DNA of 64,000 nt from Verrucomicrobiia bacterium (GTDB taxonomy: Bacteria; Verrucomicrobiota; Verrucomicrobiia; Limisphaerales; UBA11358). Shown here piece by piece: positions 1-64,000 of the stretch. A program made the position numbers and the translations under genes. The notes below the pieces were generated by a model, which saw only the letters and a program-made list of their open reading frames with translations, had not been told where the DNA came from and ran no database searches. The stretch is taken from contig DASZXB010000047.1 of NCBI GenBank assembly GCA_035546095.1, forward strand, positions 26,905-90,904, read 5' to 3'. Positions within the stretch are counted from its first letter, which is position 1. Each line of letters begins with the position of its first letter.

Positions 1-45
1 AGCAACATTGACCACGTTTCAGAATTTAATGTTGCGCTCATAACA

Positions 46-684
46 TTATTTCTCCGGCACGAGCGGCGTGAACTGGCGCAATTCCGGGTCATAGGCGAAC
101 AATTCCGCCGTGGCGATTTTGAAAAACCAGCCGTGCAAGGTCAGCGTGCCGTCCGCCAGCCGGTTCTGCACGCAAGGATAGCTGTGCAGATTATCAAGGC
201 TGAACAAAACATTTTCCTCGGCGGCGGCGTTTTCGCGCGCGCGGATTTCGGTCAAATGCGCGTAATCTTTTTTCATCGTTTCCAAAACGGGCGACGCGAG
301 TTTCAGCCAGTCGCGCAAATGCGGCGTGGAATTTTCAATTTTCATTTCGCCGAGCATCGCAGCAATCGCGCCGCATTGCGAATGGCCGCAAATCACGATG
401 TCGCTTACGCGCAGATTTTCGACGGCGAATTCAATCGCGGCGGCGGTGGAATTGGTGTCGCCGCGCGCGCTGGCGGGCGGGACGATGTTGCCGATGTTTT
501 TGACGACGAACAAATCGCCGGGTTTGCTTTGCGTGATGAGTTCGGCCAGCACGCGCGAATCCGAGCAGGTGATGAATAGCGTATGCGGATTTTGTCCTTC
601 CTGCGACAATTTGCGAAAAAGTTTCCGGTAATTCCCGAACTCGTCGTTGCGGAATTTGTGGACGCCGGCGATAAGTTGTTGCAT
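46..684 (-). CDS. beta-class carbonic anhydrase
   Basis: ORF 46..723 trimmed to the ATG at 684 (MQQLIAG...). Beta-CA zinc-ligand motifs CSDSR and HSQCGA are present. Confidence 0.85.
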   Translation of the reverse strand: MQQLIAGVHKFRNDEFGNYRKLFRKLSQEGQNPHTLFITCSDSRVLAELITQSKPGDLFVVKNIGNIVPPASARGDTNSTAAAIEFAVENLRVSDIVICGHSQCGAIAAMLGEMKIENSTPHLRDWLKLASPVLETMKKDYAHLTEIRARENAAAEENVLFSLDNLHSYPCVQNRLADGTLTLHGWFFKIATAELFAYDPELRQFTPLVPEK

Positions 685-695
685 GGAGCAAAAAT

Positions 696-780
696 TTAAC
701 CACAGATGGACACAGATGAACACAGATAAGTCGAATTGGGCAATCTGTGTTTCATATTTATCGGTATTTATCCGTGGTTG
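696..780. repeat. CACAGA-family imperfect hairpin repeat, intergenic between purE and the CA gene
   Basis: ttaaccacagatggacacagatgaacacagata faces tatcggtatttatccgtggtt as an imperfect inverted repeat. The same motif family occurs at 2979, 19545 and 58591. Confidence 0.7.
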
Positions 781-785
781 AAAAA

Positions 786-1283
786 TTACTGAGCTAAAGT
801 TTTATTTTTCGCGCGCGATTCTTCCGTCAATTTAACTTTGAATTTTTTCAATTCTTCCTGCAATCGCGCGTCGCCGACGGCGATGATTTGCGCGGCCAAA
901 ATTCCCGCGTTGCGTCCGCCACCGACGGCAACGGTGGCGACGGGAACGCCGGGAGGCATTTGCACGATGGAAAGCAGCGAATCAAAACCGTCAAATGATT
1001 TTCCCAAAATCGGCACGCCGATCACGGGCAACGTCGTGAACGCCGCCGTGACGCCGGGCAAATGCGCCGCGCCGCCTGCGCCGCAAATCAAAACTTTGAG
1101 GCCGCGTTGGATTGCGCTGGAAACGTATTCTTCGAGTCCGCGCGGATCGCGATGGGCGGAAATGACTTTGGCTTCGCTGGCGATGCCGAATTCGGCCAGC
1201 GCGTCAGCGGCCAGTTTCATTGTCGGCCAATCCGAATCGCTGCCCATCAAAATACCGACGAGTGGAGATTTTGAATTACTCAT
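786..1283 (-). CDS. purE: N5-carboxyaminoimidazole ribonucleotide mutase
   Basis: MSNSKSPLVGILMGSDSDW... and GAGGAAHLPG motifs. ATG at 1283 checked in the sequence. Confidence 0.9.
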   Translation of the reverse strand: MSNSKSPLVGILMGSDSDWPTMKLAADALAEFGIASEAKVISAHRDPRGLEEYVSSAIQRGLKVLICGAGGAAHLPGVTAAFTTLPVIGVPILGKSFDGFDSLLSIVQMPPGVPVATVAVGGGRNAGILAAQIIAVGDARLQEELKKFKVKLTEESRAKNKTLAQ

Positions 1284-1366
1284 GCACGGAAATTGAGCAA
1301 AGAAATTTAATCTTTGGCAAGAATTGAATTCGCACAAATCCGCGAAATTCGCGTAAAAAATTCACA

Positions 1367-2308
1367 TCATTGGATTGGTCCGCCGGCCAAATCCAAAACG
1401 TTTTGCCACTCCGTCATGCCTTCGCTCCAATAAAGCGCGTCTTTGCTCACCGAGCCGAGCGAAAGCATGGATTGGATTTGTGAAAGCGTGAACGGCCCGG
1501 ATTGCGCGCCGCCTTCGTAGAGATAAATTGTCGGTGTTTCGCTGGTGACGACTTCCGCTCGTCGGGGATACATTTTCATCACGTTGGCAACGGAGGTGAT
1601 TTCTTCCGAATCTTTTGGCGCGCGATTGCGTTCCAACATTTTGCAAAGACCAATCATTCCCAATCCGGCGAGAAATCCGCCAACATGCGCGCCAAATGCG
1701 ACGCCACCGCCATGAGAATGATGTTCGGTCATCGCCAAAATCGCCCAGAACAAATCTTTCAAAAACCAAAACGAAACGGCAATCCACGCCGGGATTTCAA
1801 ATTCGCCCGCGCGGACAAAAATGAAAAACCAGAAGAAATACTTAAACTCGATGTCCGCTCCGGCTCGCAACAGCAAATACATTCCCATGCACGAACTGAT
1901 TGCGCCCGAAGCGCCGCCCATCGGAATCGTTGAGGCAAAATGTTCGGGACTCATTGCGATATAAACAAATTCAGCGACAAGTCCGCCGATGAGATAAAAA
2001 AGGAGAAACCGCCAGCGTCCAATCAGGTCTTCCACGCAACAACCAAACAGAAATAGAAAAATCATGTTGCCGAACAGATGAAAAAATCCGCCGTGAACAA
2101 ACATCGAAGTCAGATACGTCCACAAATACGATTGCGCCGGAATTAGCCAAAGATGCTCAAAAATCCATTTATCCGATTCGCCTTGCGTGCCAAAAAAGTA
2201 AAACAGCGAAATCAGATAAACCAAAGTATTAACACCGATGAGCGAAAACGTGACAATCGGAAGCCGTTCAGTCCGATAATTCATTCCGACTGGCAGAACG
2301 ATGAACAT
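1367..2308 (-). CDS. rhomboid-family intramembrane serine protease with a C-terminal GYF_2-like domain
   Basis: Multi-TM protein with HGGFFHLFGNM and GASGAISS (GxSG) rhomboid motifs. The C-terminal tail GPFTLSQIQSML...YWSEGMTEWQ is GYF-like. Confidence 0.8.
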   Translation of the reverse strand: MFIVLPVGMNYRTERLPIVTFSLIGVNTLVYLISLFYFFGTQGESDKWIFEHLWLIPAQSYLWTYLTSMFVHGGFFHLFGNMIFLFLFGCCVEDLIGRWRFLLFYLIGGLVAEFVYIAMSPEHFASTIPMGGASGAISSCMGMYLLLRAGADIEFKYFFWFFIFVRAGEFEIPAWIAVSFWFLKDLFWAILAMTEHHSHGGGVAFGAHVGGFLAGLGMIGLCKMLERNRAPKDSEEITSVANVMKMYPRRAEVVTSETPTIYLYEGGAQSGPFTLSQIQSMLSLGSVSKDALYWSEGMTEWQNVLDLAGGPIQ

Positions 2309-2387
2309 AGGTTGCTTTCGCGAGTTGAATCAATTCAGTTAAAATTCGCTTCCGAGTCAACCAAATTGTCGCCAAAATAATTCGCCC

Positions 2388-2993
2388 ATGACGACCGCGA
2401 ACAAAGTCACGATTCTGCGAATCCTGTTGATTCCCTTCTTCGTCGTCGAAACGATTTATTATGTCCGCATCGGAAATGAAACTCACCGGCTGTTTGCCAT
2501 TTTATGTTTCGGCGTCGCCGCGATTTGCGACGGCGTGGACGGTTACATCGCGCGCCGTTACAATCAAATCAGCGAGCTTGGAAAAATTCTCGACCCGCTC
2601 GCGGACAAATTACTGCTCGTTTCCGCCATCGTGCTGTTGAGTTTCGACAATGCGCCCTATCTCCGGCAAATTCCGCTCTGGCTCACCGGCACAATCATCG
2701 GACGCGATTTACTGTTGGGCATCGGCGCGGTGGTGATTCATTTCGTCGTCGGCAAAATCACCGTGCGCCCGCGATTTTTGGGAAAGTGCGCGACGGTTCT
2801 GCAAATGCTCGTCGTGACTTGGATTTTGCTGAAATGGGATTTGCACGTCGGCGTCTTGAAAGTTTGGATTTACGGCGCGGGCGTTCTCACCGGCATCTCC
2901 GGCTTGTTATATATTTTCGACGGAATGAGGCAATTGAGTTCGCACCCGGCAAGTTCAGCAACAAATTCCAAAACCGCGGATGGACATGAATGA
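2388..2993 (+). CDS. CDP-alcohol phosphatidyltransferase (PgsA-like)
   Basis: DGVDGYIARRYNQISELGKILDPLADK matches the D-G-x2-A-R...G-x3-D-x3-D signature. Multi-TM protein. Confidence 0.85.
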   Translation: MTTANKVTILRILLIPFFVVETIYYVRIGNETHRLFAILCFGVAAICDGVDGYIARRYNQISELGKILDPLADKLLLVSAIVLLSFDNAPYLRQIPLWLTGTIIGRDLLLGIGAVVIHFVVGKITVRPRFLGKCATVLQMLVVTWILLKWDLHVGVLKVWIYGAGVLTGISGLLYIFDGMRQLSSHPASSATNSKTADGHE

Positions 2994-3114
2994 ACACGGA
3001 TTCCTAAACGCAAAGACAAATTATTTTCCACCTGCGTTCATCAGGCAAATCGGCGATTAAAAAATGTTTTCATCCGTGTTTATCTGTGTTCATCTGTGTT
3101 CATCTGTGGTTAAG
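2979..3114. repeat. CACAGA-family hairpin repeat
   Basis: gatggacatgaatgaacacggat faces catccgtgtttatctgtgttcatctgtgttcatctgtggttaag. The left arm supplies the last codons of the upstream CDS. Confidence 0.65.
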
Positions 3115-3119
3115 AATTT

Positions 3120-3593
3120 ATGGCAAAGGAAATTCAACTTAAACTGAAGGAAGGCAACAAAGCGCCGACATTTTCGGCGAACACAAACGGCGGCGGAAAA
3201 ATTTCGCTCGCGGATTTCAAGGGCAAAAATGTCATTTTATATTTTTATCCGAAAGACGACACGCCCGGCTGCACCAAAGAAGCCTGCGCATTTCGCGACC
3301 ATTTTTCTGAATTCAAAAAGCGCGGCGCGGTCGTTCTCGGCGTCAGTCCCGATTCCGTGAAAAAACACGACAAATTTGTGGAGAAATTCAAATTGCCGTT
3401 CACGCTGCTCGCGGACGAGGACAAAAAGATCGCGAATGACTACGGCGTTTGGGGCGAAAAAACATTCATGGGACGCAAATACATGGGCGTTTATCGCGTG
3501 ACATTTTTAATTGGTGGCGACGGACGAATCAAAAAAATTTGGCCAAACGTGAAACCGGACGAACACGCGGAAGAAGTTTTAGCCGCGCTGTGA
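3120..3593 (+). CDS. bcp: thiol peroxidase / bacterioferritin comigratory protein (peroxiredoxin Q type)
   Basis: FYPKDDTPGCTKEAC peroxidatic-Cys motif in a 157-aa protein. Confidence 0.85.
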   Translation: MAKEIQLKLKEGNKAPTFSANTNGGGKISLADFKGKNVILYFYPKDDTPGCTKEACAFRDHFSEFKKRGAVVLGVSPDSVKKHDKFVEKFKLPFTLLADEDKKIANDYGVWGEKTFMGRKYMGVYRVTFLIGGDGRIKKIWPNVKPDEHAEEVLAAL

Positions 3594-3613
3594 GTTCGAC
3601 AATGATGTAAATC

Positions 3614-3692
3614 GGTGGGGCGAGCGTCCGCGCGAGCCGCGAACATTTTAAGACCCAGCCAAGTTTGGCTCGTGAGGACACTCGCCCCACCG
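3614..3692. repeat. GGTGGGGCGAGCGTCC-family long imperfect hairpin
   Basis: ggtggggcgagcgtccgcgcgagcc...ggctcgtgaggacactcgccccacc. A half copy lies at 20053. Confidence 0.7.
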
Positions 3693-3731
3693 GCTAAATC
3701 AATTCATGCGTTGCCAAAAATTTTCAGAACT

Positions 3732-4451
3732 TCAACTCGCTGCGTTTTCAAATCTGCCCGTCCGCAAAAATTGAATCGTTTGCCGAATCGCTTCGCGATT
3801 ATTCATAATCAACGGATGCGCCGCATGAATCACAATGTGGTCGCTCATGCCCGCGAGTTTCGTCCGCTTGATGGAAACTTTTCCATCGTCGCGTCCGGGA
3901 ATCAGAAATAAACTGTTAATCCAATTGATGGAACGGTCGCCGGCGATGATGCCGACGGGAAAATCCGCCGCGCTCAATCGGTTCGGAACGGAATTTGTGT
4001 CCGTGCCCAATTCATTTCCCGCCGGGCCGTTAATCCATTTGAACAAAAACAGCCAGCCGAGTTTGTCCACGATTTCACTGCCTTGATTCGGCGGCGCGAG
4101 CATCACCACACGACCGAGCGCGGGGATTTTGTTTCGCGCGAGATAGCTGCGAACCAAAATGCCACCGAGCGAGTGCGTGACGAAATTGATTTTCGCCGCG
4201 CCGTTTGTCCGACAATTTGCGACCGCCTTGCCAATCGCGTCGTCGGCCAGTTTTTCGATTTTCGCGGTGCGCGAGGGATAATTGATATTTTGGACGTTGT
4301 AACCGGCGTCGGTCAGCGCGCGTTCCATTTTCGCCATCGAACGGCTCGTGCGGCAAAGGCCGTGCAGCAAAATCACTTCCTCGTTTTGCGCGAGCGCGGT
4401 TGCAGAAATTGCGACAGCCATTAAAATTAAAATTGTCCGAAACATTGACAA
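3732..4451 (-). CDS. secreted alpha/beta-fold hydrolase (esterase/lipase-like)
   Basis: N-terminal signal peptide, an HGL oxyanion region and a THSLGG nucleophile elbow. Confidence 0.7.
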   Translation of the reverse strand: MSMFRTILILMAVAISATALAQNEEVILLHGLCRTSRSMAKMERALTDAGYNVQNINYPSRTAKIEKLADDAIGKAVANCRTNGAAKINFVTHSLGGILVRSYLARNKIPALGRVVMLAPPNQGSEIVDKLGWLFLFKWINGPAGNELGTDTNSVPNRLSAADFPVGIIAGDRSINWINSLFLIPGRDDGKVSIKRTKLAGMSDHIVIHAAHPLIMNNREAIRQTIQFLRTGRFENAAS

Positions 4452-4526
4452 ACGCGAAATGAAATTTCAGTATTTTGACGAAGTTTGAAAAATCGTAAAT
4501 CGAAAATCACAAATTAAAATAAAGTT

Positions 4527-5003
4527 ATGGCAATTCCCGTTGGCTCCAAAGCTCCTGATTTCACGCTCAAATCCAAATCGCCCGCCGACGCGGACGTGAA
4601 GTTGAGCAACAACTTCGGCAAGAAAAATACCGTGCTGCTGTTCTTTCCAGCGGCGTTCACCGGCGTTTGCACGCAGGAAATGTGCAGCATCAGCGGCGGT
4701 TTGAATGATTATTCCAATCTCGGCGCGGACGTCATCGCCATCAGTGTGGACACGCCGTTCGCACAGGCCGCGTGGGCGAAACAGGAAAAAATCTCCATCA
4801 CGCTCGCCAGCGATTTGAACAAGGAAGTCACTAAAAAATACGATGTGCTGTTCCCGATGCTTGCAGGCGTGGGCGACACTTCGGCGCGCGCGGCGTTCGT
4901 GATTGATAAAAACGGCGTCGTGCAATACAGCGAACAAACGCCGACACCGAAGGATTTGCCGAATTTTGAGGCGGTCAAAGCAACGCTGGCGAAGTTGAAA
5001 TAA
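4527..5003 (+). CDS. peroxiredoxin (AhpC/TSA-redoxin family)
   Basis: FFPAAFTGVCTQEMC motif in a 158-aa protein. Confidence 0.8.
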   Translation: MAIPVGSKAPDFTLKSKSPADADVKLSNNFGKKNTVLLFFPAAFTGVCTQEMCSISGGLNDYSNLGADVIAISVDTPFAQAAWAKQEKISITLASDLNKEVTKKYDVLFPMLAGVGDTSARAAFVIDKNGVVQYSEQTPTPKDLPNFEAVKATLAKLK

Positions 5004-5041
5004 CGGCAAGTTGCCGCTCCCAATTCGACAATAAATTTTCA

Positions 5042-5073
5042 AGGCGCGTGAACAACGCGCCTTTTTTGTTTTT
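5042..5073 (+). terminator. rho-independent terminator after the peroxiredoxin gene
   Basis: aggcgcg-tgaacaa-cgcgcct stem-loop followed by a tttttgttttt run. Confidence 0.8.
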
Positions 5074-5168
5074 GACGCGAATTTTACGAATTGGCGCGGA
5101 TTGAATTTGTGAAAATTTGTGTAATTCGTGTCTTTTTTAGGTTTCTGCGAATAACAAGTCCTTTCATC

Positions 5169-5217
5169 TACAATTGTAAAGATTCTGCTTGACATTAAAT
5201 TTACATTTGTAGAGAAT
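5169..5217 (+). promoter_or_regulatory. putative promoter with two TACAnnTGTA dyads (BlaI/MecI-type operators)
   Basis: TTGACA at 5189-5194, a 17-nt spacer and GAGAAT at 5212-5217. Dyads tacaattgta (5169-5178) and tacatttgta (5202-5211) lie just upstream of blaI-like. Confidence 0.55.
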
Positions 5218-5223
5218 CGTGCC

Positions 5224-5613
5224 ATGCCCAAGTCTGATATTGAACTCACCGAAGCCGAATGGTCGGTCATCAAAGCCGTTTGGGAAAACGAACCCTGCAC
5301 CGCGCCCGCAATTCAAGAAAAATTATTCAAGCCGACCGGCTGGACGTATTCCACCGTCCGCACGCTGATGGATCGTATGGTGGCCAAAGGTGTTTTGAAG
5401 GCCCAAAAGCAGGGCAAGCTGACGATTTATCAATCCGCCGTCACCCGCGCGCAGGCGCAGCGCGGCGAACTGTTTTACGCATTGAAACACGCTTTCAACG
5501 GCGCGTTGACGCCGATGGTGCAATGCCTTTTGGAAAATCATGAGATGGACGCGGACGAATTGGCAAAAATTGAAGCGCTCATCAAAGCGCGGAAAAAATC
5601 GGCGAAAAAATAA
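5224..5613 (+). CDS. BlaI/MecI/CopY-family winged-helix repressor
   Basis: 129-aa protein with EAEWSVIKAVWE...WTYSTVRTLMDRMVAKGVL. Lies immediately upstream of an M56 protein. Confidence 0.85.
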   Translation: MPKSDIELTEAEWSVIKAVWENEPCTAPAIQEKLFKPTGWTYSTVRTLMDRMVAKGVLKAQKQGKLTIYQSAVTRAQAQRGELFYALKHAFNGALTPMVQCLLENHEMDADELAKIEALIKARKKSAKK

Positions 5614-5639
5614 TCGGAACATCAAATTGAAAGGCGTGC

Positions 5640-8600
5640 ATGAACTCATTCATCGAAACCTTAAATCATTGGGGTGATAACTTTCTGGATTTTGCCGGAA
5701 CGATGCTTTGGCAATCCAGTTTGTTCATTGTCATTTTGTTCGCTCTGGATTTTTTGTTGCGGCGCAAAATCCGCGCTTCCATCCGTTACACGCTTTGGCT
5801 GGTTTTGTTGTTGAAATTGATTTTGCCACCGACGCTGGCGTTGCCGACAAGTCCGGTTTGGTGGTTGTATAAAACTCCGGCGGCAATCCAATCTAAACCG
5901 CAATTTCAAAATTTCACCATCACTTACGATTCACAATCATTGCCAGCAATTCCAGAAAATCTACCGACATTCACGCCGCCGAAACCGAAATTGAACATTT
6001 CCGCGTGGCTGTTGTTGATTTCCCTTTTTGTCAGCGCGGCGTTGTTGCTTTGGCTGCTGGCGCGTTGGTGGCAAGTCGCGCGGCAGGCGCGGCGCGCAGA
6101 AATTTCCGAACACTTGACGATTTTGGCAAAGGAAGTCCGGCAATTCGCCGGAATAAAATTGAATCCGGCGGTAAAATTGGCGGCGAACACCATGTCACCC
6201 GCCGTTTGCGGTTTGTTTCGTCCGGTGATCTTGATTCCGCAATCGCTCGCGGAAAACTTTTCGGACGAACAATTGCGCGCGGTGCTGTTGCATGAATTGA
6301 TTCATTTGCGGCGGCGCGACGTGTGGGTGAATTTTTTGCAATCGTTGTTGCAAATTGTTTATTGGTGGCAACCGTTGGTGTGGCTGGCGAACGCGCGCAT
6401 CCGGCGCGTGCGCGAGGAAGCGGTGGATGACGCGGTGATGCGCGCGCTCGACGCGGACGCGGACATTTACGCGCCGACGCTGCTCGAAGTGGCGAAGTTT
6501 GCGTTTCGCCGTCCGCTGGCGAGTCTTGGGCTGGTAGGCATTTTGGAATCGCGCAGCGCGTTGCGTCAACGGATTGAGCGACTGGTCAATTTCCGCACGC
6601 CGAAAAAAGCCGGGTTGACGCTGGTTTCCCTTTTGGGAATTTTGGCGTTCACCGCCGTCGCCGTGCCGATGGGCGAAGCGCCGGATTCCTCGTCCAACCG
6701 ATTTTCCGGCGGCGCGACGTTGCCCGAAGAAACGCTGACTTTGAAAGTGGACCCGGCGGTGTTCATCCGAAATGTGAAAGCGCAGGCAAATTGGAGAATG
6801 GATTCACCAACGGATGATTGGACGAAAATTCTTTTGGACATTTTGCGAAGTGAAACGGTGGATTGCCCTCACGGCATCAAGTTCAACCATCAAACCGGCG
6901 AAATCACGATGCGAAACACGCCGGAACAATTGGAAATTTTTCGTCAAGTCATCGGGCAGTTAAATCGGGCGGATGGCAAATACGAATTGTCAAAATTTTT
7001 CACAATCCATCGAAAAAATGTTTTGGTTGATGCGCGCTTTTTTTGGATGAGTTCAGACGATCGTGAAAAACTGGTTGCGGATTTGCAGTCTGAACGCGGA
7101 AAAAATGAGCGCGCTCCGCATTGGATTATTTCGCCGGAGCAATTTGACGAAATCAATCAGCGCATCGCGTCGTTGAATTTGCATCCGTTTCAAAGGCCGC
7201 GCATTCAAACGGCTCATGGTGTTATGGGTGAACTTTATGTTCGCGACAAGACCAACGGAGTGGAATTTGATTGTGAGCCGTTTGTGGCTGATGCAGAACA
7301 CAGTGGGCTTGGACGCGATGGAATTGCCCTAGCTTTCAAAACAGAAATAGTTGGTGATCCAACCGGGCCGGAACAAAAACTTGTGGGGACTAATCATTAC
7401 CAAACTTCAGGAGAAATCGGCGTGGAAGACGGCGGTGGATTTGTGGTGAGCGCGAAAAATCCTGACGGCTCGCCAACGAATCTGGTGATTGTCGTCAACG
7501 CGGAAGTCGTTACTAATACTACACAACGATTGGCAACTGTTATTCAACGAACGGCCAATACAAATGAAATTTCAACGAATTTGTTCACGCGGCATTTTAG
7601 AGTGGACACGAACATATTCGTCTCCAATGTGCGGCAAACAACCAAATTGCCGGCAAATACTCCATTTTTGGATGTGTTCACCAATTATCTTGCGTTTGTC
7701 GGCGTAGATTTACAACCGCCGAAATCCATTTTCTACAATGACCGCTTGAGCGAATTGTATGTGAGAGGAACAATGGGCGATTTGGATAAAGTCGAAAACG
7801 TCTTAATGAAGCTGACCACTGCCGCACCGCAAATTCACATCAAGGCGCGATTTGTGGAAGCGCCAAAAGGAACTTTGAACGGCTTGAAAAAAATCGCGAC
7901 TGTTCCAAATCAAACAAATGAGTCGGCTGGATTCGTTGGGATTCTATCCGGCAAAAATTTCAAAACGACATGGCAGAATTTGCAGACGCAAGCCGGCGTT
8001 GAAGAACTGGCCGAACCGGAAGTGACGACGACCAGCGGACGGCAAACAGAAATGCGAGCCACGAAAACCATCACGATATTAACCGGCTTTGAAGTGACGA
8101 ATTCTGAAACGATGGACACAAACACAATAGCGATTACTCCCCAAACCAACATACTTGAAACCGGGCCGATATTCGATGTCGTTCCTTATGTTTTGTCTGA
8201 TAACAACACGATTTTTTTGACTGCGATTCCATCACTGACGAAATTTGGGGGATATGCTGGAGTTCCGACCAATGCGGTTCTTCAAACCGCAACCAATTCG
8301 GCTGGCGGAGTGGTGACTTTGCCCGCCGTTTGGCCGGTTTTAGAAAGAAGCCAAGAGTCGGCATCCGTCAATTTATATGATGGTCAGACGTTGGTCTTGG
8401 CCGGTTTTCAGCCGAAACAAGTTCGTTTTGGCGCGCCAGACGCCCAACGCGAGAAAGCTGTTGCCGATCATATTCGCGACGACAAAAGGAAAAATTATGC
8501 GGATGAAAAAGAGTTGATTATCTTTGTCACCGTCGTGCTCGTTGACGCGGCGGGCAATCGGATTCATTCCGACGATAAACAAAATGGAATTCCACCGGCA

Positions 8601-8726
8601 ACGACACAAATCTATGACCCGGAGAAAAATATGACGGTCATTCATAATGTCGAAAATGGCGGGTTCACATGGTATGTTTCCGGGAATCTCAATGACCTGA
8701 TGTCGTCTCAAAAACTTTCAAAGTGA
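5640..8726 (+). CDS. BlaR1/M56-family membrane metalloprotease with a long periplasmic region ending in a secretin-homology domain
   Basis: N-terminal TM helices and a HELIHLRRRD (HExxH) motif. The C-terminal roughly 270 aa (PQIHIKARFVEAP...ELAEPEVTTTSGRQTEMR...DGQTLVLAG...IIFVTVVLVD) resembles a secretin beta-domain and is homologous to 61058-61730. Confidence 0.75.
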   Translation: MNSFIETLNHWGDNFLDFAGTMLWQSSLFIVILFALDFLLRRKIRASIRYTLWLVLLLKLILPPTLALPTSPVWWLYKTPAAIQSKPQFQNFTITYDSQSLPAIPENLPTFTPPKPKLNISAWLLLISLFVSAALLLWLLARWWQVARQARRAEISEHLTILAKEVRQFAGIKLNPAVKLAANTMSPAVCGLFRPVILIPQSLAENFSDEQLRAVLLHELIHLRRRDVWVNFLQSLLQIVYWWQPLVWLANARIRRVREEAVDDAVMRALDADADIYAPTLLEVAKFAFRRPLASLGLVGILESRSALRQRIERLVNFRTPKKAGLTLVSLLGILAFTAVAVPMGEAPDSSSNRFSGGATLPEETLTLKVDPAVFIRNVKAQANWRMDSPTDDWTKILLDILRSETVDCPHGIKFNHQTGEITMRNTPEQLEIFRQVIGQLNRADGKYELSKFFTIHRKNVLVDARFFWMSSDDREKLVADLQSERGKNERAPHWIISPEQFDEINQRIASLNLHPFQRPRIQTAHGVMGELYVRDKTNGVEFDCEPFVADAEHSGLGRDGIALAFKTEIVGDPTGPEQKLVGTNHYQTSGEIGVEDGGGFVVSAKNPDGSPTNLVIVVNAEVVTNTTQRLATVIQRTANTNEISTNLFTRHFRVDTNIFVSNVRQTTKLPANTPFLDVFTNYLAFVGVDLQPPKSIFYNDRLSELYVRGTMGDLDKVENVLMKLTTAAPQIHIKARFVEAPKGTLNGLKKIATVPNQTNESAGFVGILSGKNFKTTWQNLQTQAGVEELAEPEVTTTSGRQTEMRATKTITILTGFEVTNSETMDTNTIAITPQTNILETGPIFDVVPYVLSDNNTIFLTAIPSLTKFGGYAGVPTNAVLQTATNSAGGVVTLPAVWPVLERSQESASVNLYDGQTLVLAGFQPKQVRFGAPDAQREKAVADHIRDDKRKNYADEKELIIFVTVVLVDAAGNRIHSDDKQNGIPPATTQIYDPEKNMTVIHNVENGGFTWYVSGNLNDLMSSQKLSK

Positions 8727-8854
8727 TGCAAATTGGCCGGCCACCGGATTTCACAAATTTGATTCGGGTAAAATCAATTCTCAAAAATCGGTGAAATGCG
8801 TGTCCAAGTTTTTCCGTTGCCATTTCGTCACTCCGCTTTCACCGAACCGTCATT

Positions 8855-9259
8855 GTGATTGGCGCGCGACTGGCTGATTTTAATAGCGTGTTGCGACGTA
8901 TTTTGATTGTGGACGACGAATCGGATTTGGTGGAATTAGTCAAATTCCGTCTGTCGGGTTTGGGCTGCGAATTTATCGTGGCCGGCGACGGCGTGCAGGC
9001 GTTGAGTCAGGCGCGGCAGTTCAAACCCAATCTCATCCTGCTGGATATTTTGCTGCCGGATTTGGACGGGCTTTCGGTGTGCGAAATTTTGCGCCGCCAG
9101 CCGGCCACGAAAAAAATCCCCATCATTTTCATGAGCGCACTTTCCGGCAATGTCACCCGCCGCACCGTGGCGATGCAAGCCGACGATTTTTTCACCAAGC
9201 CACTCGACCTGCCGCGGCTGGAACGGCGCATCGGGGAATTGTTGCATAGCGATTCGTGA
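8855..9259 (+). CDS. stand-alone response-regulator receiver domain protein
   Basis: RILIVDDESDL...LILLDILLPDLDG...FMSA are REC motifs. There is no output domain. GTG start. Confidence 0.75.
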   Translation: MIGARLADFNSVLRRILIVDDESDLVELVKFRLSGLGCEFIVAGDGVQALSQARQFKPNLILLDILLPDLDGLSVCEILRRQPATKKIPIIFMSALSGNVTRRTVAMQADDFFTKPLDLPRLERRIGELLHSDS

Positions 9260-9269
9260 AATAAAATTT

Positions 9270-9331
9270 GGGAGGGTTGCCGTGTCGGCGACCCCAAACC
9301 TGTTTTGGGACGGCGGCACGCCGTCCCTCCC
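9270..9331. repeat. long imperfect hairpin repeat element
   Basis: gggagggttgccgtgtcggcgaccccaaa...tttgggacggcggcacgccgtccctccc, between the REC gene and acnA. Confidence 0.6.
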
Positions 9332-9379
9332 AACTTGACACGCCCGCACTTCGCCTTCATTTTCTTGGAATCGAAGAAC

Positions 9380-12193
9380 ATGAGCGCATCTCACAATTTA
9401 TTCAATTCACTGCAACTATTTGAACTTGGCAACGGGAAACAAGGGAAATTTTATTCACTGCCCGCGTTGGAAAAAGCCGGTGTCGGCGCGATTTCAAAAC
9501 TGCCGGTCTCCATCCGGCTTGTGCTGGAATCCGTTTTGCGCAATTGCGACGGCAAAAAAGTGACGGAACAGAACGTGCGCGAACTGGCGAATTGGAAACC
9601 CAACGAAACGCGCACGGCGGAAATTCCGTTCGTCGTCGCGCGGATTGTGTTGCAGGATTTCACGGGCGTGCCGCTGCTCGTGGATTTGGCGGCGATGCGC
9701 AGCGCGGTCGCGCGACTCGGCAAAAATCCAAAAATTATTGAACCGCTCGTGCCGGTGGATTTGGTCGTGGACCATTCCGTGCAGGTGGATTTCGCCGGCA
9801 CTGCCGACGCACTGCGACAAAATCTGGAGATTGAATTTCAGCGCAATCGCGAGCGTTATCAGTTTTTGAAATGGGGAATGCAGGCGTTCGACACCTTCAA
9901 AGTCGTGCCGCCGGGAATTGGAATTGTTCATCAGGTGAATCTGGAATATCTCGCGAAAGGCGTTTTGAACGCAGGTGAAATTTATTATCCCGACACGCTC
10001 GTCGGCACGGATTCGCACACGACAATGATTAACGGTCTCGGCATCGTCGGCTGGGGCGTCGGCGGCATTGAGGCGGAAGCGGGAATGTTGGGGCAGCCGG
10101 TTTATTTTCTTACGCCGGACGTGGTGGGCGTGCATTTGACCGGCGCGTTACGCGAAGGCGTAACTGCGACGGATTTGGCGCTGACCGTGACGCAAATGCT
10201 GCGCAAGGCCAAAGTCGTTGGCAAGTTCGTCGAATTTTTCGGCTCCGGCGCGGCAGCGTTACCCGTCGTTGATCGCGCGACGATTGCGAACATGGCTCCC
10301 GAATACGGCGCAACGATGGGCTTTTTCCCGATTGACGCCGAGTGCGTGAATTATCTCCGCGCCACCGGCCGCAGCGACGAAGCGGTCAAGACTTACGAAA
10401 ATTATTACAAGGCGCAGGGACTTTGGGGCATTCCGAAACGCGGCGAAATCCAATACTCGCAGGAATTGGAACTGGATTTGGGTTCGGTGTTGCCGAGCGT
10501 TGCCGGACCAAAACGCCCGCAGGATCGGATTGAATTGCCGAAATTGAAACAGGAATTTGTTTCCGCCTTTTCAAAACCTGTCACCGAAAACGGTTTTGGC
10601 ATGAAGCCGGAAGAATTGTCGCGCGCAATTCACGTTTCCGCCGAAGGCGAGATTCATCCCGGCGGCGGTGACCAGAAAAATGGAAATTTCCGCAGCGAAC
10701 GCGAAATGGCGTCGGAACATCCGACGCCTGACCCGATTCATTCGCACGCTAAACAATTGGACGGCAATGTGCGCAACGGCTCTGTACTCATCGCGGCTAT
10801 CACGAGTTGCACGAACACGAGTAATCCGAGCGTGATGCTCGCCGCCGGTTTGCTTGCGAAAAAAGCGGTCGAGCGCGGTTTGACGGTGAATTCGACTGTC
10901 AAAGCGTCACTCGCGCCCGGCTCGCGTGTGGTCAGCGACTATTTGAATAAAACCGGCTTGCAACCGTATCTCGACAAGCTTGGTTTCAATCTTGTCGGTT
11001 ACGGCTGCACGACGTGCATTGGCAACTCCGGCCCGTTGCATCCGGCGATTGAAGACGCGATTGTGAAAAATAATCTGGTCGCCGCGTCCGTACTTTCGGG
11101 CAATCGCAATTTTGAAGCGCGCGTGCATCAAAACATCAAGGCGAATTTTCTCATGTCGCCGCCGCTCGTCGTCGCATTTGCGCTCGCGGGTCGCGTGGAC
11201 ATTGATTTGGCGCACGAACCGCTCGGCAAAGACAAAAACGGCGCGGACGTTTTCCTGAAAGATTTGTGGCCGACGTTGCAGGAAGTTCGCGACCAAATGC
11301 AAGCTGCGTTGCAACCGGAAGTGTTCCGAAAATTGTATAAAGATTTCGCCGGACAAAATCCGAAGTGGAACGAAATTCCGTCGTCCACCGGAAATGTTTA
11401 CGAATGGGACGGAAAATCCACTTACATTCAAGAGCCGCCGTTCTTTGAAAGTTTTTCAATGAAGCCCGGCGAAATCCGTGAAATCAAAAACGCGCGCGCG
11501 CTGGCCATTTTTGGCGACAGCGTGACGACCGACCATATTTCACCCGCCGGCGCGATTAAAAAATCGTCGCCCGCCGGAAAATTTCTCATCGAAAACGGCG
11601 TGACGGCGGAAAATTTCAACAGCTACGGCTCGCGTCGCGGCAACGACCGCGTGATGACACGCGGCACGTTTGCGAACGTCCGCATCAAAAACCTCATGCT
11701 CGCGGGACAGGAAGGCGGCGACACGCTGTTGCAGCCCGAAGGCAAAAAAGTTTCCATCTATGACGCGTCCATCGAATATCAGAAGCGCGGCATGCCACTG
11801 GTCGTAATTGCCGGACAGGAATACGGCACGGGCAGTTCGCGTGATTGGGCGGCGAAAGGCACAAATTTGCTCGGCGTGAAAGCCGTCGTCGCGCAAAGTT
11901 TTGAGCGCATCCACCGCAGCAATCTGGTTGGCATGGGCGTTCTGCCATTGCAATTCAAAGACGGCACGACGGCGCAGACATTGAAATTAGACGGCACGGA
12001 AACTTACGACATCGTCGGCCTCAATGCGAACTTGAAACCGCAGCAGGATTTAACTTTGAAAATCACCCGCAAAAACGGCAGCGTGGAAAGCGTGCCCGTG
12101 AAATGCCGCATTGATACGCCAATTGAAATTGATTACTATCAGCACGGCGGTATCTTACCGTTTGTGTTGCGGCAGTTGGTGACGAAGGCATGA
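9380..12193 (+). CDS. acnA: aconitate hydratase A (IRP/AcnA type)
   Basis: 937 aa. Has Fe-S cluster-ligand regions ([19 protein letters not shown]) and AcnA-type architecture. ATG at 9380 checked. Confidence 0.9.
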
Positions 12194-12309
12194 TTGAATA
12201 CTCATCTTGAAGCCTTTCCAGCCATTTCTTTAATTAAATTTGTCTCTCCGGTAAAGAAGCGCATTTTCTTTCGTCCCTACGGGGCTTTTTCAAATTGTTT
12301 GACTCTTTA

Positions 12310-12336
12310 CCCAGAGCTAAAACTCTGGGCTATTTT
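12310..12336 (+). terminator. candidate rho-independent terminator downstream of acnA
   Basis: cccagag-ctaaaa-ctctggg stem-loop followed by ctattttt. Confidence 0.55.
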
Positions 12337-12480
12337 TGAAAATCATTCAACAACCACCGGCTAAATCGCCAATGTTAAACGAAGTCAATTTTGGAGAAAT
12401 TATTTTTCCGTTTGAAAATTATCGTCGTTAAACTCGTCAACTACCCAAACGAATTTTTTGCACCATTGCAACTGGAAATT

Positions 12481-13095
12481 TTAATTGAATTTTAAAGTGC
12501 CGCGAAGAAATTTCAGGACAGCGGCGCGTGATTTTTCGGGCGACTCGTGCAGAATTGCGCGCCAGCCGCGCACATTGGCTGCTTCGATATTTTCCGGCCG
12601 GTCGTCAATGTAAATCAAATCCGTGCCGCGTTTGCCGGTCAATCGTTCCAATGCCTCATAAATCTTCGTTTCCGGTTTCAGCGAACCGGCTTCGTAGGAA
12701 AAGACGTAGCCGTCAAAATGATTGAAAAAAGGAAAATGTTTGCGGATGTGATTGACCGCAATGTCGCTCACGTTGGATAAAATATAAGTCGGGATTTTCT
12801 GTTGCCGCAACATGGAATGCAAATCAACCATCGGCGCAATCGGCTCGAAAATGTCGCCGAAATAAAGACTGAATTCCTCAAGATCGCCTTGAAAACCAAT
12901 GGCCTTTTGCATGGCTTCAAAAAATTCCTGCCGGTTCAATTGACCGGATTCGAGTTGCAGCAACAGGGGAGATTCCCAGAGAAAATTCAGATTGTCCGGC
13001 GGATGCGTGCTGCGCGCGACGATTTTGCGCGCGGCAATCGCGTAATCGAAATCCACGAGCACTTTGCCAAGATCAAAAACAACCGTTGGTTTCAT
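12481..13095 (-). CDS. HAD-superfamily hydrolase (subfamily IA-like)
   Basis: N-terminal VVFDLGKVLVDFD motif and a C-terminal IYIDDRPENI motif. Confidence 0.7.
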   Translation of the reverse strand: MKPTVVFDLGKVLVDFDYAIAARKIVARSTHPPDNLNFLWESPLLLQLESGQLNRQEFFEAMQKAIGFQGDLEEFSLYFGDIFEPIAPMVDLHSMLRQQKIPTYILSNVSDIAVNHIRKHFPFFNHFDGYVFSYEAGSLKPETKIYEALERLTGKRGTDLIYIDDRPENIEAANVRGWRAILHESPEKSRAAVLKFLRGTLKFN

Positions 13096-13688
13096 GACAT
13101 TTCTCTGCGGCCTTCGAGCGCGCGGCTCAAAGTCAATTCGTCGGCAAATTCCAAGCCGCCGCCGACGGGCAGGCCGTAGGCGATGCGGGAAATTTTTAGA
13201 TTCGGTCGCGCGAGCCGTTTCGCCAGATACGAACTCGTCGCGTCACCTTCCACATCCGTGCCGAGCGCGATGACAATTTCACGAATGGGTTCTTTGCTTA
13301 AACGATTTTCGAGTTCGACAATCCGCAAATCTTCCGGTTCCACGCCGTCGAGCGGCGAAATTTTTCCGCCGAGCGCATGAAATTTTCCGCGAAACGAACC
13401 GACTTTTTCGATGCTCAAAATGTCCACGGCGCGTTCCACAACGCAAATCAACGAAGCATCGCGTTTGGAATCCGTGCAAAAATCGCAGGGAGATATTTCT
13501 GTGAGCGAACCGCAGATTTCGCAGAACTTGATTTTTTCGCGTGCATGAAGAATGGTTTCCGCCAATTGTTTCACAGCGGCGGAATCCGCTTGAACCAAAT
13601 GCAATGCGATACGTTCGGCGGAACGCGGGCCGACGCCGGGCAGCTTGCTCAATCTGGAAATCAAAGCAGAAATGGAATCTGGCAACAT
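13092..13688 (-). CDS. recR: recombination protein RecR
   Basis: LPGVGPRSAERIALHL helix-hairpin-helix, a C4 zinc finger (CEICGS...CDFC) and a Toprim region. Confidence 0.9.
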   Translation of the reverse strand: MLPDSISALISRLSKLPGVGPRSAERIALHLVQADSAAVKQLAETILHAREKIKFCEICGSLTEISPCDFCTDSKRDASLICVVERAVDILSIEKVGSFRGKFHALGGKISPLDGVEPEDLRIVELENRLSKEPIREIVIALGTDVEGDATSSYLAKRLARPNLKISRIAYGLPVGGGLEFADELTLSRALEGRREMS

Positions 13689-13779
13689 AAGGCGAAGGAA
13701 GAATTATGAATGGAGAATGAAGAAACAAACATACCGCGCAAAGCGCGGGAATAAATTCTTTGTTCTGCCTTCTTCATTT

Positions 13780-14088
13780 CTAAAATCCGGGCAGATTCAT
13801 TCCCGAAGTAATTTTGCCCATCTCCGAATTGGCGATTTCCTTCGCCTGACCGAGCGCCTGATTCGCCGCGCTCAAAATCATGTCTTCGAGCAATTGCGCG
13901 TCGGACGGATTCAACGCCTGTGGGTCTATTTTGATGGAACCAATGCTGCCGTCGCACTTAGCGACGACCTTGACCGCGCCGCCGCCGCTCGAGGCCTCGA
14001 CCGTGCGCGCGGCAAGTTGCGTCTGCACCTGTTCCATTTGCTGCTGCATTCGCGCAGCCTGTTTCATGAGTTTTCCGATGCTTGACAT
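13780..14088 (-). CDS. ybaB: nucleoid-associated protein YbaB/EbfC
   Basis: 102 aa (KLMKQAARMQQQMEQVQ...). Canonical dnaX-ybaB-recR neighbourhood. Confidence 0.85.
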   Translation of the reverse strand: MSSIGKLMKQAARMQQQMEQVQTQLAARTVEASSGGGAVKVVAKCDGSIGSIKIDPQALNPSDAQLLEDMILSAANQALGQAKEIANSEMGKITSGMNLPGF

Positions 14089-14100
14089 AAATTAAAATTT

Positions 14101-15816
14101 CTATGCGCGGACTTCGACAATCTGGCCTTTGAAAATTTCCAATGCTTTTTGAATCAACGGGTCATTCTTGAAATCATTTTTGTTGAACAGCACGGGCGCG
14201 GTTTTTTTTTCCGATGGCGCTGATGCAACGGATTTTGCAGCGACGGGCGTGGTTTGCGGAATTGTCGCGGCTGGCGGCAATTTTATTTTTTCTCCCACAG
14301 GCGTGTCGGCTTTGATGAATTTGATCTGGCAATTCGCGTGACCGAGTTCGGTCAGTTTGGTTTGCAACAACGTGTGATTACGCGCGTTGTCCACCAGACC
14401 GAGATGGTCTTCAAATTCAGGGTCAAAACCGATGGTCAAAAGATTTTTCTCAAATGAAACCGGATGCGCTTCCAGCAGATAAGTTCGGACAAACGGACTG
14501 ACGCGACCGACGGCGTCAATCAATTTTGACCATAGTTCCGACAAATCAGCGGAAATCGGTTGCGTTTCATGCAGCACGGCTGGTGTGGCAATTTCTTGGT
14601 GAACTTTTGTGGCTGGCTTTGTCGCGGGTGCGGTTTGAGAATGGCCGGCAGAAACGGTTGCTGAAAGATTTCCCGAACCGCTGCGCAATTGATTAAGCTG
14701 CTTCAAGACGGAATCAATTGAAATGGCATTGCGCGTTTCAATGGCTTTAAGCAATGCGACTTCGAGGAAAATTTTCTTGGACGCGGCGTCGCGCAGATTC
14801 AATTCCGCTTCAGCGAACGTTTCCAAAATGCGCGTGAGCGAATCGGCGTTGGCCAAAGCAGATTGCTCTTTGAGCGCGGCAATTTCCGCTTCGGAAACTT
14901 CGAGCAAATTCAGGTCGCCGCGTGAAATCTGGAAAATGAGCAGATTGCGAAAATGATTCAGCAAATCGGAAAGCAAACGTCCCAAATCTTTGCCGCCTTG
15001 CGCGAGTTCGCTCAATTGCGTGAGCGCGGTTTGGATTTCGCCGTTGAGAACGGCCTTGCTCAAATTCAAAATCTGATTTTCGGCAGCAAGGCCAAACATC
15101 GAAAGCACGTCGGCTTCCTCGATTTTGTCGCCGCAAAAACTGATAAGCTGGTCGAGCGTGGATTCGGCGTCGCGCATTCCGCCATCCGCGCCGCGCGCAA
15201 TCGCGAACAATGCGGCCTCGTCAATTTTTACTTTTTCCTTTTTGGCGATTTCCGCGAGATGCTTGGTAATCAACGCCGCCGGAATTCGGCGCAAATCAAA
15301 CCGCTGGCAACGCGACAAAATAGTCGGCAAAACTTTTTCCGGATCGGTCGTTGCGAACATGAATTTTACGTGTGCGGGCGGTTCTTCCAAAGTTTTTAAC
15401 AGTGCATTAAATGCTGCCGTTGAAAGCATGTGCACTTCGTCAATGATGTAGATTTTGAACGGCGAATTGGCCGGAACGTATTTGCAGGTTTCGCGCAATT
15501 CGCGGACCTGTTCGACGCCGTTGTTGCTCGCGCCGTCAATTTCCAGAACATCGAGCGAACGGCCTTCGGTGATTTCCTGAACGCGCGTATCGTTGTCGTC
15601 AAAATCAATTTTTGGTCCGCCGGTGCAATTCAGACATTTCGCAAAAATTCTCGCAATTGTGGTTTTTCCAGTTCCGCGCGGGCCGCAAAAAAGATAAGCA
15701 TGTGCGATGCGTTTTTGCTCAATCGCGTTGGCGAGCGTTTGCGTGACGTGCTCCTGCCCGACCACATCGGCGAAGCGTTGCGGGCGGTATTTGCGCGCTA
15801 TGACTTGATAACTCAT
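14101..15816 (-). CDS. dnaX: DNA polymerase III subunit gamma/tau
   Basis: MSYQVIARKYRPQRFADVVGQ, GPRGTGKTT Walker A, and DEVHML. The ORF's upstream extension runs into a repeat, so it is trimmed to the ATG at 15816. Confidence 0.9.
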   Translation of the reverse strand: MSYQVIARKYRPQRFADVVGQEHVTQTLANAIEQKRIAHAYLFCGPRGTGKTTIARIFAKCLNCTGGPKIDFDDNDTRVQEITEGRSLDVLEIDGASNNGVEQVRELRETCKYVPANSPFKIYIIDEVHMLSTAAFNALLKTLEEPPAHVKFMFATTDPEKVLPTILSRCQRFDLRRIPAALITKHLAEIAKKEKVKIDEAALFAIARGADGGMRDAESTLDQLISFCGDKIEEADVLSMFGLAAENQILNLSKAVLNGEIQTALTQLSELAQGGKDLGRLLSDLLNHFRNLLIFQISRGDLNLLEVSEAEIAALKEQSALANADSLTRILETFAEAELNLRDAASKKIFLEVALLKAIETRNAISIDSVLKQLNQLRSGSGNLSATVSAGHSQTAPATKPATKVHQEIATPAVLHETQPISADLSELWSKLIDAVGRVSPFVRTYLLEAHPVSFEKNLLTIGFDPEFEDHLGLVDNARNHTLLQTKLTELGHANCQIKFIKADTPVGEKIKLPPAATIPQTTPVAAKSVASAPSEKKTAPVLFNKNDFKNDPLIQKALEIFKGQIVEVRA

Positions 15817-15822
15817 TTGATT

Positions 15823-15912
15823 GCGGAGTTCGGAATGCGGAGTTCGGAATGAATTTGAGCTTGGACGGCGCTCAATTCCGTATTCCAGACTCTGCATTCT
15901 GAATTCAGAATG
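15823..15912. repeat. GGAATGCGG-family hairpin repeat between the SRP RNA and dnaX
   Basis: gcggagttcggaatgcggagttcggaatgaatt faces aattccgtattccagactctgcattctgaatt. Related copies lie at 27358 and 27953. Confidence 0.6.
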
Positions 15913-16005
15913 CCGGGGTGACTGCGGCAGATGCAAAGCAAACTACCGTTGCTGCCTTCCGGCCCTGGCGGGATTTGTAAGTCCACAATCCGCAGGCCCC
16001 GGCGG
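15911..16005 (-). ncRNA. ffs: signal recognition particle RNA (small, 4.5S type)
   Basis: The minus strand reads ...CCGCCAGGGCCGGAAGGCAGCAACGG..., matching the conserved SRP domain IV motif. A closing helix CCGGGGCCTGCGG / CCGCAGTCACCCCGG is present, and the position just upstream of dnaX is classic for ffs. Confidence 0.8.
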
Positions 16006-16058
16006 AAATAATTTGTCGCAAAATTCATTGGTTGTCGAGGCAAAGCGCGGCGGAAAGA

Positions 16059-16427
16059 TTATTTTTGCATCGGCCAACCGGCTTTGACCATCGCCTTGTA
16101 ACCGCCGTCCAGCGAGAAAACGTTTTTGTAACCCATCTTTTGCGCCGCGTCCGCCGAGAGCGCTGAGCGAAATCCGCCGCCGCAGTATAAAATCAATTCA
16201 GTTTGCGGGTCTGGAAATCGTTTCTCCAAATCACGTTCAAAAATGCCTTTGCCCAAATGTTCGGCTTTGGAGGCGTGACCGGCGTTCCATTCGTTGTCCT
16301 CGCGCACGTCAATCAGAACGGCGGCGGGATTTTGTTTGAGCTGCTCGCGGGCTTGTTCAATGGAGATTTCACGCACGCGCGTTTTGGAGTCGGTAACTAA
16401 TTTGAGAAAATTGGGCGAATGTTCCAT
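16059..16427 (-). CDS. single-domain rhodanese sulfurtransferase
   Basis: 122 aa with the active-site loop YCGGGFRS. Confidence 0.8.
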   Translation of the reverse strand: MEHSPNFLKLVTDSKTRVREISIEQAREQLKQNPAAVLIDVREDNEWNAGHASKAEHLGKGIFERDLEKRFPDPQTELILYCGGGFRSALSADAAQKMGYKNVFSLDGGYKAMVKAGWPMQK

Positions 16428-16493
16428 GATTTTTAGAAATTAAATTTTGTCGCGTGCGTCGGTCAATCAAATTTCACGAGGGGCCAATTTTTT

Positions 16494-16645
16494 GGGGGAG
16501 TACAGCCGCCCCGGCTGCGGTTCGCCGCGCCTCGCGGCAAACATCGGGCGCGTAGTTTTGTGAAAGGTTGTGGAAATTCTCGCGCTGCACGGATGCTGGC
16601 GACGAGGTGACGCCAACTGCGCCCGAGGCAGGCGCGCTCCTCTCA
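16494..16645. other. GC-rich structured intergenic element of unknown function (repeat or ncRNA)
   Basis: Several short perfect hairpins: cagccg-ccc-cggctg, gccgcg-cct-cgcggc and gcgcc...ggcgc. No credible ORF. Confidence 0.35.
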
Positions 16646-16710
16646 ACCCAAAATAATCCACTACTACAAAAATCATTCGCAACTTTGGTAAATTTTCTTA
16701 ATCTCGCCGC

Positions 16711-17631
16711 GTGTCGGAAAAGAAAAATAGCGCGCTGATTGCAGCCAGCCTGCTGGCGGTCGTCATTTTGTGGGGCGGCAATAATGCGGGAACAAAATGG
16801 CTGCTGGACAGTTGGCCACCGGTGTTCACCGGCAGCCTGCGTTTTGTTTTTGGCGGCATGATTTTGCTGGCAATTTTGCGGTTCACGAATTGGCTCGGCA
16901 CATTTGAAAAATTATCGCCGGAATTGAAAAAGCAATTATGGCTGCGTGGCGGATTGAGTCTCGCCGCTTACACCATCGTTTTTAATTGGGCGTTGCGACT
17001 GACTTCCGCTTCGCACGTCGCGTTGTATATCGGCGCATCGCCGGTTTGGGCGTTGCTGGCCGAGGAACGCCCGCGTCGAAATTGGGCAAGTCTTCGCCGT
17101 TATTCCGCCGCGCTGCTGGCGGTTGTTGGCGTGCTGGTTTTGTTTTGGCCGACACTGAAAACCGGCAGGCAAACACACGTGCTCGGTGAATTGTGCGGGC
17201 TGGCGGCCAGTTTCATCTGGGCGCTTTACAGCCGGCAAAGCCGTTGGTTGAGCGCACGCGTGAACGGACTGGAAGTGACCGCAAACAATATGTGGATGGC
17301 CGGTTTGATTTTGATTCCGCTCGGCCTCGTCGAAATTTATTTTCACGGATTAGCCGTCACCGCGCCGCGCGCGGGCGTGATGGCGCTTTCCATCGTTTTT
17401 GGCGGCGTTATTCCGTATGCGTTTTGGACGAATGCGCTGCGCCACTGGCAGGCCAGCCGCGTTTTACTGTTCAACAATTTGATTCCCGTGACGACCAGCG
17501 TCTGGGTGTATTTCACTTTGGGCGAACCCATCACGCCGACATTTTGTGCCGCAATGGCGTTGATTATTCTCGGCGTTTTATTGGAACAAGTTGATTTGGC
17601 AAAAATTTTCCGGCTGCCGGAAAGTTTTTAG
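16711..17631 (+). CDS. EamA/DMT-family transporter
   Basis: Ten-TM-like hydrophobic profile in a 306-aa protein with two-repeat architecture. Confidence 0.7.
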   Translation: MSEKKNSALIAASLLAVVILWGGNNAGTKWLLDSWPPVFTGSLRFVFGGMILLAILRFTNWLGTFEKLSPELKKQLWLRGGLSLAAYTIVFNWALRLTSASHVALYIGASPVWALLAEERPRRNWASLRRYSAALLAVVGVLVLFWPTLKTGRQTHVLGELCGLAASFIWALYSRQSRWLSARVNGLEVTANNMWMAGLILIPLGLVEIYFHGLAVTAPRAGVMALSIVFGGVIPYAFWTNALRHWQASRVLLFNNLIPVTTSVWVYFTLGEPITPTFCAAMALIILGVLLEQVDLAKIFRLPESF

Positions 17632-17641
17632 CGCGAAATAT

Positions 17642-18004
17642 ATGGACATCAAAAATCTAAACGACGTCTTCGCCTTCATCACGAAAGACGGCTCGGAAAT
17701 TCGTGAACTGCTCGCGCATCGCAATTCGGCCATCCGCAATCAAAGTTTGGCCGAAGCGCGCCTGCCCGTCGGCGGCGCGACGCAGGAACATTTTCATCCG
17801 TGCGCCGAAGAAATTTATTACATCACGCACGGCACGGGCAAAATTCGGATTGAAGGCGAAACGCGCGATGTCAGGGCAGGGGACGCCATCGCCATTCCAC
17901 CCGGCCAAAAGCATAAATTGTGGAACACTGGCAATGAAATTTTGCGGCTGTTGTGCTGTTGCGCGCCGGCTTACGAACATGATGACACCATTATGACCGA
18001 ATGA
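17642..18004 (+). CDS. cupin-domain protein
   Basis: HFHPCAEEIYYITHGTG...GDAIAIPPGQKHKLWN are cupin motifs 1 and 2. Confidence 0.75.
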   Translation: MDIKNLNDVFAFITKDGSEIRELLAHRNSAIRNQSLAEARLPVGGATQEHFHPCAEEIYYITHGTGKIRIEGETRDVRAGDAIAIPPGQKHKLWNTGNEILRLLCCCAPAYEHDDTIMTE

Positions 18005-18043
18005 TGATTTGACCTTTGCGCCGGCGTGCATTTAATTATCGCC

Positions 18044-18439
18044 ATGAAACTATCTGTGCCGTCATTTGTAATTGTCGCCGGGCTTTTCGCCGCCGGTTGC
18101 GCGCAAAACAAATCGCTTTTTGAAACCACGCCTCAAGTTTCAACGCCGCCCGCGGCAAAGACATCCTCCGCCTCGTCCGCAACTTACTCCACGCCTCAAA
18201 TCGTCACGCCGGACAATTCGCTCGCGGGCAATGTCGTCTCGTATAATTCCGTTGGACGCTTCGTCGTTTTAAGTTTTCCGGTCGGGCAATTGCCGAAAAT
18301 TGGCCAACCCCTTTTCCTTTATCGCGCCGGCTTGAAAGTCGCCACGTTGAAAATCACCGGGCCGCAGCACGATAACGACATTGTGGCAGACGTTGTTAGC
18401 GGCGAAGCGCAAGTCGGCGATGAAGTGCGCGACCAATGA
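18044..18439 (+). CDS. putative lipoprotein
   Basis: Signal peptide with lipobox LFAAGC, followed by a Ser/Thr/Pro-rich linker. Confidence 0.55.
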   Translation: MKLSVPSFVIVAGLFAAGCAQNKSLFETTPQVSTPPAAKTSSASSATYSTPQIVTPDNSLAGNVVSYNSVGRFVVLSFPVGQLPKIGQPLFLYRAGLKVATLKITGPQHDNDIVADVVSGEAQVGDEVRDQ

Positions 18440-18751
18440 TTATTTTTCCGCCAACGGTTTGCCGGTTTTCGGCGGCGCGGCCTTTCGGTGGTAAGGTGAG
18501 TGAAGGTTGAAATAAATTCCGCACAATGGCCGCGCGCCGTCGCCCTGGCTTAAAATGATCGTCACTTGTTTGTCGAGCGCGATGCCATGCCGCAATCCCG
18601 GCTCCCGCTCTTCGTAAGCTTTGATCGCTTTGGGCATTAACGATTGCAGCGATGCCTCAAAATCCTCCGGCGTTTTGCCGACGCACACGATGTATTTGTC
18701 GTAAACCTTGACGGCCTCGGCGATTTCCGCTTTGAAAGTTTCAATGGTCAC
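18440..18751 (-). CDS. hypothetical protein
   Basis: 103-aa ORF with balanced composition. No motif recognised. Confidence 0.45.
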   Translation of the reverse strand: MTIETFKAEIAEAVKVYDKYIVCVGKTPEDFEASLQSLMPKAIKAYEEREPGLRHGIALDKQVTIILSQGDGARPLCGIYFNLHSPYHRKAAPPKTGKPLAEK

Positions 18752-18824
18752 AACTCAAAAATAAAAAAATCTGCGCAAAAAGTGAAATGTAAATTTCAAT
18801 CGTCCGGAATTTATTCGATGGATT

Positions 18825-19535
18825 TCACGCCTCCTGCGCCTTTTCGCGGCTGATTTTCTGCCGCGTCCCGAATAACGCCGTTCCAATTCGCACCATTGTC
18901 GCGCCTTCCTCAACCGCAATCTCAAAATCGCCGCTCATGCCCATGCTCAAATGGGGCAGGGGAGCGCCGAGCATTTCTTCGCATTGAACTTTCAATTCGC
19001 GCAACCGTTGAAAATACGGACGCGATTTCTCCGGCTCGATTGAAAACGGCGGCACGGCCATCAAACCTTGAACGAGGACGCGCGGCAGCGAATTCAGTTC
19101 CTTCAAATCCGCCAGCAATCGCTCCGGCTGATAGCCGAACTTGCTGGCTTCACCCGCGACATTCACTTCCAGCAGAATCGGCATTTTCTTTGCGACCTGT
19201 TCGCAACGCCTGGAGATTTCCCGCGCCAGATTCAAACTGTCCACGCTTTGAATCATTTCAAACAATTCCACCGCGTCGCGGACTTTGTTCGATTGCAGAT
19301 GTCCGATGAAATGCCAGCGCGCCTTGCCCGGACAATCTGGAATTTTTGCCTTTGCTTCCTGTACTTTGTTTTCGCCAAAAAAAATCTGCCCGCAATTCAC
19401 CGCTTCCTGAATTATTTCCGGCGAATGCGTTTTGGAAACAGCGATCAATTGAACAGAATTTTCATCGCGTCCCGCGCGTCCGCACGCTGCGCGAATCCGT
19501 TCTCGAATCGAATCCAAATTTTCTGCAAAGCTCAC
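18825..19535 (-). CDS. yggS: PLP-binding protein YggS/PROSC family
   Basis: Has the LIAVSKTH PLP-lysine motif and is of alanine-racemase N-terminal-fold length. Confidence 0.85.
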   Translation of the reverse strand: MSFAENLDSIRERIRAACGRAGRDENSVQLIAVSKTHSPEIIQEAVNCGQIFFGENKVQEAKAKIPDCPGKARWHFIGHLQSNKVRDAVELFEMIQSVDSLNLAREISRRCEQVAKKMPILLEVNVAGEASKFGYQPERLLADLKELNSLPRVLVQGLMAVPPFSIEPEKSRPYFQRLRELKVQCEEMLGAPLPHLSMGMSGDFEIAVEEGATMVRIGTALFGTRQKISREKAQEA

Positions 19536-19544
19536 AGAAAAATT

Positions 19545-19622
19545 TTAACCACAGATTCACACAGATAAACACAGATTTTAGAATTTATTTATCGGTATCC
19601 ATCGGTGTCCATCCGTGGTTAA
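19545..19622. repeat. CACAGA-family hairpin repeat
   Basis: ttaaccacagattcacacagataaacacagat faces atcggtatccatcggtgtccatccgtggttaa. Confidence 0.7.
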
Positions 19623-19630
19623 ATTTCGCC

Positions 19631-20044
19631 ATGAATTACTGGCTCGTGAAATCTGAACCCGAAGCGTATTCGTGGTCGCAATTCGTCAAAGATGGTAAAA
19701 CTGCGTGGACCGGCGTGCGCAATTTCGCCGCGCGACTCAATCTCCGCGCGATGAAAAAGGGCGACGCTGTTTTTTTTTATTATAGCGGCGAAGAAAAATC
19801 CGTGGTCGGCCTCGCGCGCGTGGAAAAAGAATTTTATCCCGACCCAACCGCCGAAGAAGGCGATTGGTCGTGCGTGGATTTGAAAGTGGAAAAACCGCTG
19901 GCCAAACCCGTGACACTCGCGCAAATCAAAGCGGACAAAGTTTTGAAGGAAATGGTTTTCGTGAAACAATCGCGCCTGTCCATTTCACCGTTGAACGAAA
20001 CGCAGTTCAAACGATTGCTCGCGTTGTCGGAAACAAAACTTTGA
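19631..20044 (+). CDS. EVE (PUA-like) domain protein
   Basis: [15 protein letters not shown]...[20 protein letters not shown]. Confidence 0.8.
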
Positions 20045-20052
20045 TTCATTTC

Positions 20053-20080
20053 CGGTGGGGACGAGCGTCCTCGCGAGCCG
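20053..20080. repeat. half copy of the GGTGGGGCGAGCGTCC-family element
   Basis: ggtggggacgagcgtcctcgcgagccg matches the left arm of 3614-3692. No matching right arm was found. Confidence 0.5.
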
Positions 20081-20175
20081 AAAATATGCTGCGAAAATTC
20101 TTGTTGCCTCACGTGCAATTTTTGTTAAACAGCGTTCGTTCCCGTTCAACCAACAACCCGCAAATCCTAAATCCC

Positions 20176-20760
20176 ATGAGCGAACCCACTCAAATCAAAG
20201 ACACCACTGGCAATCCCGCGCCGCTCGGACTGCTCGGCTTCGGCACGACCACCGTGCTGCTCAATATGCACAATGCTGGATTTTTTGAACTCAACGCCAT
20301 GATTCTCGCGATGGGCATCTGCTACGGCGGCATCGCGCAGGTCATCGCCGGCATCATGGAATGGAAAAAAGGAAACACCTTTGCCACGACCGCGTTCATT
20401 TCCTACGGATTTTTCTGGCTCTCGCTCGTCGTGTTGATTGCGCTGCCGAAAATCGGCTTCACCGCCGCCGATGAAAACGCGATGGCCGCGTATCTCGCCG
20501 TCTGGGGAATTTTCACCGCCGTCATGTTCATCGGCACGTTCCGGTTGAACCGCGCGCTACAAGTCGTCTTCGGCACGCTGACGATTCTGTTTTTCCTGCT
20601 GGCCTACGCGGATTACGCCAGCGCGAGCGCGGACTTCAAACATTTCACCGGCTACGAAGGCATTGTCTGCGGTGCGGCGGCGCTTTACACCGGCCTCGCG
20701 CAAATCCTGAACGAACTTTACGGAAAAATTATTTGGCCGCTTGGAACGGTGAAGAAATAA
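20176..20760 (+). CDS. GPR1/FUN34/YaaH-family acetate/succinate channel
   Basis: [11 protein letters not shown] signature and six TM segments. ATG at 20176. Confidence 0.8.
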
Positions 20761-20776
20761 AATTTTGTCAAAAAAT

Positions 20777-21835
20777 TTATTCATTTGCACAGCAAAGTCT
20801 GACAGTCACGTTTGTTGATTTGCCCGGCTCCGAAACGAATTGGATTTGGCTACCGTGGGCGGTCGCAATCCATTGGGCGATGCTCAAACCAAGTCCGCAG
20901 CCTTCGATGGAGTTGTTGTGACTTGTGTCGCCTCGAAAAAATCGTTCGAACACGCGCGACTGCAATTCCGGCGCAACGCCTTCGCTGGTGTTTTCAATTT
21001 TTAATATGGCAAATCCGTTCATGCGACTTAAGGAAAAATTTACCGTGCCATTTGACCAATTATATTTGACGGCATTGTCTGTGAGGTTCAATAGCAATTG
21101 CCGCAGACGATGCCGGTCGGCATAAATGGTTACTTCATCGCAGGCACATAAGTTGACTTGAATGTTTTGCGATTGCGCCAGAATTTTTGCGTCGGCAAGA
21201 TTTTCACGCACCAATTCGTCTAAACGCACGGATTCAAAGTTAAGTTTGATTTGCCCGGCGTCAGCTTTGGTAAGCAACGTCAGTCCATCAACGATTTTCG
21301 CGAGCCGCTCGATTTCATCAATCTGGCTCAAGTGCCGTTCTTTTTGAATCGTCGTCAAGTTTTCTTCGCGCAAGGCGGTTTCCAATTCGCCACGCAGCAC
21401 CGTGAGCGGCGTTTTCAATTCATGCGAGGCGTGCAGCGTAAATTCGCGGATGTGTTGAAAGGAATCGTCGAGCCGTAATGTCATGGCGTTGAAAACTTCG
21501 GTGAGGCGATCCAATTCGTCGCCATTTTTAGCGCGCGGCAATTGCTCATGCAGATTGCTTTCGTGAATTTTTTCGACCGCTTTTGTCAATTGCGTCACTG
21601 GCGCGAGCGCGCTTCGAGTAATCCACCAGCCGCCAAGCAGCCCAAACAAAATAGCGGGCAATCCAATCTCAAAAATCATTTCATCTGTTTCGCCAAATGG
21701 ATTTTCTGCCGGCTCGTGGTTTTTCTCGCGCTGAAACAGTTCTGAAATCTGATAGTAAGTTCCGATTCCAATAATCAGAAGGGAAACGACAAGGATTGTC
21801 GCATACCATAAAGTTAAGCGTGTGCGAATTTTCAT
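20777..21835 (-). CDS. sensor histidine kinase (TM-HAMP-HisKA-HATPase)
   Basis: H-box HASHELKTPLT, an N-box (NAVKY) and a G-box (GCGLGLSI). Confidence 0.85.
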   Translation of the reverse strand: MKIRTRLTLWYATILVVSLLIIGIGTYYQISELFQREKNHEPAENPFGETDEMIFEIGLPAILFGLLGGWWITRSALAPVTQLTKAVEKIHESNLHEQLPRAKNGDELDRLTEVFNAMTLRLDDSFQHIREFTLHASHELKTPLTVLRGELETALREENLTTIQKERHLSQIDEIERLAKIVDGLTLLTKADAGQIKLNFESVRLDELVRENLADAKILAQSQNIQVNLCACDEVTIYADRHRLRQLLLNLTDNAVKYNWSNGTVNFSLSRMNGFAILKIENTSEGVAPELQSRVFERFFRGDTSHNNSIEGCGLGLSIAQWIATAHGSQIQFVSEPGKSTNVTVRLCCANE

Positions 21836-22500
21836 TTTCTTAAAACATAGCCAACACCACGAATAGTGTGCAGTAATTTAAGATCAAACCCGTCATCTAC
21901 TTTTTCACGCAGACGTTTAATGTAAACATCCACCAAATTTGTGCCCGGATCAAAATTGTAGTCCCAAACTTTTTCTATTATGCTCATGCGCCCGCAGATA
22001 TGACCGCCTGAACGCATCAAAAATTCCAAAAGACGGAATTCACGTGTCGTCAGATCGAAGACTTTTCCGTTGCGATGAGCGCGATGTGAAATTGTGTCCA
22101 ACGTAAGATCGGCTATTTTCAACAACGTGAGGTTTGTGTTTTTACCGCGCCGTCCCAAAGCCCGTATGCGAGCGACCAATTCGGCAATGACAAATGGCTT
22201 TGGCAAATAATCATCGGCGCCTGCGTTCAATCCTTCGATACGTTCGTTAACCGCACCACGCGCAGAAAGCAATAGAACGGGGGTTTTGTTGCCGCGCGCG
22301 CGAATTTGTTGTAAAACGCTCAAACCGTCCCGCCCTTGTAACATTATATCGAGCACTATGACATCAAATGAAGTAGTGGCAGTTGTCATCAGTGCAATGT
22401 CACCATTATGGCAACAATCTGAGATGAAACCTTCCGCTCGGAGTGCTTTGCGAATAAAGGCGGCAGTTTTTTTTTCATCTTCTACAATGAATACATGCAT
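21832..22500 (-). CDS. OmpR/PhoB-family response regulator
   Basis: REC domain (VLDIMLQGRDG) plus a winged-helix Trans_reg_C domain (TIRGVGYVLRK). Overlaps the kinase gene by 4 nt. Confidence 0.9.
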   Translation of the reverse strand: MHVFIVEDEKKTAAFIRKALRAEGFISDCCHNGDIALMTTATTSFDVIVLDIMLQGRDGLSVLQQIRARGNKTPVLLLSARGAVNERIEGLNAGADDYLPKPFVIAELVARIRALGRRGKNTNLTLLKIADLTLDTISHRAHRNGKVFDLTTREFRLLEFLMRSGGHICGRMSIIEKVWDYNFDPGTNLVDVYIKRLREKVDDGFDLKLLHTIRGVGYVLRK

Positions 22501-22888
22501 AAAAATTTAGAGACATACTTAAATTGAGGCTGATGGCCTTGCGTCAACCATCATCAGCAGTTTGCTAGCAATTTTCGTGATTCAATCTGAATCCAAGTTA
22601 AACTCAAAATGAATTTTTTGTCATTTTTGAAAACGGCATATGTCATTATTGAGTAAAGATAATCCTCACAAAAACAAGGCTTTTGAATCATTTGCCAGTT
22701 ATTAATGTTCGATGCTGATTACTGATATGTCTCAAAAGTTACCTTAACCACATTTCAATGCTTTGTCGCGGATAAGTCAGCTTTAATTGAAATGCTGTCA
22801 TCGTGTATTTGATAACAATGACAATTTTTTAATCGTTTGATGGCGATTTAATTCTGGTTTGTTTCCCTTTTCAACCTTTAATGACGAC

Positions 22889-23923
22889 ATGAATTTGCCG
22901 TCGCATCGCCGATATGCATTATCTATCGTAATTCCTGTTTTTAACGAAGAACCCTTGTTGCCAACATTGTTTGCTGAACTTGAAAAGGCTGCCGAGGGGC
23001 TTCTTAAGCCATACGGCCCTGTGGAAATTGTATTGTGCAATGACGGTAGCAGCGACAAAAGTTGGGATATGATTGTGACTTATTGCCAAAATCATCCTGA
23101 TTACATAGGTGTTAACCTTTCGCGGAATTTTGGTCAGCAACTTGCGCTTATTGCAGGACTGGAAACTGCTCGAGGCGATGTCGTCGTTTCAATGGATGCG
23201 GACTTGCAGGATCCGCTGGCATTGATACCGGAGATGTTAAAATCATATTACCGTGGCTACGAAGTCGTTCACGCCACACGCCTCACACGTGGCAAGGAAA
23301 CATTAAAAAAGCGCCTTACTGCATATCTTTTCTACTTTTTAATCGAGCGTATTAGCGGTGTGCCGGTTCTAAAAAATACTGGCGATTTCAGGTTATTAAG
23401 CCGGCGAGCGCTGACTGAATTGTCTCGCTTAAAAGAAACACATCTTTTTTTGCGCGGCATGGTTCCATGGATAGGTTTTCCTCAAACACAAGTTTTTTAT
23501 GAGCGAGCAGAACGGGTTAGAGGTGAAACCCACTATCCATTTTGGAAAATGCTGCGATTTGCATTCGATGGTATCGCTTCCATGTCTATCGCGCCGCTGC
23601 GGTTGGCTTATATTTTTTCACTTCTGCTGTTTGGTGTTTTTGTCGGTTATATTTTTTATGTCTTATACGAACATTTTATACGTGGACATTCACTTGTTCC
23701 GGGTTGGACTTCCATCATGTCCGCCATCACTATTTTTGGCACGATTCAATTGGTGCTGTTCGGACTGTTCGGCGAATACCTCGGTCGCATTTATGAACAA
23801 TCTAAAAATCGGCCGCTATTTATCATTCAAGATGTGGTGCAAGCCGAACTTAAAACCATCAAAAGCGAATGCAATTTATTAAGAACATCGGACTTGTCAA
23901 ATTCGTTGCCATCCTTGTCTTAG
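22889..23923 (+). CDS. family-2 glycosyltransferase, polyprenyl-phosphate glycosyltransferase type (ArnC/GtrB-like)
   Basis: LSIVIPVFNEE and DADLQDP (DxD) motifs with two C-terminal TM helices. Confidence 0.8.
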   Translation: MNLPSHRRYALSIVIPVFNEEPLLPTLFAELEKAAEGLLKPYGPVEIVLCNDGSSDKSWDMIVTYCQNHPDYIGVNLSRNFGQQLALIAGLETARGDVVVSMDADLQDPLALIPEMLKSYYRGYEVVHATRLTRGKETLKKRLTAYLFYFLIERISGVPVLKNTGDFRLLSRRALTELSRLKETHLFLRGMVPWIGFPQTQVFYERAERVRGETHYPFWKMLRFAFDGIASMSIAPLRLAYIFSLLLFGVFVGYIFYVLYEHFIRGHSLVPGWTSIMSAITIFGTIQLVLFGLFGEYLGRIYEQSKNRPLFIIQDVVQAELKTIKSECNLLRTSDLSNSLPSLS

Positions 23924-25323
23924 TCGTCACGGCTTTTCGTTTGTGGTATGCGACAAAAATTGGACTCGTAGGCGATGAAGCTTATTATTGGCTTTGGTCA
24001 AAACATCTGGCCGCCTCCTATCGTGACAAGGGTCCCGCAGTAGCCTGGACGATAGCTTTAGGGACGGAAATCTTCGGCAATAATATCTTTGGAATTCGTT
24101 TTTTCGCGGTGGTATTGAGCGGTGGTACTGCTTGGCTGCTCTTTCTTTTGGCTCGCAAACTTTACGATGAACACATCGCTTTATGGTGCCTGTTGATGGC
24201 CGCTGTCACCCCCATGTTAGCTGTCGGTTCCATTTTAATGACGATAGACCCATTAAGTGTGTTCTTTTGGACATTGGCAGCACTCTTGTTTTGGGCTGCG
24301 TTGCATAATGCAGATGATTTGATTTGGTTTTGGCTCGGCTTAGCTATTGGCGCGGGTTTTCTCGCTAAATTCACCAATGGTGTCCAATTAATTTGTATCG
24401 CATTTTTTCTAATATGGACGAAGGATTACCGTTCATTACTTTTCAGTCGCAAGATTTTATTTTTAGGCATAGCCTTCCTGCTTGCCTGCATTCCGATACT
24501 TTGGTGGAATATACGAACCGGCTGGGTTCACATTACAGCGCTACATTCACGCAGTGGCGTAACAGACACATTCAAAATTCATCCCCACCAGTTGATCAAT
24601 TTCATTTTTGAACAATTTATTGTGGTTTCACCGCTTTTTATGGCTGGAATCATAGTTGCCGCTATTTTTTTGTTAAAACCAAACATTGATTTGCGCACAA
24701 AATTTCTATTGAGTCAATTTCTGCCGATTTACGGCTTATTTATGTTTTTCAGCCTTAATAGTGCCGGCAAACCCAATTGGACTGTGCCCGCGCTGGTCAC
24801 CGGAATCGTTTTTACCACAAACTTTTGGTATCGTCTGGCTTTGCGCAAACCAGTTTGCCGTTGCGGAATAGCTGTTGCTTTTGCGGTGGCTTTGATTATG
24901 ACAACATTTTTACATATCGCTAATTTCTTGCCTCTGCCTCAAAAATTAGACCCCATGCGTCGCGCGCAAGGTTGGCCGGATTTCGCAACGCATATTGAAA
25001 AAGCGCGATCGGATTATCACACAAACCTGTTGATCGGATCGCACTATTCAATTGCAAGCTTGATGTCATTTTACTTACCCGACCAACCGACCACTTATTT
25101 GCCGCCCGGGCCGTATGGCAGTTCACAGTTTTCACTTTGGCTTACTTACCGGGTTACACCGGATTCACGTGCTCTTTTTGTTGCTTCAAACACGCAACAA
25201 GCCTCGCTAGATACTTTGCATAAACAATTCAAGGAAATCAGATTGATTGATGATTTTTGGTCGGAGCATTATCGGCAGAAAATAAACCATTTTTATATTT
25301 TCCTTTGTTCAAATGGTAGTTAG
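23869..25323 (+). CDS. ArnT/PMT-like (GT39/GT83) membrane glycosyltransferase
   Basis: Polytopic protein of about 12 TM segments. The early loop GDEAYYWLWS resembles the ArnT/PMT DE motif. Overlaps the GT2 gene. Confidence 0.7.
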   Translation: MQFIKNIGLVKFVAILVLVVTAFRLWYATKIGLVGDEAYYWLWSKHLAASYRDKGPAVAWTIALGTEIFGNNIFGIRFFAVVLSGGTAWLLFLLARKLYDEHIALWCLLMAAVTPMLAVGSILMTIDPLSVFFWTLAALLFWAALHNADDLIWFWLGLAIGAGFLAKFTNGVQLICIAFFLIWTKDYRSLLFSRKILFLGIAFLLACIPILWWNIRTGWVHITALHSRSGVTDTFKIHPHQLINFIFEQFIVVSPLFMAGIIVAAIFLLKPNIDLRTKFLLSQFLPIYGLFMFFSLNSAGKPNWTVPALVTGIVFTTNFWYRLALRKPVCRCGIAVAFAVALIMTTFLHIANFLPLPQKLDPMRRAQGWPDFATHIEKARSDYHTNLLIGSHYSIASLMSFYLPDQPTTYLPPGPYGSSQFSLWLTYRVTPDSRALFVASNTQQASLDTLHKQFKEIRLIDDFWSEHYRQKINHFYIFLCSNGS

Positions 25324-25438
25324 AACATCCAAAATAGTTCATCGTTTCTCCTTCTTGCCAATAGTAGATTTATCACCTTATCTAAGCTAGCTCCAAAATA
25401 ATTTTCGCGCGACTCAAAATTTATTTTTTCGAAAAATC

Positions 25439-26209
25439 ATGAGCAAAGAACAACAATACGTTTTGAGCAAAGTGCCGGAAGTCACTTTCATTTTTTGGCT
25501 CACAAAAATTCTAGCCACGACGCTTGGCGAAACAGGCGGTGATATGCTGTCCATGTCCATGAATCTTGGCTATCTATTAAGCACGGGAATTTTTGTCGTC
25601 ATTTTTGCCGTTGCGGTGACAATCCAAGTTTCGACCAAAAAATTTCATCAGGTCATTTATTGGATAACTATTGTCGCGACGACAACCGTTGGAACGACAC
25701 TTGCCGATTTCGCCGACCGTTCATTACATATCGGTTATGGCGGAGGCACGATGATTTTATTAATTTTGCTTTTAGCGTCGCTCGCCGCGTGGAAAAATTT
25801 TCTCGGTTCAGTCGCGGTGGACACGGTGAATTCTCCCAAATCGGAGGTTTTTTACTGGGTCACCATCATGTGCTCGCAAACGCTTGGCACGGCGCTTGGC
25901 GATTGGACGGCGGACACGGAAGGCGTCGGCTACGGCGGTGGAATTTTCTTATTCGGCGGAATCCTCGCAGTCATCACGGTGTTTTATTTCTTCACAAAAA
26001 TTTCGCGCACGATTTTATTTTGGTCGGCGTTCATCCTGACGCGCCCGCTCGGCGCGGTTCTTGGCGACTTCATGGACAAACCCAGAAGCAACGGCGGTTT
26101 GGAGATGAACCGTTACGCGGCGTCAGCGGCATTGGTGCTGCTGATGGTATTTTTTATTTTTGTGTTTTCGCGCAAGCCGGCGAAGCATTTGAACTCGCAA
26201 AACAACTGA
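25439..26209 (+). CDS. repeat-containing integral membrane protein (COG4705/DUF347-like)
   Basis: Internal repeats of the type FW.TKIL.TTLGETGGD / YWITIVATTTVGTTLAD / YWVTIMCSQTLGTALGD / FWSAFILTRPLGAVLGD. Confidence 0.6.
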   Translation: MSKEQQYVLSKVPEVTFIFWLTKILATTLGETGGDMLSMSMNLGYLLSTGIFVVIFAVAVTIQVSTKKFHQVIYWITIVATTTVGTTLADFADRSLHIGYGGGTMILLILLLASLAAWKNFLGSVAVDTVNSPKSEVFYWVTIMCSQTLGTALGDWTADTEGVGYGGGIFLFGGILAVITVFYFFTKISRTILFWSAFILTRPLGAVLGDFMDKPRSNGGLEMNRYAASAALVLLMVFFIFVFSRKPAKHLNSQNN

Positions 26210-26216
26210 CGAAAAT

Positions 26217-27746
26217 TCAGTTTCCAAAAGTCTCGGCGACGCTTTCGCAGATTACGGCGACGATTTTTTCCAATTGCGCCTGCGTCGTGCAATACGGCGG
26301 CATCAGCACAATCACGTTGCCAATCGGTCGCGTCAAAACACCGCGCTTGGCCATTTCATCGCACACACGGATGCCCGCGCGCTCGCGCAAATCAAACGGC
26401 TCGCGCGTCTGCCAATTTTTCACCAACTCAATTCCAGCAATCAAACCCACTTGCCGCATGTCGCCGACATTTGGCAATTGCCAAAGCGATTGCAATTCGT
26501 CGCGCAGATTTTTTTCCAGATTTTGCCGCGCGCGGATTGAATTTTCACTTTGCAAAATTTGCAGACTCGCCAACGCCGCGCTTGCGCCAAGTTGATTGCT
26601 GGTGTAACTGTGCCCGTGAAAAAACGTTTTGAACTTGTGATATTCGCCGAGAAAGGCGTTGAAAATTTCTTGCGTCGTCAACGTCGCTGCCATCGGTAGA
26701 TAACCGCCGGTCAAACCTTTTGCGAGACAGAGTAAATCCGGCTGCACGTTTTCGTGCTGGCAGGCAAATAACGTAGCGCAGGCATCTTGCCTGCGTTTTT
26801 TATCTTTCAAGTCCACAGGCTGGAAGCCTGCGCTACTTTCTCCAGTTCTTCCAAATCCGGTCATCACTTCATCCGCAATCAACAATGCGCCGTGTGCACG
26901 CGCAATTTCCGAAACGCGCTTGAGCCAGCCTACTGGTTGCGGAATCATTCCTGCTGCGCCTTGCATCAATGGCTCAAACACAAATGCGGCAAATGGATTT
27001 CCTTTTTTCTTTTGCGTGGAAAATTTTTGCTCCACTTTGCCGACACATTCAAAATGGCATTTACGGTAATTCCGCGCATCGTCGCGTTCCGGCTTCGCGC
27101 GATTGAATTTGCAACGATAACAATACGGCGATATCACTTTGTCCGATTTGAAAAGCAATCCGCCGTAAGCCTTGTGAAATAAATCAATGTGGCCGAGCGA
27201 AACCGCGCCAACCGTATCGCCGTGATACGCGCCATCGAGCGAAAGAAATCGAGGGTTTTTGATTTTCTTCGCTCGTCGCGAAAATTCATAAGCGAGTTTC
27301 AACGCGACTTCAAGCGCAGTCGAGCCGTCGTCGCTGAAAAAAACTTTGTCCAAATATGGAGCGCGGAACGCGGAGCGTGGAATTTTTACGCCGCGTTTTA
27401 TTTTTCTTGATTCCGCATTCCGCATTCCGCATTCCGCATTTTTAACGAGTTTTCCCGCCAACAAACTGGCCGGTTCATTCGCGAATCCAAGTGCGGAACT
27501 GTGCGCGATTTTTTTTAATTGCCGCGAAATCGCCGCGTTGATTTTCGGATGATTATGGCCGTGCAGGTTTGTCCAGATGGAAGAATTGGCGTCCAAAAAT
27601 TTTCTGCCGCGCGCGTCACGCAATTCCGCGCCTTTGCCTTCGACAATCACAATCGGCTCGCGTCTCAGCCAATCGCGCATTTGCGTGAACGGATGCCAGA
27701 CAAATTTGCGGTCGAGTTGCGCCAGTTTGTTCATCATCAAGTCCAA
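26217..27746 (-). CDS. bioA: adenosylmethionine-8-amino-7-oxononanoate aminotransferase with two in-frame insertions
   Basis: DEVMTGFGRTG...LFACQHENVQPDLLCLAKGLTGGY (PLP lysine region) and VFFSDDGSTA. At 509 aa it is longer than I recall typical BioA to be (about 430-460 aa), because of repeat-derived inserts. Confidence 0.85.
   Translation of the reverse strand: MDLMMNKLAQLDRKFVWHPFTQMRDWLRREPIVIVEGKGAELRDARGRKFLDANSSIWTNLHGHNHPKINAAISRQLKKIAHSSALGFANEPASLLAGKLVKNAECGMRNAESRKIKRGVKIPRSAFRAPYLDKVFFSDDGSTALEVALKLAYEFSRRAKKIKNPRFLSLDGAYHGDTVGAVSLGHIDLFHKAYGGLLFKSDKVISPYCYRCKFNRAKPERDDARNYRKCHFECVGKVEQKFSTQKKKGNPFAAFVFEPLMQGAAGMIPQPVGWLKRVSEIARAHGALLIADEVMTGFGRTGESSAGFQPVDLKDKKRRQDACATLFACQHENVQPDLLCLAKGLTGGYLPMAATLTTQEIFNAFLGEYHKFKTFFHGHSYTSNQLGASAALASLQILQSENSIRARQNLEKNLRDELQSLWQLPNVGDMRQVGLIAGIELVKNWQTREPFDLRERAGIRVCDEMAKRGVLTRPIGNVIVLMPPYCTTQAQLEKIVAVICESVAETFGN
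26773..26836. repeat. hairpin repeat element embedded in frame in bioA
   Basis: gtagcgcaggc...gcctgcgctac is an 11-bp terminal inverted repeat with inner hairpins gcaggca-tctt-gcctgc and caggct-ggaa-gcctg. It encodes ESSAGFQPVDLKDKKRRQDACAT. Confidence 0.7.
27358..27440. repeat. GGAATGCGG-family hairpin repeat embedded in frame in bioA
   Basis: ggagcgcggaacgcggagcgtggaat faces a (ttccgca)x4 heptamer run. It encodes ...ECGMRNAESRKIKRGVKIPRSAFRAP... Confidence 0.7.
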
Positions 27747-27749
27747 AGT

Positions 27750-28918
<1,169 letters not shown>

Positions 28919-28937
<19 letters not shown>

Positions 28938-30166
28938 TTGCCGTCAATCATACTGGTGGAAATAGTTGACGAATGGTGCAATACGGCATCGTAAATGTCT
29001 GTAATTTTTCCGTCGAATGGAATCGCAATCAAATCGGCGAAAGCGTTTTCCAAGATTTCGCCGGTTTGCTCAGCCAGACCAAGCGCACGCGCGCCGTTTG
29101 CCGTCGCCATTCGCAAAATTGTTTGCGGTGGCAAATTAGGGTTGGTTTGGGCGAACAGTTGCATTTCGCGAAACAGATTTAATTCGGGATTTTCTTTGCC
29201 GTTTTTGCGAATGGTGGCAAGGCTATCCGTGCCGAGACAAATATTGATGCCGGATTTCAACAATTTTTCCACCGGAAATTTTAGGTGGCGAAAATAATCG
29301 TGGCTGCCCGGGCAATGAACGACGCTGGCGTTTCGTCGCGCGAGCAAATCAAAGTCAGTTTCGGCCAGATAATTCGCGTGAACGGCGAGAAAATTTTCTG
29401 CGAGCAGCCCGGCGCGCGCCAAATGTGCGACCGGCGAGCCGAGGCCGCAATCGGAATTATCACGTTCGTTTTTTTCCAACCAGCGAAACATTTCACCTTG
29501 CGCGCGCGCAAACATTTCAAATTCCTGTTCGGATTCGGAAACATGAGTGGTGATTCGCAATTTTTTTGCGCGCGCCATTTCCGCGCAAAGCTGGAGCAGT
29601 TCCGGCGAAGTGGAGTAGGGCGCGTGGGGCGACAATCCGGTGCGACAACGTGAATGCGCGAGTAAATTTATTTTTTCAACTGCATCGTCGAGAATTTCTT
29701 TTGGTTGACGTTTGGAGCGAACGCCGGTCATTTCCAGAAACGAAAAGATTCGCAGCGGCGTTGAATTCCAAACTTCGGGCAGTAATTCAGGAATGGCTTC
29801 AATATCAGCGACGGTTGTTGTTCCGGTTTGCAAAAGCATTTTTGCGCCGTCGAGCCATGATTTTGCGTAATCGGTATAACTCCACGCGGCTTTGGCGGCG
29901 AGCATTCGCGGAATCCAATCAGTGAATGTTTTTGGCGGCGATAATAATCCGACCATGTCGGTGTAATCCAAATGGCAATGGGCGTTGACCAGGCCGGGCA
30001 ATAAAATGGAATCGCCCAAATCAAATATTTTTTCGCCGGAACTTTTTGAGAAGTCATTCCACTTGCCGACGGCGCGGATTTTATTTTCAGAAATGATGAC
30101 CGCGCCGCTTTCAATCGGCGGTTGCGAAATCGGCAGGACAATTCGCGCACGAAGAATCACGGTCAA
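28919..30166 (-). CDS. metal-dependent amidohydrolase (chlorohydrolase/deaminase-like)
   Basis: PGLVNAHCHLD HxH metal motif in a 415-aa protein. The specific substrate cannot be called from sequence alone. Confidence 0.65.
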
Positions 30167-30516
30167 TCTCCGGTGGCGTGTCTGACATTTTTGAATTTGG
30201 CGGCGACTTTGTGTTTTTTCGCTTTGTGTTTATTGTGACGCTTGCGGATTTGTTGCTCGATTTTTTTAGTGACGCGGTCAACCGCCGCGTATAAATCGCT
30301 TTCGCGGTCTTCGGCAAACAAATCCGGCCCGCGCACGGCAAGGCGCATGGAGCAACTGAATTGTTTTTCGGGCACGCGCGTGTGGTCATGCTCAAGCGTG
30401 ACACGCGCATCTATCGCGCGTTTGTCAAAATGATCGAGTTTTTCCAAACGCTTGACGACATGGTCTTCAATGGCTTTAGTGAGCGTTATATTGTGCGTTG
30501 AAAGAATCAACTTCAT
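30163..30516 (-). CDS. hpf: ribosome hibernation promoting factor (short HPF/RaiA type)
   Basis: MKLILSTHNITLTKAIEDHVVKRLEKLDHF..., the sigma-54 modulation protein fold family. Confidence 0.85.
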   Translation of the reverse strand: MKLILSTHNITLTKAIEDHVVKRLEKLDHFDKRAIDARVTLEHDHTRVPEKQFSCSMRLAVRGPDLFAEDRESDLYAAVDRVTKKIEQQIRKRHNKHKAKKHKVAAKFKNVRHATGD

Positions 30517-30586
30517 AATGGTAATTTGCCGCCAGCACAGAAGAAAATCCAGTTTTTACTCAATTATCGGAGTTGGAAGGACTTCT

Positions 30587-30619
30587 AATTAAAGTTACAC
30601 AATGTTTGCTTAAATTAGC
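30587..30619 (+). repeat. left dif-like att junction
   Basis: aattaaagttacacaa-tgtttg-cttaaattagc. The left arm and tgtttg core are shared with 38785-38806. Confidence 0.6.
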
Positions 30620-30692
30620 CCCATGAACATTGAATAACATAAAAAAATATAAGCATTTATTTAATTAGAAAAAAAATGTTGACAGTCGAAAT

Positions 30693-32102
30693 TCAAGGAT
30701 AACTACCTTGCTGCACAGTTCCGCCGGCGGATTGCCCCATCCGATTGGCTATCGTTGAATTTCCAAACCCATTGACAGGGGAAGCCGTATTACGGCTTTT
30801 CCAATTTTGACCGATAACAGTCACAGGCTGGCTTTGCTGCAAAGATTGCTGATTATCTGTCTGAAGCTGGCTGTAATCAGGCTGATACATAGACGGAGCA
30901 GGGGAGTAAGCTATTTGAGAATTAAGCAAATGTTGAACTGGAAAGACTTCATTAAAAACTGTCACCTGACGCGGATTGATACGCTGGACTTCGCCAAACA
31001 TTGAATCCGCCGTCCGACCGTCAGACAGTTGCACAAGAATATGATGAGGGAAATAAACGTATCCAGTGCATACGACCAGATTGGTGTCTGTATTTTCAGA
31101 AGTGCTTTTAGGAAGCACAGCTTGTTGCTGTGCGCTATCGCGCAGAGAGTCTTCAGTTTGTGCAGGGCTATTAGTCCTGCGCGCGGACAGCGCAACTTGC
31201 TGCGCGGGTTTGGAAACTTTCTTCGGACTGTGCATCATCCACGAAGTGAATGTTCCAAGTAGTTTCGGAGCCTGTGAAAGAGCAAAAATTATCGCAACCG
31301 CCAGTATCAAAATACCCCACCAAGGGAGTCCCTTCCTGCGTCCACCTATATCGGCCACCATCCGGCCAGACAAACCAACACCAGCAGAAGTGTCATACGT
31401 TTGCGCAATGCCTTTTTTATCAAGCCGAAAAAGTTTGCGTGTCATCGGCTCTTGCTGACTACCAGTTGGCGCGCATTCGTAAATCGCCACGCTAAACACA
31501 TCCGGCTGCCTAAACATCCCAATCGAAAGTTTAGAATGATTGCGAACAACCCAAAAGTCTTGCGCGACTCGTTGCACAGCCGGATCAATCTGCTTCGTGT
31601 GCTGTGTGACTATCAAAACATCGTCACCAAATTTACGGTGTTGGGCGTTGTAAAATAAAACGCCCTCACCTGTGCGCTGCCAATTCCTCGAGCCATAAAA
31701 TTTCCAAGCCTCGTCCACCACATACATGCAAGGCCCAGACGTCGCACCGTTAGCTGTGTCAAAGTCTATAATGATTTCGTCGCCGTCCCTCGTTTTCTTG
31801 GCATTGTAATTCGACTTAACGAGCTTGCCATCCACAACACGCCAGAGATAAAAAGCCGCGATTTCTTCATCCGGCAATATATGAATACGCTTGTCACAGT
31901 CGAAATGCTTACCGAACGCTTTAAGCAAGTAGCTTCGCAATCCTATCATGGGCTGATGGCTGCCATTGACCCACGGCTCGACCCGCACCGCCAAGTTCGT
32001 GATTATCGGCCTTGTCCCTTGCAAAAGCTCATCTATCACTTGTTGCATTGCCAACAGTCCCTTGCCGCCACCGGGTTTGCCCGTTATGAAACTTATCGCC
32101 AT
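30693..32102 (-). CDS. Zot/pI-like inovirus assembly ATPase (phage A)
   Basis: Walker A GKPGGGKG, Walker B MYVVDEAW and a single TM (WWGILILAVAIIFAL). The C-terminal 169 aa are nearly identical to phage B Zot. Confidence 0.85.
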   Translation of the reverse strand: MAISFITGKPGGGKGLLAMQQVIDELLQGTRPIITNLAVRVEPWVNGSHQPMIGLRSYLLKAFGKHFDCDKRIHILPDEEIAAFYLWRVVDGKLVKSNYNAKKTRDGDEIIIDFDTANGATSGPCMYVVDEAWKFYGSRNWQRTGEGVLFYNAQHRKFGDDVLIVTQHTKQIDPAVQRVAQDFWVVRNHSKLSIGMFRQPDVFSVAIYECAPTGSQQEPMTRKLFRLDKKGIAQTYDTSAGVGLSGRMVADIGGRRKGLPWWGILILAVAIIFALSQAPKLLGTFTSWMMHSPKKVSKPAQQVALSARRTNSPAQTEDSLRDSAQQQAVLPKSTSENTDTNLVVCTGYVYFPHHILVQLSDGRTADSMFGEVQRINPRQVTVFNEVFPVQHLLNSQIAYSPAPSMYQPDYSQLQTDNQQSLQQSQPVTVIGQNWKSRNTASPVNGFGNSTIANRMGQSAGGTVQQGSYP

Positions 32103-32286
32103 TCTATTTCGTTTTCCTTTCCAAATCAGTCGAGGCCGGAAGTCCGCCACCTTTAACGAACCCAACGACTCTCATCCGCTTCTACTGGTTGCTTCACGGC
32201 TTTGTCCCGAAGCTTTCATCGTCGTTTCCGGCCTCAAAAATTCTTTCCAATATCCATCTCCGTTTTCAAAGCGTTTTTTGACTTCA

Positions 32287-32479
32287 GATTTCTGCCCGCC
32301 GCCTGCTCCGGCGAAGAAACAACACATAAACTTAGAGCCTGCGCGCGGCAACAAGCAGTCGTCACGCCAGAGTTTCCCCCTCCACCCTCCGAAACTCTGT
32401 CATGCCGACTGCTCGCTGCCGTGCTCGTAAGTCAGTTGTTTCTCCGCCTCCGCACAGGTGAAGGCGGCGGGCAGAAATC
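32287..32479. repeat. 18-bp perfect inverted repeat (extendable imperfectly to about 40 nt) enclosing about 157 nt
   Basis: gatttctgcccgccgcct (32287-32304) faces aggcggcgggcagaaatc (32462-32479). Secondary arms ggcgaagaaacaac / gttgtttctccgcc lie inside. Confidence 0.75.
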
Positions 32480-32499
32480 CGAAGCCAAAAAAAAAGCTT

Positions 32500-32763
32500 A
32501 TGAAAATCATCAATTGGATATTGGACAGAATGTTTAACGAGCCGGAAGACCGCGAAGAAAAGTTCCGGGAAGGCATACGAGAAGAATACAAGCGGAGCGG
32601 ATTCGAGTCGGGTATCGAATTCTGCAAAGGTGACTGGAATGGCGTCGAGTGGCTTGACTACCTTATTAGCGAAAATATGATAATAGAATTCGTTGCGTTC
32701 AAAGACGGCATGGAGCAAGGTATCCGCCGCTACACAGCAGGATTGAAAGGAGGTGCGTTGTGA
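32500..32763 (+). CDS. hypothetical protein, cargo gene 1 of phage A (opposite strand to the phage genes)
   Basis: Acidic/basic balanced 87-aa ORF (alternative GTG start at 32458). No counterpart in phage B. Confidence 0.55.
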   Translation: MKIINWILDRMFNEPEDREEKFREGIREEYKRSGFESGIEFCKGDWNGVEWLDYLISENMIIEFVAFKDGMEQGIRRYTAGLKGGAL

Positions 32764-32951
32764 TCCTCCAAAAATTACCCAAAGCGTCTGACGAAAAATT
32801 ACTCGAAGAGCTTGTAAGAGCTGCTCAAAGTATCGAAAAAAACACAAAAATACACGCACCGAAATATCCAGAGTTGCACTGGAAAAAAATGTCAGGCTCA
32901 CTCTGGTGGATTGCCAAAATAACAGAAGAAATGCGTAGGCGTTGCACATAA
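32760..32951 (+). CDS. hypothetical protein, cargo gene 2 of phage A
   Basis: GTG start overlaps the upstream stop (GTGA) and is preceded by a ggagg Shine-Dalgarno at a spacing of about 6 nt. 63 aa. Confidence 0.6.
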   Translation: MILQKLPKASDEKLLEELVRAAQSIEKNTKIHAPKYPELHWKKMSGSLWWIAKITEEMRRRCT

Positions 32952-33076
32952 TCACTTACCGAACACGAACTTCGCAAATTCGCGTTCGGTTTCGTCCAAC
33001 ACTACCCACCAGCGCAGCGATTCAAGCGCAGATTGCCAAGTCGAATAATACATAAAACGACGCTTGTCCTCAAAAA

Positions 33077-33316
33077 TTATACAAACATTCGTAAGTTGAA
33101 CTTCTTGTCGAGCCATAAAGCTATCGCAAACGTTATCAAAACAGTCAAAAATGCAGGTTCAAAAGAATCAAAAAACCAGCCATACCACGTCAAATGACTT
33201 GCCAACACGTCCGTTAGTATCACCTGATGCCACCCATCGGCGAACATCTCCTGCGTAATACACATTTGGTTCAGAGCAACAACATTCGTATCATAGTAAG
33301 CAGGGTTAATATCCAT
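33077..33316 (-). CDS. small hydrophobic phage protein (phage A)
   Basis: 79 aa from the ATG at 33316, 1 nt after the upstream stop. Has C-terminal TM segments. Confidence 0.45.
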   Translation of the reverse strand: MDINPAYYDTNVVALNQMCITQEMFADGWHQVILTDVLASHLTWYGWFFDSFEPAFLTVLITFAIALWLDKKFNLRMFV

Positions 33317-33317
33317 A

Positions 33318-33509
33318 TCAAAAGTCGCTTGAACCAGACCCGCCAGTGCGACGCGCAAGCCTCAAAACAAACCCAAAACCAAGAAGGCCAAGTGCAAAGG
33401 CAAATCCACCCCAAAAAAGACCGGGCTGCGTCGTAGCATCATAACTGTTACCAGATGGGTCAGTAACGTAGTTCGTTATCTGCGCGAGAATTTCAATACT
33501 TGAAAGCAT
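33318..33509 (-). CDS. small coat-like membrane protein (phage A)
   Basis: The C-terminus GFAFALGLLGFGFVLRLARR is homologous to the C-terminus of the phage B ORF at 44425-44733 (FGFTVCGFGWVLRMARR). Confidence 0.55.
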   Translation of the reverse strand: MLSSIEILAQITNYVTDPSGNSYDATTQPGLFWGGFAFALGLLGFGFVLRLARRTGGSGSSDF

Positions 33510-33574
33510 AATAAAAAATCAATCCGGCAACTATCATACCACACACAAAATCAACATAAGGATCAAAGGTCATA

Positions 33575-33970
33575 TCAAGCACCAGGTAAATATTTAATTA
33601 CTCTACTCATGACAACTGCAAGATAAATCGAGGTAAAACCCCAAACTAAAAAAGCAATGTAAAGTCCAAAAGCAAACTGAAAAGGAAAACAAGCATCAGC
33701 CAAAGCCAAAGCACCAGCAGGAGCGCCAGCCAAAGGATTAGAATTAATTACCTCACGCAGACCCATGCCAATCATCCCTGTAAAAACAGCCCCCAAAAAC
33801 ACACCCCAAGCAGTCAAAACAGCAATTTGAACAGCAGCAAAAACAACCGCACGCGCAACCGTAGTCGCACCAACAGCAGCCAAAGCAGGAATGTAAGCCT
33901 TGGTAACAGACCAAATACGTTGAAGAAACAAAAGAATACGAGAAAGAATAACAGGCATATCAAGCTTCAA
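33575..33970 (-). CDS. g6p-like multi-TM virion/assembly protein (phage A)
   Basis: The block GLREVINSNPLAGAPAGALAL is homologous to phage B 43915-44421. The position between g3p-like and Zot is typical of pVI. Confidence 0.6.
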   Translation of the reverse strand: MKLDMPVILSRILLFLQRIWSVTKAYIPALAAVGATTVARAVVFAAVQIAVLTAWGVFLGAVFTGMIGMGLREVINSNPLAGAPAGALALADACFPFQFAFGLYIAFLVWGFTSIYLAVVMSRVIKYLPGA

Positions 33971-35393
33971 CCTGCCTTTCTACTGTAGCAACAGCTTGTG
34001 TCTGAACACCACGCGCTTGATTCATGATTTCAACAAGCTTAACAGAATGAACGAGAATACGTTGCAAGTAATACAAAGCCAAAATCCACATGATGAAATT
34101 GCGACAGAGCGAAAAAATAGAAGCAAAAGAACTATGCAAAGGATTCAAATCCATAACGCCGCCGCGACCAAAATCAATAGTCATATCAGGAATAGACCCG
34201 ACATCAATAACTGGCCCAACTATACCAGATACCCAAGACTGATAATCAGTTTCCCAACCCGATAATTCAACAGAAGCAGAACCTGAATGAGCCAAAGCAC
34301 CGGAATAATTCGTGTCACCAAATTGCTCAACCAAATTAGTATAATCCGGTTCATCATCATTTGTTGAAAATCCAGAAACATTTGTTGAAATAAGATTACT
34401 CGATAAATCGGACAAAACATTTGAAATCCCTTGAAGTGTCTGGTTACTAGGCCAATTTTGAACCCAAACATTCGAGGATAAAGAAACTATATTCGATGAA
34501 CCAGCGCCACCGCCACCCATACTACCGCTAATATTTGAGACAACTATCACTCGACCCTCCAAATCCTGCCGAACTGCGTAAATCTGCCCAATCGCATTGG
34601 TCCAGTAGTTGAATGCCTGTTGCTGATTCAAAAGCATTTGATTGTTTTGACTGGCAAGCATATTGAAGCCAGCCATATCTATATTCGTTTGCGCTGCGCT
34701 CTGATAACTTATCGGGCCTTGAGTCACTAGATTAGAAGAACTTTGCTGATTTATAGAGTTTACTCCTTGCTGCGAAATGTCGTTTCCCGCCGAATAACTG
34801 CCTGAATTATTCAAATCCAAATTCGTAATAATGTAACCGCCGTTGCCATCGGAAAGAGTCGCAGCCTGCGTTATATCATAACCCCATGAAAGGGTGTCAG
34901 AAATAGGATTAACAGCAGGATAAGTGTAAGTAGCAAACTGGTTAGGAAATATAAGCTGTTGATACTGCAAAACTCCATTCTGCTTAAACCAAGCAAAAAC
35001 AGGAGTCGTCTCGTAATTAAAAACCGTGCGGGAAACAGCCAAAGAAGAATTTGTCCCACCGGGATAAGCAAAAAGGTTAACAGGATATCCCTTCGCAAAA
35101 GGGACAACGGAACTTACAATGACAGGAGAAGAACCATTTATAGCCTGATACGAAAGAGCGACACCCATCGTCAAACTCCCCCAAGAAGAATCATTGGCCG
35201 AACCAGAAGATGTCTGTCCAACATTAAAAGATTGCGGAGAAGGAACAACAGTAACGAAATAAACATGATTTGTGTAAAGAAGAAGTTGCAACGAAACGAG
35301 ATTAGTTGAACCAGCATTAAGTATGCTAAAAGTAGTAGTCGCTCGAAGCGAAACACAAATCAGCAAAAAGAAAATCGAAAAAAGCTTACGCAT
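33960..35393 (-). CDS. g3p-like minor coat/adsorption protein (phage A)
   Basis: Signal peptide MRKLFSIFFLLICVSL, Gly-rich linker GSMGGGGAGSS and a C-terminal hydrophobic anchor. Follows the major coat gene. Confidence 0.7.
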   Translation of the reverse strand: MRKLFSIFFLLICVSLRATTTFSILNAGSTNLVSLQLLLYTNHVYFVTVVPSPQSFNVGQTSSGSANDSSWGSLTMGVALSYQAINGSSPVIVSSVVPFAKGYPVNLFAYPGGTNSSLAVSRTVFNYETTPVFAWFKQNGVLQYQQLIFPNQFATYTYPAVNPISDTLSWGYDITQAATLSDGNGGYIITNLDLNNSGSYSAGNDISQQGVNSINQQSSSNLVTQGPISYQSAAQTNIDMAGFNMLASQNNQMLLNQQQAFNYWTNAIGQIYAVRQDLEGRVIVVSNISGSMGGGGAGSSNIVSLSSNVWVQNWPSNQTLQGISNVLSDLSSNLISTNVSGFSTNDDEPDYTNLVEQFGDTNYSGALAHSGSASVELSGWETDYQSWVSGIVGPVIDVGSIPDMTIDFGRGGVMDLNPLHSSFASIFSLCRNFIMWILALYYLQRILVHSVKLVEIMNQARGVQTQAVATVERQVEA

Positions 35394-35400
35394 GGAAAAA

Positions 35401-35425
35401 GGGCAGGGGATTTAAGCCCCTGCCC
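35401..35425 (-). terminator. stem-loop between the coat and g3p-like genes (phage A)
   Basis: gggcagggg-atttaag-cccctgccc, a 9-bp perfect stem. Confidence 0.6.
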
Positions 35426-35433
35426 AGAATGAA

Positions 35434-35634
35434 TTACTTGACCGTGCGCTTCGCCAAACGAAGAATCACATAGAACCCAACAATACTAATCGTAATTGGA
35501 GCAATAGTGGCAAACGCTGTATTAGCATTTGTGGCGATTGTCGTAGCATCAGGATCACCCGAAGCTGCAAACAATACAACAGGAGCCAACACCAAAAAAC
35601 CAACACCAACTTTCTTCAATATTTTCATTTTCAC
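35434..35634 (-). CDS. major coat protein (g8p-like, phage A)
   Basis: 66 aa. Signal peptide ...VLFAASG, acidic N-terminus DPDATT, hydrophobic core IAPITISIVGFYVIL and basic tail RLAKRTVK. Confidence 0.8.
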   Translation of the reverse strand: MKMKILKKVGVGFLVLAPVVLFAASGDPDATTIATNANTAFATIAPITISIVGFYVILRLAKRTVK

Positions 35635-35724
35635 CTTTCAGTTACATCAAAGCGGAATTGCTTTGATTGAAAGAAATTATGGCAAGATTGTTGCTAACTG
35701 TGCAGTTACCAAAAACGCAACAAC

Positions 35725-36162
35725 ATGGACATACAAGAATACCAAAACCAAATGAATCAAATTCTTCAGAACTACCAAACTGAAGAAAACAAAGCCGTAA
35801 CAATCGAAACCCTAGCAAGCATAATAGGAATAATCATTACATGGTGGATAATTTTCAAATTCCTTAAAGCAATCGAAAATATCAGCGAAGAAATCAAACT
35901 ACAAAGAAACGCATTTGAAAAAGCTAATAATCTTCCAAAGACCGAAAGACAACAAAACGCTGGCCGGCTAAAGTCTTTGTTTCTAACCTACCAGAAGAAA
36001 TCAAAAAACGAACACGCGAAGACGAAACATCTAACAACCAAGCCGCCAACCCAACAGGAACAAGACCAAAAGGGGAATCAGAAACAACAAGACGAAAAAG
36101 TCGAATACGCTCAACACGGTTCGTCAAACGACGCGAAATATCAGCCGAAATTTCAATCATAG
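35725..36162 (+). CDS. antisense-oriented TM protein ORF (phage A), extent uncertain
   Basis: The N-terminal roughly 66 codons lie in the HTH-coat gap and include a TM segment (IIGIIITWWIIF). The remainder overlaps the HTH gene antisense. The analogous ORF in phage B is 41577-41978. Confidence 0.3.
   Translation: MDIQEYQNQMNQILQNYQTEENKAVTIETLASIIGIIITWWIIFKFLKAIENISEEIKLQRNAFEKANNLPKTERQQNAGRLKSLFLTYQKKSKNEHAKTKHLTTKPPTQQEQDQKGNQKQQDEKVEYAQHGSSNDAKYQPKFQS
35924..36160 (-). CDS. excisionase/MerR-like HTH protein (phage A)
   Basis: LAAWLLDVSSSRVRFLISSGRLETKTLAGQRFV is homologous to phage B 41573-41827. ATGA-coupled to the Zn-ribbon gene. Confidence 0.65.
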   Translation of the reverse strand: MIEISADISRRLTNRVERIRLFRLVVSDSPFGLVPVGLAAWLLDVSSSRVRFLISSGRLETKTLAGQRFVVFRSLEDY

Positions 36163-36399
36163 CATTTCCTTATGTTTCCGTTGATCAAATAATTCTGGTG
36201 TAGTTGCCTTATCAATTTCTTCACGCATCTTCCGAAACCAATACTCTCCCAATTGCTTTCGTCGTATCGAGGCAGGAATAAAATGACAGGCCAGATGTCC
36301 ACACACAGGGCAGGGGACATTCTGCGACGGACGTTCATACGTCAGAAAAACAACGTCGTCACACTCATCGCAAAACCAATGACCTTTCAATTTAGACAT
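36157..36399 (-). CDS. Zn-ribbon protein (phage A)
   Basis: CDECDD...CPVCGH four-Cys motif. Nearly identical to phage B 41082-41321. Confidence 0.7.
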   Translation of the reverse strand: MSKLKGHWFCDECDDVVFLTYERPSQNVPCPVCGHLACHFIPASIRRKQLGEYWFRKMREEIDKATTPELFDQRKHKEML

Positions 36400-36430
36400 A
36401 GTTCATCTTCAAGCAATCGGTTTCGCCAGT

Positions 36431-36451
36431 CCGCCGCGCTCCGCGCGGCGG
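36431..36451 (-). other. conserved GC hairpin with a GGA loop (candidate ori, packaging or terminator signal; phage A)
   Basis: The coding strand reads ccgccgcgc-gga-gcgcggcgg, a 9-bp stem. The same core CCGCGC-GGA-GCGCGG occurs in phage B at 41019-41045. Confidence 0.5.
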
Positions 36452-36598
36452 CCTACCGAACCCGAATCACCCTTGCCTTTCACACGTGAGAGAATTCTCA
36501 CAACCTGAACGATGCTATAGCCCGTCAGCCGGTTTAATGAAGCCGTATAGCCACATGCGCTGGTGTCCAGCAGCCGACTGTAAATGCAGTTTGTTACG

Positions 36599-37243
36599 CT
36601 ATCGTCGCAACATTGACTGTTCAAACGGAGACCGTCTTACTTCGCCTTGCCGTGTGTTACCGGCGTGTCTGTCCTCCTCAACTCGTTTGTATCCAGTTAA
36701 GCGCTTATTAGGAGTCAATTCCCCATTTATGCCGCTGAACAATCCGTCACGATCCCGATGACCAAACCGGCTACGGTTCTCCATGTGACGTATCAAACTC
36801 ATGGACAGCATCACGTCACAACGTGTTCCAAACTTTCCAAGTTCATACCAGTTCGCACCCGCGTTGGTATAACTTGCGTCAACTCCCTTGAGCACATACT
36901 CGACACCAGTAAGAGTCGAGTCGTAGACACGCACGCGAGCTTGACCACCACCAAATCTTTCCCAAATTTTCATAAAGGAAAAACAGGTGGCTTCGCTCAC
37001 GGCGGAAGCCGGAAACGCTGCGATTAGTGCATGGAAATGCGGGCGGTGCGTCAGTTCACCTTTTTCCTTACGCAACACCCACAAAATTTTAAGAAAATGA
37101 ACCCCGAAATTGTCCGCCTGTTCGCGCATCATCGCGAAGTACATCTTGAGCCAAACAGCTTCCGTCACTTTCAGCGTTCTAAACGTAAAAGTGCAGAAGA
37201 ACTGCCACTCGACGGTTTCCAGCAGATGTTTCTCAGGGTTCAT
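36599..37243 (-). CDS. HUH rolling-circle replication initiator (phage A)
   Basis: Motif order FCTFTF, HFHALI (HUH) and GVEYVLKG (catalytic Tyr). Confidence 0.7.
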   Translation of the reverse strand: MNPEKHLLETVEWQFFCTFTFRTLKVTEAVWLKMYFAMMREQADNFGVHFLKILWVLRKEKGELTHRPHFHALIAAFPASAVSEATCFSFMKIWERFGGGQARVRVYDSTLTGVEYVLKGVDASYTNAGANWYELGKFGTRCDVMLSMSLIRHMENRSRFGHRDRDGLFSGINGELTPNKRLTGYKRVEEDRHAGNTRQGEVRRSPFEQSMLRR

Positions 37244-37252
37244 AATCGCAGA

Positions 37253-37540
37253 CTACTTTTTGTCCAATGGAGTGCTGTAAATGCGGCCAGAGGAGCGCAG
37301 CCGAGTCCCGAACGGCGGAGGCCGCAGTTCAATGACGTCCAGCTCGATTTCCTTGTCCAACATCTTGCCAGCATATTTCTCCTTTTCTGGCTCCGACAGA
37401 ACGTAGTCGAAGTTGTCCTTCAGCCGCGCTCCGCTCGGACACAAATCCTGACAGGTAAAGACTTGTGTTTTCACAAGCCCTTTCTTGCCGGTGTATTCGT
37501 CGGGCTGGTCAGAGACAATCCTCACTTTCATCCTAGGCAT
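37253..37540 (-). CDS. small phage protein, possible ssDNA-binding protein (by position only)
   Basis: 95-aa ORF adjacent to Rep. No motif recognised. Confidence 0.3.
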   Translation of the reverse strand: MPRMKVRIVSDQPDEYTGKKGLVKTQVFTCQDLCPSGARLKDNFDYVLSEPEKEKYAGKMLDKEIELDVIELRPPPFGTRLRSSGRIYSTPLDKK

Positions 37541-37949
37541 TTTGAGTCCCTTTCATTTTTTGTTTTCTTCGTGCTGTTGATTTGTCTCCCTTGCTTGCAC
37601 GAACGGGCAGGGGAGAAAGTGAAGGCGAAACTTCATCAAGTTTCTGAAGAAATAACCTATCCGGCATGTCAGCAACGTTAGTCTGGTCCACTAGAGACGT
37701 ATTACGCTTATTGAGGACCGAGCCGCGAAGTGTATTACGTTTCCTCGGACCTAAAACACGATTTCCAGCACGAAATGAAGTCGAAAAGTCTTGGGATTTC
37801 GGAACACCTAATCTTTTGCGTTTGTTCCACTCACGATGAATCAGACAACGAATCCATTCAGCAAAATTCTCGAATTGACAGAATTCCGACGACAAAATTT
37901 CATCTATCATCTTCTTTTCTCGGTCGTTGACACGGAAAGTTAAAATCAT
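37533..37949 (-). CDS. ribbon-helix-helix (CopG-like) protein (phage A)
   Basis: MILTFRVNDREKKMIDEIL...IHREWNKRKRLGVPKS is nearly identical at the N-terminus to phage B 40355-40687. Confidence 0.65.
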   Translation of the reverse strand: MILTFRVNDREKKMIDEILSSEFCQFENFAEWIRCLIHREWNKRKRLGVPKSQDFSTSFRAGNRVLGPRKRNTLRGSVLNKRNTSLVDQTNVADMPDRLFLQKLDEVSPSLSPLPVRASKGDKSTARRKQKMKGTQNA

Positions 37950-37967
37950 GATGTATTACAGGTTAAA

Positions 37968-38492
37968 TCAGGCAGCTTCGGGAGGTTGATGGCAATCTAC
38001 GACAGCCAAACTACGCTCAAAACGATTCTCACCAGTGATAAACTCAGAAAGCTTTTCAAGTTCAGTTCGGATAAACTTTATGTCCGGCAAAAGATTAGAA
38101 GGCTCTTGCGGATGGCACTGGCTGAAAAGCCGCTTGAATTGCCGACGAAGTTCAGCACATTCAAGTTCAGTCAATGAAGCGTGGTAATCATGAACGAGAA
38201 TCTGTAACAGTCCGATGTTTTCCAAATAGAAAAGTGTTCGGCGAGCAGAATCTTTGTTGCCAGCATTAGCACGGTCAAATGCGTCCTGAAGCCTATCCAT
38301 TACATGCTGATAAAGCCGTCGCATACGACAACGAAAATCATTTTCCGGTATGGCAAAAAAAGCGCGTGATTCAGCTATGCGCTCAAGTTGCGTCTTGGTA
38401 AGACCCCAAGGAGTTTTGCCTTTGCCAGCACGCGCACGCCAACGGCCATTAGCCATGCGATAATGAGTTTCTGTTGTAGGTTCGGTAGTCAT
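37968..38492 (-). CDS. hypothetical phage regulatory-module protein (phage A)
   Basis: ATGA-coupled to the upstream ORF. Shows weak similarity to phage B 39059-39430 (QIL..Y...L...E...LR......CHP). Confidence 0.5.
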   Translation of the reverse strand: MTTEPTTETHYRMANGRWRARAGKGKTPWGLTKTQLERIAESRAFFAIPENDFRCRMRRLYQHVMDRLQDAFDRANAGNKDSARRTLFYLENIGLLQILVHDYHASLTELECAELRRQFKRLFSQCHPQEPSNLLPDIKFIRTELEKLSEFITGENRFERSLAVVDCHQPPEAA

Positions 38493-38728
38493 TTGAATAC
38501 CGGAAACAAAGTTAATACCAAAACCTGAAAACAAATTCCCAAACCGAAACCAACAACCAAACCAAGAATTAAAGAAGCAACTAAATGAATAGATTTAGGG
38601 CAAGGAAACAAAACTTTGCCTTCAGAAGTTACAACAGTTTGACCGCCTTCAAGCGTCAAAATTGTGCGACGTGCCTTGGAATCAAACTTGACCCCGATAA
38701 CGCGCTTGCAACCGTAGAATTCGTCCAT
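38489..38728 (-). CDS. small C-terminally TM-anchored protein, first gene of phage A
   Basis: 79 aa with TM LVASLILGLVVGFGLGICFQVLVL. Confidence 0.45.
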   Translation of the reverse strand: MDEFYGCKRVIGVKFDSKARRTILTLEGGQTVVTSEGKVLFPCPKSIHLVASLILGLVVGFGLGICFQVLVLTLFPVFK

Positions 38729-38784
38729 GCAACCGCAGTTATAGCATGTTTTTTGAAAAAGAGACCGTTTTGAAAGACCTCAAC

Positions 38785-38817
38785 AATTAAAGCTACACAA
38801 TGTTTGTTATATTTAAT
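38785..38817 (+). repeat. middle dif-like site between the two prophages
   Basis: aattaaagctacacaa-tgtttg-ttatatttaat. The left part matches 30587-30608 and the right part matches 46437-46453. Confidence 0.6.
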
Positions 38818-39058
38818 TAGTCTATTTTCAAAAACCTGTGGTAAAACTTGCGTGTGCAAGACGCGCAAACAGCGTTAAAACAAGTAAAGCTACAATTTTG
38901 TGGCCTTCAGCGATTGCAGAACGGCACTTATATGCCGCTTTGGAATTTGATGCAAGCTGCGGACGGTCTTGCACTTCATTCAACATATTCGGAGAACACA
39001 CTTCGGCTGAAAGGGTTTTTTGTTCCAATTCCGACAGGATATAAGCGACAAGATTTGT

Positions 39059-39430
39059 ATGAACCTCTCTGAACTACAAACGAACGCTTCATTTCAGGCT
39101 TCGCTTTATTCGCTCTATAATTTTACGAAAATGCGGGTGGAAAGTGCTCGGTGTTCTGCGCGTCATGGTCATAAAGATGAAGCCTCTAATTTTCTTCGTT
39201 ACGTTCGCGGTGCTTCCATTGTTCAAATTTTGAAGTGTTACCAAAATGACGGTGTGCTGGACATAGATTTGTCGCATTTGGAATGGCAACTTCGCGAATT
39301 GGAAAATGATTGTCATCCAATGACGCAGCCGGATTTTAAGGATGATTTCGCCTTGATACTGTTGAGATTGGATTCTTTGGCTCACTGTCTTTCAAAACTT
39401 CAACCTGCACAAACCCGTAATATACTATGA
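39059..39430 (+). CDS. hypothetical phage regulatory-module protein (phage B)
   Basis: First of a chain of ATGA-coupled genes. An alternative TTG start lies at 39020. Confidence 0.5.
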   Translation: MNLSELQTNASFQASLYSLYNFTKMRVESARCSARHGHKDEASNFLRYVRGASIVQILKCYQNDGVLDIDLSHLEWQLRELENDCHPMTQPDFKDDFALILLRLDSLAHCLSKLQPAQTRNIL

Positions 39431-39618
39431 AACATTGTAACTGTGAAATTTGCCAACGTAGGCGAGATAAGTTTTCTTCTTTTCGTTTTTTGGGGATGCA
39501 GGTTGGTTCTGGCTCTTTGCGTGAAGAGTATTTTGTAATCTTTTTTTTTCAAATTTTTATGTTCTCTGTTGGTGTTAAATTTGGTTTGGAATTTTTCTTT
39601 TCACTTATTCAACAATGA
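39427..39618 (+). CDS. small Cys-rich/TM protein (phage B)
   Basis: ATGA overlaps at both ends (39427 and 39615). Has a CNCEIC motif and a hydrophobic C-terminus. Confidence 0.45.
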   Translation: MKHCNCEICQRRRDKFSSFRFLGMQVGSGSLREEYFVIFFFQIFMFSVGVKFGLEFFFSLIQQ

Positions 39619-40358
39619 AATATCGCCCAGTAGATGTATTGAGAAAGTTCGTGTTACGCAAGTGTATCGAGCATTTGGTCGTAACCAGTGAACACGCCGT
39701 CTGGTTCAACCTGACTTTTTGGGAGAATGTTACCGAAAAGCCATACGCTAATAAATGTTGGGACAAATTCTCGAAAGCACTTCGCAAGCAACATCCGGGC
39801 TTTCGTTTTGTTGGCGTATGGGCGCGTCAAGCGCGTGGCGCATGGCACATTCACGGCGTTTGTAATACGCGATTTGATATAGAGTGGCTTCGGCGCAAGG
39901 CCATGCGATGTGGCTTCGGCACGCAAATGTTCGTCAAGGAACTTGATTCTGATCCAAAGACGCCGGAGAAGATTTCTCGGTATATCACTGGTTATGTCAC
40001 GGATAAAAACTGCCTTGATTCTGAACGCGATAAAGGAGTTCGCCGCACAATTTTTGTCGGTAAAAATGTCAAGGTCATTGATATGCGCTACAAGTCCGGC
40101 CTGAAACGAGTAGTCAGTCGAGGTCGTGAAATTCTCCAAGACGCGGATTCTACCTTAACGAAATTTGAGCGTGAATTTTCTCCGCCTGAACATCGCAAGA
40201 AAGTATTTGAGACATGGGGCGACTGGTATCGCCGTTGTCGTGCGCATTGGTTTGATTTGGGCTGGGCTTCTTTAACGGATGAGGAGCGTGAGGAAATTCT
40301 TCAATTAGATTATTACACGCAACGCTATTTGGATACTGGTCAATGGAGTTACGTATGA
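39615..40358 (+). CDS. HUH rolling-circle replication initiator (phage B)
   Basis: Motifs FNLTF, AWHIHGVC (HUH) and YITGYVTDK. Not obviously an orthologue of the phage A Rep. Confidence 0.7.
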   Translation: MKYRPVDVLRKFVLRKCIEHLVVTSEHAVWFNLTFWENVTEKPYANKCWDKFSKALRKQHPGFRFVGVWARQARGAWHIHGVCNTRFDIEWLRRKAMRCGFGTQMFVKELDSDPKTPEKISRYITGYVTDKNCLDSERDKGVRRTIFVGKNVKVIDMRYKSGLKRVVSRGREILQDADSTLTKFEREFSPPEHRKKVFETWGDWYRRCRAHWFDLGWASLTDEEREEILQLDYYTQRYLDTGQWSYV

Positions 40359-40687
40359 TTTTAACTCTGCGTATAAACGATGAAGAATTGAAGATGATAG
40401 ATGAAATTCTGTCGTCTGAATTCTGTGAATCCGAAAATCGCTCTGAATGGCTTCGGCTTTTGATTCATCGTGAATGGAATAAACGTAAAAGGCTTGGTGT
40501 TCCCAAATCTGTAGACTTTGCGACTTCGTTTCGTTCGTTTGGTGGCCATATTTATGGTCAACCTTTTAAGTCTCGTATGTCTGGTGGCGTAATACACCGA
40601 CGCCGGCGTGACAAGATTTCTCCCCTGCCCGTTCGTGCGGCTGGTGGAGACAAGTCAACAGCACGAAAAACTAAAACTGTAAAATAA
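40355..40687 (+). CDS. ribbon-helix-helix (CopG-like) protein (phage B)
   Basis: MILTLRINDEELKMIDEIL...IHREWNKRKRLGVPKS. ATGA-coupled to Rep. Confidence 0.65.
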   Translation: MILTLRINDEELKMIDEILSSEFCESENRSEWLRLLIHREWNKRKRLGVPKSVDFATSFRSFGGHIYGQPFKSRMSGGVIHRRRRDKISPLPVRAAGGDKSTARKTKTVK

Positions 40688-40689
40688 CT

Positions 40690-41010
40690 ATGGCACAGGA
40701 AGCAAAAACAGAACTGCCGAAACCGTTGCTTGAAGCATTGGCTAAAGGTCGAATTGTCTTTTATGGCGAATTTCGGCGGGGTCAAGCGGTTGAATTCTCA
40801 AGCAAAGGCGGCAAGGTATATCATCAGACAAAATGCACCGTTGAAACGGATACCGGCACGATAACTGTGACGGAATTCATGCCGGATGGGGTTGATTGGC
40901 AAAACTGGAAAGCACCGTTCACACGTGGGCAAATGGTCTATGGCGTATGTCGCACAGTCGAGGAACAAAGTGGTGTTCAGGTAACATCGGCTAAATTGTA
41001 TGCCGTATAG
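40690..41010 (+). CDS. small phage protein, possible ssDNA-binding protein (by position only)
   Basis: 106-aa ORF in the replication module. No motif recognised. Confidence 0.3.
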   Translation: MAQEAKTELPKPLLEALAKGRIVFYGEFRRGQAVEFSSKGGKVYHQTKCTVETDTGTITVTEFMPDGVDWQNWKAPFTRGQMVYGVCRTVEEQSGVQVTSAKLYAV

Positions 41011-41018
41011 TAAGGCAA

Positions 41019-41045
41019 AGGCTACCGCGCGGAGCGCGGTGGCCT
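41019..41045 (+). other. conserved GC hairpin with a GGA loop (phage B)
   Basis: aggctaccgcgc-gga-gcgcggtggcct, a 12-bp stem including one G-U pair. Confidence 0.5.
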
Positions 41046-41081
41046 ATGCTTGATTAAAGGTGAAACATCTCACTTTTGGAA

Positions 41082-41321
41082 ATGAAGATAAAAGGACATT
41101 GGTTTTGTGATAATTGCGATGATGTCGTTTTCCTGGCGTATGAACGTCCGTCGCAGAATGTCCCCTGCCCTGTGTGTGGACATCTGGCCTGTCATTTTAT
41201 TCCTGCCCCGATACGACGAAAGGAATTGGGCGAGTATTGGTTTCGGAAGATGCGTGAAGAAATTGATAAGGCAACTACGCCTGAATTATTTGATCAACGT
41301 TCGCACAAGGAAATGTTATGA
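41082..41321 (+). CDS. Zn-ribbon protein (phage B)
   Basis: CDNCDD...CPVCGH. Nearly identical to the phage A copy. Confidence 0.7.
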   Translation: MKIKGHWFCDNCDDVVFLAYERPSQNVPCPVCGHLACHFIPAPIRRKELGEYWFRKMREEIDKATTPELFDQRSHKEML

Positions 41322-41446
41322 TGAAAGATTCTACTTTTTGGCTTTTAATTTTGTCTTTAATTATGTGTTCAATTTTTGCTTTTTCTTTTGGTTGGTGGGC
41401 AGGTCGGCATGAATTGATGGTAGAATTATTTAATAATTTGAAATGA
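41318..41446 (+). CDS. 42-aa single-TM protein, below the ORF-track cutoff (phage B)
   Basis: My translation is MMKDSTFWLLILSLIMCSIFAFSFGWWAGRHELMVELFNNLK. The ATG overlaps the Zn-ribbon stop (ATGA). Confidence 0.4.
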   Translation: MMKDSTFWLLILSLIMCSIFAFSFGWWAGRHELMVELFNNLK

Positions 41447-41572
41447 ATTTCCAACATCGCATGAGGCGTTGTTGTGGCGCATTGGAGCGGCGTCTGTTAC
41501 GTGTGCAATAGCTGTGACAGGTCGGATTTAAGCGCGGTTGGTAACCTCCGTAAAAGCCAGCCATTAAATTTT

Positions 41573-41827
41573 ATGACTAAATTTTCGGCTGATATTTTGC
41601 GTCGTCGCAAAAATCGTTCTGTTCGTTTGTCGCAGTATCAGGCTTTGTGTGTGGGGTTTGATTCTGGGCTTGTCTCTTTAGGAATGGCGGCTTGGTTGTT
41701 GGATTTGTCTCGTGAGCAAGTGAGACGTTTAATTTTAGCGGGACGCTTATTGACTGTTCAAATTTCTGGTCAACGTTTGGTACGATTTGATTCTGTTTTG
41801 AATTACGTCCCCAAAAATATGCGCTAA
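41573..41827 (+). CDS. excisionase/MerR-like HTH protein (phage B)
   Basis: MAAWLLDLSREQVRRLILAGRLLTVQISGQRLV. ATG at 41573 chosen by alignment with phage A. Confidence 0.65.
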   Translation: MTKFSADILRRRKNRSVRLSQYQALCVGFDSGLVSLGMAAWLLDLSREQVRRLILAGRLLTVQISGQRLVRFDSVLNYVPKNMR

Positions 41828-41978
41828 TGACTAATGGCGTTATGAAAATTATCATTATTATTGGTGCGAATGGTGGGACTGTGGTTGCTTCTTCGTATTG
41901 TCCTATTGAAAGAGTGATTCCTAGGGTGTATAAGCAGTAAATTCCGATAGTGAACCATTTTCCGTAGTTTCTTTTCAT
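41577..41978 (-). CDS. antisense-oriented two-TM protein ORF (phage B), extent uncertain
   Basis: The N-terminal part (41830-41978) lies in the HTH-coat gap and has two TM segments. The remainder overlaps the HTH gene antisense. Confidence 0.3.
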   Translation of the reverse strand: MKRNYGKWFTIGIYCLYTLGITLSIGQYEEATTVPPFAPIIMIIFITPLVISAYFWGRNSKQNQIVPNVDQKFEQSISVPLKLNVSLAHETNPTTKPPFLKRQAQNQTPHTKPDTATNEQNDFCDDAKYQPKI

Positions 41979-42105
41979 ATGTGGTTATTTCTAACTGTGT
42001 TAATTGTCCACTGTGGCTTTTTGCCACGTTACATAACAGCACAAATTTTGCCAAAATTCCTTTTAGTCAAAGCAATTTCGCTTTGATGTAACTGAAAGGA
42101 AACAA

Positions 42106-42360
42106 ATGAAAAAGTTAGTTAAATATGCTGCTGTTGCGGTTGTGAAAACGGAGCAATTCCTTGCACGTCACGCGAAAGTGTTGGTGATTGTTGGGGTTTT
42201 TGCTTTGGGTTCTTTGGGTGTCTATGCTGATGATACTGCTCCCGATGCGACTTCCATTGCCACGAACGCGCAGACTGCTTTCGGAGTGATTGCTCCGATT
42301 ACTATTACGATTGCAGGATTCTATGTGATTCTGCGTATCGCTAAACGTGTTGTGTCTTGA
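42106..42360 (+). CDS. major coat protein (g8p-like, phage B)
   Basis: Signal peptide, acidic DDTAPDATS, hydrophobic IAPITITIAGFYVIL and basic RIAKRVVS. Homologous to the phage A coat. Confidence 0.8.
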   Translation: MKKLVKYAAVAVVKTEQFLARHAKVLVIVGVFALGSLGVYADDTAPDATSIATNAQTAFGVIAPITITIAGFYVILRIAKRVVS

Positions 42361-42373
42361 TTAAATTTTCTTT

Positions 42374-42406
42374 CGCGGCCTCATTGTGCCGGACTGTGAG
42401 GCCGCG
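42374..42406 (+). terminator. stem-loop between the coat and g3p-like genes (phage B)
   Basis: cgcggcctca-(13 nt)-tgaggccgcg, a 10-bp perfect stem. Confidence 0.6.
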
Positions 42407-42428
42407 AAGGGAAATGAAAATTTTCCTT

Positions 42429-43907
42429 ATGCGCAAGCTGCTTCCAATTTTCTTTTTGCTGATTTGTATTTCGTTGGGTGCTTCCACCTTTACGTTTAAC
42501 CTTCAAAACGCTGGTCAGACTAATTTAGTTTCTGCTGATATTTTACTTTATACGAATGGTGTTTATTTTGCTGCCTTGACGCCTTCTCCTCAATCTTTCT
42601 CTGTTGGTGCGTCTGCTACCGCTACCGCCACTTCTACTTCTTGGTTTCCGTTTTCGGTTTCGGCTTTTGTCACTTATCAGCCGATAAGTTCTGCTCATCC
42701 TGTCGAGACTAATTCGCTTTTTCCTGTTCCTTTGAATCTTCAGCAAGGTTCTGTTAATATATTTCTTTATCCCGGTGGATTAAGTTCATCGGTTTCTGTT
42801 ACTCGCACTGTCTTTAACTATGAGACTACTCCTGTTATGGCTTATTTTAAGCAAAATGGAGTTTTGCAATATCAGAAACTCATAAGTCCATCAACTTTTG
42901 TCACTTACACTTATTCTGCTGTTAATCCTTCTGTGGATACTCTTTCGTGGGGTTATGATACTGGTCAGGCTGTAACTTTGCCTGATGGTTCTGGCGGTCT
43001 TTCTGTTACCAATTTGCTTTTGGATAATTCAGGCAGTTATTCGGCTGGCAATGATGTTTCGCAGCAAAGTTCTACTCCTTTGGGTCAACAGAGTTCTTCT
43101 AATTTAGTGACTCAAGGCCCGATAAGTTATCAGAGTGGAGCGCAAACGAATATAGACATGGCGGGATTTAATATGTTGGCCAGTCAAAACAATCAAATGC
43201 TTTTGAATCAGCAGCAGGCATTGAACTACTGGACAAATGCGATTGGTCAGATTTACGCGGTGCGGCAGGATTTAGAGGGACGTGTTATTGTCGTCTCAAA
43301 CATTAGCGGTAGTATGGGCGGTGGTGGCGGTTCGTCGAACGTAGTGGGATTGTCCTCGAATGTTTTTGTGATCAATTGGCCAACGAATGCAGGCACGATG
43401 GACAATTCATTCACAAACATTGCTGCTCCCGATTACGATTTTTCGACATTTTCCAACGCTCTGACTGGTTTAGACATGTCTGCTACTAATACTTTTAACG
43501 ACATAAATTCATTTACTAATATTACCGTTGAATATCCTTATGCGACGAACGTTGCTGATGCCACTTCCTATTCGGATGGACTTTTTTCTTCTTTGGAAAC
43601 AGACATGCAGAATTTCATTGATGGCATTACCGATTTTTCATCTGGCATGAGTGATTATTATCCTGCTGTAGATATGGTTTATACATTTACTTTGCCCGGT
43701 GCTGGTTCTAAAACGATAGATTTTGATCCACTTCACAATGTCTCTTTGGCTGCTTTGATTGCTGTGGTGCGTCAACTGTTTGAGTGGGGTTTGGTTTTCC
43801 TTTTCCTTCAGAAAGTTTTGAAAGATATGTTTCAGCTTCTTCTTGTTATGGAAGGAGCGCATGGTTCGATGAGTCAACAAGTGACAACCCAGATAAAGAA
43901 GAACTAA
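42429..43907 (+). CDS. g3p-like minor coat/adsorption protein (phage B)
   Basis: Signal peptide MRKLLPIFFLLICISL, GSMGGGGGSS linker and a C-terminal hydrophobic anchor. The central roughly 80 aa are almost identical to phage A. Confidence 0.7.
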   Translation: MRKLLPIFFLLICISLGASTFTFNLQNAGQTNLVSADILLYTNGVYFAALTPSPQSFSVGASATATATSTSWFPFSVSAFVTYQPISSAHPVETNSLFPVPLNLQQGSVNIFLYPGGLSSSVSVTRTVFNYETTPVMAYFKQNGVLQYQKLISPSTFVTYTYSAVNPSVDTLSWGYDTGQAVTLPDGSGGLSVTNLLLDNSGSYSAGNDVSQQSSTPLGQQSSSNLVTQGPISYQSGAQTNIDMAGFNMLASQNNQMLLNQQQALNYWTNAIGQIYAVRQDLEGRVIVVSNISGSMGGGGGSSNVVGLSSNVFVINWPTNAGTMDNSFTNIAAPDYDFSTFSNALTGLDMSATNTFNDINSFTNITVEYPYATNVADATSYSDGLFSSLETDMQNFIDGITDFSSGMSDYYPAVDMVYTFTLPGAGSKTIDFDPLHNVSLAALIAVVRQLFEWGLVFLFLQKVLKDMFQLLLVMEGAHGSMSQQVTTQIKKN

Positions 43908-43914
43908 ATATTTT

Positions 43915-44421
43915 ATGCCTGCATTTTTGATTCCGATTGTAGAGTGGCTTGGTGAATTTTTGGCTGATTCCGTTTTGCCTTGGCTTTTTCGTTACTTGAT
44001 TCAGCCATTATATCAGTGGGTTTTGCTTCCTTCGGTTCGTTTTCTTTGGATTCCCCTTTGGCAACTTTTAGGTGAGCCCATAAAGTGGCTTTGGAATGTT
44101 ATTTCTAATTGGTTTTCTCAATTTTTGGCGGCAAAAGTTATTCAGCGTAGTGTGATTTCTGCGATAGTTTTTGCTGGGCTTGGGCTTTGGGCGGCTTTTT
44201 TGGGTGGTTTTTGGACGTGGGTATCTGGCAATGGTCTGCGTGAACTTTTTTCAACCAATCCTCTGACTGGTGCGCCTGCTGGGGTTCTTTATTTGGTTTC
44301 GTATGCCTTGCCATTGAAATTTATGTTTGGGATTTCGATTGCTTACGTGCAATGGAAATTTAGTGCTGCGCTTGCTGCGATACATTTGAACCGTGTTATG
44401 AAAGCCTTGTTTGGATTTTGA
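43915..44421 (+). CDS. g6p-like multi-TM virion/assembly protein (phage B)
   Basis: The block GLRELFSTNPLTGAPAGVLYL is homologous to phage A 33575-33970. Confidence 0.6.
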   Translation: MPAFLIPIVEWLGEFLADSVLPWLFRYLIQPLYQWVLLPSVRFLWIPLWQLLGEPIKWLWNVISNWFSQFLAAKVIQRSVISAIVFAGLGLWAAFLGGFWTWVSGNGLRELFSTNPLTGAPAGVLYLVSYALPLKFMFGISIAYVQWKFSAALAAIHLNRVMKALFGF

Positions 44422-44424
44422 TTT

Positions 44425-44733
44425 ATGGATAATACACTTACATTTGAAAACTGTGTTTGTTTTGGGATTGGTATGGGCGTGGTTTATATGATGTTCCGCT
44501 CGATGGGGGTTTTTGTTTTTCTTCTGCTTTTGAGCCTTGCCTTTTCTTCTTCTGCGCAAACGACAAATCTTACCGAAATTGTCCCCTCCCCTTTGCCGGT
44601 GGTGATTTCATCGCCGTCCACGCCGGATTATTGGCCTGCTGCGGGAGCTGGTATCAGTTTTGGTTTTACCGTTTGCGGCTTTGGCTGGGTTCTTCGCATG
44701 GCACGGCGTGTAGTGCCTTCTACTTATGAGTAA
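44425..44733 (+). CDS. small secreted coat-like membrane protein (phage B)
   Basis: Internal signal-peptide-like segment FVFLLLLSLAFSSSAQ and C-terminal TM plus basic tail GFGWVLRMARRV. The true start may be internal. Confidence 0.5.
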   Translation: MDNTLTFENCVCFGIGMGVVYMMFRSMGVFVFLLLLSLAFSSSAQTTNLTEIVPSPLPVVISSPSTPDYWPAAGAGISFGFTVCGFGWVLRMARRVVPSTYE

Positions 44734-44878
44734 AAAAGTTTTTCTTAATTCCGTTCGGGTTGTTTCCTTTCGGCGCGTCCGCTTTTTTTCGACGTGGCAG
44801 GATGCTTTGACCGCGTTGCGTCCTTTTGTTGGTTTTTCGCAAGCCATCCGCATTTTCGACGATTTCTTTAAGCTGTGA
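44726..44878 (+). CDS. 50-aa ORF coupled to the Zot start, below the ORF-track cutoff (phage B)
   Basis: My translation is MSKKVFLNSVRVVSFRRVRFFSTWQDALTALRPFVGFSQAIRIFDDFFKL. Its TGA overlaps the Zot GTG (GTGA). Confidence 0.35.
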   Translation: MSKKVFLNSVRVVSFRRVRFFSTWQDALTALRPFVGFSQAIRIFDDFFKL

Positions 44879-46377
44879 ATTATTCTATTTCTGGCAAGCC
44901 CGGGGACGGCAAGGGGATGCTCTCTTGCCGTTTTATTCTTCACGAATTGAAAGTCTCTAACCGCCCCATCATTACCGATATGGCTATCGAGAAAGCCCCT
45001 TGGGTTTCTGGCTCTGAATCCCGCATTGGTCTTTTGCATTACCTTGCCTTAAATAATCGCGGTCGCACGTTTGATGCTGCTGAACGCATCTTTCGTATTA
45101 CGGATTCCGCTGCCCCCAACTTTTTCCTTTATCGCGCCATGAGTTCGCGGCATATAAAAACGCTTGGCGATAAACACCTTCAAGGCTATCGCGAAGTGAC
45201 CCCTGATGATAAAGTTTTGCATCCTGACGACTGGCGATTTCACAATGACTGGAAGCTTTTTGTAGCTGACCACAAACTGAAAGATTTGAAAGATGGCAAG
45301 CAATGTGTTGTTGAATGGGACACGCGCCTTGCTATTGCTTCGGGGGGTCATTATATCAATATGGATGAGTGTTGGATAAAGTGGCCTGCGCGCGGTTGGA
45401 ATTCAACTGCGGCGGGGATTCTCTTTTATTGCTCAATGGTTCGTCGCTTTGGTGACGATTGCTTTTTCCAAAGTCAGCGTATCGCAGACGTGGATTCTAT
45501 TTTGATGGACAGATGCCAAAAGTTTTTGGTTTGCCGAAATCATTCAAGATTGCAGTTTGGTGCTTTCCAGCAATTCCCAATTTTTTCTGTGGCGGCTTAT
45601 GATCATAAGCCAACTCCTTCCTCTGATGCCATGTCCCGAAAATTTTATCGGATAGATAAAAAAGGAATTGGCCAGTGTTACGATACTTCTGGCGGCGTAA
45701 ATGTTGCTGGCGGCGTTCTTGCAGATTCAAAGCGTAAAAATTCTGGAATTCCATTTTGGCTCCTGCCAATAGTCGCTCTCCTCTGTTTGGCTTTGGTGGT
45801 TTATGTCTTTAAGAAAGCTCCGCATTACATATTTTCTTTTTTCCATCATCCGGCTTCCAAATCTGTGCAGCAAGTTGCCCTGTCCGGGCAGAGGACTAAT
45901 AGCCCTGCACAAACTGAAGACTCTCTGCGCGATAGCGCACAGCAACAAGCTGTGCTTCCTAAAAGCAATTCTGAAAATACAGACACGAATGTAGTTTTAT
46001 GCACAGGCTACGTCTATTTCCCTAACCGCATTATCGTGCAACTGTCAGACGGCCGCACAGCGGATTCACTTTATGGTGAAGTGCAAGCGATTAACCCGCG
46101 TCGGGTAACAGTGTTTGGTCAAACTTTTCAAGTCCAACATTTGCTCAACTCACAAATTGCTTACTCCCCTGCTCCGTCTATGTATCAGCCTGATTACAGC
46201 CAGCTTCAGACAGACAATCAGCAATCTTGGCAGCAAAGCCAGCCTGTGACTGTTATCGGTCAAAATTGGAAAAGCCGTAATACGGCTTCCCCTGTTAATG
46301 GGTTTGGCAATTCAACGATAGCCAATCGGATGGGGCAATCCGCCGGCGGAACTGTGCAGCAAGGTTCTTATCCTTGA
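44875..46377 (+). CDS. Zot/pI-like inovirus assembly ATPase (phage B)
   Basis: Walker A GKPGDGKG, Walker B INMDECW and TM WLLPIVALLCLALVVYVF. GTG start (an in-frame stop lies 2 codons upstream). Confidence 0.85.
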   Translation: MNYSISGKPGDGKGMLSCRFILHELKVSNRPIITDMAIEKAPWVSGSESRIGLLHYLALNNRGRTFDAAERIFRITDSAAPNFFLYRAMSSRHIKTLGDKHLQGYREVTPDDKVLHPDDWRFHNDWKLFVADHKLKDLKDGKQCVVEWDTRLAIASGGHYINMDECWIKWPARGWNSTAAGILFYCSMVRRFGDDCFFQSQRIADVDSILMDRCQKFLVCRNHSRLQFGAFQQFPIFSVAAYDHKPTPSSDAMSRKFYRIDKKGIGQCYDTSGGVNVAGGVLADSKRKNSGIPFWLLPIVALLCLALVVYVFKKAPHYIFSFFHHPASKSVQQVALSGQRTNSPAQTEDSLRDSAQQQAVLPKSNSENTDTNVVLCTGYVYFPNRIIVQLSDGRTADSLYGEVQAINPRRVTVFGQTFQVQHLLNSQIAYSPAPSMYQPDYSQLQTDNQQSWQQSQPVTVIGQNWKSRNTASPVNGFGNSTIANRMGQSAGGTVQQGSYP

Positions 46378-46425
46378 AATACTTGTCAACGATATTCACA
46401 AACTTTTAACATTCTTATTTACAAG

Positions 46426-55738: not shown

Positions 55739-57370
55739 TCAGTTTTTCGCCTTGCGGATGTAATTCAACGGATGGTCGTCCAAAATGTTTTGGTAAATGC
55801 CGGAAACGTTCGTGTGGTAATAATTGATGCCCGCGTAAATATAAAGCGGAATGATTGGCAACTGGTCGTGAATCACAATGGATTCGGCTTGTTGAAAAAG
55901 TTCCGCGCGTTTTTTCAAGTCGGTTTGTTCGTTCGCTTTGTTTACGAGCGCGTCGTAGCGTGAATTTTTCCAGCCAGTGCGGTTGTTGCCGCTGTTGCTC
56001 AAAAATAAATCCAGAAACGTGTTCGCGTCGTCGTAATCGCCAATCCAGTCGCCGCGCCCGAGGTCGTAATCCAGATGCGAGGTCGCGCTCAACCACACTT
56101 TCCATTCGACCTGACGCAGGCCGATGTTGATGCCGAGCGTGTCGCGCCACATCTGCTGCAATTCGACCGCGATGTCTTCGTGAATTTTCGTTCCGCCGCC
56201 GGCGGGCGCGTTGAAAATGTATTCGACGCGCGGAAAATTCTTGCCGTCGGGATAACCGGCTTCAGCCAGCAATTTTTTTGCAAGCGCGGGATCGTAACCG
56301 AGTCCGTCTGGCGAAGTGTAATCCGCCGTACCATCGGGAACCAGATGCGAAGTCGGACGTTCGCCGCCGCGCGTGATCTTTTTCACGATACTATCGCGGT
56401 CAACGGCCAGAGCCAGAGCCTTTCGGACGCGCGGATCGTCGAACGGTTTTCGCGTCGTGTTGAAACTGACCCAATACGTGGCGAGATAATCGAAGCGATG
56501 CGCATCCGGCCATTTGGTCAAAATATCGAGCAATTCTGCCGGAACAACTTCCTTATCCCAAATCACGTCCACGGCATTTTGTTGGTAAAGATTGAAAGCC
56601 GTGCTCGGCGAGCCGATCGGCAAAATGTCAATGATGTCCGATTGCGTGTTCGTAGCATCCCAGTAACGCGGGTTTTTTTTCAGGCGAACTTTGTCGTTGA
56701 GCTTCCAATAAGCCAATTCGTAAGGCCCGCTCACCGGTAGCGGTTTGGCCATGAGCCAGCGGTCGCCAAATTTTTCAATCGTTTGCCGCGGCACGATGTA
56801 AGTCAACGGCATCGCGCAGATGTCGAGAAAAAACGGCGTGGGCGAATTCAATTCAACTTGCACGGTGAATTTGTCCGGCGCATGAATCCCGACAAGCGAA
56901 GAATCCTTGATTTTTCCCGCGTTAAAATCTTCGGCGTTTTTGACGTAGAAAAGTTGTCCGGCATAATCGGACGCCGTCGCTGGTGCGAGCGTGCGCAGCC
57001 ACGAATAAACCACATCGTCTGCCGTGATCGGCTCGCCGGTGGACCAAACCAGATTTGTGCGCAAATAAAACGTGTAAATTTTTCCGTCCGGCGAAATTTC
57101 CCAGCTTTGCGCCAAACCCGGAATCGGCTGCGCCGTTTTTGGATCGAGCCGCGCCAGACCTTCAAATAGACCGATGGCGATGCGCATTTCTGGGATGCCG
57201 GTCAAAATGGCCGGATCAAGCGTTTCCGGCTCGGCTTGATTGACGATGGTGATGTCCGCCGGTGGCTCGCTGCGGGTGCAGCTCGCGGACAAAACGCAAA
57301 GAAGAACGGCGCAAAATGCAAAACGCGCCTGCGAAATAAATTTCGAGGCGCGTTCAGGAAAAATCATCAC
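55739..57370 (-). CDS. family-5 extracellular solute-binding protein (OppA/DppA-like)
   Basis: 543 aa with a signal/lipobox-like N-terminus (LSASC). SBP_bac_5-like length and position. Confidence 0.75.
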   Translation of the reverse strand: MMIFPERASKFISQARFAFCAVLLCVLSASCTRSEPPADITIVNQAEPETLDPAILTGIPEMRIAIGLFEGLARLDPKTAQPIPGLAQSWEISPDGKIYTFYLRTNLVWSTGEPITADDVVYSWLRTLAPATASDYAGQLFYVKNAEDFNAGKIKDSSLVGIHAPDKFTVQVELNSPTPFFLDICAMPLTYIVPRQTIEKFGDRWLMAKPLPVSGPYELAYWKLNDKVRLKKNPRYWDATNTQSDIIDILPIGSPSTAFNLYQQNAVDVIWDKEVVPAELLDILTKWPDAHRFDYLATYWVSFNTTRKPFDDPRVRKALALAVDRDSIVKKITRGGERPTSHLVPDGTADYTSPDGLGYDPALAKKLLAEAGYPDGKNFPRVEYIFNAPAGGGTKIHEDIAVELQQMWRDTLGINIGLRQVEWKVWLSATSHLDYDLGRGDWIGDYDDANTFLDLFLSNSGNNRTGWKNSRYDALVNKANEQTDLKKRAELFQQAESIVIHDQLPIIPLYIYAGINYYHTNVSGIYQNILDDHPLNYIRKAKN

Positions 57371-57371
57371 A

Positions 57372-57803
57372 TTACTTTGCCGATGAATTTGTCGGCGTGG
57401 CCGTCACCGAATTGGTTGAAGAAGTCAACGGCACAGCCAGCAGACTATTGGTTGAAGCTGACGCTGGCGCTGTCGTTGGCGAAGTTGCGGGCGCAACGAT
57501 GGGCGTCTGCATCTGCTTTTGTTGCACGGCTTTTTCAAAGGCCGAAGCATCGCCACCGCTGTGCGTTCTGTTCTGCAAAACGCCCAGCAAAATGGCCAAC
57601 ACGATAAAAATGCCTGTCGCCCATTTCGTGATTTTGGTCAGCGCATTACCGGAACCCGCACCGAACAGCGCGTCCGCTGCGCCGCCGCCGAACGCGAGAC
57701 CCGCGCCCGCGTCCTTTTTAGGCAATTGCACCAGCACGAGCAGAATTAATAGCAGACACGTGACGACCATCAAAAATGTCAAAATTCCAATGATAAAACT
57801 CAT
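57372..57803 (-). CDS. secG: preprotein translocase subunit SecG with a low-complexity C-terminal tail
   Basis: LLILLVLVQLPKKDAGAGLAFGGG motif and a second TM. Canonical tpiA-secG linkage. Confidence 0.8.
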   Translation of the reverse strand: MSFIIGILTFLMVVTCLLLILLVLVQLPKKDAGAGLAFGGGAADALFGAGSGNALTKITKWATGIFIVLAILLGVLQNRTHSGGDASAFEKAVQQKQMQTPIVAPATSPTTAPASASTNSLLAVPLTSSTNSVTATPTNSSAK

Positions 57804-57812
57804 GGCCGGATT

Positions 57813-58580
57813 CTATATTGAATTTTTGATGATGTCAGCAAAACTTCTCGCTTCCAAACTCGCGCCACCCACGAGCGCGCCGTCCACGTCCGGCTGGCTC
57901 ATTAATTCCTTCGCGTTGGCCGGTTTGACGCTGCCGCCGTATTGAATGCGGACTTTCTTTGCCGTCGCTTCATCAAAAATCTGCGTCAACAATTTGCGGA
58001 TGAACGCGTGCGCGTCCTGCGCCTGCTGCGTCGTCGCCGTCTTGCCCGTGCCAATCGCCCAGACTGGCTCGTAAGCGATGATGGTTTCGACCATTTGTTC
58101 TTTGGTCAAACCAGCCAAACTCCCGCGCACTTGCGTTTCCAAGACCTTTTCGGTTTCGTTCGCCTCGCGTTCCACCAGCGTTTCGCCGACACAAACAATC
58201 GGTTTCAAACTCGCCGCGTGTGCCGCTAAAGTTTTTTTGGCGATGAGCGCGTCGGATTCTTTGAAATACTGACGACGCTCGCTGTGGCCGAGAATGACGT
58301 AGCGCACGGAAAATTCCTTCAACATTCCGGCGCAAATTTCACCCGTGAACGCGCCGAAATTATTTTCGCTCATATTTTGCGCGCCGAGCCGGATGTTTTT
58401 CGTCTCAAGAATCGCTTTGGAAACCGATTCCAGCGCGGTGAATGGCGGACAAACCACGATGTCCGCTTCCTTCACCTTGCTTAATTCCAGTTTCAAATCG
58501 TTGACCAAAGCCAGCGCTTCGGCCACCGTTTTGTTCATCTTCCAATTGCCTGCAATGATTAACTTGCGTTCTTTGTTCAT
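57813..58580 (-). CDS. tpiA: triosephosphate isomerase
   Basis: IIAGNWKMN, GHSERR and AYEPVWAIGTG motifs. Confidence 0.9.
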   Translation of the reverse strand: MNKERKLIIAGNWKMNKTVAEALALVNDLKLELSKVKEADIVVCPPFTALESVSKAILETKNIRLGAQNMSENNFGAFTGEICAGMLKEFSVRYVILGHSERRQYFKESDALIAKKTLAAHAASLKPIVCVGETLVEREANETEKVLETQVRGSLAGLTKEQMVETIIAYEPVWAIGTGKTATTQQAQDAHAFIRKLLTQIFDEATAKKVRIQYGGSVKPANAKELMSQPDVDGALVGGASLEARSFADIIKNSI

Positions 58581-58590
58581 GCTTTGATTT

Positions 58591-58650
58591 GCCACGGAGT
58601 CACAGAGACGCAGAGAAAATTTTAACTCTGTGTCTCTGCGTCTCGGTGGC
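58591..58650. repeat. CACAGA-family hairpin repeat between pgk and tpiA
   Basis: gccacggagtcacagagacgcagag faces ctctgtgtctctgcgtctcggtggc. Confidence 0.65.
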
Positions 58651-58656
58651 TAAAAA

Positions 58657-59910
58657 CTATTTTTCCGACAACGCCGCGACGCCCGGCAACACCGCACCTT
58701 CCAAAAATTCCAGACTCGCGCCGCCGCCCGTGCTGACAAACGTCACCTTGTCGCCAAGACCGGCCTGTTTCAACGCCTTCACGCTATCGCCGCCGCCGAT
58801 GATGCTCTTCGCGCCGTTCTTTTGTGTCGCGTCCGCGACCGCTTGCGCGACCGCATTTGTGCCCGCCGCAAAACGCGCGTCTTCAAACATTCCCATCGGG
58901 CCATTCCACAAAATTGTTTTTGCGCCAGAAATGATTTTTGCGTAATTCGCCGCCGTTTCTTCACCGATGCTGAAACCTTCCGCGTCATCAGGGATTTCAC
59001 CTTTGATGGTTTTGATATTCGCAAAATCAAAAATCGGCTTGCCCTTCTTGTTCAATTTGCCCGTGTCCACTGGCGTCGCGATGACCGTGTCCGTCGGCAA
59101 CTGAAAATTCACGCCGAGTTTTTTTGCTTTCGCTTCTGCGTCGAGCGCGGTTTGTTTGTGGTCGGGTTCGACCAGCGATTTGCCGACTTTTTCGCCGTGC
59201 GCCAATTTGAACGTGTAAGCCATCGCGCCGCCAATCAAAATCGTGTCCGCCTTTTCAAGCAGCCGGTCAATGACTTTGATTTTGTCCGAAACTTTTGCGC
59301 CGCCGAGAATGACAACGAATGGCCGCGCCGGATTTTCCAATTCATCGCCGAGAAATTTGAGTTCGCGTTCCATTAACAAACCCGCCGCGCATTTGCCGCC
59401 GCGTTTGGAAATAATTTTGGCAATGCCTTCCGTGCTCGCGTGCGCGCGATGCGCTGCGCCGAAAGCGTCGTTCACATAAACATCCGCCAGCTTCGCCAAT
59501 TTTTCCGCGAAGGCCGGGTCATTTTTTTCTTCCTCGTCGTGATAGCGGACATTTTCCAGCAACGCAACATGACCATCTTTCAAAGTCGCGGCGATTTTTT
59601 CCGCGTGTTCGCCAATACAATCGTCGGCAAACTCGACGGGGATTCCGAGCAGTTCGTGCAATTTGAAAGCGATTGGCCGCAGCGACATCGAAGGCTCGCG
59701 CTTGCCTTTTGGCCGGCCAAGATGCGCCGCGAGAATAATTTTTGCGCCCTTTTCGATAAGCAATTTCAACGTCGGCAGCGTTTCTCTGATTCGCGTTTCA
59801 TCGGTGATGACCATTTCGCCGTTTTTTTCTTCCAGCGGCACGTTGTAATCCACGCGCACAAAAACGCGCTTGCCACGAACGTCCAAATCTCGAACTGTCA
59901 GTTTAGCCAT
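58657..59910 (-). CDS. pgk: phosphoglycerate kinase
   Basis: RVDYNVP, GGAKVSDKI and STGGGASLE motifs. Confidence 0.9.
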   Translation of the reverse strand: MAKLTVRDLDVRGKRVFVRVDYNVPLEEKNGEMVITDETRIRETLPTLKLLIEKGAKIILAAHLGRPKGKREPSMSLRPIAFKLHELLGIPVEFADDCIGEHAEKIAATLKDGHVALLENVRYHDEEEKNDPAFAEKLAKLADVYVNDAFGAAHRAHASTEGIAKIISKRGGKCAAGLLMERELKFLGDELENPARPFVVILGGAKVSDKIKVIDRLLEKADTILIGGAMAYTFKLAHGEKVGKSLVEPDHKQTALDAEAKAKKLGVNFQLPTDTVIATPVDTGKLNKKGKPIFDFANIKTIKGEIPDDAEGFSIGEETAANYAKIISGAKTILWNGPMGMFEDARFAAGTNAVAQAVADATQKNGAKSIIGGGDSVKALKQAGLGDKVTFVSTGGGASLEFLEGAVLPGVAALSEK

Positions 59911-60043
59911 AAAATCAAAGAGCGGAGAGGTTAAATTGTTTTGGCGCCCCGCGCCAGTTTTTTTCGCGGCGAAATTGTTTGGGGCGCGTTCTCTGAAAAT
60001 TTCTGTCCGGTTTTGGCGTCCGGCGGCTGTATGATTGAAAACA

Positions 60044-61744
60044 ATGTCCGACGATTCACAACTTTTGCGCCAGTTTGCCGCGAACCGTTCCGAAGCCGCG
60101 TTCGGCGAACTCGTCGCGCGCCACGTCGCGCTCGTTTATTCCGCCGCGTTCCGGCAGACGAACGGCGACGCGCATCTGGCGCAGGACATCGCGCAAGTGG
60201 TCTTTGCCGATTTCGCGCGCAAAGCCCCTGCCCTTTCGGAAAACGTCGTGCTGGCCGGCTGGCTGCATCGTGCCACGATTTTTGCCGCGCGCCAAATTTT
60301 ACGAACCGAACGCCGCCGCCGTTCGCACGAACAGCAGGCCGTCACAATGAGTGCGATTCCGTCCGAAAATGAAAACAGCGATTGGCGGCAAATCCGTCCG
60401 TTGCTCGACGAAGCGTTGAATCGTCTGAACAAAACCGACCGCGACGCGCTGCTGCTGCGATTTTTTGAAAATCAAAGCCTCGCGCAAGTCGGCATAAATT
60501 TGGGCACAGCCGAGGACGCCGCGCGAAAGCGCGTCAATCGCGCTCTGGAAAAATTGCGGAAAATTCTGGCGCGACGCGGCGTGACGACGACTGCCGCCAC
60601 GCTTTCAACCGTGATTTCGGCAAACGCCATTCAAATCGCGCCCGCCGGTCTGGCCGCGACGCTGGCGACGACTTCGATTGCGACTGCGGGAACTGGAACA
60701 ACTTTCACACTTTTGAAAATTATGACTGCGACCAAATTGAAATTAGCGTTCAGTGTGATTGTCGTTGCCGGTGCGGCGACAGCAATTGTGATTCAACAAC
60801 AAAATCAGACAAAATTGCGCGGCGAAAATGAATCGTTCCAACAACAAATCGCGCAACTGCAAACCGACAATGCAAATTATTCCAACCGCCTTGCCGAAGT
60901 CGGCGACGACAAAAAATTATCGGATGAACAATTCAGCGAATTACTAAAATTGCGTGGCGAGGTCGGTGTTTTGCAACGACAACTTGACGAAGCCGTCGAA
61001 AAGAACCGCGCATTGCAAAACGCAGCGATGGTCGGTTCAAACACAAATTCATCCGTGCCACAAATTCATATCAAGGCGTGTTTTTTCTCAATGCCAAAAG
61101 ATGTGCTCGCTGGTTTGGGTAACTTAAATGGGATTCTTACCAGTGAAAATGCTTCAAATACTTTGTGGACGGTGAAAACACGCAACGGTGTTAAAGAACT
61201 GGCCGAGCCGGAAGTTGTGACAACCAGTGGACGAGACACTCAAATGCGAGTGACGCAAACTATTTCTGTCGTGACCAATTTTTGCCTTCAAGAAACGAAT
61301 GGCGTTTCCAGTATTTCCCCTCAAACTGGAACTGTTGAAATAGGACCGATTCTCGACATCGTGCCGCGCATTTTATCCGACGGTTACACCATTGAATTGC
61401 GCGCGATTCCGTCTCTAACTGATTTTTTGGGCTACGTCCAGTCCACCAATACCACGCCAGCTTACACAACAGACGGCCAAGAAATTGACTTGCCGACGGC
61501 ATCGCCTCAATTTCGTATCCAACAAACTACTAACTCAATGAACTTGTTGGACGGTCAGACAATGGTTTTTGCGATGAACGATAAACAAGCTCCGGCGGAC
61601 GCCACATTTTTGCAATCGGACGGCAGTACAACAAGATATGACGACAAGCAAACGCTTGTGTTCATCACCGCGACCATCGTTGACTCAATGGGCAAACGAA
61701 TTCACGACGATGCCGGAACTTATACGAAAGCTGATGGCCAATGA
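60044..61744 (+). CDS. ECF-type sigma-70 domain fused to a TM helix, a coiled coil and a secretin-homology domain
   Basis: Sigma region 2 (ELVARHVALVYSAAFRQ...AQDIAQVVF) and region 4 (DRDALLLRFFENQSLAQVG...RKRVNRALEKLR), a TM (LAFSVIVVAGAATAIVI), then PQIHIKACFF...ELAEPEVVTTSGRDTQMR...DGQTMVF...LVFITATIVD, which is homologous to the tail of 5640-8726. Confidence 0.7.
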   Translation: MSDDSQLLRQFAANRSEAAFGELVARHVALVYSAAFRQTNGDAHLAQDIAQVVFADFARKAPALSENVVLAGWLHRATIFAARQILRTERRRRSHEQQAVTMSAIPSENENSDWRQIRPLLDEALNRLNKTDRDALLLRFFENQSLAQVGINLGTAEDAARKRVNRALEKLRKILARRGVTTTAATLSTVISANAIQIAPAGLAATLATTSIATAGTGTTFTLLKIMTATKLKLAFSVIVVAGAATAIVIQQQNQTKLRGENESFQQQIAQLQTDNANYSNRLAEVGDDKKLSDEQFSELLKLRGEVGVLQRQLDEAVEKNRALQNAAMVGSNTNSSVPQIHIKACFFSMPKDVLAGLGNLNGILTSENASNTLWTVKTRNGVKELAEPEVVTTSGRDTQMRVTQTISVVTNFCLQETNGVSSISPQTGTVEIGPILDIVPRILSDGYTIELRAIPSLTDFLGYVQSTNTTPAYTTDGQEIDLPTASPQFRIQQTTNSMNLLDGQTMVFAMNDKQAPADATFLQSDGSTTRYDDKQTLVFITATIVDSMGKRIHDDAGTYTKADGQ

Positions 61745-61835
61745 AAGTGCCACGCCAAAATTTGAACAGAAGGCAAAAAAAGAAACAAAGAATCAATTGG
61801 CTTTGTTCTCTTTTGTGAATTAATCCAGAAGTGCG

Positions 61836-62684
61836 TCAAACGTAAAGCGCGTTTTGCAAATCGCGCACGAGGACGCTCATAAAGGCGTAACGGCGGTCGG
61901 GTTCGCGTTCGAGACATTTCATCACCACCTTTTCGAGATTGTCGGGAATTTCCGGATTGTGCGCGCGCACGGAAGCAGGACTGCCATTCAATTGCGCGGC
62001 GAGAATTTCCGCGGGCGTTTCGCCGGGAAACGGTTTTTGGTTCGTCAACAATTCATACGCGGCGACGCCGTAGGCAAAAATGTCCGCGCGCGAATCAATC
62101 GGTTCACGTTGCAATTGTTCGGGTGCCATGTAGCCGGGCGTGCCGGGATTTTTCGACATTTTCACGGGCTTTTCGGGAATCGGTTGCGCGAGGTCGAAAT
62201 CAATCAGCCGCACTCCGCCGTTGCGCGTGACCAAAATGTTTTCCGGCTTGAAATCAAGGTGCATGAATCCGCTTTCATGGACATGGCCCAAACCGACGGC
62301 CATATCAATCAGGATTTGCGCGACGTTTTCCGTCAGCACCGGGTCCTGCCGCGCGAACAATTCTTTCAGATTGGACGCTTCGACGTAATCCATGAGCAAA
62401 TAAGGCGTGCCTTCCGCTTTGCCATGCTCGACGTAGCCGACTATAAAATCGCTTTGATTCATTTGCGAAAGTACTTCGCAGCCGCGCGCAAACCGTCGGC
62501 GCGCCAGAAAATTATATTTCAATTCGCCCTTCAATTTTCGTAGCGCGTAAGGCCGTCCGCGACCGTCGGTGACGAACCAGATGTCCGCCATACCGCCGCT
62601 GTTCAACAATTCTTGAAGATAAAATCGCCCGAATTGCTGCTGCCCGGCCTCGGCGACTCCTTCGCTTTGAAAATAACTTGCCAT
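61836..62684 (-). CDS. Ser/Thr protein kinase (Hanks type)
   Basis: HLDFKPENILV catalytic loop, DFDLA, and GTPGYMAPE activation segment. Confidence 0.85.
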   Translation of the reverse strand: MASYFQSEGVAEAGQQQFGRFYLQELLNSGGMADIWFVTDGRGRPYALRKLKGELKYNFLARRRFARGCEVLSQMNQSDFIVGYVEHGKAEGTPYLLMDYVEASNLKELFARQDPVLTENVAQILIDMAVGLGHVHESGFMHLDFKPENILVTRNGGVRLIDFDLAQPIPEKPVKMSKNPGTPGYMAPEQLQREPIDSRADIFAYGVAAYELLTNQKPFPGETPAEILAAQLNGSPASVRAHNPEIPDNLEKVVMKCLEREPDRRYAFMSVLVRDLQNALYV

Positions 62685-62800
62685 GTTCCTCTTTTCATCA
62701 ATACCACGCCGCATCGCGTCGCGCGAACAAAACTTTTTGACCCACAACTTTTTAGACGGAATTCGATTGCATTTGGCGACAAAAAAAATAATTTCGGTTC

Positions 62801-63703
62801 ATGCGGCCAATTCGGGCGTTGGTCATTTATCTCGTTTTTGTCTTTCTCGGCGGAGCGTTGCTCGCGCCGTGTCTGTATTGGCTGGCGCAGTCGTTCGCGC
62901 ATGAAATCCCAAAAATCGCCAATGCGCCGTTTCACCGTTTTCTTGACCGCGCCTTTTTGATTCTCGCGCTGATTGGAATCTGGCCGCTGTTGCGCGTGCT
63001 CGGCGCGAAATCGTGGCGCGAAATTGGCTTGGTCGCGCCCTACGGCCAGTCAGGAAAATTTTTCGGCGGCTTGCTGCTCGGTTTTTTTTCGCTCGCGATT
63101 CTCGCCGGAATGACCATTGGATTCGGCATCCGGCCTTTTGCCCACAATTTGACGGCGCATAAAATAACCGACGTGATTTTCAGCGCGCTGGCAACGGCGG
63201 CCATCGTTGCCGTGCTGGAAGAAATTTTGTTTCGCGGCGGAATTTTTGGTGGATTGCGTCGCGTGCTTTATTGGCCGTTCGCGTTGTTAATCAGCAGCGC
63301 GATTTACGCGCTCGTGCATTTTTTGCAGCACACGGAATGGACTGGCGCGGTCAAGTGGGATTCCGGCCTCGTCTTATTGCCGCAAATGCTCGCGGGCTTC
63401 GCGGATTTTCACGCGCTTGTGCCGGGATTTTTTAATCTGACGCTCGCCGGCATTTTGCTTGGTCTCGCATTTCAACGCACAGGCAATCTTTATTTTTCCA
63501 TCGGCTTGCACGCGGGCTGGATTTTTTGGCTGAAAATTTACGCCGCCATTACTGCCGACGTGCCGCGCACGGCCATCTGGTTTTGGGGCACGAGCAAAAT
63601 GATTGACGGCTGGCTTGCTTTTTTCGTTCTCACGGCCACGCTGATTGTCCTTAAATTTCTGCCTATCGGCGAAAAACGTTCGCCGTTCACAATTCCGTCA
63701 TGA
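62801..63703 (+). CDS. CPBP (CAAX/Abi) family intramembrane metalloprotease
   Basis: EEILFRGGIFG motif 1 and a later HFLQH / HAGWIF His motif. Polytopic. Confidence 0.8.
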   Translation: MRPIRALVIYLVFVFLGGALLAPCLYWLAQSFAHEIPKIANAPFHRFLDRAFLILALIGIWPLLRVLGAKSWREIGLVAPYGQSGKFFGGLLLGFFSLAILAGMTIGFGIRPFAHNLTAHKITDVIFSALATAAIVAVLEEILFRGGIFGGLRRVLYWPFALLISSAIYALVHFLQHTEWTGAVKWDSGLVLLPQMLAGFADFHALVPGFFNLTLAGILLGLAFQRTGNLYFSIGLHAGWIFWLKIYAAITADVPRTAIWFWGTSKMIDGWLAFFVLTATLIVLKFLPIGEKRSPFTIPS

Positions 63704-64000
63704 TTGCTTCGGCCATTTCAATTCAAAATTGGCTGAATGTCGGTCTGGGATTTCTTTACCCGGAAATCTGCCAATTGTGCGGCAGCGAACGCGCGACGAA
63801 AAAGGAAGGTTTCGTTTGCCGCCACTGCTGGCAACAAGTTCGTTTCATCCGCCCGCCGTTTTGCGAACGCTGCGGATTGCCGTTTGAAGGCGACCTAACA
63901 ACGCCATTTGAATGCGCGAATTGCCGCGAAATGGAATTGCATTTCCGTTTCGCGCGTTCCGCCGTCGTCGCGAAAACTGTCGTGCTGGAAATCATCCATC
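63700..64000 (+). CDS. ComF-family protein (phosphoribosyltransferase-like), N-terminal part, truncated by the window end
   Basis: ATG at 63700 overlaps the upstream stop (ATGA). Has an N-terminal Cys-rich zinc-finger region: CQLCG...CRHCW...CERCG...CANC. Confidence 0.6.
   Translation, partial: MIASAISIQNWLNVGLGFLYPEICQLCGSERATKKEGFVCRHCWQQVRFIRPPFCERCGLPFEGDLTTPFECANCREMELHFRFARSAVVAKTVVLEIIH

Follow-up and report, generated by a model that had tools for sequence, protein, structure and literature searches.

In-frame GTAG REPs within genes have been published for the verrucomicrobium Opitutus terrae, in which they are most numerous (70 table entries), and intragenic REP dimers encode 20-30 amino acids (Di Nocera et al. 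2013, PMC3733652). The bioA gene described here carries an insert that resembles described REPs and REPINs (PMC3733652; Bertels & Rainey 2011, PMC3116915) in its GTAG tag, its G+C-rich stem-loop, its arrangement as an inverted pair with a spacer, and its membership of a family dispersed among metagenome stretches. The encoded peptides are also alike, with GTGVPPV and AGGAPAL in O. terrae and SSAGVPPA...GGTPALL in the family found here. In contrast to the published cases, bioA is not in the host-gene list of Di Nocera et al. 2013 (PMC3733652), the host belongs to the Pedosphaerales/Limisphaerales rather than the Opitutales, and no RAYT gene was found by tblastn, with E. coli RayT as the query, in the window (i.e., the whole 64-kb stretch of DNA that was analyzed). 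Furthermore, several REP families here reuse three loops in approximately 60 species, whereas PMC3733652 notes a single same-site case, Xanthomonas recB. The phenomenon itself is already documented in the phylum; what is new is the repeated hits on the same loops across an order, and our findings show that in-frame REP insertion among Verrucomicrobia, known from Opitutus, also reaches a second order.

Two other classes of repeats bear on this locus. Rickettsia palindromic elements (RPEs), as they are presented through the work cited in PMC10969869 (Ogata et al. 2000, 2002), are palindromic repeats that lie in frame in unrelated housekeeping genes, are translated, and were judged compatible with fold and function. 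Compared by function only, the likeness is that of an in-frame palindromic insert; in that account RPEs are approximately 100-150 bp long and belong to an obligate intracellular alphaproteobacterium, whereas the elements here are 64-83 nt, are of the REP-dimer and heptamer-array types, and occur in free-living soil and freshwater Verrucomicrobia. Heptameric repeats are known as GGGAATC in Xanthomonas and GGGGAYT in Nostoc (Rehm et al. 2015, PMC4692102), and also as the cyanobacterial STRR and the TAACTGA repeats of Beggiatoaceae (PMC4679880). The arrays in the window share with heptameric SSRs the 7-nt tandem unit, a preference for about four copies, occasional inverted stem-loop pairs and an obscure origin (PMC4692102), and the window units GCGGAAT and TCGGAAT have the GGAAT core of the Xanthomonas unit. 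However, the known arrays are intergenic and under-represented in coding regions (PMC4692102), whereas those described here lie in frame in enzyme loops, are concentrated in bioF and bioA, and differ in unit between species at a fixed position. Phase-variable contingency loci likewise hold a tandem unit that is not a multiple of 3 within a coding sequence, but here no copy-number variation is seen among near-identical BioA proteins, the gene is a housekeeping biosynthetic one and the arrays are short.

A REP dimer within a constrained bioA gene

The bioA coding sequence occupies 26217-27746 on the minus strand and encodes 509 amino acids from a TTG codon, though the real start is probably an ATG a few codons inside it, judging from the identical protein of a Verrucomicrobiae MAG (P0001), which has 506 residues. 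The bioF coding sequence lies at 27750-28937 on the same strand (395 amino acids; TIGR00858, 439.2 bits, cutoff 426.45). In a profile search the bioA open reading frame scored 457.8 bits against TIGR00508 (cutoff 405), and its BioA match in the PDB has E = 3e-113. Between the compared species, which are separated by a dS of 0.5-0.9, the core of bioA has a dN/dS of 0.09-0.14. The gene is a bona fide, selectively constrained bioA with strong purifying selection on its core. Two residues of the product are invariant, Lys343 in the AKGLTGG segment, which we take to be the catalytic PLP lysine, and D292, presumably the PLP-binding aspartate; the lysine is invariant in an alignment of close relatives (A1) as well as in a second alignment (A2) that adds archaeal, Aquificae and Firmicutes homologues. 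The original prediction of an intact gene of 509 codons with two repeat hairpins in frame is borne out by the TIGR00508 score, the open frame and the hairpin folds described below.

The first of the two segments, which we call site C, spans 26773-26836 and codes for (E)SSAGFQPVDLKDKKRRQDACAT between GFGRTG and LFACQHE. A hairpin with inverted-repeat ends had been predicted at this place, and our analysis confirms both its site and its ends and refines its type to a head-to-head dimer of a GTAG-tagged REP (a REPIN-type hairpin). Relative to L002, the closest insert-free orthologue, the gain is 66 nt (22 codons) after GFGRTG, and the extra residues, 304-325 of BioA, fall in a gap of the alignment to B. 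subtilis BioA (3dod), which as a whole splits into query residues 6-101, 132-303 and 326-505. The 11-mer GTAGCGCAGGC has only two copies in the 64 kb, one at each end of the element and in opposite orientation. The arms are 24 nt long and 83% complementary, and the sense-strand RNA is predicted to fold with -36.4 kcal/mol (z = -8.0), a value that none of 200 shuffles equaled. Unit 1 (26773-26795, plus strand; in full GTAGCGCAGGCATCTTGCCTGCG) reads GTAG followed by CGCAGGCA-TCT-TGCCTGCG, and unit 2 (26814-26836, minus strand; in full GTAGCGCAGGCTTCCAGCCTGTG) reads GTAG followed by CGCAGGC-TTCCA-GCCTGTG, so that in both the tag precedes a G+C-rich stem-loop of 7-8 bp. The units are thus short (20-40 nt) imperfect palindromes with a GTAG tag at one end, as expected of REPs, and together they form the two inverted copies, spacer and single predicted hairpin expected of a REP dimer; the departure from the REP definition is in location, which is not extragenic but within the bioA open reading frame. 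This element is a GTAG-tagged REP dimer, of a class already known in frame in verrucomicrobial genes. The arginine two residues before it is presumably the equivalent of E. coli R253, a substrate-site residue, and neutrality of the insert is therefore not guaranteed.

This REP is not confined to bioA. The pattern GTAGCGCAGGCNTCNNGCCTG, which unit 2 fits, has matches in at least 120 metagenome stretches, some of which contain 3-5 copies, and 13 exact inverted doublets are present among the matches listed. For 26 of the 134 listed elements (single copies or inverted doublets), the surrounding reading frame stays open for 80 codons or more to either side, and the other host genes include those for ClpB, GlnE, ValRS, HrpB, MutS, a histidine kinase, pyrimidine-nucleoside phosphorylase and SpoIIE. 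BioA itself has been entered elsewhere by the same REP, which occupies a different loop, site B, in L008 and L115; the family was also detected in L008 and L031. Within the window, five GTAG-tagged stem-loops stand against 0.8 in shuffled sequence, and other GTAG REP sequences lie at 36430 and 50574-50626, while the exact site C REP has no copy in the 64 kb beyond the bioA doublet. In a separate metagenome locus (L151) a RAYT remnant is flanked by other GTAG REPs.

Heptamer arrays in bioA, bioF and intergenic DNA

The second segment, site A (27358-27440), forms a hairpin from two inverted arrays of a 7-nt unit (GCGGAAT on the sense strand), as identified by TRF, inverted repeats (I1/I3/I4) and folding. 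In plus-strand coordinates, a loop at 27384-27409 separates the arms at 27358-27383 and 27410-27440. The arm at 27410-27440 consists of 4.4 perfect ATTCCGC copies (TRF), which face GGAGCGC/GGAACGC/GGAGCGT/GGAAT over arms of 21 nt with 81% complementarity, and the predicted fold has -32.5 kcal/mol (z = -3.4). The insert codes for ECGMRNAESRKIKRGVKIPRSAFRAP, and the extra residues, 102-131 of BioA, again fall in a gap of the 3dod alignment. A repeat of about 26 amino acids before VFFSDDGS had been anticipated; the repeat hairpin is there, and its net size relative to L002 is 72 nt (24 codons) before KVFFSDDGS. The same GCGGAAT-array hairpin is found in the same place in L001, L009, L011 and many proteins of alignment A1, and short forms consisting of the right arm only are found in L006 and L012. 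The earlier reading of both segments as repeat hairpins in frame in an intact gene stands; site A, shared in this way, is not a recent insertion but an older resident common to other species. Homologous insertions in orthologues from unrelated taxa had been named as the sign of a native lineage-specific loop, and site A fits this in part, although the loop is made of repeat DNA. The site A elements of the window and L001 are approximately 94% identical, but the flanking codons 76-119 have a third-position identity of 0.93-0.96; the entire 5' third of bioA is young or recombined. Conservation of the element beyond neutral was considered as a sign of function and rejected, as it equals that of the neighboring third-codon positions.

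Related arrays occur nearby. With up to two mismatches, GGAATGCGGAATGCGG has 7 matches in the window, where 0.11 are expected, at 15825-15847, 27413-27442 and 27971-27993. The last of these positions lies in a perfect array of 4.7 AATTCCG copies (27967-27999; TRF, BioF alignment and folding) that fills loop F2 of BioF (NSEFGIRNSEF). The heptamer run predicted in bioF is thus present, but it is not a hairpin (z = -1.2) and not a net insertion, as the loop is of ordinary length. A degenerate array of 4.6 AAGTCCA copies (27739-27770; TRF, 76% matches) covers the bioF stop and the bioA start; L004 and L006 have related units in their BioF loops. Finally, an intergenic heptamer hairpin with GCGGAGT/TCGGAAT units (TRF; fold z = -5.2) lies 11 kb from bioA, between the 3' end of the SRP RNA gene (15908-16004) and the dnaX start codon (15816). 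This is the intergenic family copy that had been proposed upstream of dnaX, related as claimed, with its coordinates amended to 15818-15907.

These observations bear on the possibility that the inserts are native, lineage-specific loops that arose in place, through replication slippage and template switching converting quasi-palindromes, such that the likeness to intergenic repeats reflects a genome-wide mutational bias. The site A hairpin common to distant members of the clade (the window, L001, L009 and L011), the right-arm-only short forms, the F2 array without net length change and the lack of transposon-like termini on the heptamer arrays are all compatible with such an origin. Nevertheless, we consider it unlikely, given that the site C element, a textbook GTAG REP dimer with its exact sequence family scattered over hundreds of unrelated loci and genes, cannot have originated in place, that a related heptamer hairpin sits in intergenic DNA, and that sister species carry non-homologous elements at the same site. 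The protein of L001 is 84% identical to that of the window, yet its site C holds a heptamer hairpin before the Lys codon, whereas the REP dimer of the window sits after it.

The distribution of the arrays is uneven. Across 60 loci, heptamer arrays are seven times denser in bioF-bioA than in the flanks (0.33 versus 0.046 per kb), though these counts by gene and locus are not phylogenetically independent. The syntenic adjacent amidohydrolase gene has no length variation and carries arrays in 2 of 39 cases, compared with 10 of 39 and 14 of 38 for bioF-bioA. The F2 array keeps a fixed length of 33 nt and its register across species; its copies are approximately 90% alike within an array and 66% alike between species, the unit differing by species. 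Heptamer units in general vary (GCGGAAT, AATCCAA, ATTTACG, GATTGCG and others). One explanation is that selection in the bio operon favors the arrays, and perhaps also the hairpins, as functional nucleic-acid elements, namely mRNA stability or processing signals, transcription or translation pausing sites, or protein-binding repeats, with periodicity maintained by selection or by an active homogenizing mechanism, so that they would not be passive debris. The concentration in bioF-bioA, the almost array-free neighbor and the constancy of F2 at such dS values would fit this explanation. We nonetheless find it improbable: the unit sequence is not conserved, hence there is no common binding specificity, the close relative L002 lacks the elements, many lineages hold only decayed remnants without a hairpin, and site A is no better conserved between the window and L001 than its third-codon surroundings.

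Passive tolerance alone, however, leaves both the concentration in bioF-bioA and the near-perfect, species-specific arrays unexplained. A tentative and rather doubtful proposal is that the arrays are a distinct, actively homogenized class of coding-sequence repeat that prefers the loops of both PLP enzymes of the bio operon in Pedosphaerales/Limisphaerales. An undefined process of conversion or re-templating, or selection on 7-nt periodicity in DNA or RNA, would then preserve the near-perfect, in-frame state of the arrays even as the unit drifts from species to species. That the arrays are instead contingency switches, in which gain or loss of one 7-nt unit toggles bioA or bioF by phase variation, we regard as hardly credible, even though 7 is not divisible by 3, the arrays comprise 4-5 perfect copies, and site A is disrupted in one MAG (L033). 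What interrupts L033 is a point stop codon and not a unit change, near-identical proteins in A1 show no differences in unit number, the F2 array is fixed in length across species, and 4-5 copies are short for efficient slippage.

Three variable loops of BioA

In approximately 60 Pedosphaerales/Limisphaerales genomes, the three BioA loops (A, B and C) hold different REP dimers, heptamer arrays or decayed remains. Inserts are absent from BioA of the outgroups searched (Nitrospira, Chthoniobacterales and Methylacidiphilales), L002, sister to the window and L001, reads GFGRTGKLFAC and has no site A insert, and site C is empty in L004 and L005. In L027 site A contains a REP dimer within the remnant of a heptamer array, whereas the bioA of L034 (Limisphaera sp. 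4302-co) has nothing more than short additional segments. About half of the inserts have a fold z-score that is near 0 or positive, many lineages having decayed remnants without a hairpin, and such inserts are kept as encoded peptide, as in the VTCHVDDKAIAKIADQPAAAK family. BLAST of all inserts against the loci of relatives returned only arm-length matches of 21-32 nt, and the flanks are too short to give family sizes. Because the inserts of different species are non-homologous, the loops are best described as recurrent hot spots and not as the outcome of one event, and these alignments indicate that BioA loops have been hit repeatedly across the whole order.

At least 25 unrelated insert sequence types in these genomes are multiples of 3 and free of stops in the bioA frame, with L033 as the exception. 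Such a constraint is needed only if the inserts are translated, which suggests that they are. An AlphaFold model of BioA built with alignment A2 has a pLDDT of 87 and a pTM of 0.90 (A1 alone gave a pLDDT of 45) and superposes on B. subtilis BioA (3du4) with a target-normalized TM-score of 0.92 in Foldseek. Residues below a pLDDT of 50 are confined to 305-314 and 318-321 in site C, and the 10-residue block 121-130 of site A has a mean of 58; the inserts are the only stretches well below the rest of the model. Low pLDDT together with the breaks in the alignment suggests that the insert loops would be surface exposed.

The original prediction left three options for the inserts, namely tolerance as surface loops, removal or bypass at the RNA level, and decay of the gene copy. 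The first fits best, given the pLDDT pattern, the TM-score and the dN/dS of the core. Removal by RNA processing, bypass by ribosomal hopping, or a decaying copy might be entertained in view of the strong hairpins within the mRNA and the adjacency of site C to a conserved active-site motif, but we consider them very remote prospects. Dozens of unrelated inserts are in frame and stop-free in all genomes but L033, which disfavors removal or bypass, as do the hairpin-less inserts still kept as peptide; strong purifying selection on the core (dN/dS of approximately 0.1) disfavors decay. Rfam has no family for either insert, returning only sub-threshold miRNA-like and generic hairpin matches. In a sliding MFE scan of the window, the bioA hairpins did not stand out at the chosen threshold; several G+C-rich coding stretches with no obvious repeat character were flagged.

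Origin and fate of the inserts

Taken together, it is likely that the two segments represent hairpin-repeat DNA, selfish or neutral, which a working BioA carries as additional translated residues in permissive loops. REPIN-type elements presumably owe their spread to RAYT tyrosine transposases, and by such mobilization the REP dimer may have inserted itself after the Gly codon of GFGRTG and before the Leu codon of LFAC, where it is read in a frame in which the TAG of GTAG is not a codon. The site A hairpin, with its inverted 7-nt arrays, is an older occupant of another loop. Insertions that break the frame, or that fall in structured parts of the enzyme, would be purged; only copies that preserve the frame and contain no stop would survive, in two or three surface loops. 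The surviving copies may then decay to ordinary loop, lose an arm, be deleted or be re-invaded, and these processes would render the loops hypervariable across the order Pedosphaerales/Limisphaerales.

The inserts explain the length spread of these BioA proteins, from 457 to 534 amino acids, and their downgrade by PGAP to 'aspartate aminotransferase family protein'. They also make visible a life cycle of fresh hairpin, one-arm loss, decay and re-invasion. The concentration of arrays in bioF and bioA and their concerted evolution pose a small question that is now testable. In summary, this order offers a natural experiment on the amount of foreign sequence that an enzyme can tolerate: in dozens of species, BioA takes 7-43 extra, arbitrary, repeat-encoded residues in three loops, of which one lies just two residues from the presumed substrate-site arginine.

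Two repeat elements within an intact bioA

The bioA reading frame (26217-27746, minus strand; TIGR00508, 457.8 bits against a cutoff of 405), with bioF (27750-28937) directly upstream, encodes a protein identical to one from a Verrucomicrobiae MAG (P0001). Its alignment with B. subtilis BioA (3dod) falls into three blocks (query residues 6-101, 132-303 and 326-505), which leaves residues 102-131 and 304-325 as additional sequence. Relative to the closest insert-free orthologue, L002 (GCA_035776755.1), our reference for net insert sizes, site A (27358-27440) adds a net 72 nt ahead of KVFFSDDGS and site C (26773-26836) a net 66 nt between GFGRTG and LFACQHE. The predicted folds (-32.5 kcal/mol, z = -3.4 at site A; -36.4 kcal/mol, z = -8.0 at site C) bear out the original prediction that repeat hairpins lie inside an intact bioA. 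The suggestion that the gene is a decaying copy is disfavoured by a core dN/dS of 0.09-0.14 (against the related loci L001, L002, L004 and L005). Lys343, which we take to be the catalytic PLP lysine, and other conserved residues are invariant in alignments of homologues. The AlphaFold model, built from a diverse alignment (pLDDT 87, pTM 0.90), can be superposed on B. subtilis BioA, scoring a TM of 0.92 when normalised to the target; pLDDT falls below 50 solely at residues 305-314 and 318-321, in site C, and averages 58 over the ten-residue site A block 121-130. An Arg two residues from site C is the counterpart of the E. coli substrate-site residue R253.

BioA also carries a four-cysteine motif, PYCYRC...C..EC (C209, C212, C230 and C234; residues 207-234, window ~27045-27128), which is invariant in the clade, present in M. 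jannaschii BioA (6zhk), missing from B. subtilis BioA, and may be a metal site. Third-codon identity to bioA of the sister species (L001 4001-5506) is mosaic, at 0.80-0.96 over codons 1-120 and 0.45-0.70 over much of the rest, a pattern that suggests recombination within the gene between lineages.

At both ends of the site C element, GTAG precedes a G+C-rich stem of 7-8 bp capped by a 3-5 nt loop (GTAGCGCAGGCATCTTGCCTGCG; opposite strand, GTAGCGCAGGCTTCCAGCCTGTG). GTAG with a short G+C-rich stem-loop defines the GTAG-tagged REP, a short palindromic repeat (Di Nocera et al. 2013, PMC3733652), and an inverted pair with a spacer constitutes a REPIN-type hairpin (Bertels & Rainey 2011, PMC3116915); because its ends fit this definition and are inverted around a spacer, the element is a GTAG REP dimer of REPIN type. 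Its terminal 11-mer has no further copy within the window. The pattern GTAGCGCAGGCNTCNNGCCTG matched at least 120 metagenomic stretches; among the matches listed, some stretches hold 3-5 copies and 13 exact inverted doublets occur. Of 134 elements, counting single copies and inverted doublets, 26 are embedded in frames that stay open for 80 codons or more to either side. Hosts include ClpB, GlnE, ValRS, HrpB, MutS, a hybrid histidine kinase, pyrimidine-nucleoside phosphorylase and SpoIIE phosphatase, with the recurring peptides SSAGVPPA, VAQASCLP and RRDACAT, and at two related loci (L008 and L115) the family occupies BioA site B, after YEFTRR. One ValRS (L159 3587-6976) combines an in-frame REP with a Pfam LPD3 (large polyvalent protein-associated) domain inside its catalytic domain. 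GTAG REPs read in frame within genes are already on record, with the highest count in the verrucomicrobium Opitutus terrae (70 table entries) and with dimers that encode 20-30 aa (PMC3733652); bioA is absent from that list of hosts, and site C is therefore another case of a known phenomenon, sharing element class and phylum with the O. terrae examples.

The site A element has no GTAG tag. In each arm a 7-nt unit (sense strand GCGGAAT) is repeated in tandem, the two arrays being inverted relative to each other: the right arm has 4.4 perfect ATTCCGC copies, opposed by three to four imperfect complementary heptamers. In L001 the element occupies the identical position and differs by a 9-nt deletion and 5 substitutions; L009 and L011, which are more distant, carry it at the matching position, and many proteins in an alignment of close BioA relatives hold it (AECG[MVL]R[NS]AE...SA[FL]R.P); short forms consist of the right arm alone, such as CACTCCGCACTCCGCATTCCGCACTCCGCA in L006. 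Judged from this distribution among sequences, the element is a long-standing loop resident and no recent insertion. The proposed mobile-type insertion into bioA thus holds for the REP dimer at site C and has to be modified for site A, an old lineage-wide repeat loop.

Recurrent invasion and probable translation of BioA loops

Among 120 close BioA homologues (72-100% identity, 457-534 aa) and 80 genomic loci, non-homologous inserts fill sites A, B and C within Pedosphaerales/Limisphaerales. These comprise heptamer hairpins of varying unit (GATTGCG, ATTTACG, GTTCAGA and others), several REP dimer families (GTAGGGCGCGC, GTAGCGGCGGTC, GTAGGACAGGC and others), single REPs and sequences without a remaining fold. 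At least 18 extra nt occur at site A in 42 of 61 loci, at site C in 40/61 and at site B in 9/61, and no inserts were found in the outgroups Nitrospira, Chthoniobacterales, Methylacidiphilales and Omnitrophota. A core-only NJ tree places the window and L001 as sister to insert-free L002, and L004 and L005 have no site C insert. The site C elements of the window (GGA-GAAA-[REP dimer]-GTTA) and L001 (GGA-[heptamer hairpin]-AAA-CTG) differ, their insertion points lying one codon apart, and in L027 a REP dimer is nested inside a remnant heptamer array. Inserts so varied, nested or absent indicate that the loops are repeated targets of gain, decay, loss and re-invasion. In L024, P0003, P0009, P0020, P0042 and other relatives, the GTA of the REP tag supplants the Thr codon, turning GFGRTG into GFGRVG at site C, so that insertion changes a near-invariant residue beside the substrate-site Arg.

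RAYT tyrosine transposases are thought to move REP dimers (PMC3733652, PMC3116915); as no RAYT lies within the 64-kb window, we only infer such mobilisation here. Selection would then sieve the insertions, leaving those in permissive loops and in frames without TAG. The REP reading frames observed are SSAG, VAQA or ACAT, and the G-TAG-C frame was not seen among in-frame REPs. A truncated RAYT-like gene (L151 939-1205), which matches residues 1-89 of E. coli RayT at 49% identity, is bordered by inverted GTAGGGTGGGC REPs; this REPtron remnant shares its contig with the window's REP family.

Across at least 25 unrelated insert types, every insert has a length that is a multiple of three and is stop-free in the bioA frame, with one exception: an in-frame TAA in the site A hairpin (~880-885) of L033, a 1963-bp Limisphaerales MAG contig (JANOBC010000215.1). 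Its bioA is otherwise conserved (70% identity over residues 4-480), and the TAA could mean that the gene is a pseudogene, that the stop is recoded or that the assembly is wrong. Removal or bypass of the hairpins at the RNA level, also put forward originally, would make this frame and no-stop constraint needless, and we consider it unlikely. Decayed inserts are kept as conserved peptide, as in the VTCHVDDKAIAKIADQPAAAK group. We conclude that the inserts are loop residues carried by a functional enzyme, and infer that the loops are surface exposed and the inserts neutral.

Heptamer arrays in bioF-bioA and repeats elsewhere

Heptamer arrays reach 0.33 per kb in bioF-bioA versus 0.046 per kb in 805 kb of flanking DNA, a density 7 times higher. 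Arrays occur in 14/38 bioF, 10/39 bioA and 2/39 adjacent syntenic amidohydrolase genes, counts that are not phylogenetically independent across loci; the amidohydrolase gene shows no length variation. The array in BioF loop F2 keeps a constant 33-nt length and register across species while its unit changes (AATTCGG, AATTCAA, AATTCGA, AATCGGC, AAATCGG); copies are ~90% alike inside one array versus 66% between species, which differ by a dS of 0.5-0.9. This looks like concerted evolution and is not accounted for by passive tolerance, though we regard a functional or active-process reading of the arrays as improbable. In relatives L004-L061, a variable BioF loop, F1 (residue ~174), and the BioF C-terminus are filled by heptamer arrays or REP-like hairpins (e.g., VQSPKSKVQS and GELCEPQTRSGTRVTRPSE). 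F1 is empty in the window, and the bioF run at 27967-27999, noted earlier as a related heptamer run, forms no hairpin and adds no net length.

The intergenic relative placed upstream of dnaX is present, its position now refined: a heptamer hairpin (15818-15907) spans the entire gap from the 3' end of a bacterial small SRP RNA (15908-16004, minus strand; RF00169, 67 bits) to the dnaX ATG at 15816, and is not a canonical terminator because it has no U-run. Further intergenic hairpin repeats lie at 9265-9336, 32343-32424 and 58598-58651; at 3613-3692, a GTGG-tagged REP-like dimer whose GGGCGAGCGTCC is common to the L018 BioA site C insert; and at 36430-36456 and 50574-50626, GTAG-tagged stem-loops of different sequence families. 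The intergenic hairpins at 19541-19626 and 2979-3094 (also 701-727) share the architecture of the heptamer hairpins at a different period, a 10-nt unit (CACAGATNNN / TGTGTTCATC) being repeated in tandem in their inverted arms.

The phenomenon is already known in kind. Rickettsia palindromic elements (Ogata et al. 2000 and 2002, cited in PMC10969869) behave alike although the elements differ. In Xanthomonas and Nostoc, heptameric SSRs lie between genes and are depleted inside them (PMC4692102), whereas here arrays lie in bioF-bioA. The interest of the present case lies mostly in the recurrence of inserts at hot-spot loops and in the bio-specific heptamer arrays.

Follow-up and report, generated by a model that had tools for sequence, protein, structure and literature searches.

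What is the segment of about 0.9 kb which, in one of two neighboring inovirus prophages of a Verrucomicrobiota genome, separates the assembly gene zot from its usual upstream neighbor, and which functions might it bring along? The window, i.e., the whole stretch of 64,000 nucleotides that was analysed, carries both prophages, termed phage A and phage B. The first-pass annotation had noticed that the segment lacks a counterpart in phage B, had assigned two small genes on the opposite strand to it and had considered it an accessory cassette, possibly a toxin-antitoxin pair, preceded by a regulatory inverted repeat. Comparison of the loci confirms the segment, defines it as an insertion of 851 bp (32100-32950) between the stop of a 54-aa ORF and the ancestral start of zot, and extends its absence from phage B to 12 of 12 related inovirus loci which were retrieved. 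This distribution supports a phage-A-specific accessory insertion. In our reading, inovirus prophage A acquired an accessory ('moron') insertion that is specific to its lineage, an account in which we place about even confidence. The insertion is an ordinary kind of phage add-on.

The junction can be reconstructed because the relatives have preserved its original state. In these loci a small ORF of 46-54 aa abuts or overlaps the start of zot exactly where phage A has the insertion. The overlap takes the form ATGA in L048, L049, L051 and L050/L057; in L002 the small ORF abuts zot. The representative in phage A is the 54-aa ORF (32952-33116, minus strand); where tblastn matches it in L048, L049 and L051, the match stops precisely where zot begins. 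The corresponding ORF of phage B has 50 aa (44726-44878) and overlaps the zot start at 44875. The gap of about 140 nt which had been ascribed to phage B at this place is this ORF; the absence of the insertion was stated correctly.

The zot gene of phage A codes for the pI-type assembly ATPase (30693-32102, minus strand; Pfam Zot PF05707, E 6.9e-13). In the relatives the small ORF ends with ...FVFGK and a stop, the ATGA of which overlaps the first codon of zot, MISF(I/L)TGK. In phage A the same ...FVFGK and stop run into GTGAT, followed by the insert, which ends with ...GAAAGGAAAACGAAATAGAATG, and then by GCGATAAGTTTC. An imperfect 5-bp direct repeat, GTGAT/GCGAT in the phage sense, borders the insertion; its copies match at 4 of 5 positions, a similarity possibly due to chance. 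The right copy (32951-32955, minus strand), read from the sequence, holds the former start position of zot and the stop codon at which the 54-aa ORF ends; in the relatives, overlaps of the (A/G)TGAT type occupy this junction. The left copy (32095-32099, minus strand), obtained from the junction reconstruction, is now codon 2 (Ala) and the beginning of codon 3 of zot. Consequently, Zot A starts with M-A-ISFITGK as compared to MISF(I/L)TGK in the relatives. Its ATG (32100-32102) and a GAAAGG leader, a motif which is also found upstream of several other phage genes, are both supplied by the insertion. The reading frame of zot, the Walker A motif and the new in-frame ATG were all kept across the insertion. 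This argues that phage A remained under selection after the event.

A 5-bp flanking repeat at the zot start is reminiscent of a target duplication, and the insert contains a long hairpin-forming body as do MITEs. The palindrome described below, or the insert as a whole, might then be a small non-autonomous mobile element, MITE- or IS-derived. We regard this as very unlikely. The window contains a single copy: a second palindrome was not present in the 64 kb, and neither blastn nor tblastx matched the insert anywhere else in it. No match comprising both arms was detected in IMG/VR or in 185,579 species-representative genomes. On inspection the ends of the insert lack terminal inverted repeats, a transposase is absent, and the palindrome derives from coding sequence of the cassette itself. 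Searches with the whole insert by blastn against phage collections and, in distant mode, against 72,556 plasmids also remained without a match, the latter showing no similarity to known Frpo/ssi elements.

The insert contains two ORFs on the plus strand, antisense to the phage genes. ORF1 (32500-32763) codes for an acidic, soluble protein of 87 aa, or alternatively of 101 aa when started from the GTG at 32458; the NCBI annotation lists it as hypothetical protein VHG71_06550. ORF2 (32760-32951) has a GTG start and codes for a basic, predicted helical protein of 63 aa. It was called by a gene finder on the Logan contig L001, so that the plus-strand genes are called here by two independent annotations. 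The stop of ORF1 and the start of ORF2 overlap by 4 nt (GTGA). The ribosome-binding-like motif GAAAGGAGG (32745-32753, plus strand) is located 6 nt upstream of the GTG; its GGAGG (32749-32753) occurs in the window only about 0.2 times per kb and strand. All these coordinates, the overlap and the spacing agree with the original description. The scan for promoters detected no sigma-70-like site upstream of ORF1. The best site on the plus strand, TTGACT-16-TATGAT (32654-32681; a consensus match of 10/12), lies within ORF1, about 80 nt upstream of ORF2. Terminator-like sites in the scanned region numbered 0.

Are these ORFs genes? With the host model real gene segments score 0.241 +/- 0.125 bits/codon and shadow ORFs -0.157 +/- 0.153. 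ORF1 scores 0.204, a value reached by only 1% of the shadow ORFs (LR about 19). The score of ORF2 is 0.066, i.e., ambiguous. With the phage model ORF1 drops to 0.054 vs 0.26-0.40 for the flanking phage genes. Codon usage of ORF1 is host-like, not phage-like, which points to a possible acquisition from a bacterial genome. The GC skew, too, is reversed against the surroundings and turns positive over 32450-32900.

The plus-strand pair competes with a 197-aa ORF on the minus strand (32362-32955) which is co-oriented with the phage genes and overlaps the stop of the 54-aa ORF as GTGA. It is long for a chance frame and starts exactly at the position of the zot start in the relatives. Yet this position is a relic of the old zot start. 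The codon scores, 0.015 (host) and -0.078 (phage), resemble those of non-coding sequence under both models; real small phage genes reach 0.26-0.55 with the phage model. Further, the frame is a codon-aligned antisense frame over ORF1, and its richness in F and L follows because it mirrors the E and K codons of ORF1. Conserved homologues, named in the first-pass annotation as the sign that this ORF is the gene proper, were looked for and not found, and the protein database does not even contain a self-match, hence no pipeline ever called it. Pfam, PHROGs, PADLOC, NCBIfam and PDB hold no matching family. Codon scores, missing homologues and the absent gene call all favor the plus-strand pair; that the 197-aa ORF is a real gene is extremely improbable.

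The proteins encoded by ORF1 and ORF2 are orphans. Together with the 197-aa ORF they had no usable match among Pfam, PHROGs, PADLOC, NCBIfam and PDB sequences at E<=1, apart from one stretch of 8 residues in PHROGs (E 0.055), and tblastn retrieved none of the three from the 12 related loci. A word-indexed search of 5.8 G proteins matched ORF1 and ORF2 only with themselves; phmmer of ORF1 against 1.84 G representatives again found only the query, and tblastn of ORF2 against phages and plasmids detected no homologue. The original remark that no family motif is recognizable was borne out across all five collections. Structure prediction was equally uninformative. AF2 models from single sequences had pLDDT values of 56 and 61, too poor to use, and Foldseek matches to the PDB with these models all had E>0.4 and were discarded as meaningless; no fold match was obtained for either protein.

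The sole outside similarity of ORF1 is a weak one (tblastn E 0.03) to an 81-aa hypothetical protein of an Aeromonas phage. It belongs to the 81-aa proteins of Plateaulakevirus (e.g., 4L372D_147, QEG08611.1), which share 31% identity with ORF1 over 62 residues, a similar length and the pattern E-x-F-R-x-G-I-R ... G-x-x-x-C-K-G. A profile of 4 sequences gave an hhalign probability of 79%, which we judged insufficient. Part of the shared motif is not kept within the Aeromonas family itself, the family is functionally uncharacterized and has no PHROG assignment, and the downstream genes are unrelated.

Two small co-oriented genes with a 4-nt overlap, the upstream product acidic and the downstream one basic, would suit a type II toxin-antitoxin or addiction module, in which the genes usually overlap or lie close together. 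ORF1 would then neutralize ORF2, and the pair would regulate itself with the inverted repeat as operator. There is precedent: inoviruses are known to carry toxin-antitoxin pairs, and for many of their antitoxins no family has been assigned (PMC6813254; PMC12328805). The likeness to the type II modules of inoviruses (PMC6813254) and to the KKP module of Pf6 (PMC12328805) consists in a small accessory pair in a prophage which resides beside a second, related inovirus. Signatures of toxins, antitoxins, HTH, RHH or AbrB are absent at E<=1 (Pfam, PHROGs, PADLOC, NCBIfam, PDB), and both ORFs lack homologues in the protein sets mentioned above; similarity to any toxin or antitoxin family is not detectable. 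Sizes of 87 and 63 aa combined with no detectable DNA-binding domain are atypical; in particular, 63 aa is unusually small for a type II toxin. Finally, the presumed operator is no short palindrome but a duplication of 445 nt which includes coding sequence. With domain and homologue searches negative and the structure models unusable, the proposed toxin-antitoxin identity is left unsupported, and we consider it rather improbable.

The inverted repeat deserves a closer look. The 18-bp sequence GATTTCTGCCCGCCGCCT is present at 32287-32304 (plus strand) and 32462-32479 (minus strand) with 0 mismatches, precisely as first reported. About 0.05 such matches are expected by chance, and two copies occurred in 0 of 100 shuffles. 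The stem, however, is not limited to the approximately 40 nt initially assigned to it. Around this 18-bp core extends an imperfect palindrome of 445 nt (32166-32610), the arms of which measure about 220 nt each; no inverted repeat in the window is larger. The alignment score of the inner part is 74 (shuffles 14.1 +/- 2.1), that of the outer part 50 (shuffles 15.8 +/- 2.2; reached by 0 of 500). The left arm (32166-32376), delineated by alignment, shuffle tests and three-frame translations, and the right arm (32391-32610) are separated by a 14-nt center or loop (32377-32390), the sequence of which is CCCCTCCACCCTCC on the plus and GGAGGGTGGAGGGG on the packaged strand. The inner, best-preserved hairpin (32274-32492) contains the perfect 18-bp arms and 79 Watson-Crick pairs; it is bounded by runs of T6 and A9 which lengthen its stem.

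The anatomy of the arms is telling. The right arm consists of the ORF1 leader (32391-32499) and ORF1 codons 1-37. On the minus strand, the outer part of the left arm (32166-32268) repeats these 37 codons as an inverted pseudo-copy which has decayed, with frameshifts, stops and a lost ATG. What was described as a regulatory inverted repeat upstream of the genes is a fold-back duplication which reaches into ORF1. Watson-Crick pairing amounts to about 86% in the inner and about 80% in the outer part, similar values which are consistent with a single event and subsequent decay. The palindrome is internal to the insert and ends 66 nt short of its left end. A direct-repeat similarity between 32131-32147 and 32538-32553 is marginal (reached by 15 of 1000 shuffles) and would at best lend weak support to serial template switching. 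An assembly artefact was rejected, since the arms do not match perfectly and the palindrome recurs with 100% identity in a Logan assembly made independently (L001, 3,502 nt).

Several known functions of hairpins were considered and discarded. An intrinsic terminator does not fit, as the T-run precedes and the A-run follows the stem on both strands and no terminator-like site was scored. An invertible promoter was discarded because what lies between the 18-bp repeats is a palindrome in its own right, so that inversion would change almost nothing. On inspection, R''/R' core motifs of an integron attC are missing at the stem base, as is a TAGCGT-type loop motif of ssoA. A CTX-type XerCD attP hairpin fits poorly with a location 1.4 kb inside the prophage and not at its end. 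Rfam (30000-48000, E<=1) contains no matching family.

Could the hairpin be a functional element of single-stranded DNA nonetheless, i.e., an sso/ssi-like site for complementary-strand initiation, a packaging-type signal or a promoter of the Frpo type? Folding of the region as ssDNA, suggested at the outset, shows a stable structure on both strands with z below -10, stronger on the minus strand, which according to gene orientation should be the packaged strand. A 231-nt segment folds as DNA with -66.5 kcal/mol on the plus strand (z -10.6 vs shuffles) and with -80.7 on the minus strand (z -12.8). For the structure folded as RNA the values are -211.9 (plus) and -240.8 (packaged/minus). The advantage of the packaged strand is 14-29 kcal/mol. 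G-T wobbles in the inner stem are biased in the same direction, 7 on the minus strand (excluding the one at the loop center) vs 1 on the plus strand, a bias which is not significant alone and is missing in the outer arms (3 vs 4). Wobble excess and stability hint at a role of the hairpin beyond that of a neutral scar; deamination of C to T in packaged ssDNA could be an alternative source of the asymmetry.

The geometry would be right as well, since the antisense genes are directly downstream of the hairpin and the entering strand is their template. Long imperfect hairpins which are more stable on the ssDNA strand are familiar from the packaging signal and the minus-strand origin of Ff, the single-strand origins of rolling-circle plasmids and Frpo of the F-plasmid (PMC11541004). 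Unlike these elements, the hairpin of phage A is not conserved in relatives, and in its outer arms it repeats coding sequence in decayed form. Neither phage B nor any of the 12 relatives possesses it, which argues against a core element of replication or packaging. Known packaging signals span 20-78 nt and the phage A hairpin is several times longer. A core cis-element role is better fitted by a different GC hairpin, CCGCGCGGAGCGCGG, which phages A (36417-36465) and B (41019-41045) share at a conserved position upstream of an 80/81-aa ORF. The 18-mer itself occurs at 2 loci in IMG/VR and at 42 loci in the 185,579 GTDB species-representative genomes, always as a single-arm chance match in unrelated coding contexts. 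On balance, a function as ssDNA element is unlikely.

The most specific version is a promoter like Frpo (Masai and Arai 1997, as cited in PMC11541004), which in conjugative plasmids has its genes downstream on the transferred (T-) strand (PMC11541004). Similarly, the genes downstream of the phage A hairpin are templated by the packaged strand. Upon infection this strand would fold into the 445-nt hairpin, and the RNA polymerase of the host would start within its duplex stem and transcribe ORF1-ORF2 directly from virion DNA. We consider this very doubtful. In neither strand of the inner stem does a -35/-10 pair score >=8/12. The best site in the stem region, TTGAAA-18-AAGAAT (32269-32240, minus strand; a weak sigma-70-like consensus match of 9/12, with 1.4 such sites expected by chance in the scanned region), is in the left arm, faces zot and would start transcription downstream of the ATG of ORF1. 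The evidence for expression from ssDNA is limited to the right geometry.

Does the insertion have any function? Prophage A may be decaying, the insertion may be junk from a replication accident and the ORFs chance frames. Both ORFs are orphans in every database searched, ORF1 has neither promoter nor terminator signals, the left arm visibly decays and the codon score of ORF2 is ambiguous. Against this stand the codon score of ORF1, matched by so few shadow ORFs, the well-placed GAAAGGAGG ahead of ORF2 and the preservation of zot frame, Walker A motif and start codon across the insertion. We therefore rate a complete lack of function as improbable, albeit not negligible.

The accessory-insertion reading accommodates these observations in the following sequence of events. 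A foreign segment of 851 bp may have entered exactly at the start codon of zot via illegitimate, microhomology-type recombination, which would have left the imperfect 5-bp duplication GTGAT/GCGAT. The segment carries a two-gene unit, ORF1 followed by ORF2, oriented against all phage genes. Translation of ORF2 is probably coupled to that of ORF1 via the GTGA overlap and GAAAGGAGG, or ORF2 may use its own promoter-like site inside ORF1, or both. The first ~220 nt of the unit, i.e., the leader and 37 codons of ORF1, were presumably copied in inverted orientation by a fold-back/template-switch event, generating the 445-nt palindrome. In a replicon with rolling-circle ssDNA replication, events of this kind are to be expected. 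The pseudo-copy and the unique tail of 66 nt would now form the leader of zot and provide its new ATG. As a consequence zot may be translationally uncoupled from the upstream 54-aa ORF. A read-through transcript in the phage sense would have to pass through about 450 nt of antisense cassette and, beyond it, the duplex-forming element of ~200 bp; conceivably, both would throttle the assembly ATPase or place it under separate regulation. In the lysogen, expression of the cassette proteins would be convergent. The sequence of the insert names no activity for them; by analogy, one of the host-conversion or exclusion type appears most likely, as is common for accessory genes of inoviruses. Accessory and toxin-antitoxin genes as well as families of orphans abound in these phages (Roux et al. 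2019, PMC6813254).

How does the insertion compare with known phage cargo? As with morons, a concept from lambdoid phages (for the variable genes of inoviruses see PMC6813254), it is present in one phage only and absent at the same junction in phage B, L002, L048, L049, L050, L051 and L057; codon usage of ORF1 and strand skew differ from the surroundings, and the small genes are unrelated to virion production. It differs from typical morons in that it interrupts the morphogenesis operon at the start codon of zot and is not located between modules or at a genome end, lacks a recognizable flanking pair of promoter and terminator, carries a 445-nt fold-back duplication and re-supplies the start codon of the interrupted gene. 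The palindrome, in turn, resembles fold-back/template-switch duplications of the quasipalindrome type: one arm repeats neighboring functional sequence in inverted orientation, the central spacer is short and unique, and both arms are similarly decayed. These duplications are usually tens of bases long. Here, the arms have about 220 nt and have persisted long enough to diverge by about 15-20%.

If the accessory-insertion reading is right, phage A would offer a cleanly reconstructed case of cargo acquisition by a filamentous phage, with an insertion precisely at a start codon, an essential gene repaired by an ATG which the insert brought along, and a large fold-back duplication which survived in an ssDNA replicon. 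Two orphan proteins are added to the very large pool of uncharacterized accessory genes of inoviruses, from Verrucomicrobiota, a phylum in which filamentous phages have barely been studied. Phages A and B are two co-resident inoviruses in one genome, and cross-talk mediated by accessory modules is known from such a setting (PMC12328805). The finding would matter considerably more should the hairpin drive expression from single-stranded virion DNA. ORF1-ORF2, the only genes templated by this DNA, would then be transcribed before any complementary strand exists. They may serve an immediate-early anti-defence or exclusion function like the leading-region genes of conjugative plasmids, and the 'leading-region' strategy of plasmids would be extended to phages.

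The window derives from a Verrucomicrobiae metagenome-assembled genome and carries two inovirus-type prophages arranged head-to-head. Phage A runs on the minus strand from about 38.5 kb down to its zot stop at 30693, phage B on the plus strand from about 39.6 kb to its zot stop at 46377. Both encode a Zot-family ATPase (Pfam PF05707; E 6.9e-13 in A, 4e-5 in B). The Rep of phage B lies above the threshold of the ORF2/G2P-type family (34.2 bits vs 27.8; E 3.1e-8), that of phage A below it (18.0 bits, E 0.0036). The DNA of A and B is colinear and mosaic, i.e., segments of 69-91% identity are broken up by unrelated stretches. Up to the stop codon, the last 525 nt of zot (A 30692-31215, B 45855-46378) are 89% identical; over their 5' two-thirds the two genes show no similarity at the nucleotide level. 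Recombination or gene conversion between the two co-resident prophages may account for this pattern, as may a common end which is an attachment or junction region. Each phage further has a long antisense ORF with a hydrophobic segment (145 aa, 35725-36162, plus strand in A; 133 aa, 41577-41978, minus strand in B) which overlaps an HTH-like ORF of 78 or 117 aa, respectively. The two have only a C-terminal ...DAKYQPK in common, coinciding with conserved DNA. These putative ORFs may be either real antisense genes or shadow frames.

The first-pass annotation had described an accessory (moron) cassette in phage A that is missing from phage B. This holds well beyond phage B. Twelve related loci were retrieved with Zot A as query (44-70% identity; two from IMG/VR, ten from JGI metagenomes), and tblastn of the plus-strand pair ORF1 and ORF2 and of the competing minus-strand 197-aa ORF found no match in any of them. 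The supposed 140-nt gap of phage B is, however, a 50-aa ORF (44726-44878), the homologue of the phage A 54-aa ORF (32952-33116), and its stop overlaps the zot B start. The homologues of the 54-aa ORF in loci L048, L049 and L051, and a 46-aa ORF in L002, likewise terminate exactly at the zot start. The junction of the relatives reads ...TTCGGCAAATGATTTCATT..., i.e., F-G-K-stop with an ATGA overlapping zot, which then starts M-I-S-F-(I/L)-T-G-K; phage B uses GTGA as the relatives use ATGA.

The anatomy of the insertion and its junctions can be read directly from phage A. In the phage sense the right junction is ...TTCGGTAAGTGAT, then the insert; at the left junction the insert ends ...GGAAAGGAAAACGAAATAGAATG and GCGATAAGTTTCATAACGGGC follows. 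We conclude that the ancestral (A/G)TGAT of the zot start lies on both flanks, as GTGAT (32955-32951) and GCGAT (32099-32095), and that the insert comprises 32100-32950, 851 bp. The 5-bp flanking repeat may be a target duplication or plain microhomology; an identity of 4/5 is weak for either. The old zot start codon is now codon 2 (GCG, Ala) and the present start is an ATG supplied by the insert; hence Zot A begins M-A-ISFITGK. The zot reading frame and the Walker A motif are intact, which speaks for continued selection on the phage once the insertion had occurred. Next to this region a minus-strand 93-aa ORF (33077-33358) overlaps the ORFs on either side of it (63 and 54 aa). Phage B lacks a counterpart, as does L051, the closest relative, where the corresponding interval measures about 95 nt. 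The ORF has good codon scores (0.148 host model, 0.256 phage model) and may represent a second gene specific to the phage A lineage.

Which strand of the insert codes? Both ORF1 (32500-32763; 101 aa if started at GTG 32458) and ORF2 (32760-32951) are open frames as first annotated, with the GTGA overlap and a GGAGG (32749-32753) 6 nt before the ORF2 start; the rival 197-aa ORF is present at 32362-32955. A codon model trained on 25 long host ORFs, with leave-one-out calibration, gave 0.241 +/- 0.125 bits/codon for 135 real 75-codon segments and -0.157 +/- 0.153 for 228 stop-free shadow frames. ORF1 is host-like (host model 0.204, phage model 0.054); 1% of the shadow frames reach its score, a likelihood ratio of about 19. 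ORF2 is ambiguous (0.066 and -0.20), comparable to genuine phage genes, e.g., zot A (host model 0.057). Neither model fits the 197-aa ORF (0.015 and -0.078); the flanking small phage genes, our reference for real phage genes, score 0.26-0.40 in the phage model. The plus-strand GC skew is positive over 32450-32900 only. ORF1 was called by the NCBI pipeline, identical to 'MAG TPA: hypothetical protein VHG71_06550 [Verrucomicrobiae bacterium]', and both plus-strand ORFs by the Logan gene finder. The 197-aa frame, had it been the conserved one, would have spoken against the pair; it has no homologue and is nowhere a called protein. It is the codon-aligned antisense frame across ORF1, which explains its richness in F and L as a mirror image of codons for E and K. 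The 'coupled' GTGA start of this frame is what is left of the former zot start. We regard ORF1, with its host-like codon usage, as a probable real gene and ORF2 as a plausible one; the minus-strand rival is not supported. Shine-Dalgarno motifs are rare in this genome and most host genes have A/T-rich leaders; the ORF1 leader, CCAAAAAAAAAGCTT-ATG, is likewise A/T-rich. GAAAGG precedes coat B, pVI A, zot A, the 95-aa ORF and ORF2. Example start regions of host and phage genes are 5640, 23869, 25439, 42106 and 32102.

The proteins themselves stand alone. Neither matches Pfam, PHROG, PADLOC, NCBIfam or PDB sequences, among 5.8 G clustered proteins both retrieve only themselves, and with ORF1 an exhaustive phmmer search through 1.84 G representatives returned the self-hit only. 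AF2 modelling from single sequences gave low confidence (pLDDT 56 and 61 for ORF1 and ORF2), and the Foldseek matches of these models are noise. The sole lead for ORF1 is a borderline similarity to a hypothetical protein (81 aa) from Plateaulakevirus phages of Aeromonas (62 residues aligned at 31% identity, tblastn E 0.03; hhalign probability 79% against a four-member profile). This family is likewise without known function, and the gene downstream of it is unrelated to ORF2. For the proposed toxin-antitoxin assignment only gene size, overlap and opposite charge speak in favour.

The perfect 18-bp inverted repeat first noticed, GATTTCTGCCCGCCGCCT, occurs once per strand (32287-32304 and 32462-32479, no mismatch; about 0.05 expected by chance). 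It is part of something larger. Right of the centre the plus strand (32391-32610) aligns continuously with the reverse complement of the left side (32376-32166). The outer part alone scores 50 vs 15.8 +/- 2.2 in shuffles (0/500 reach 50), the inner part 74 vs 14.1 +/- 2.1. The right arm consists of the leader and the first 37 codons of ORF1. On the minus strand the left arm reads as a copy of this stretch in which the ATG is lost and frameshifts and stops occur (WILERIFEAGNDDESFGTK* is the counterpart of WILDRMFNEPEDREEKFREG). The inverted repeat thus reads as a 445-nt fold-back duplication (32166-32610). The inner stem is about 86% and the outer about 80% Watson-Crick paired, compatible with a single duplication event and subsequent decay. 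A direct similarity of 32131-32147 to 32538-32553 is short and marginally significant (15/1000 shuffles), at best a weak hint of serial template switching. The fold-back is imperfect, and an independent assembly contains it as well; it is therefore not an assembly artefact. The whole 476-nt region folds into one hairpin on either strand, and the fold-back is the largest inverted repeat of the window; the next-largest hairpins are at 3613-3692 (26-nt arms, 88% complementary), in a gap between ORFs of at least 120 aa, and at 26770-26839 (24-nt arms, 83%), overlapping a 509-aa ORF (26217-27746). No Rfam family matched, and searches of the rest of the window, IMG/VR, plasmid and phage collections and 185,579 representative genomes gave no second copy. 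In the zot leader a perfect 10-nt inverted repeat, GAGGCCGGAA/TTCCGGCCTC (32132-32141 and 32226-32235), competes with the main palindrome for 32226-32235; a transcript starting inside the left arm would fold it into a local stem, about 20 nt ahead of the GAAAGG motif of zot.

Does the hairpin function? A terminator was considered and rejected: on both strands T-runs precede and A-runs follow the stem, and no terminator-like site was found. In known inoviruses the core genes are all on the packaged strand; if so here, the minus strand would be packaged. The origin hairpin on single-stranded DNA suggested at first pass finds some agreement in folding, as the minus strand is the more stable (DNA -80.7 vs -66.5 kcal/mol; RNA -240.8 vs -211.9). 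Inner-stem transition mismatches give seven G-T wobbles on the minus strand vs one on the plus (an eighth at the loop centre excluded). Stability and wobbles count for a function; the absence of the fold-back from all 12 related loci counts against it. The wobble bias is not significant alone, is missing in the outer arms (3 vs 4), and could stem from C-to-T deamination of packaged DNA. The better candidate for a core cis-element is a GC hairpin with the core CCGCGCGGAGCGCGG common to A (36417-36465) and B (41019-41045), located in both directly upstream of an 80/81-aa zinc-ribbon-like ORF. In phage A this is the most structured intergenic region outside the insert, in phage B one of several comparably structured. 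[quoted passage not shown]

The Frpo hairpins of conjugative plasmids enable RNA polymerase to transcribe anti-defence genes of the leading region off the entering single strand (PMC11541004). The fold-back shares this geometry, being immediately upstream of ORF1 and ORF2, the sole genes templated by the packaged strand. In a relaxed promoter scan the inner stem showed no -35/-10 pair, and from the best promoter-like site of the stem (32269-32240, 9/12) initiation would fall downstream of the ORF1 ATG. We consider it very improbable that the fold-back is such a promoter on virion DNA.

We conclude, as the best-supported explanation, that the insert of phage A is an accessory (moron) segment specific to its lineage, gained through illegitimate recombination where zot begins. 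It carries ORF1 and ORF2 as a unit in convergent orientation and with a host-like composition; the 5' end of this unit was presumably duplicated by fold-back, together with the insertion or afterwards, the duplication now forming the zot leader. Moron-type insertions are a known kind; these particular proteins and the fold-back are new. Many inovirus accessory genes have a role in host conversion or exclusion (PMC6813254), and by analogy the cassette proteins may act likewise. For the phage, zot would be uncoupled from the upstream ORF. Read-through transcripts would have to cross antisense cassette sequence and a duplex-forming element of about 200 bp, whereby the assembly ATPase would probably be lowered or separately controlled.
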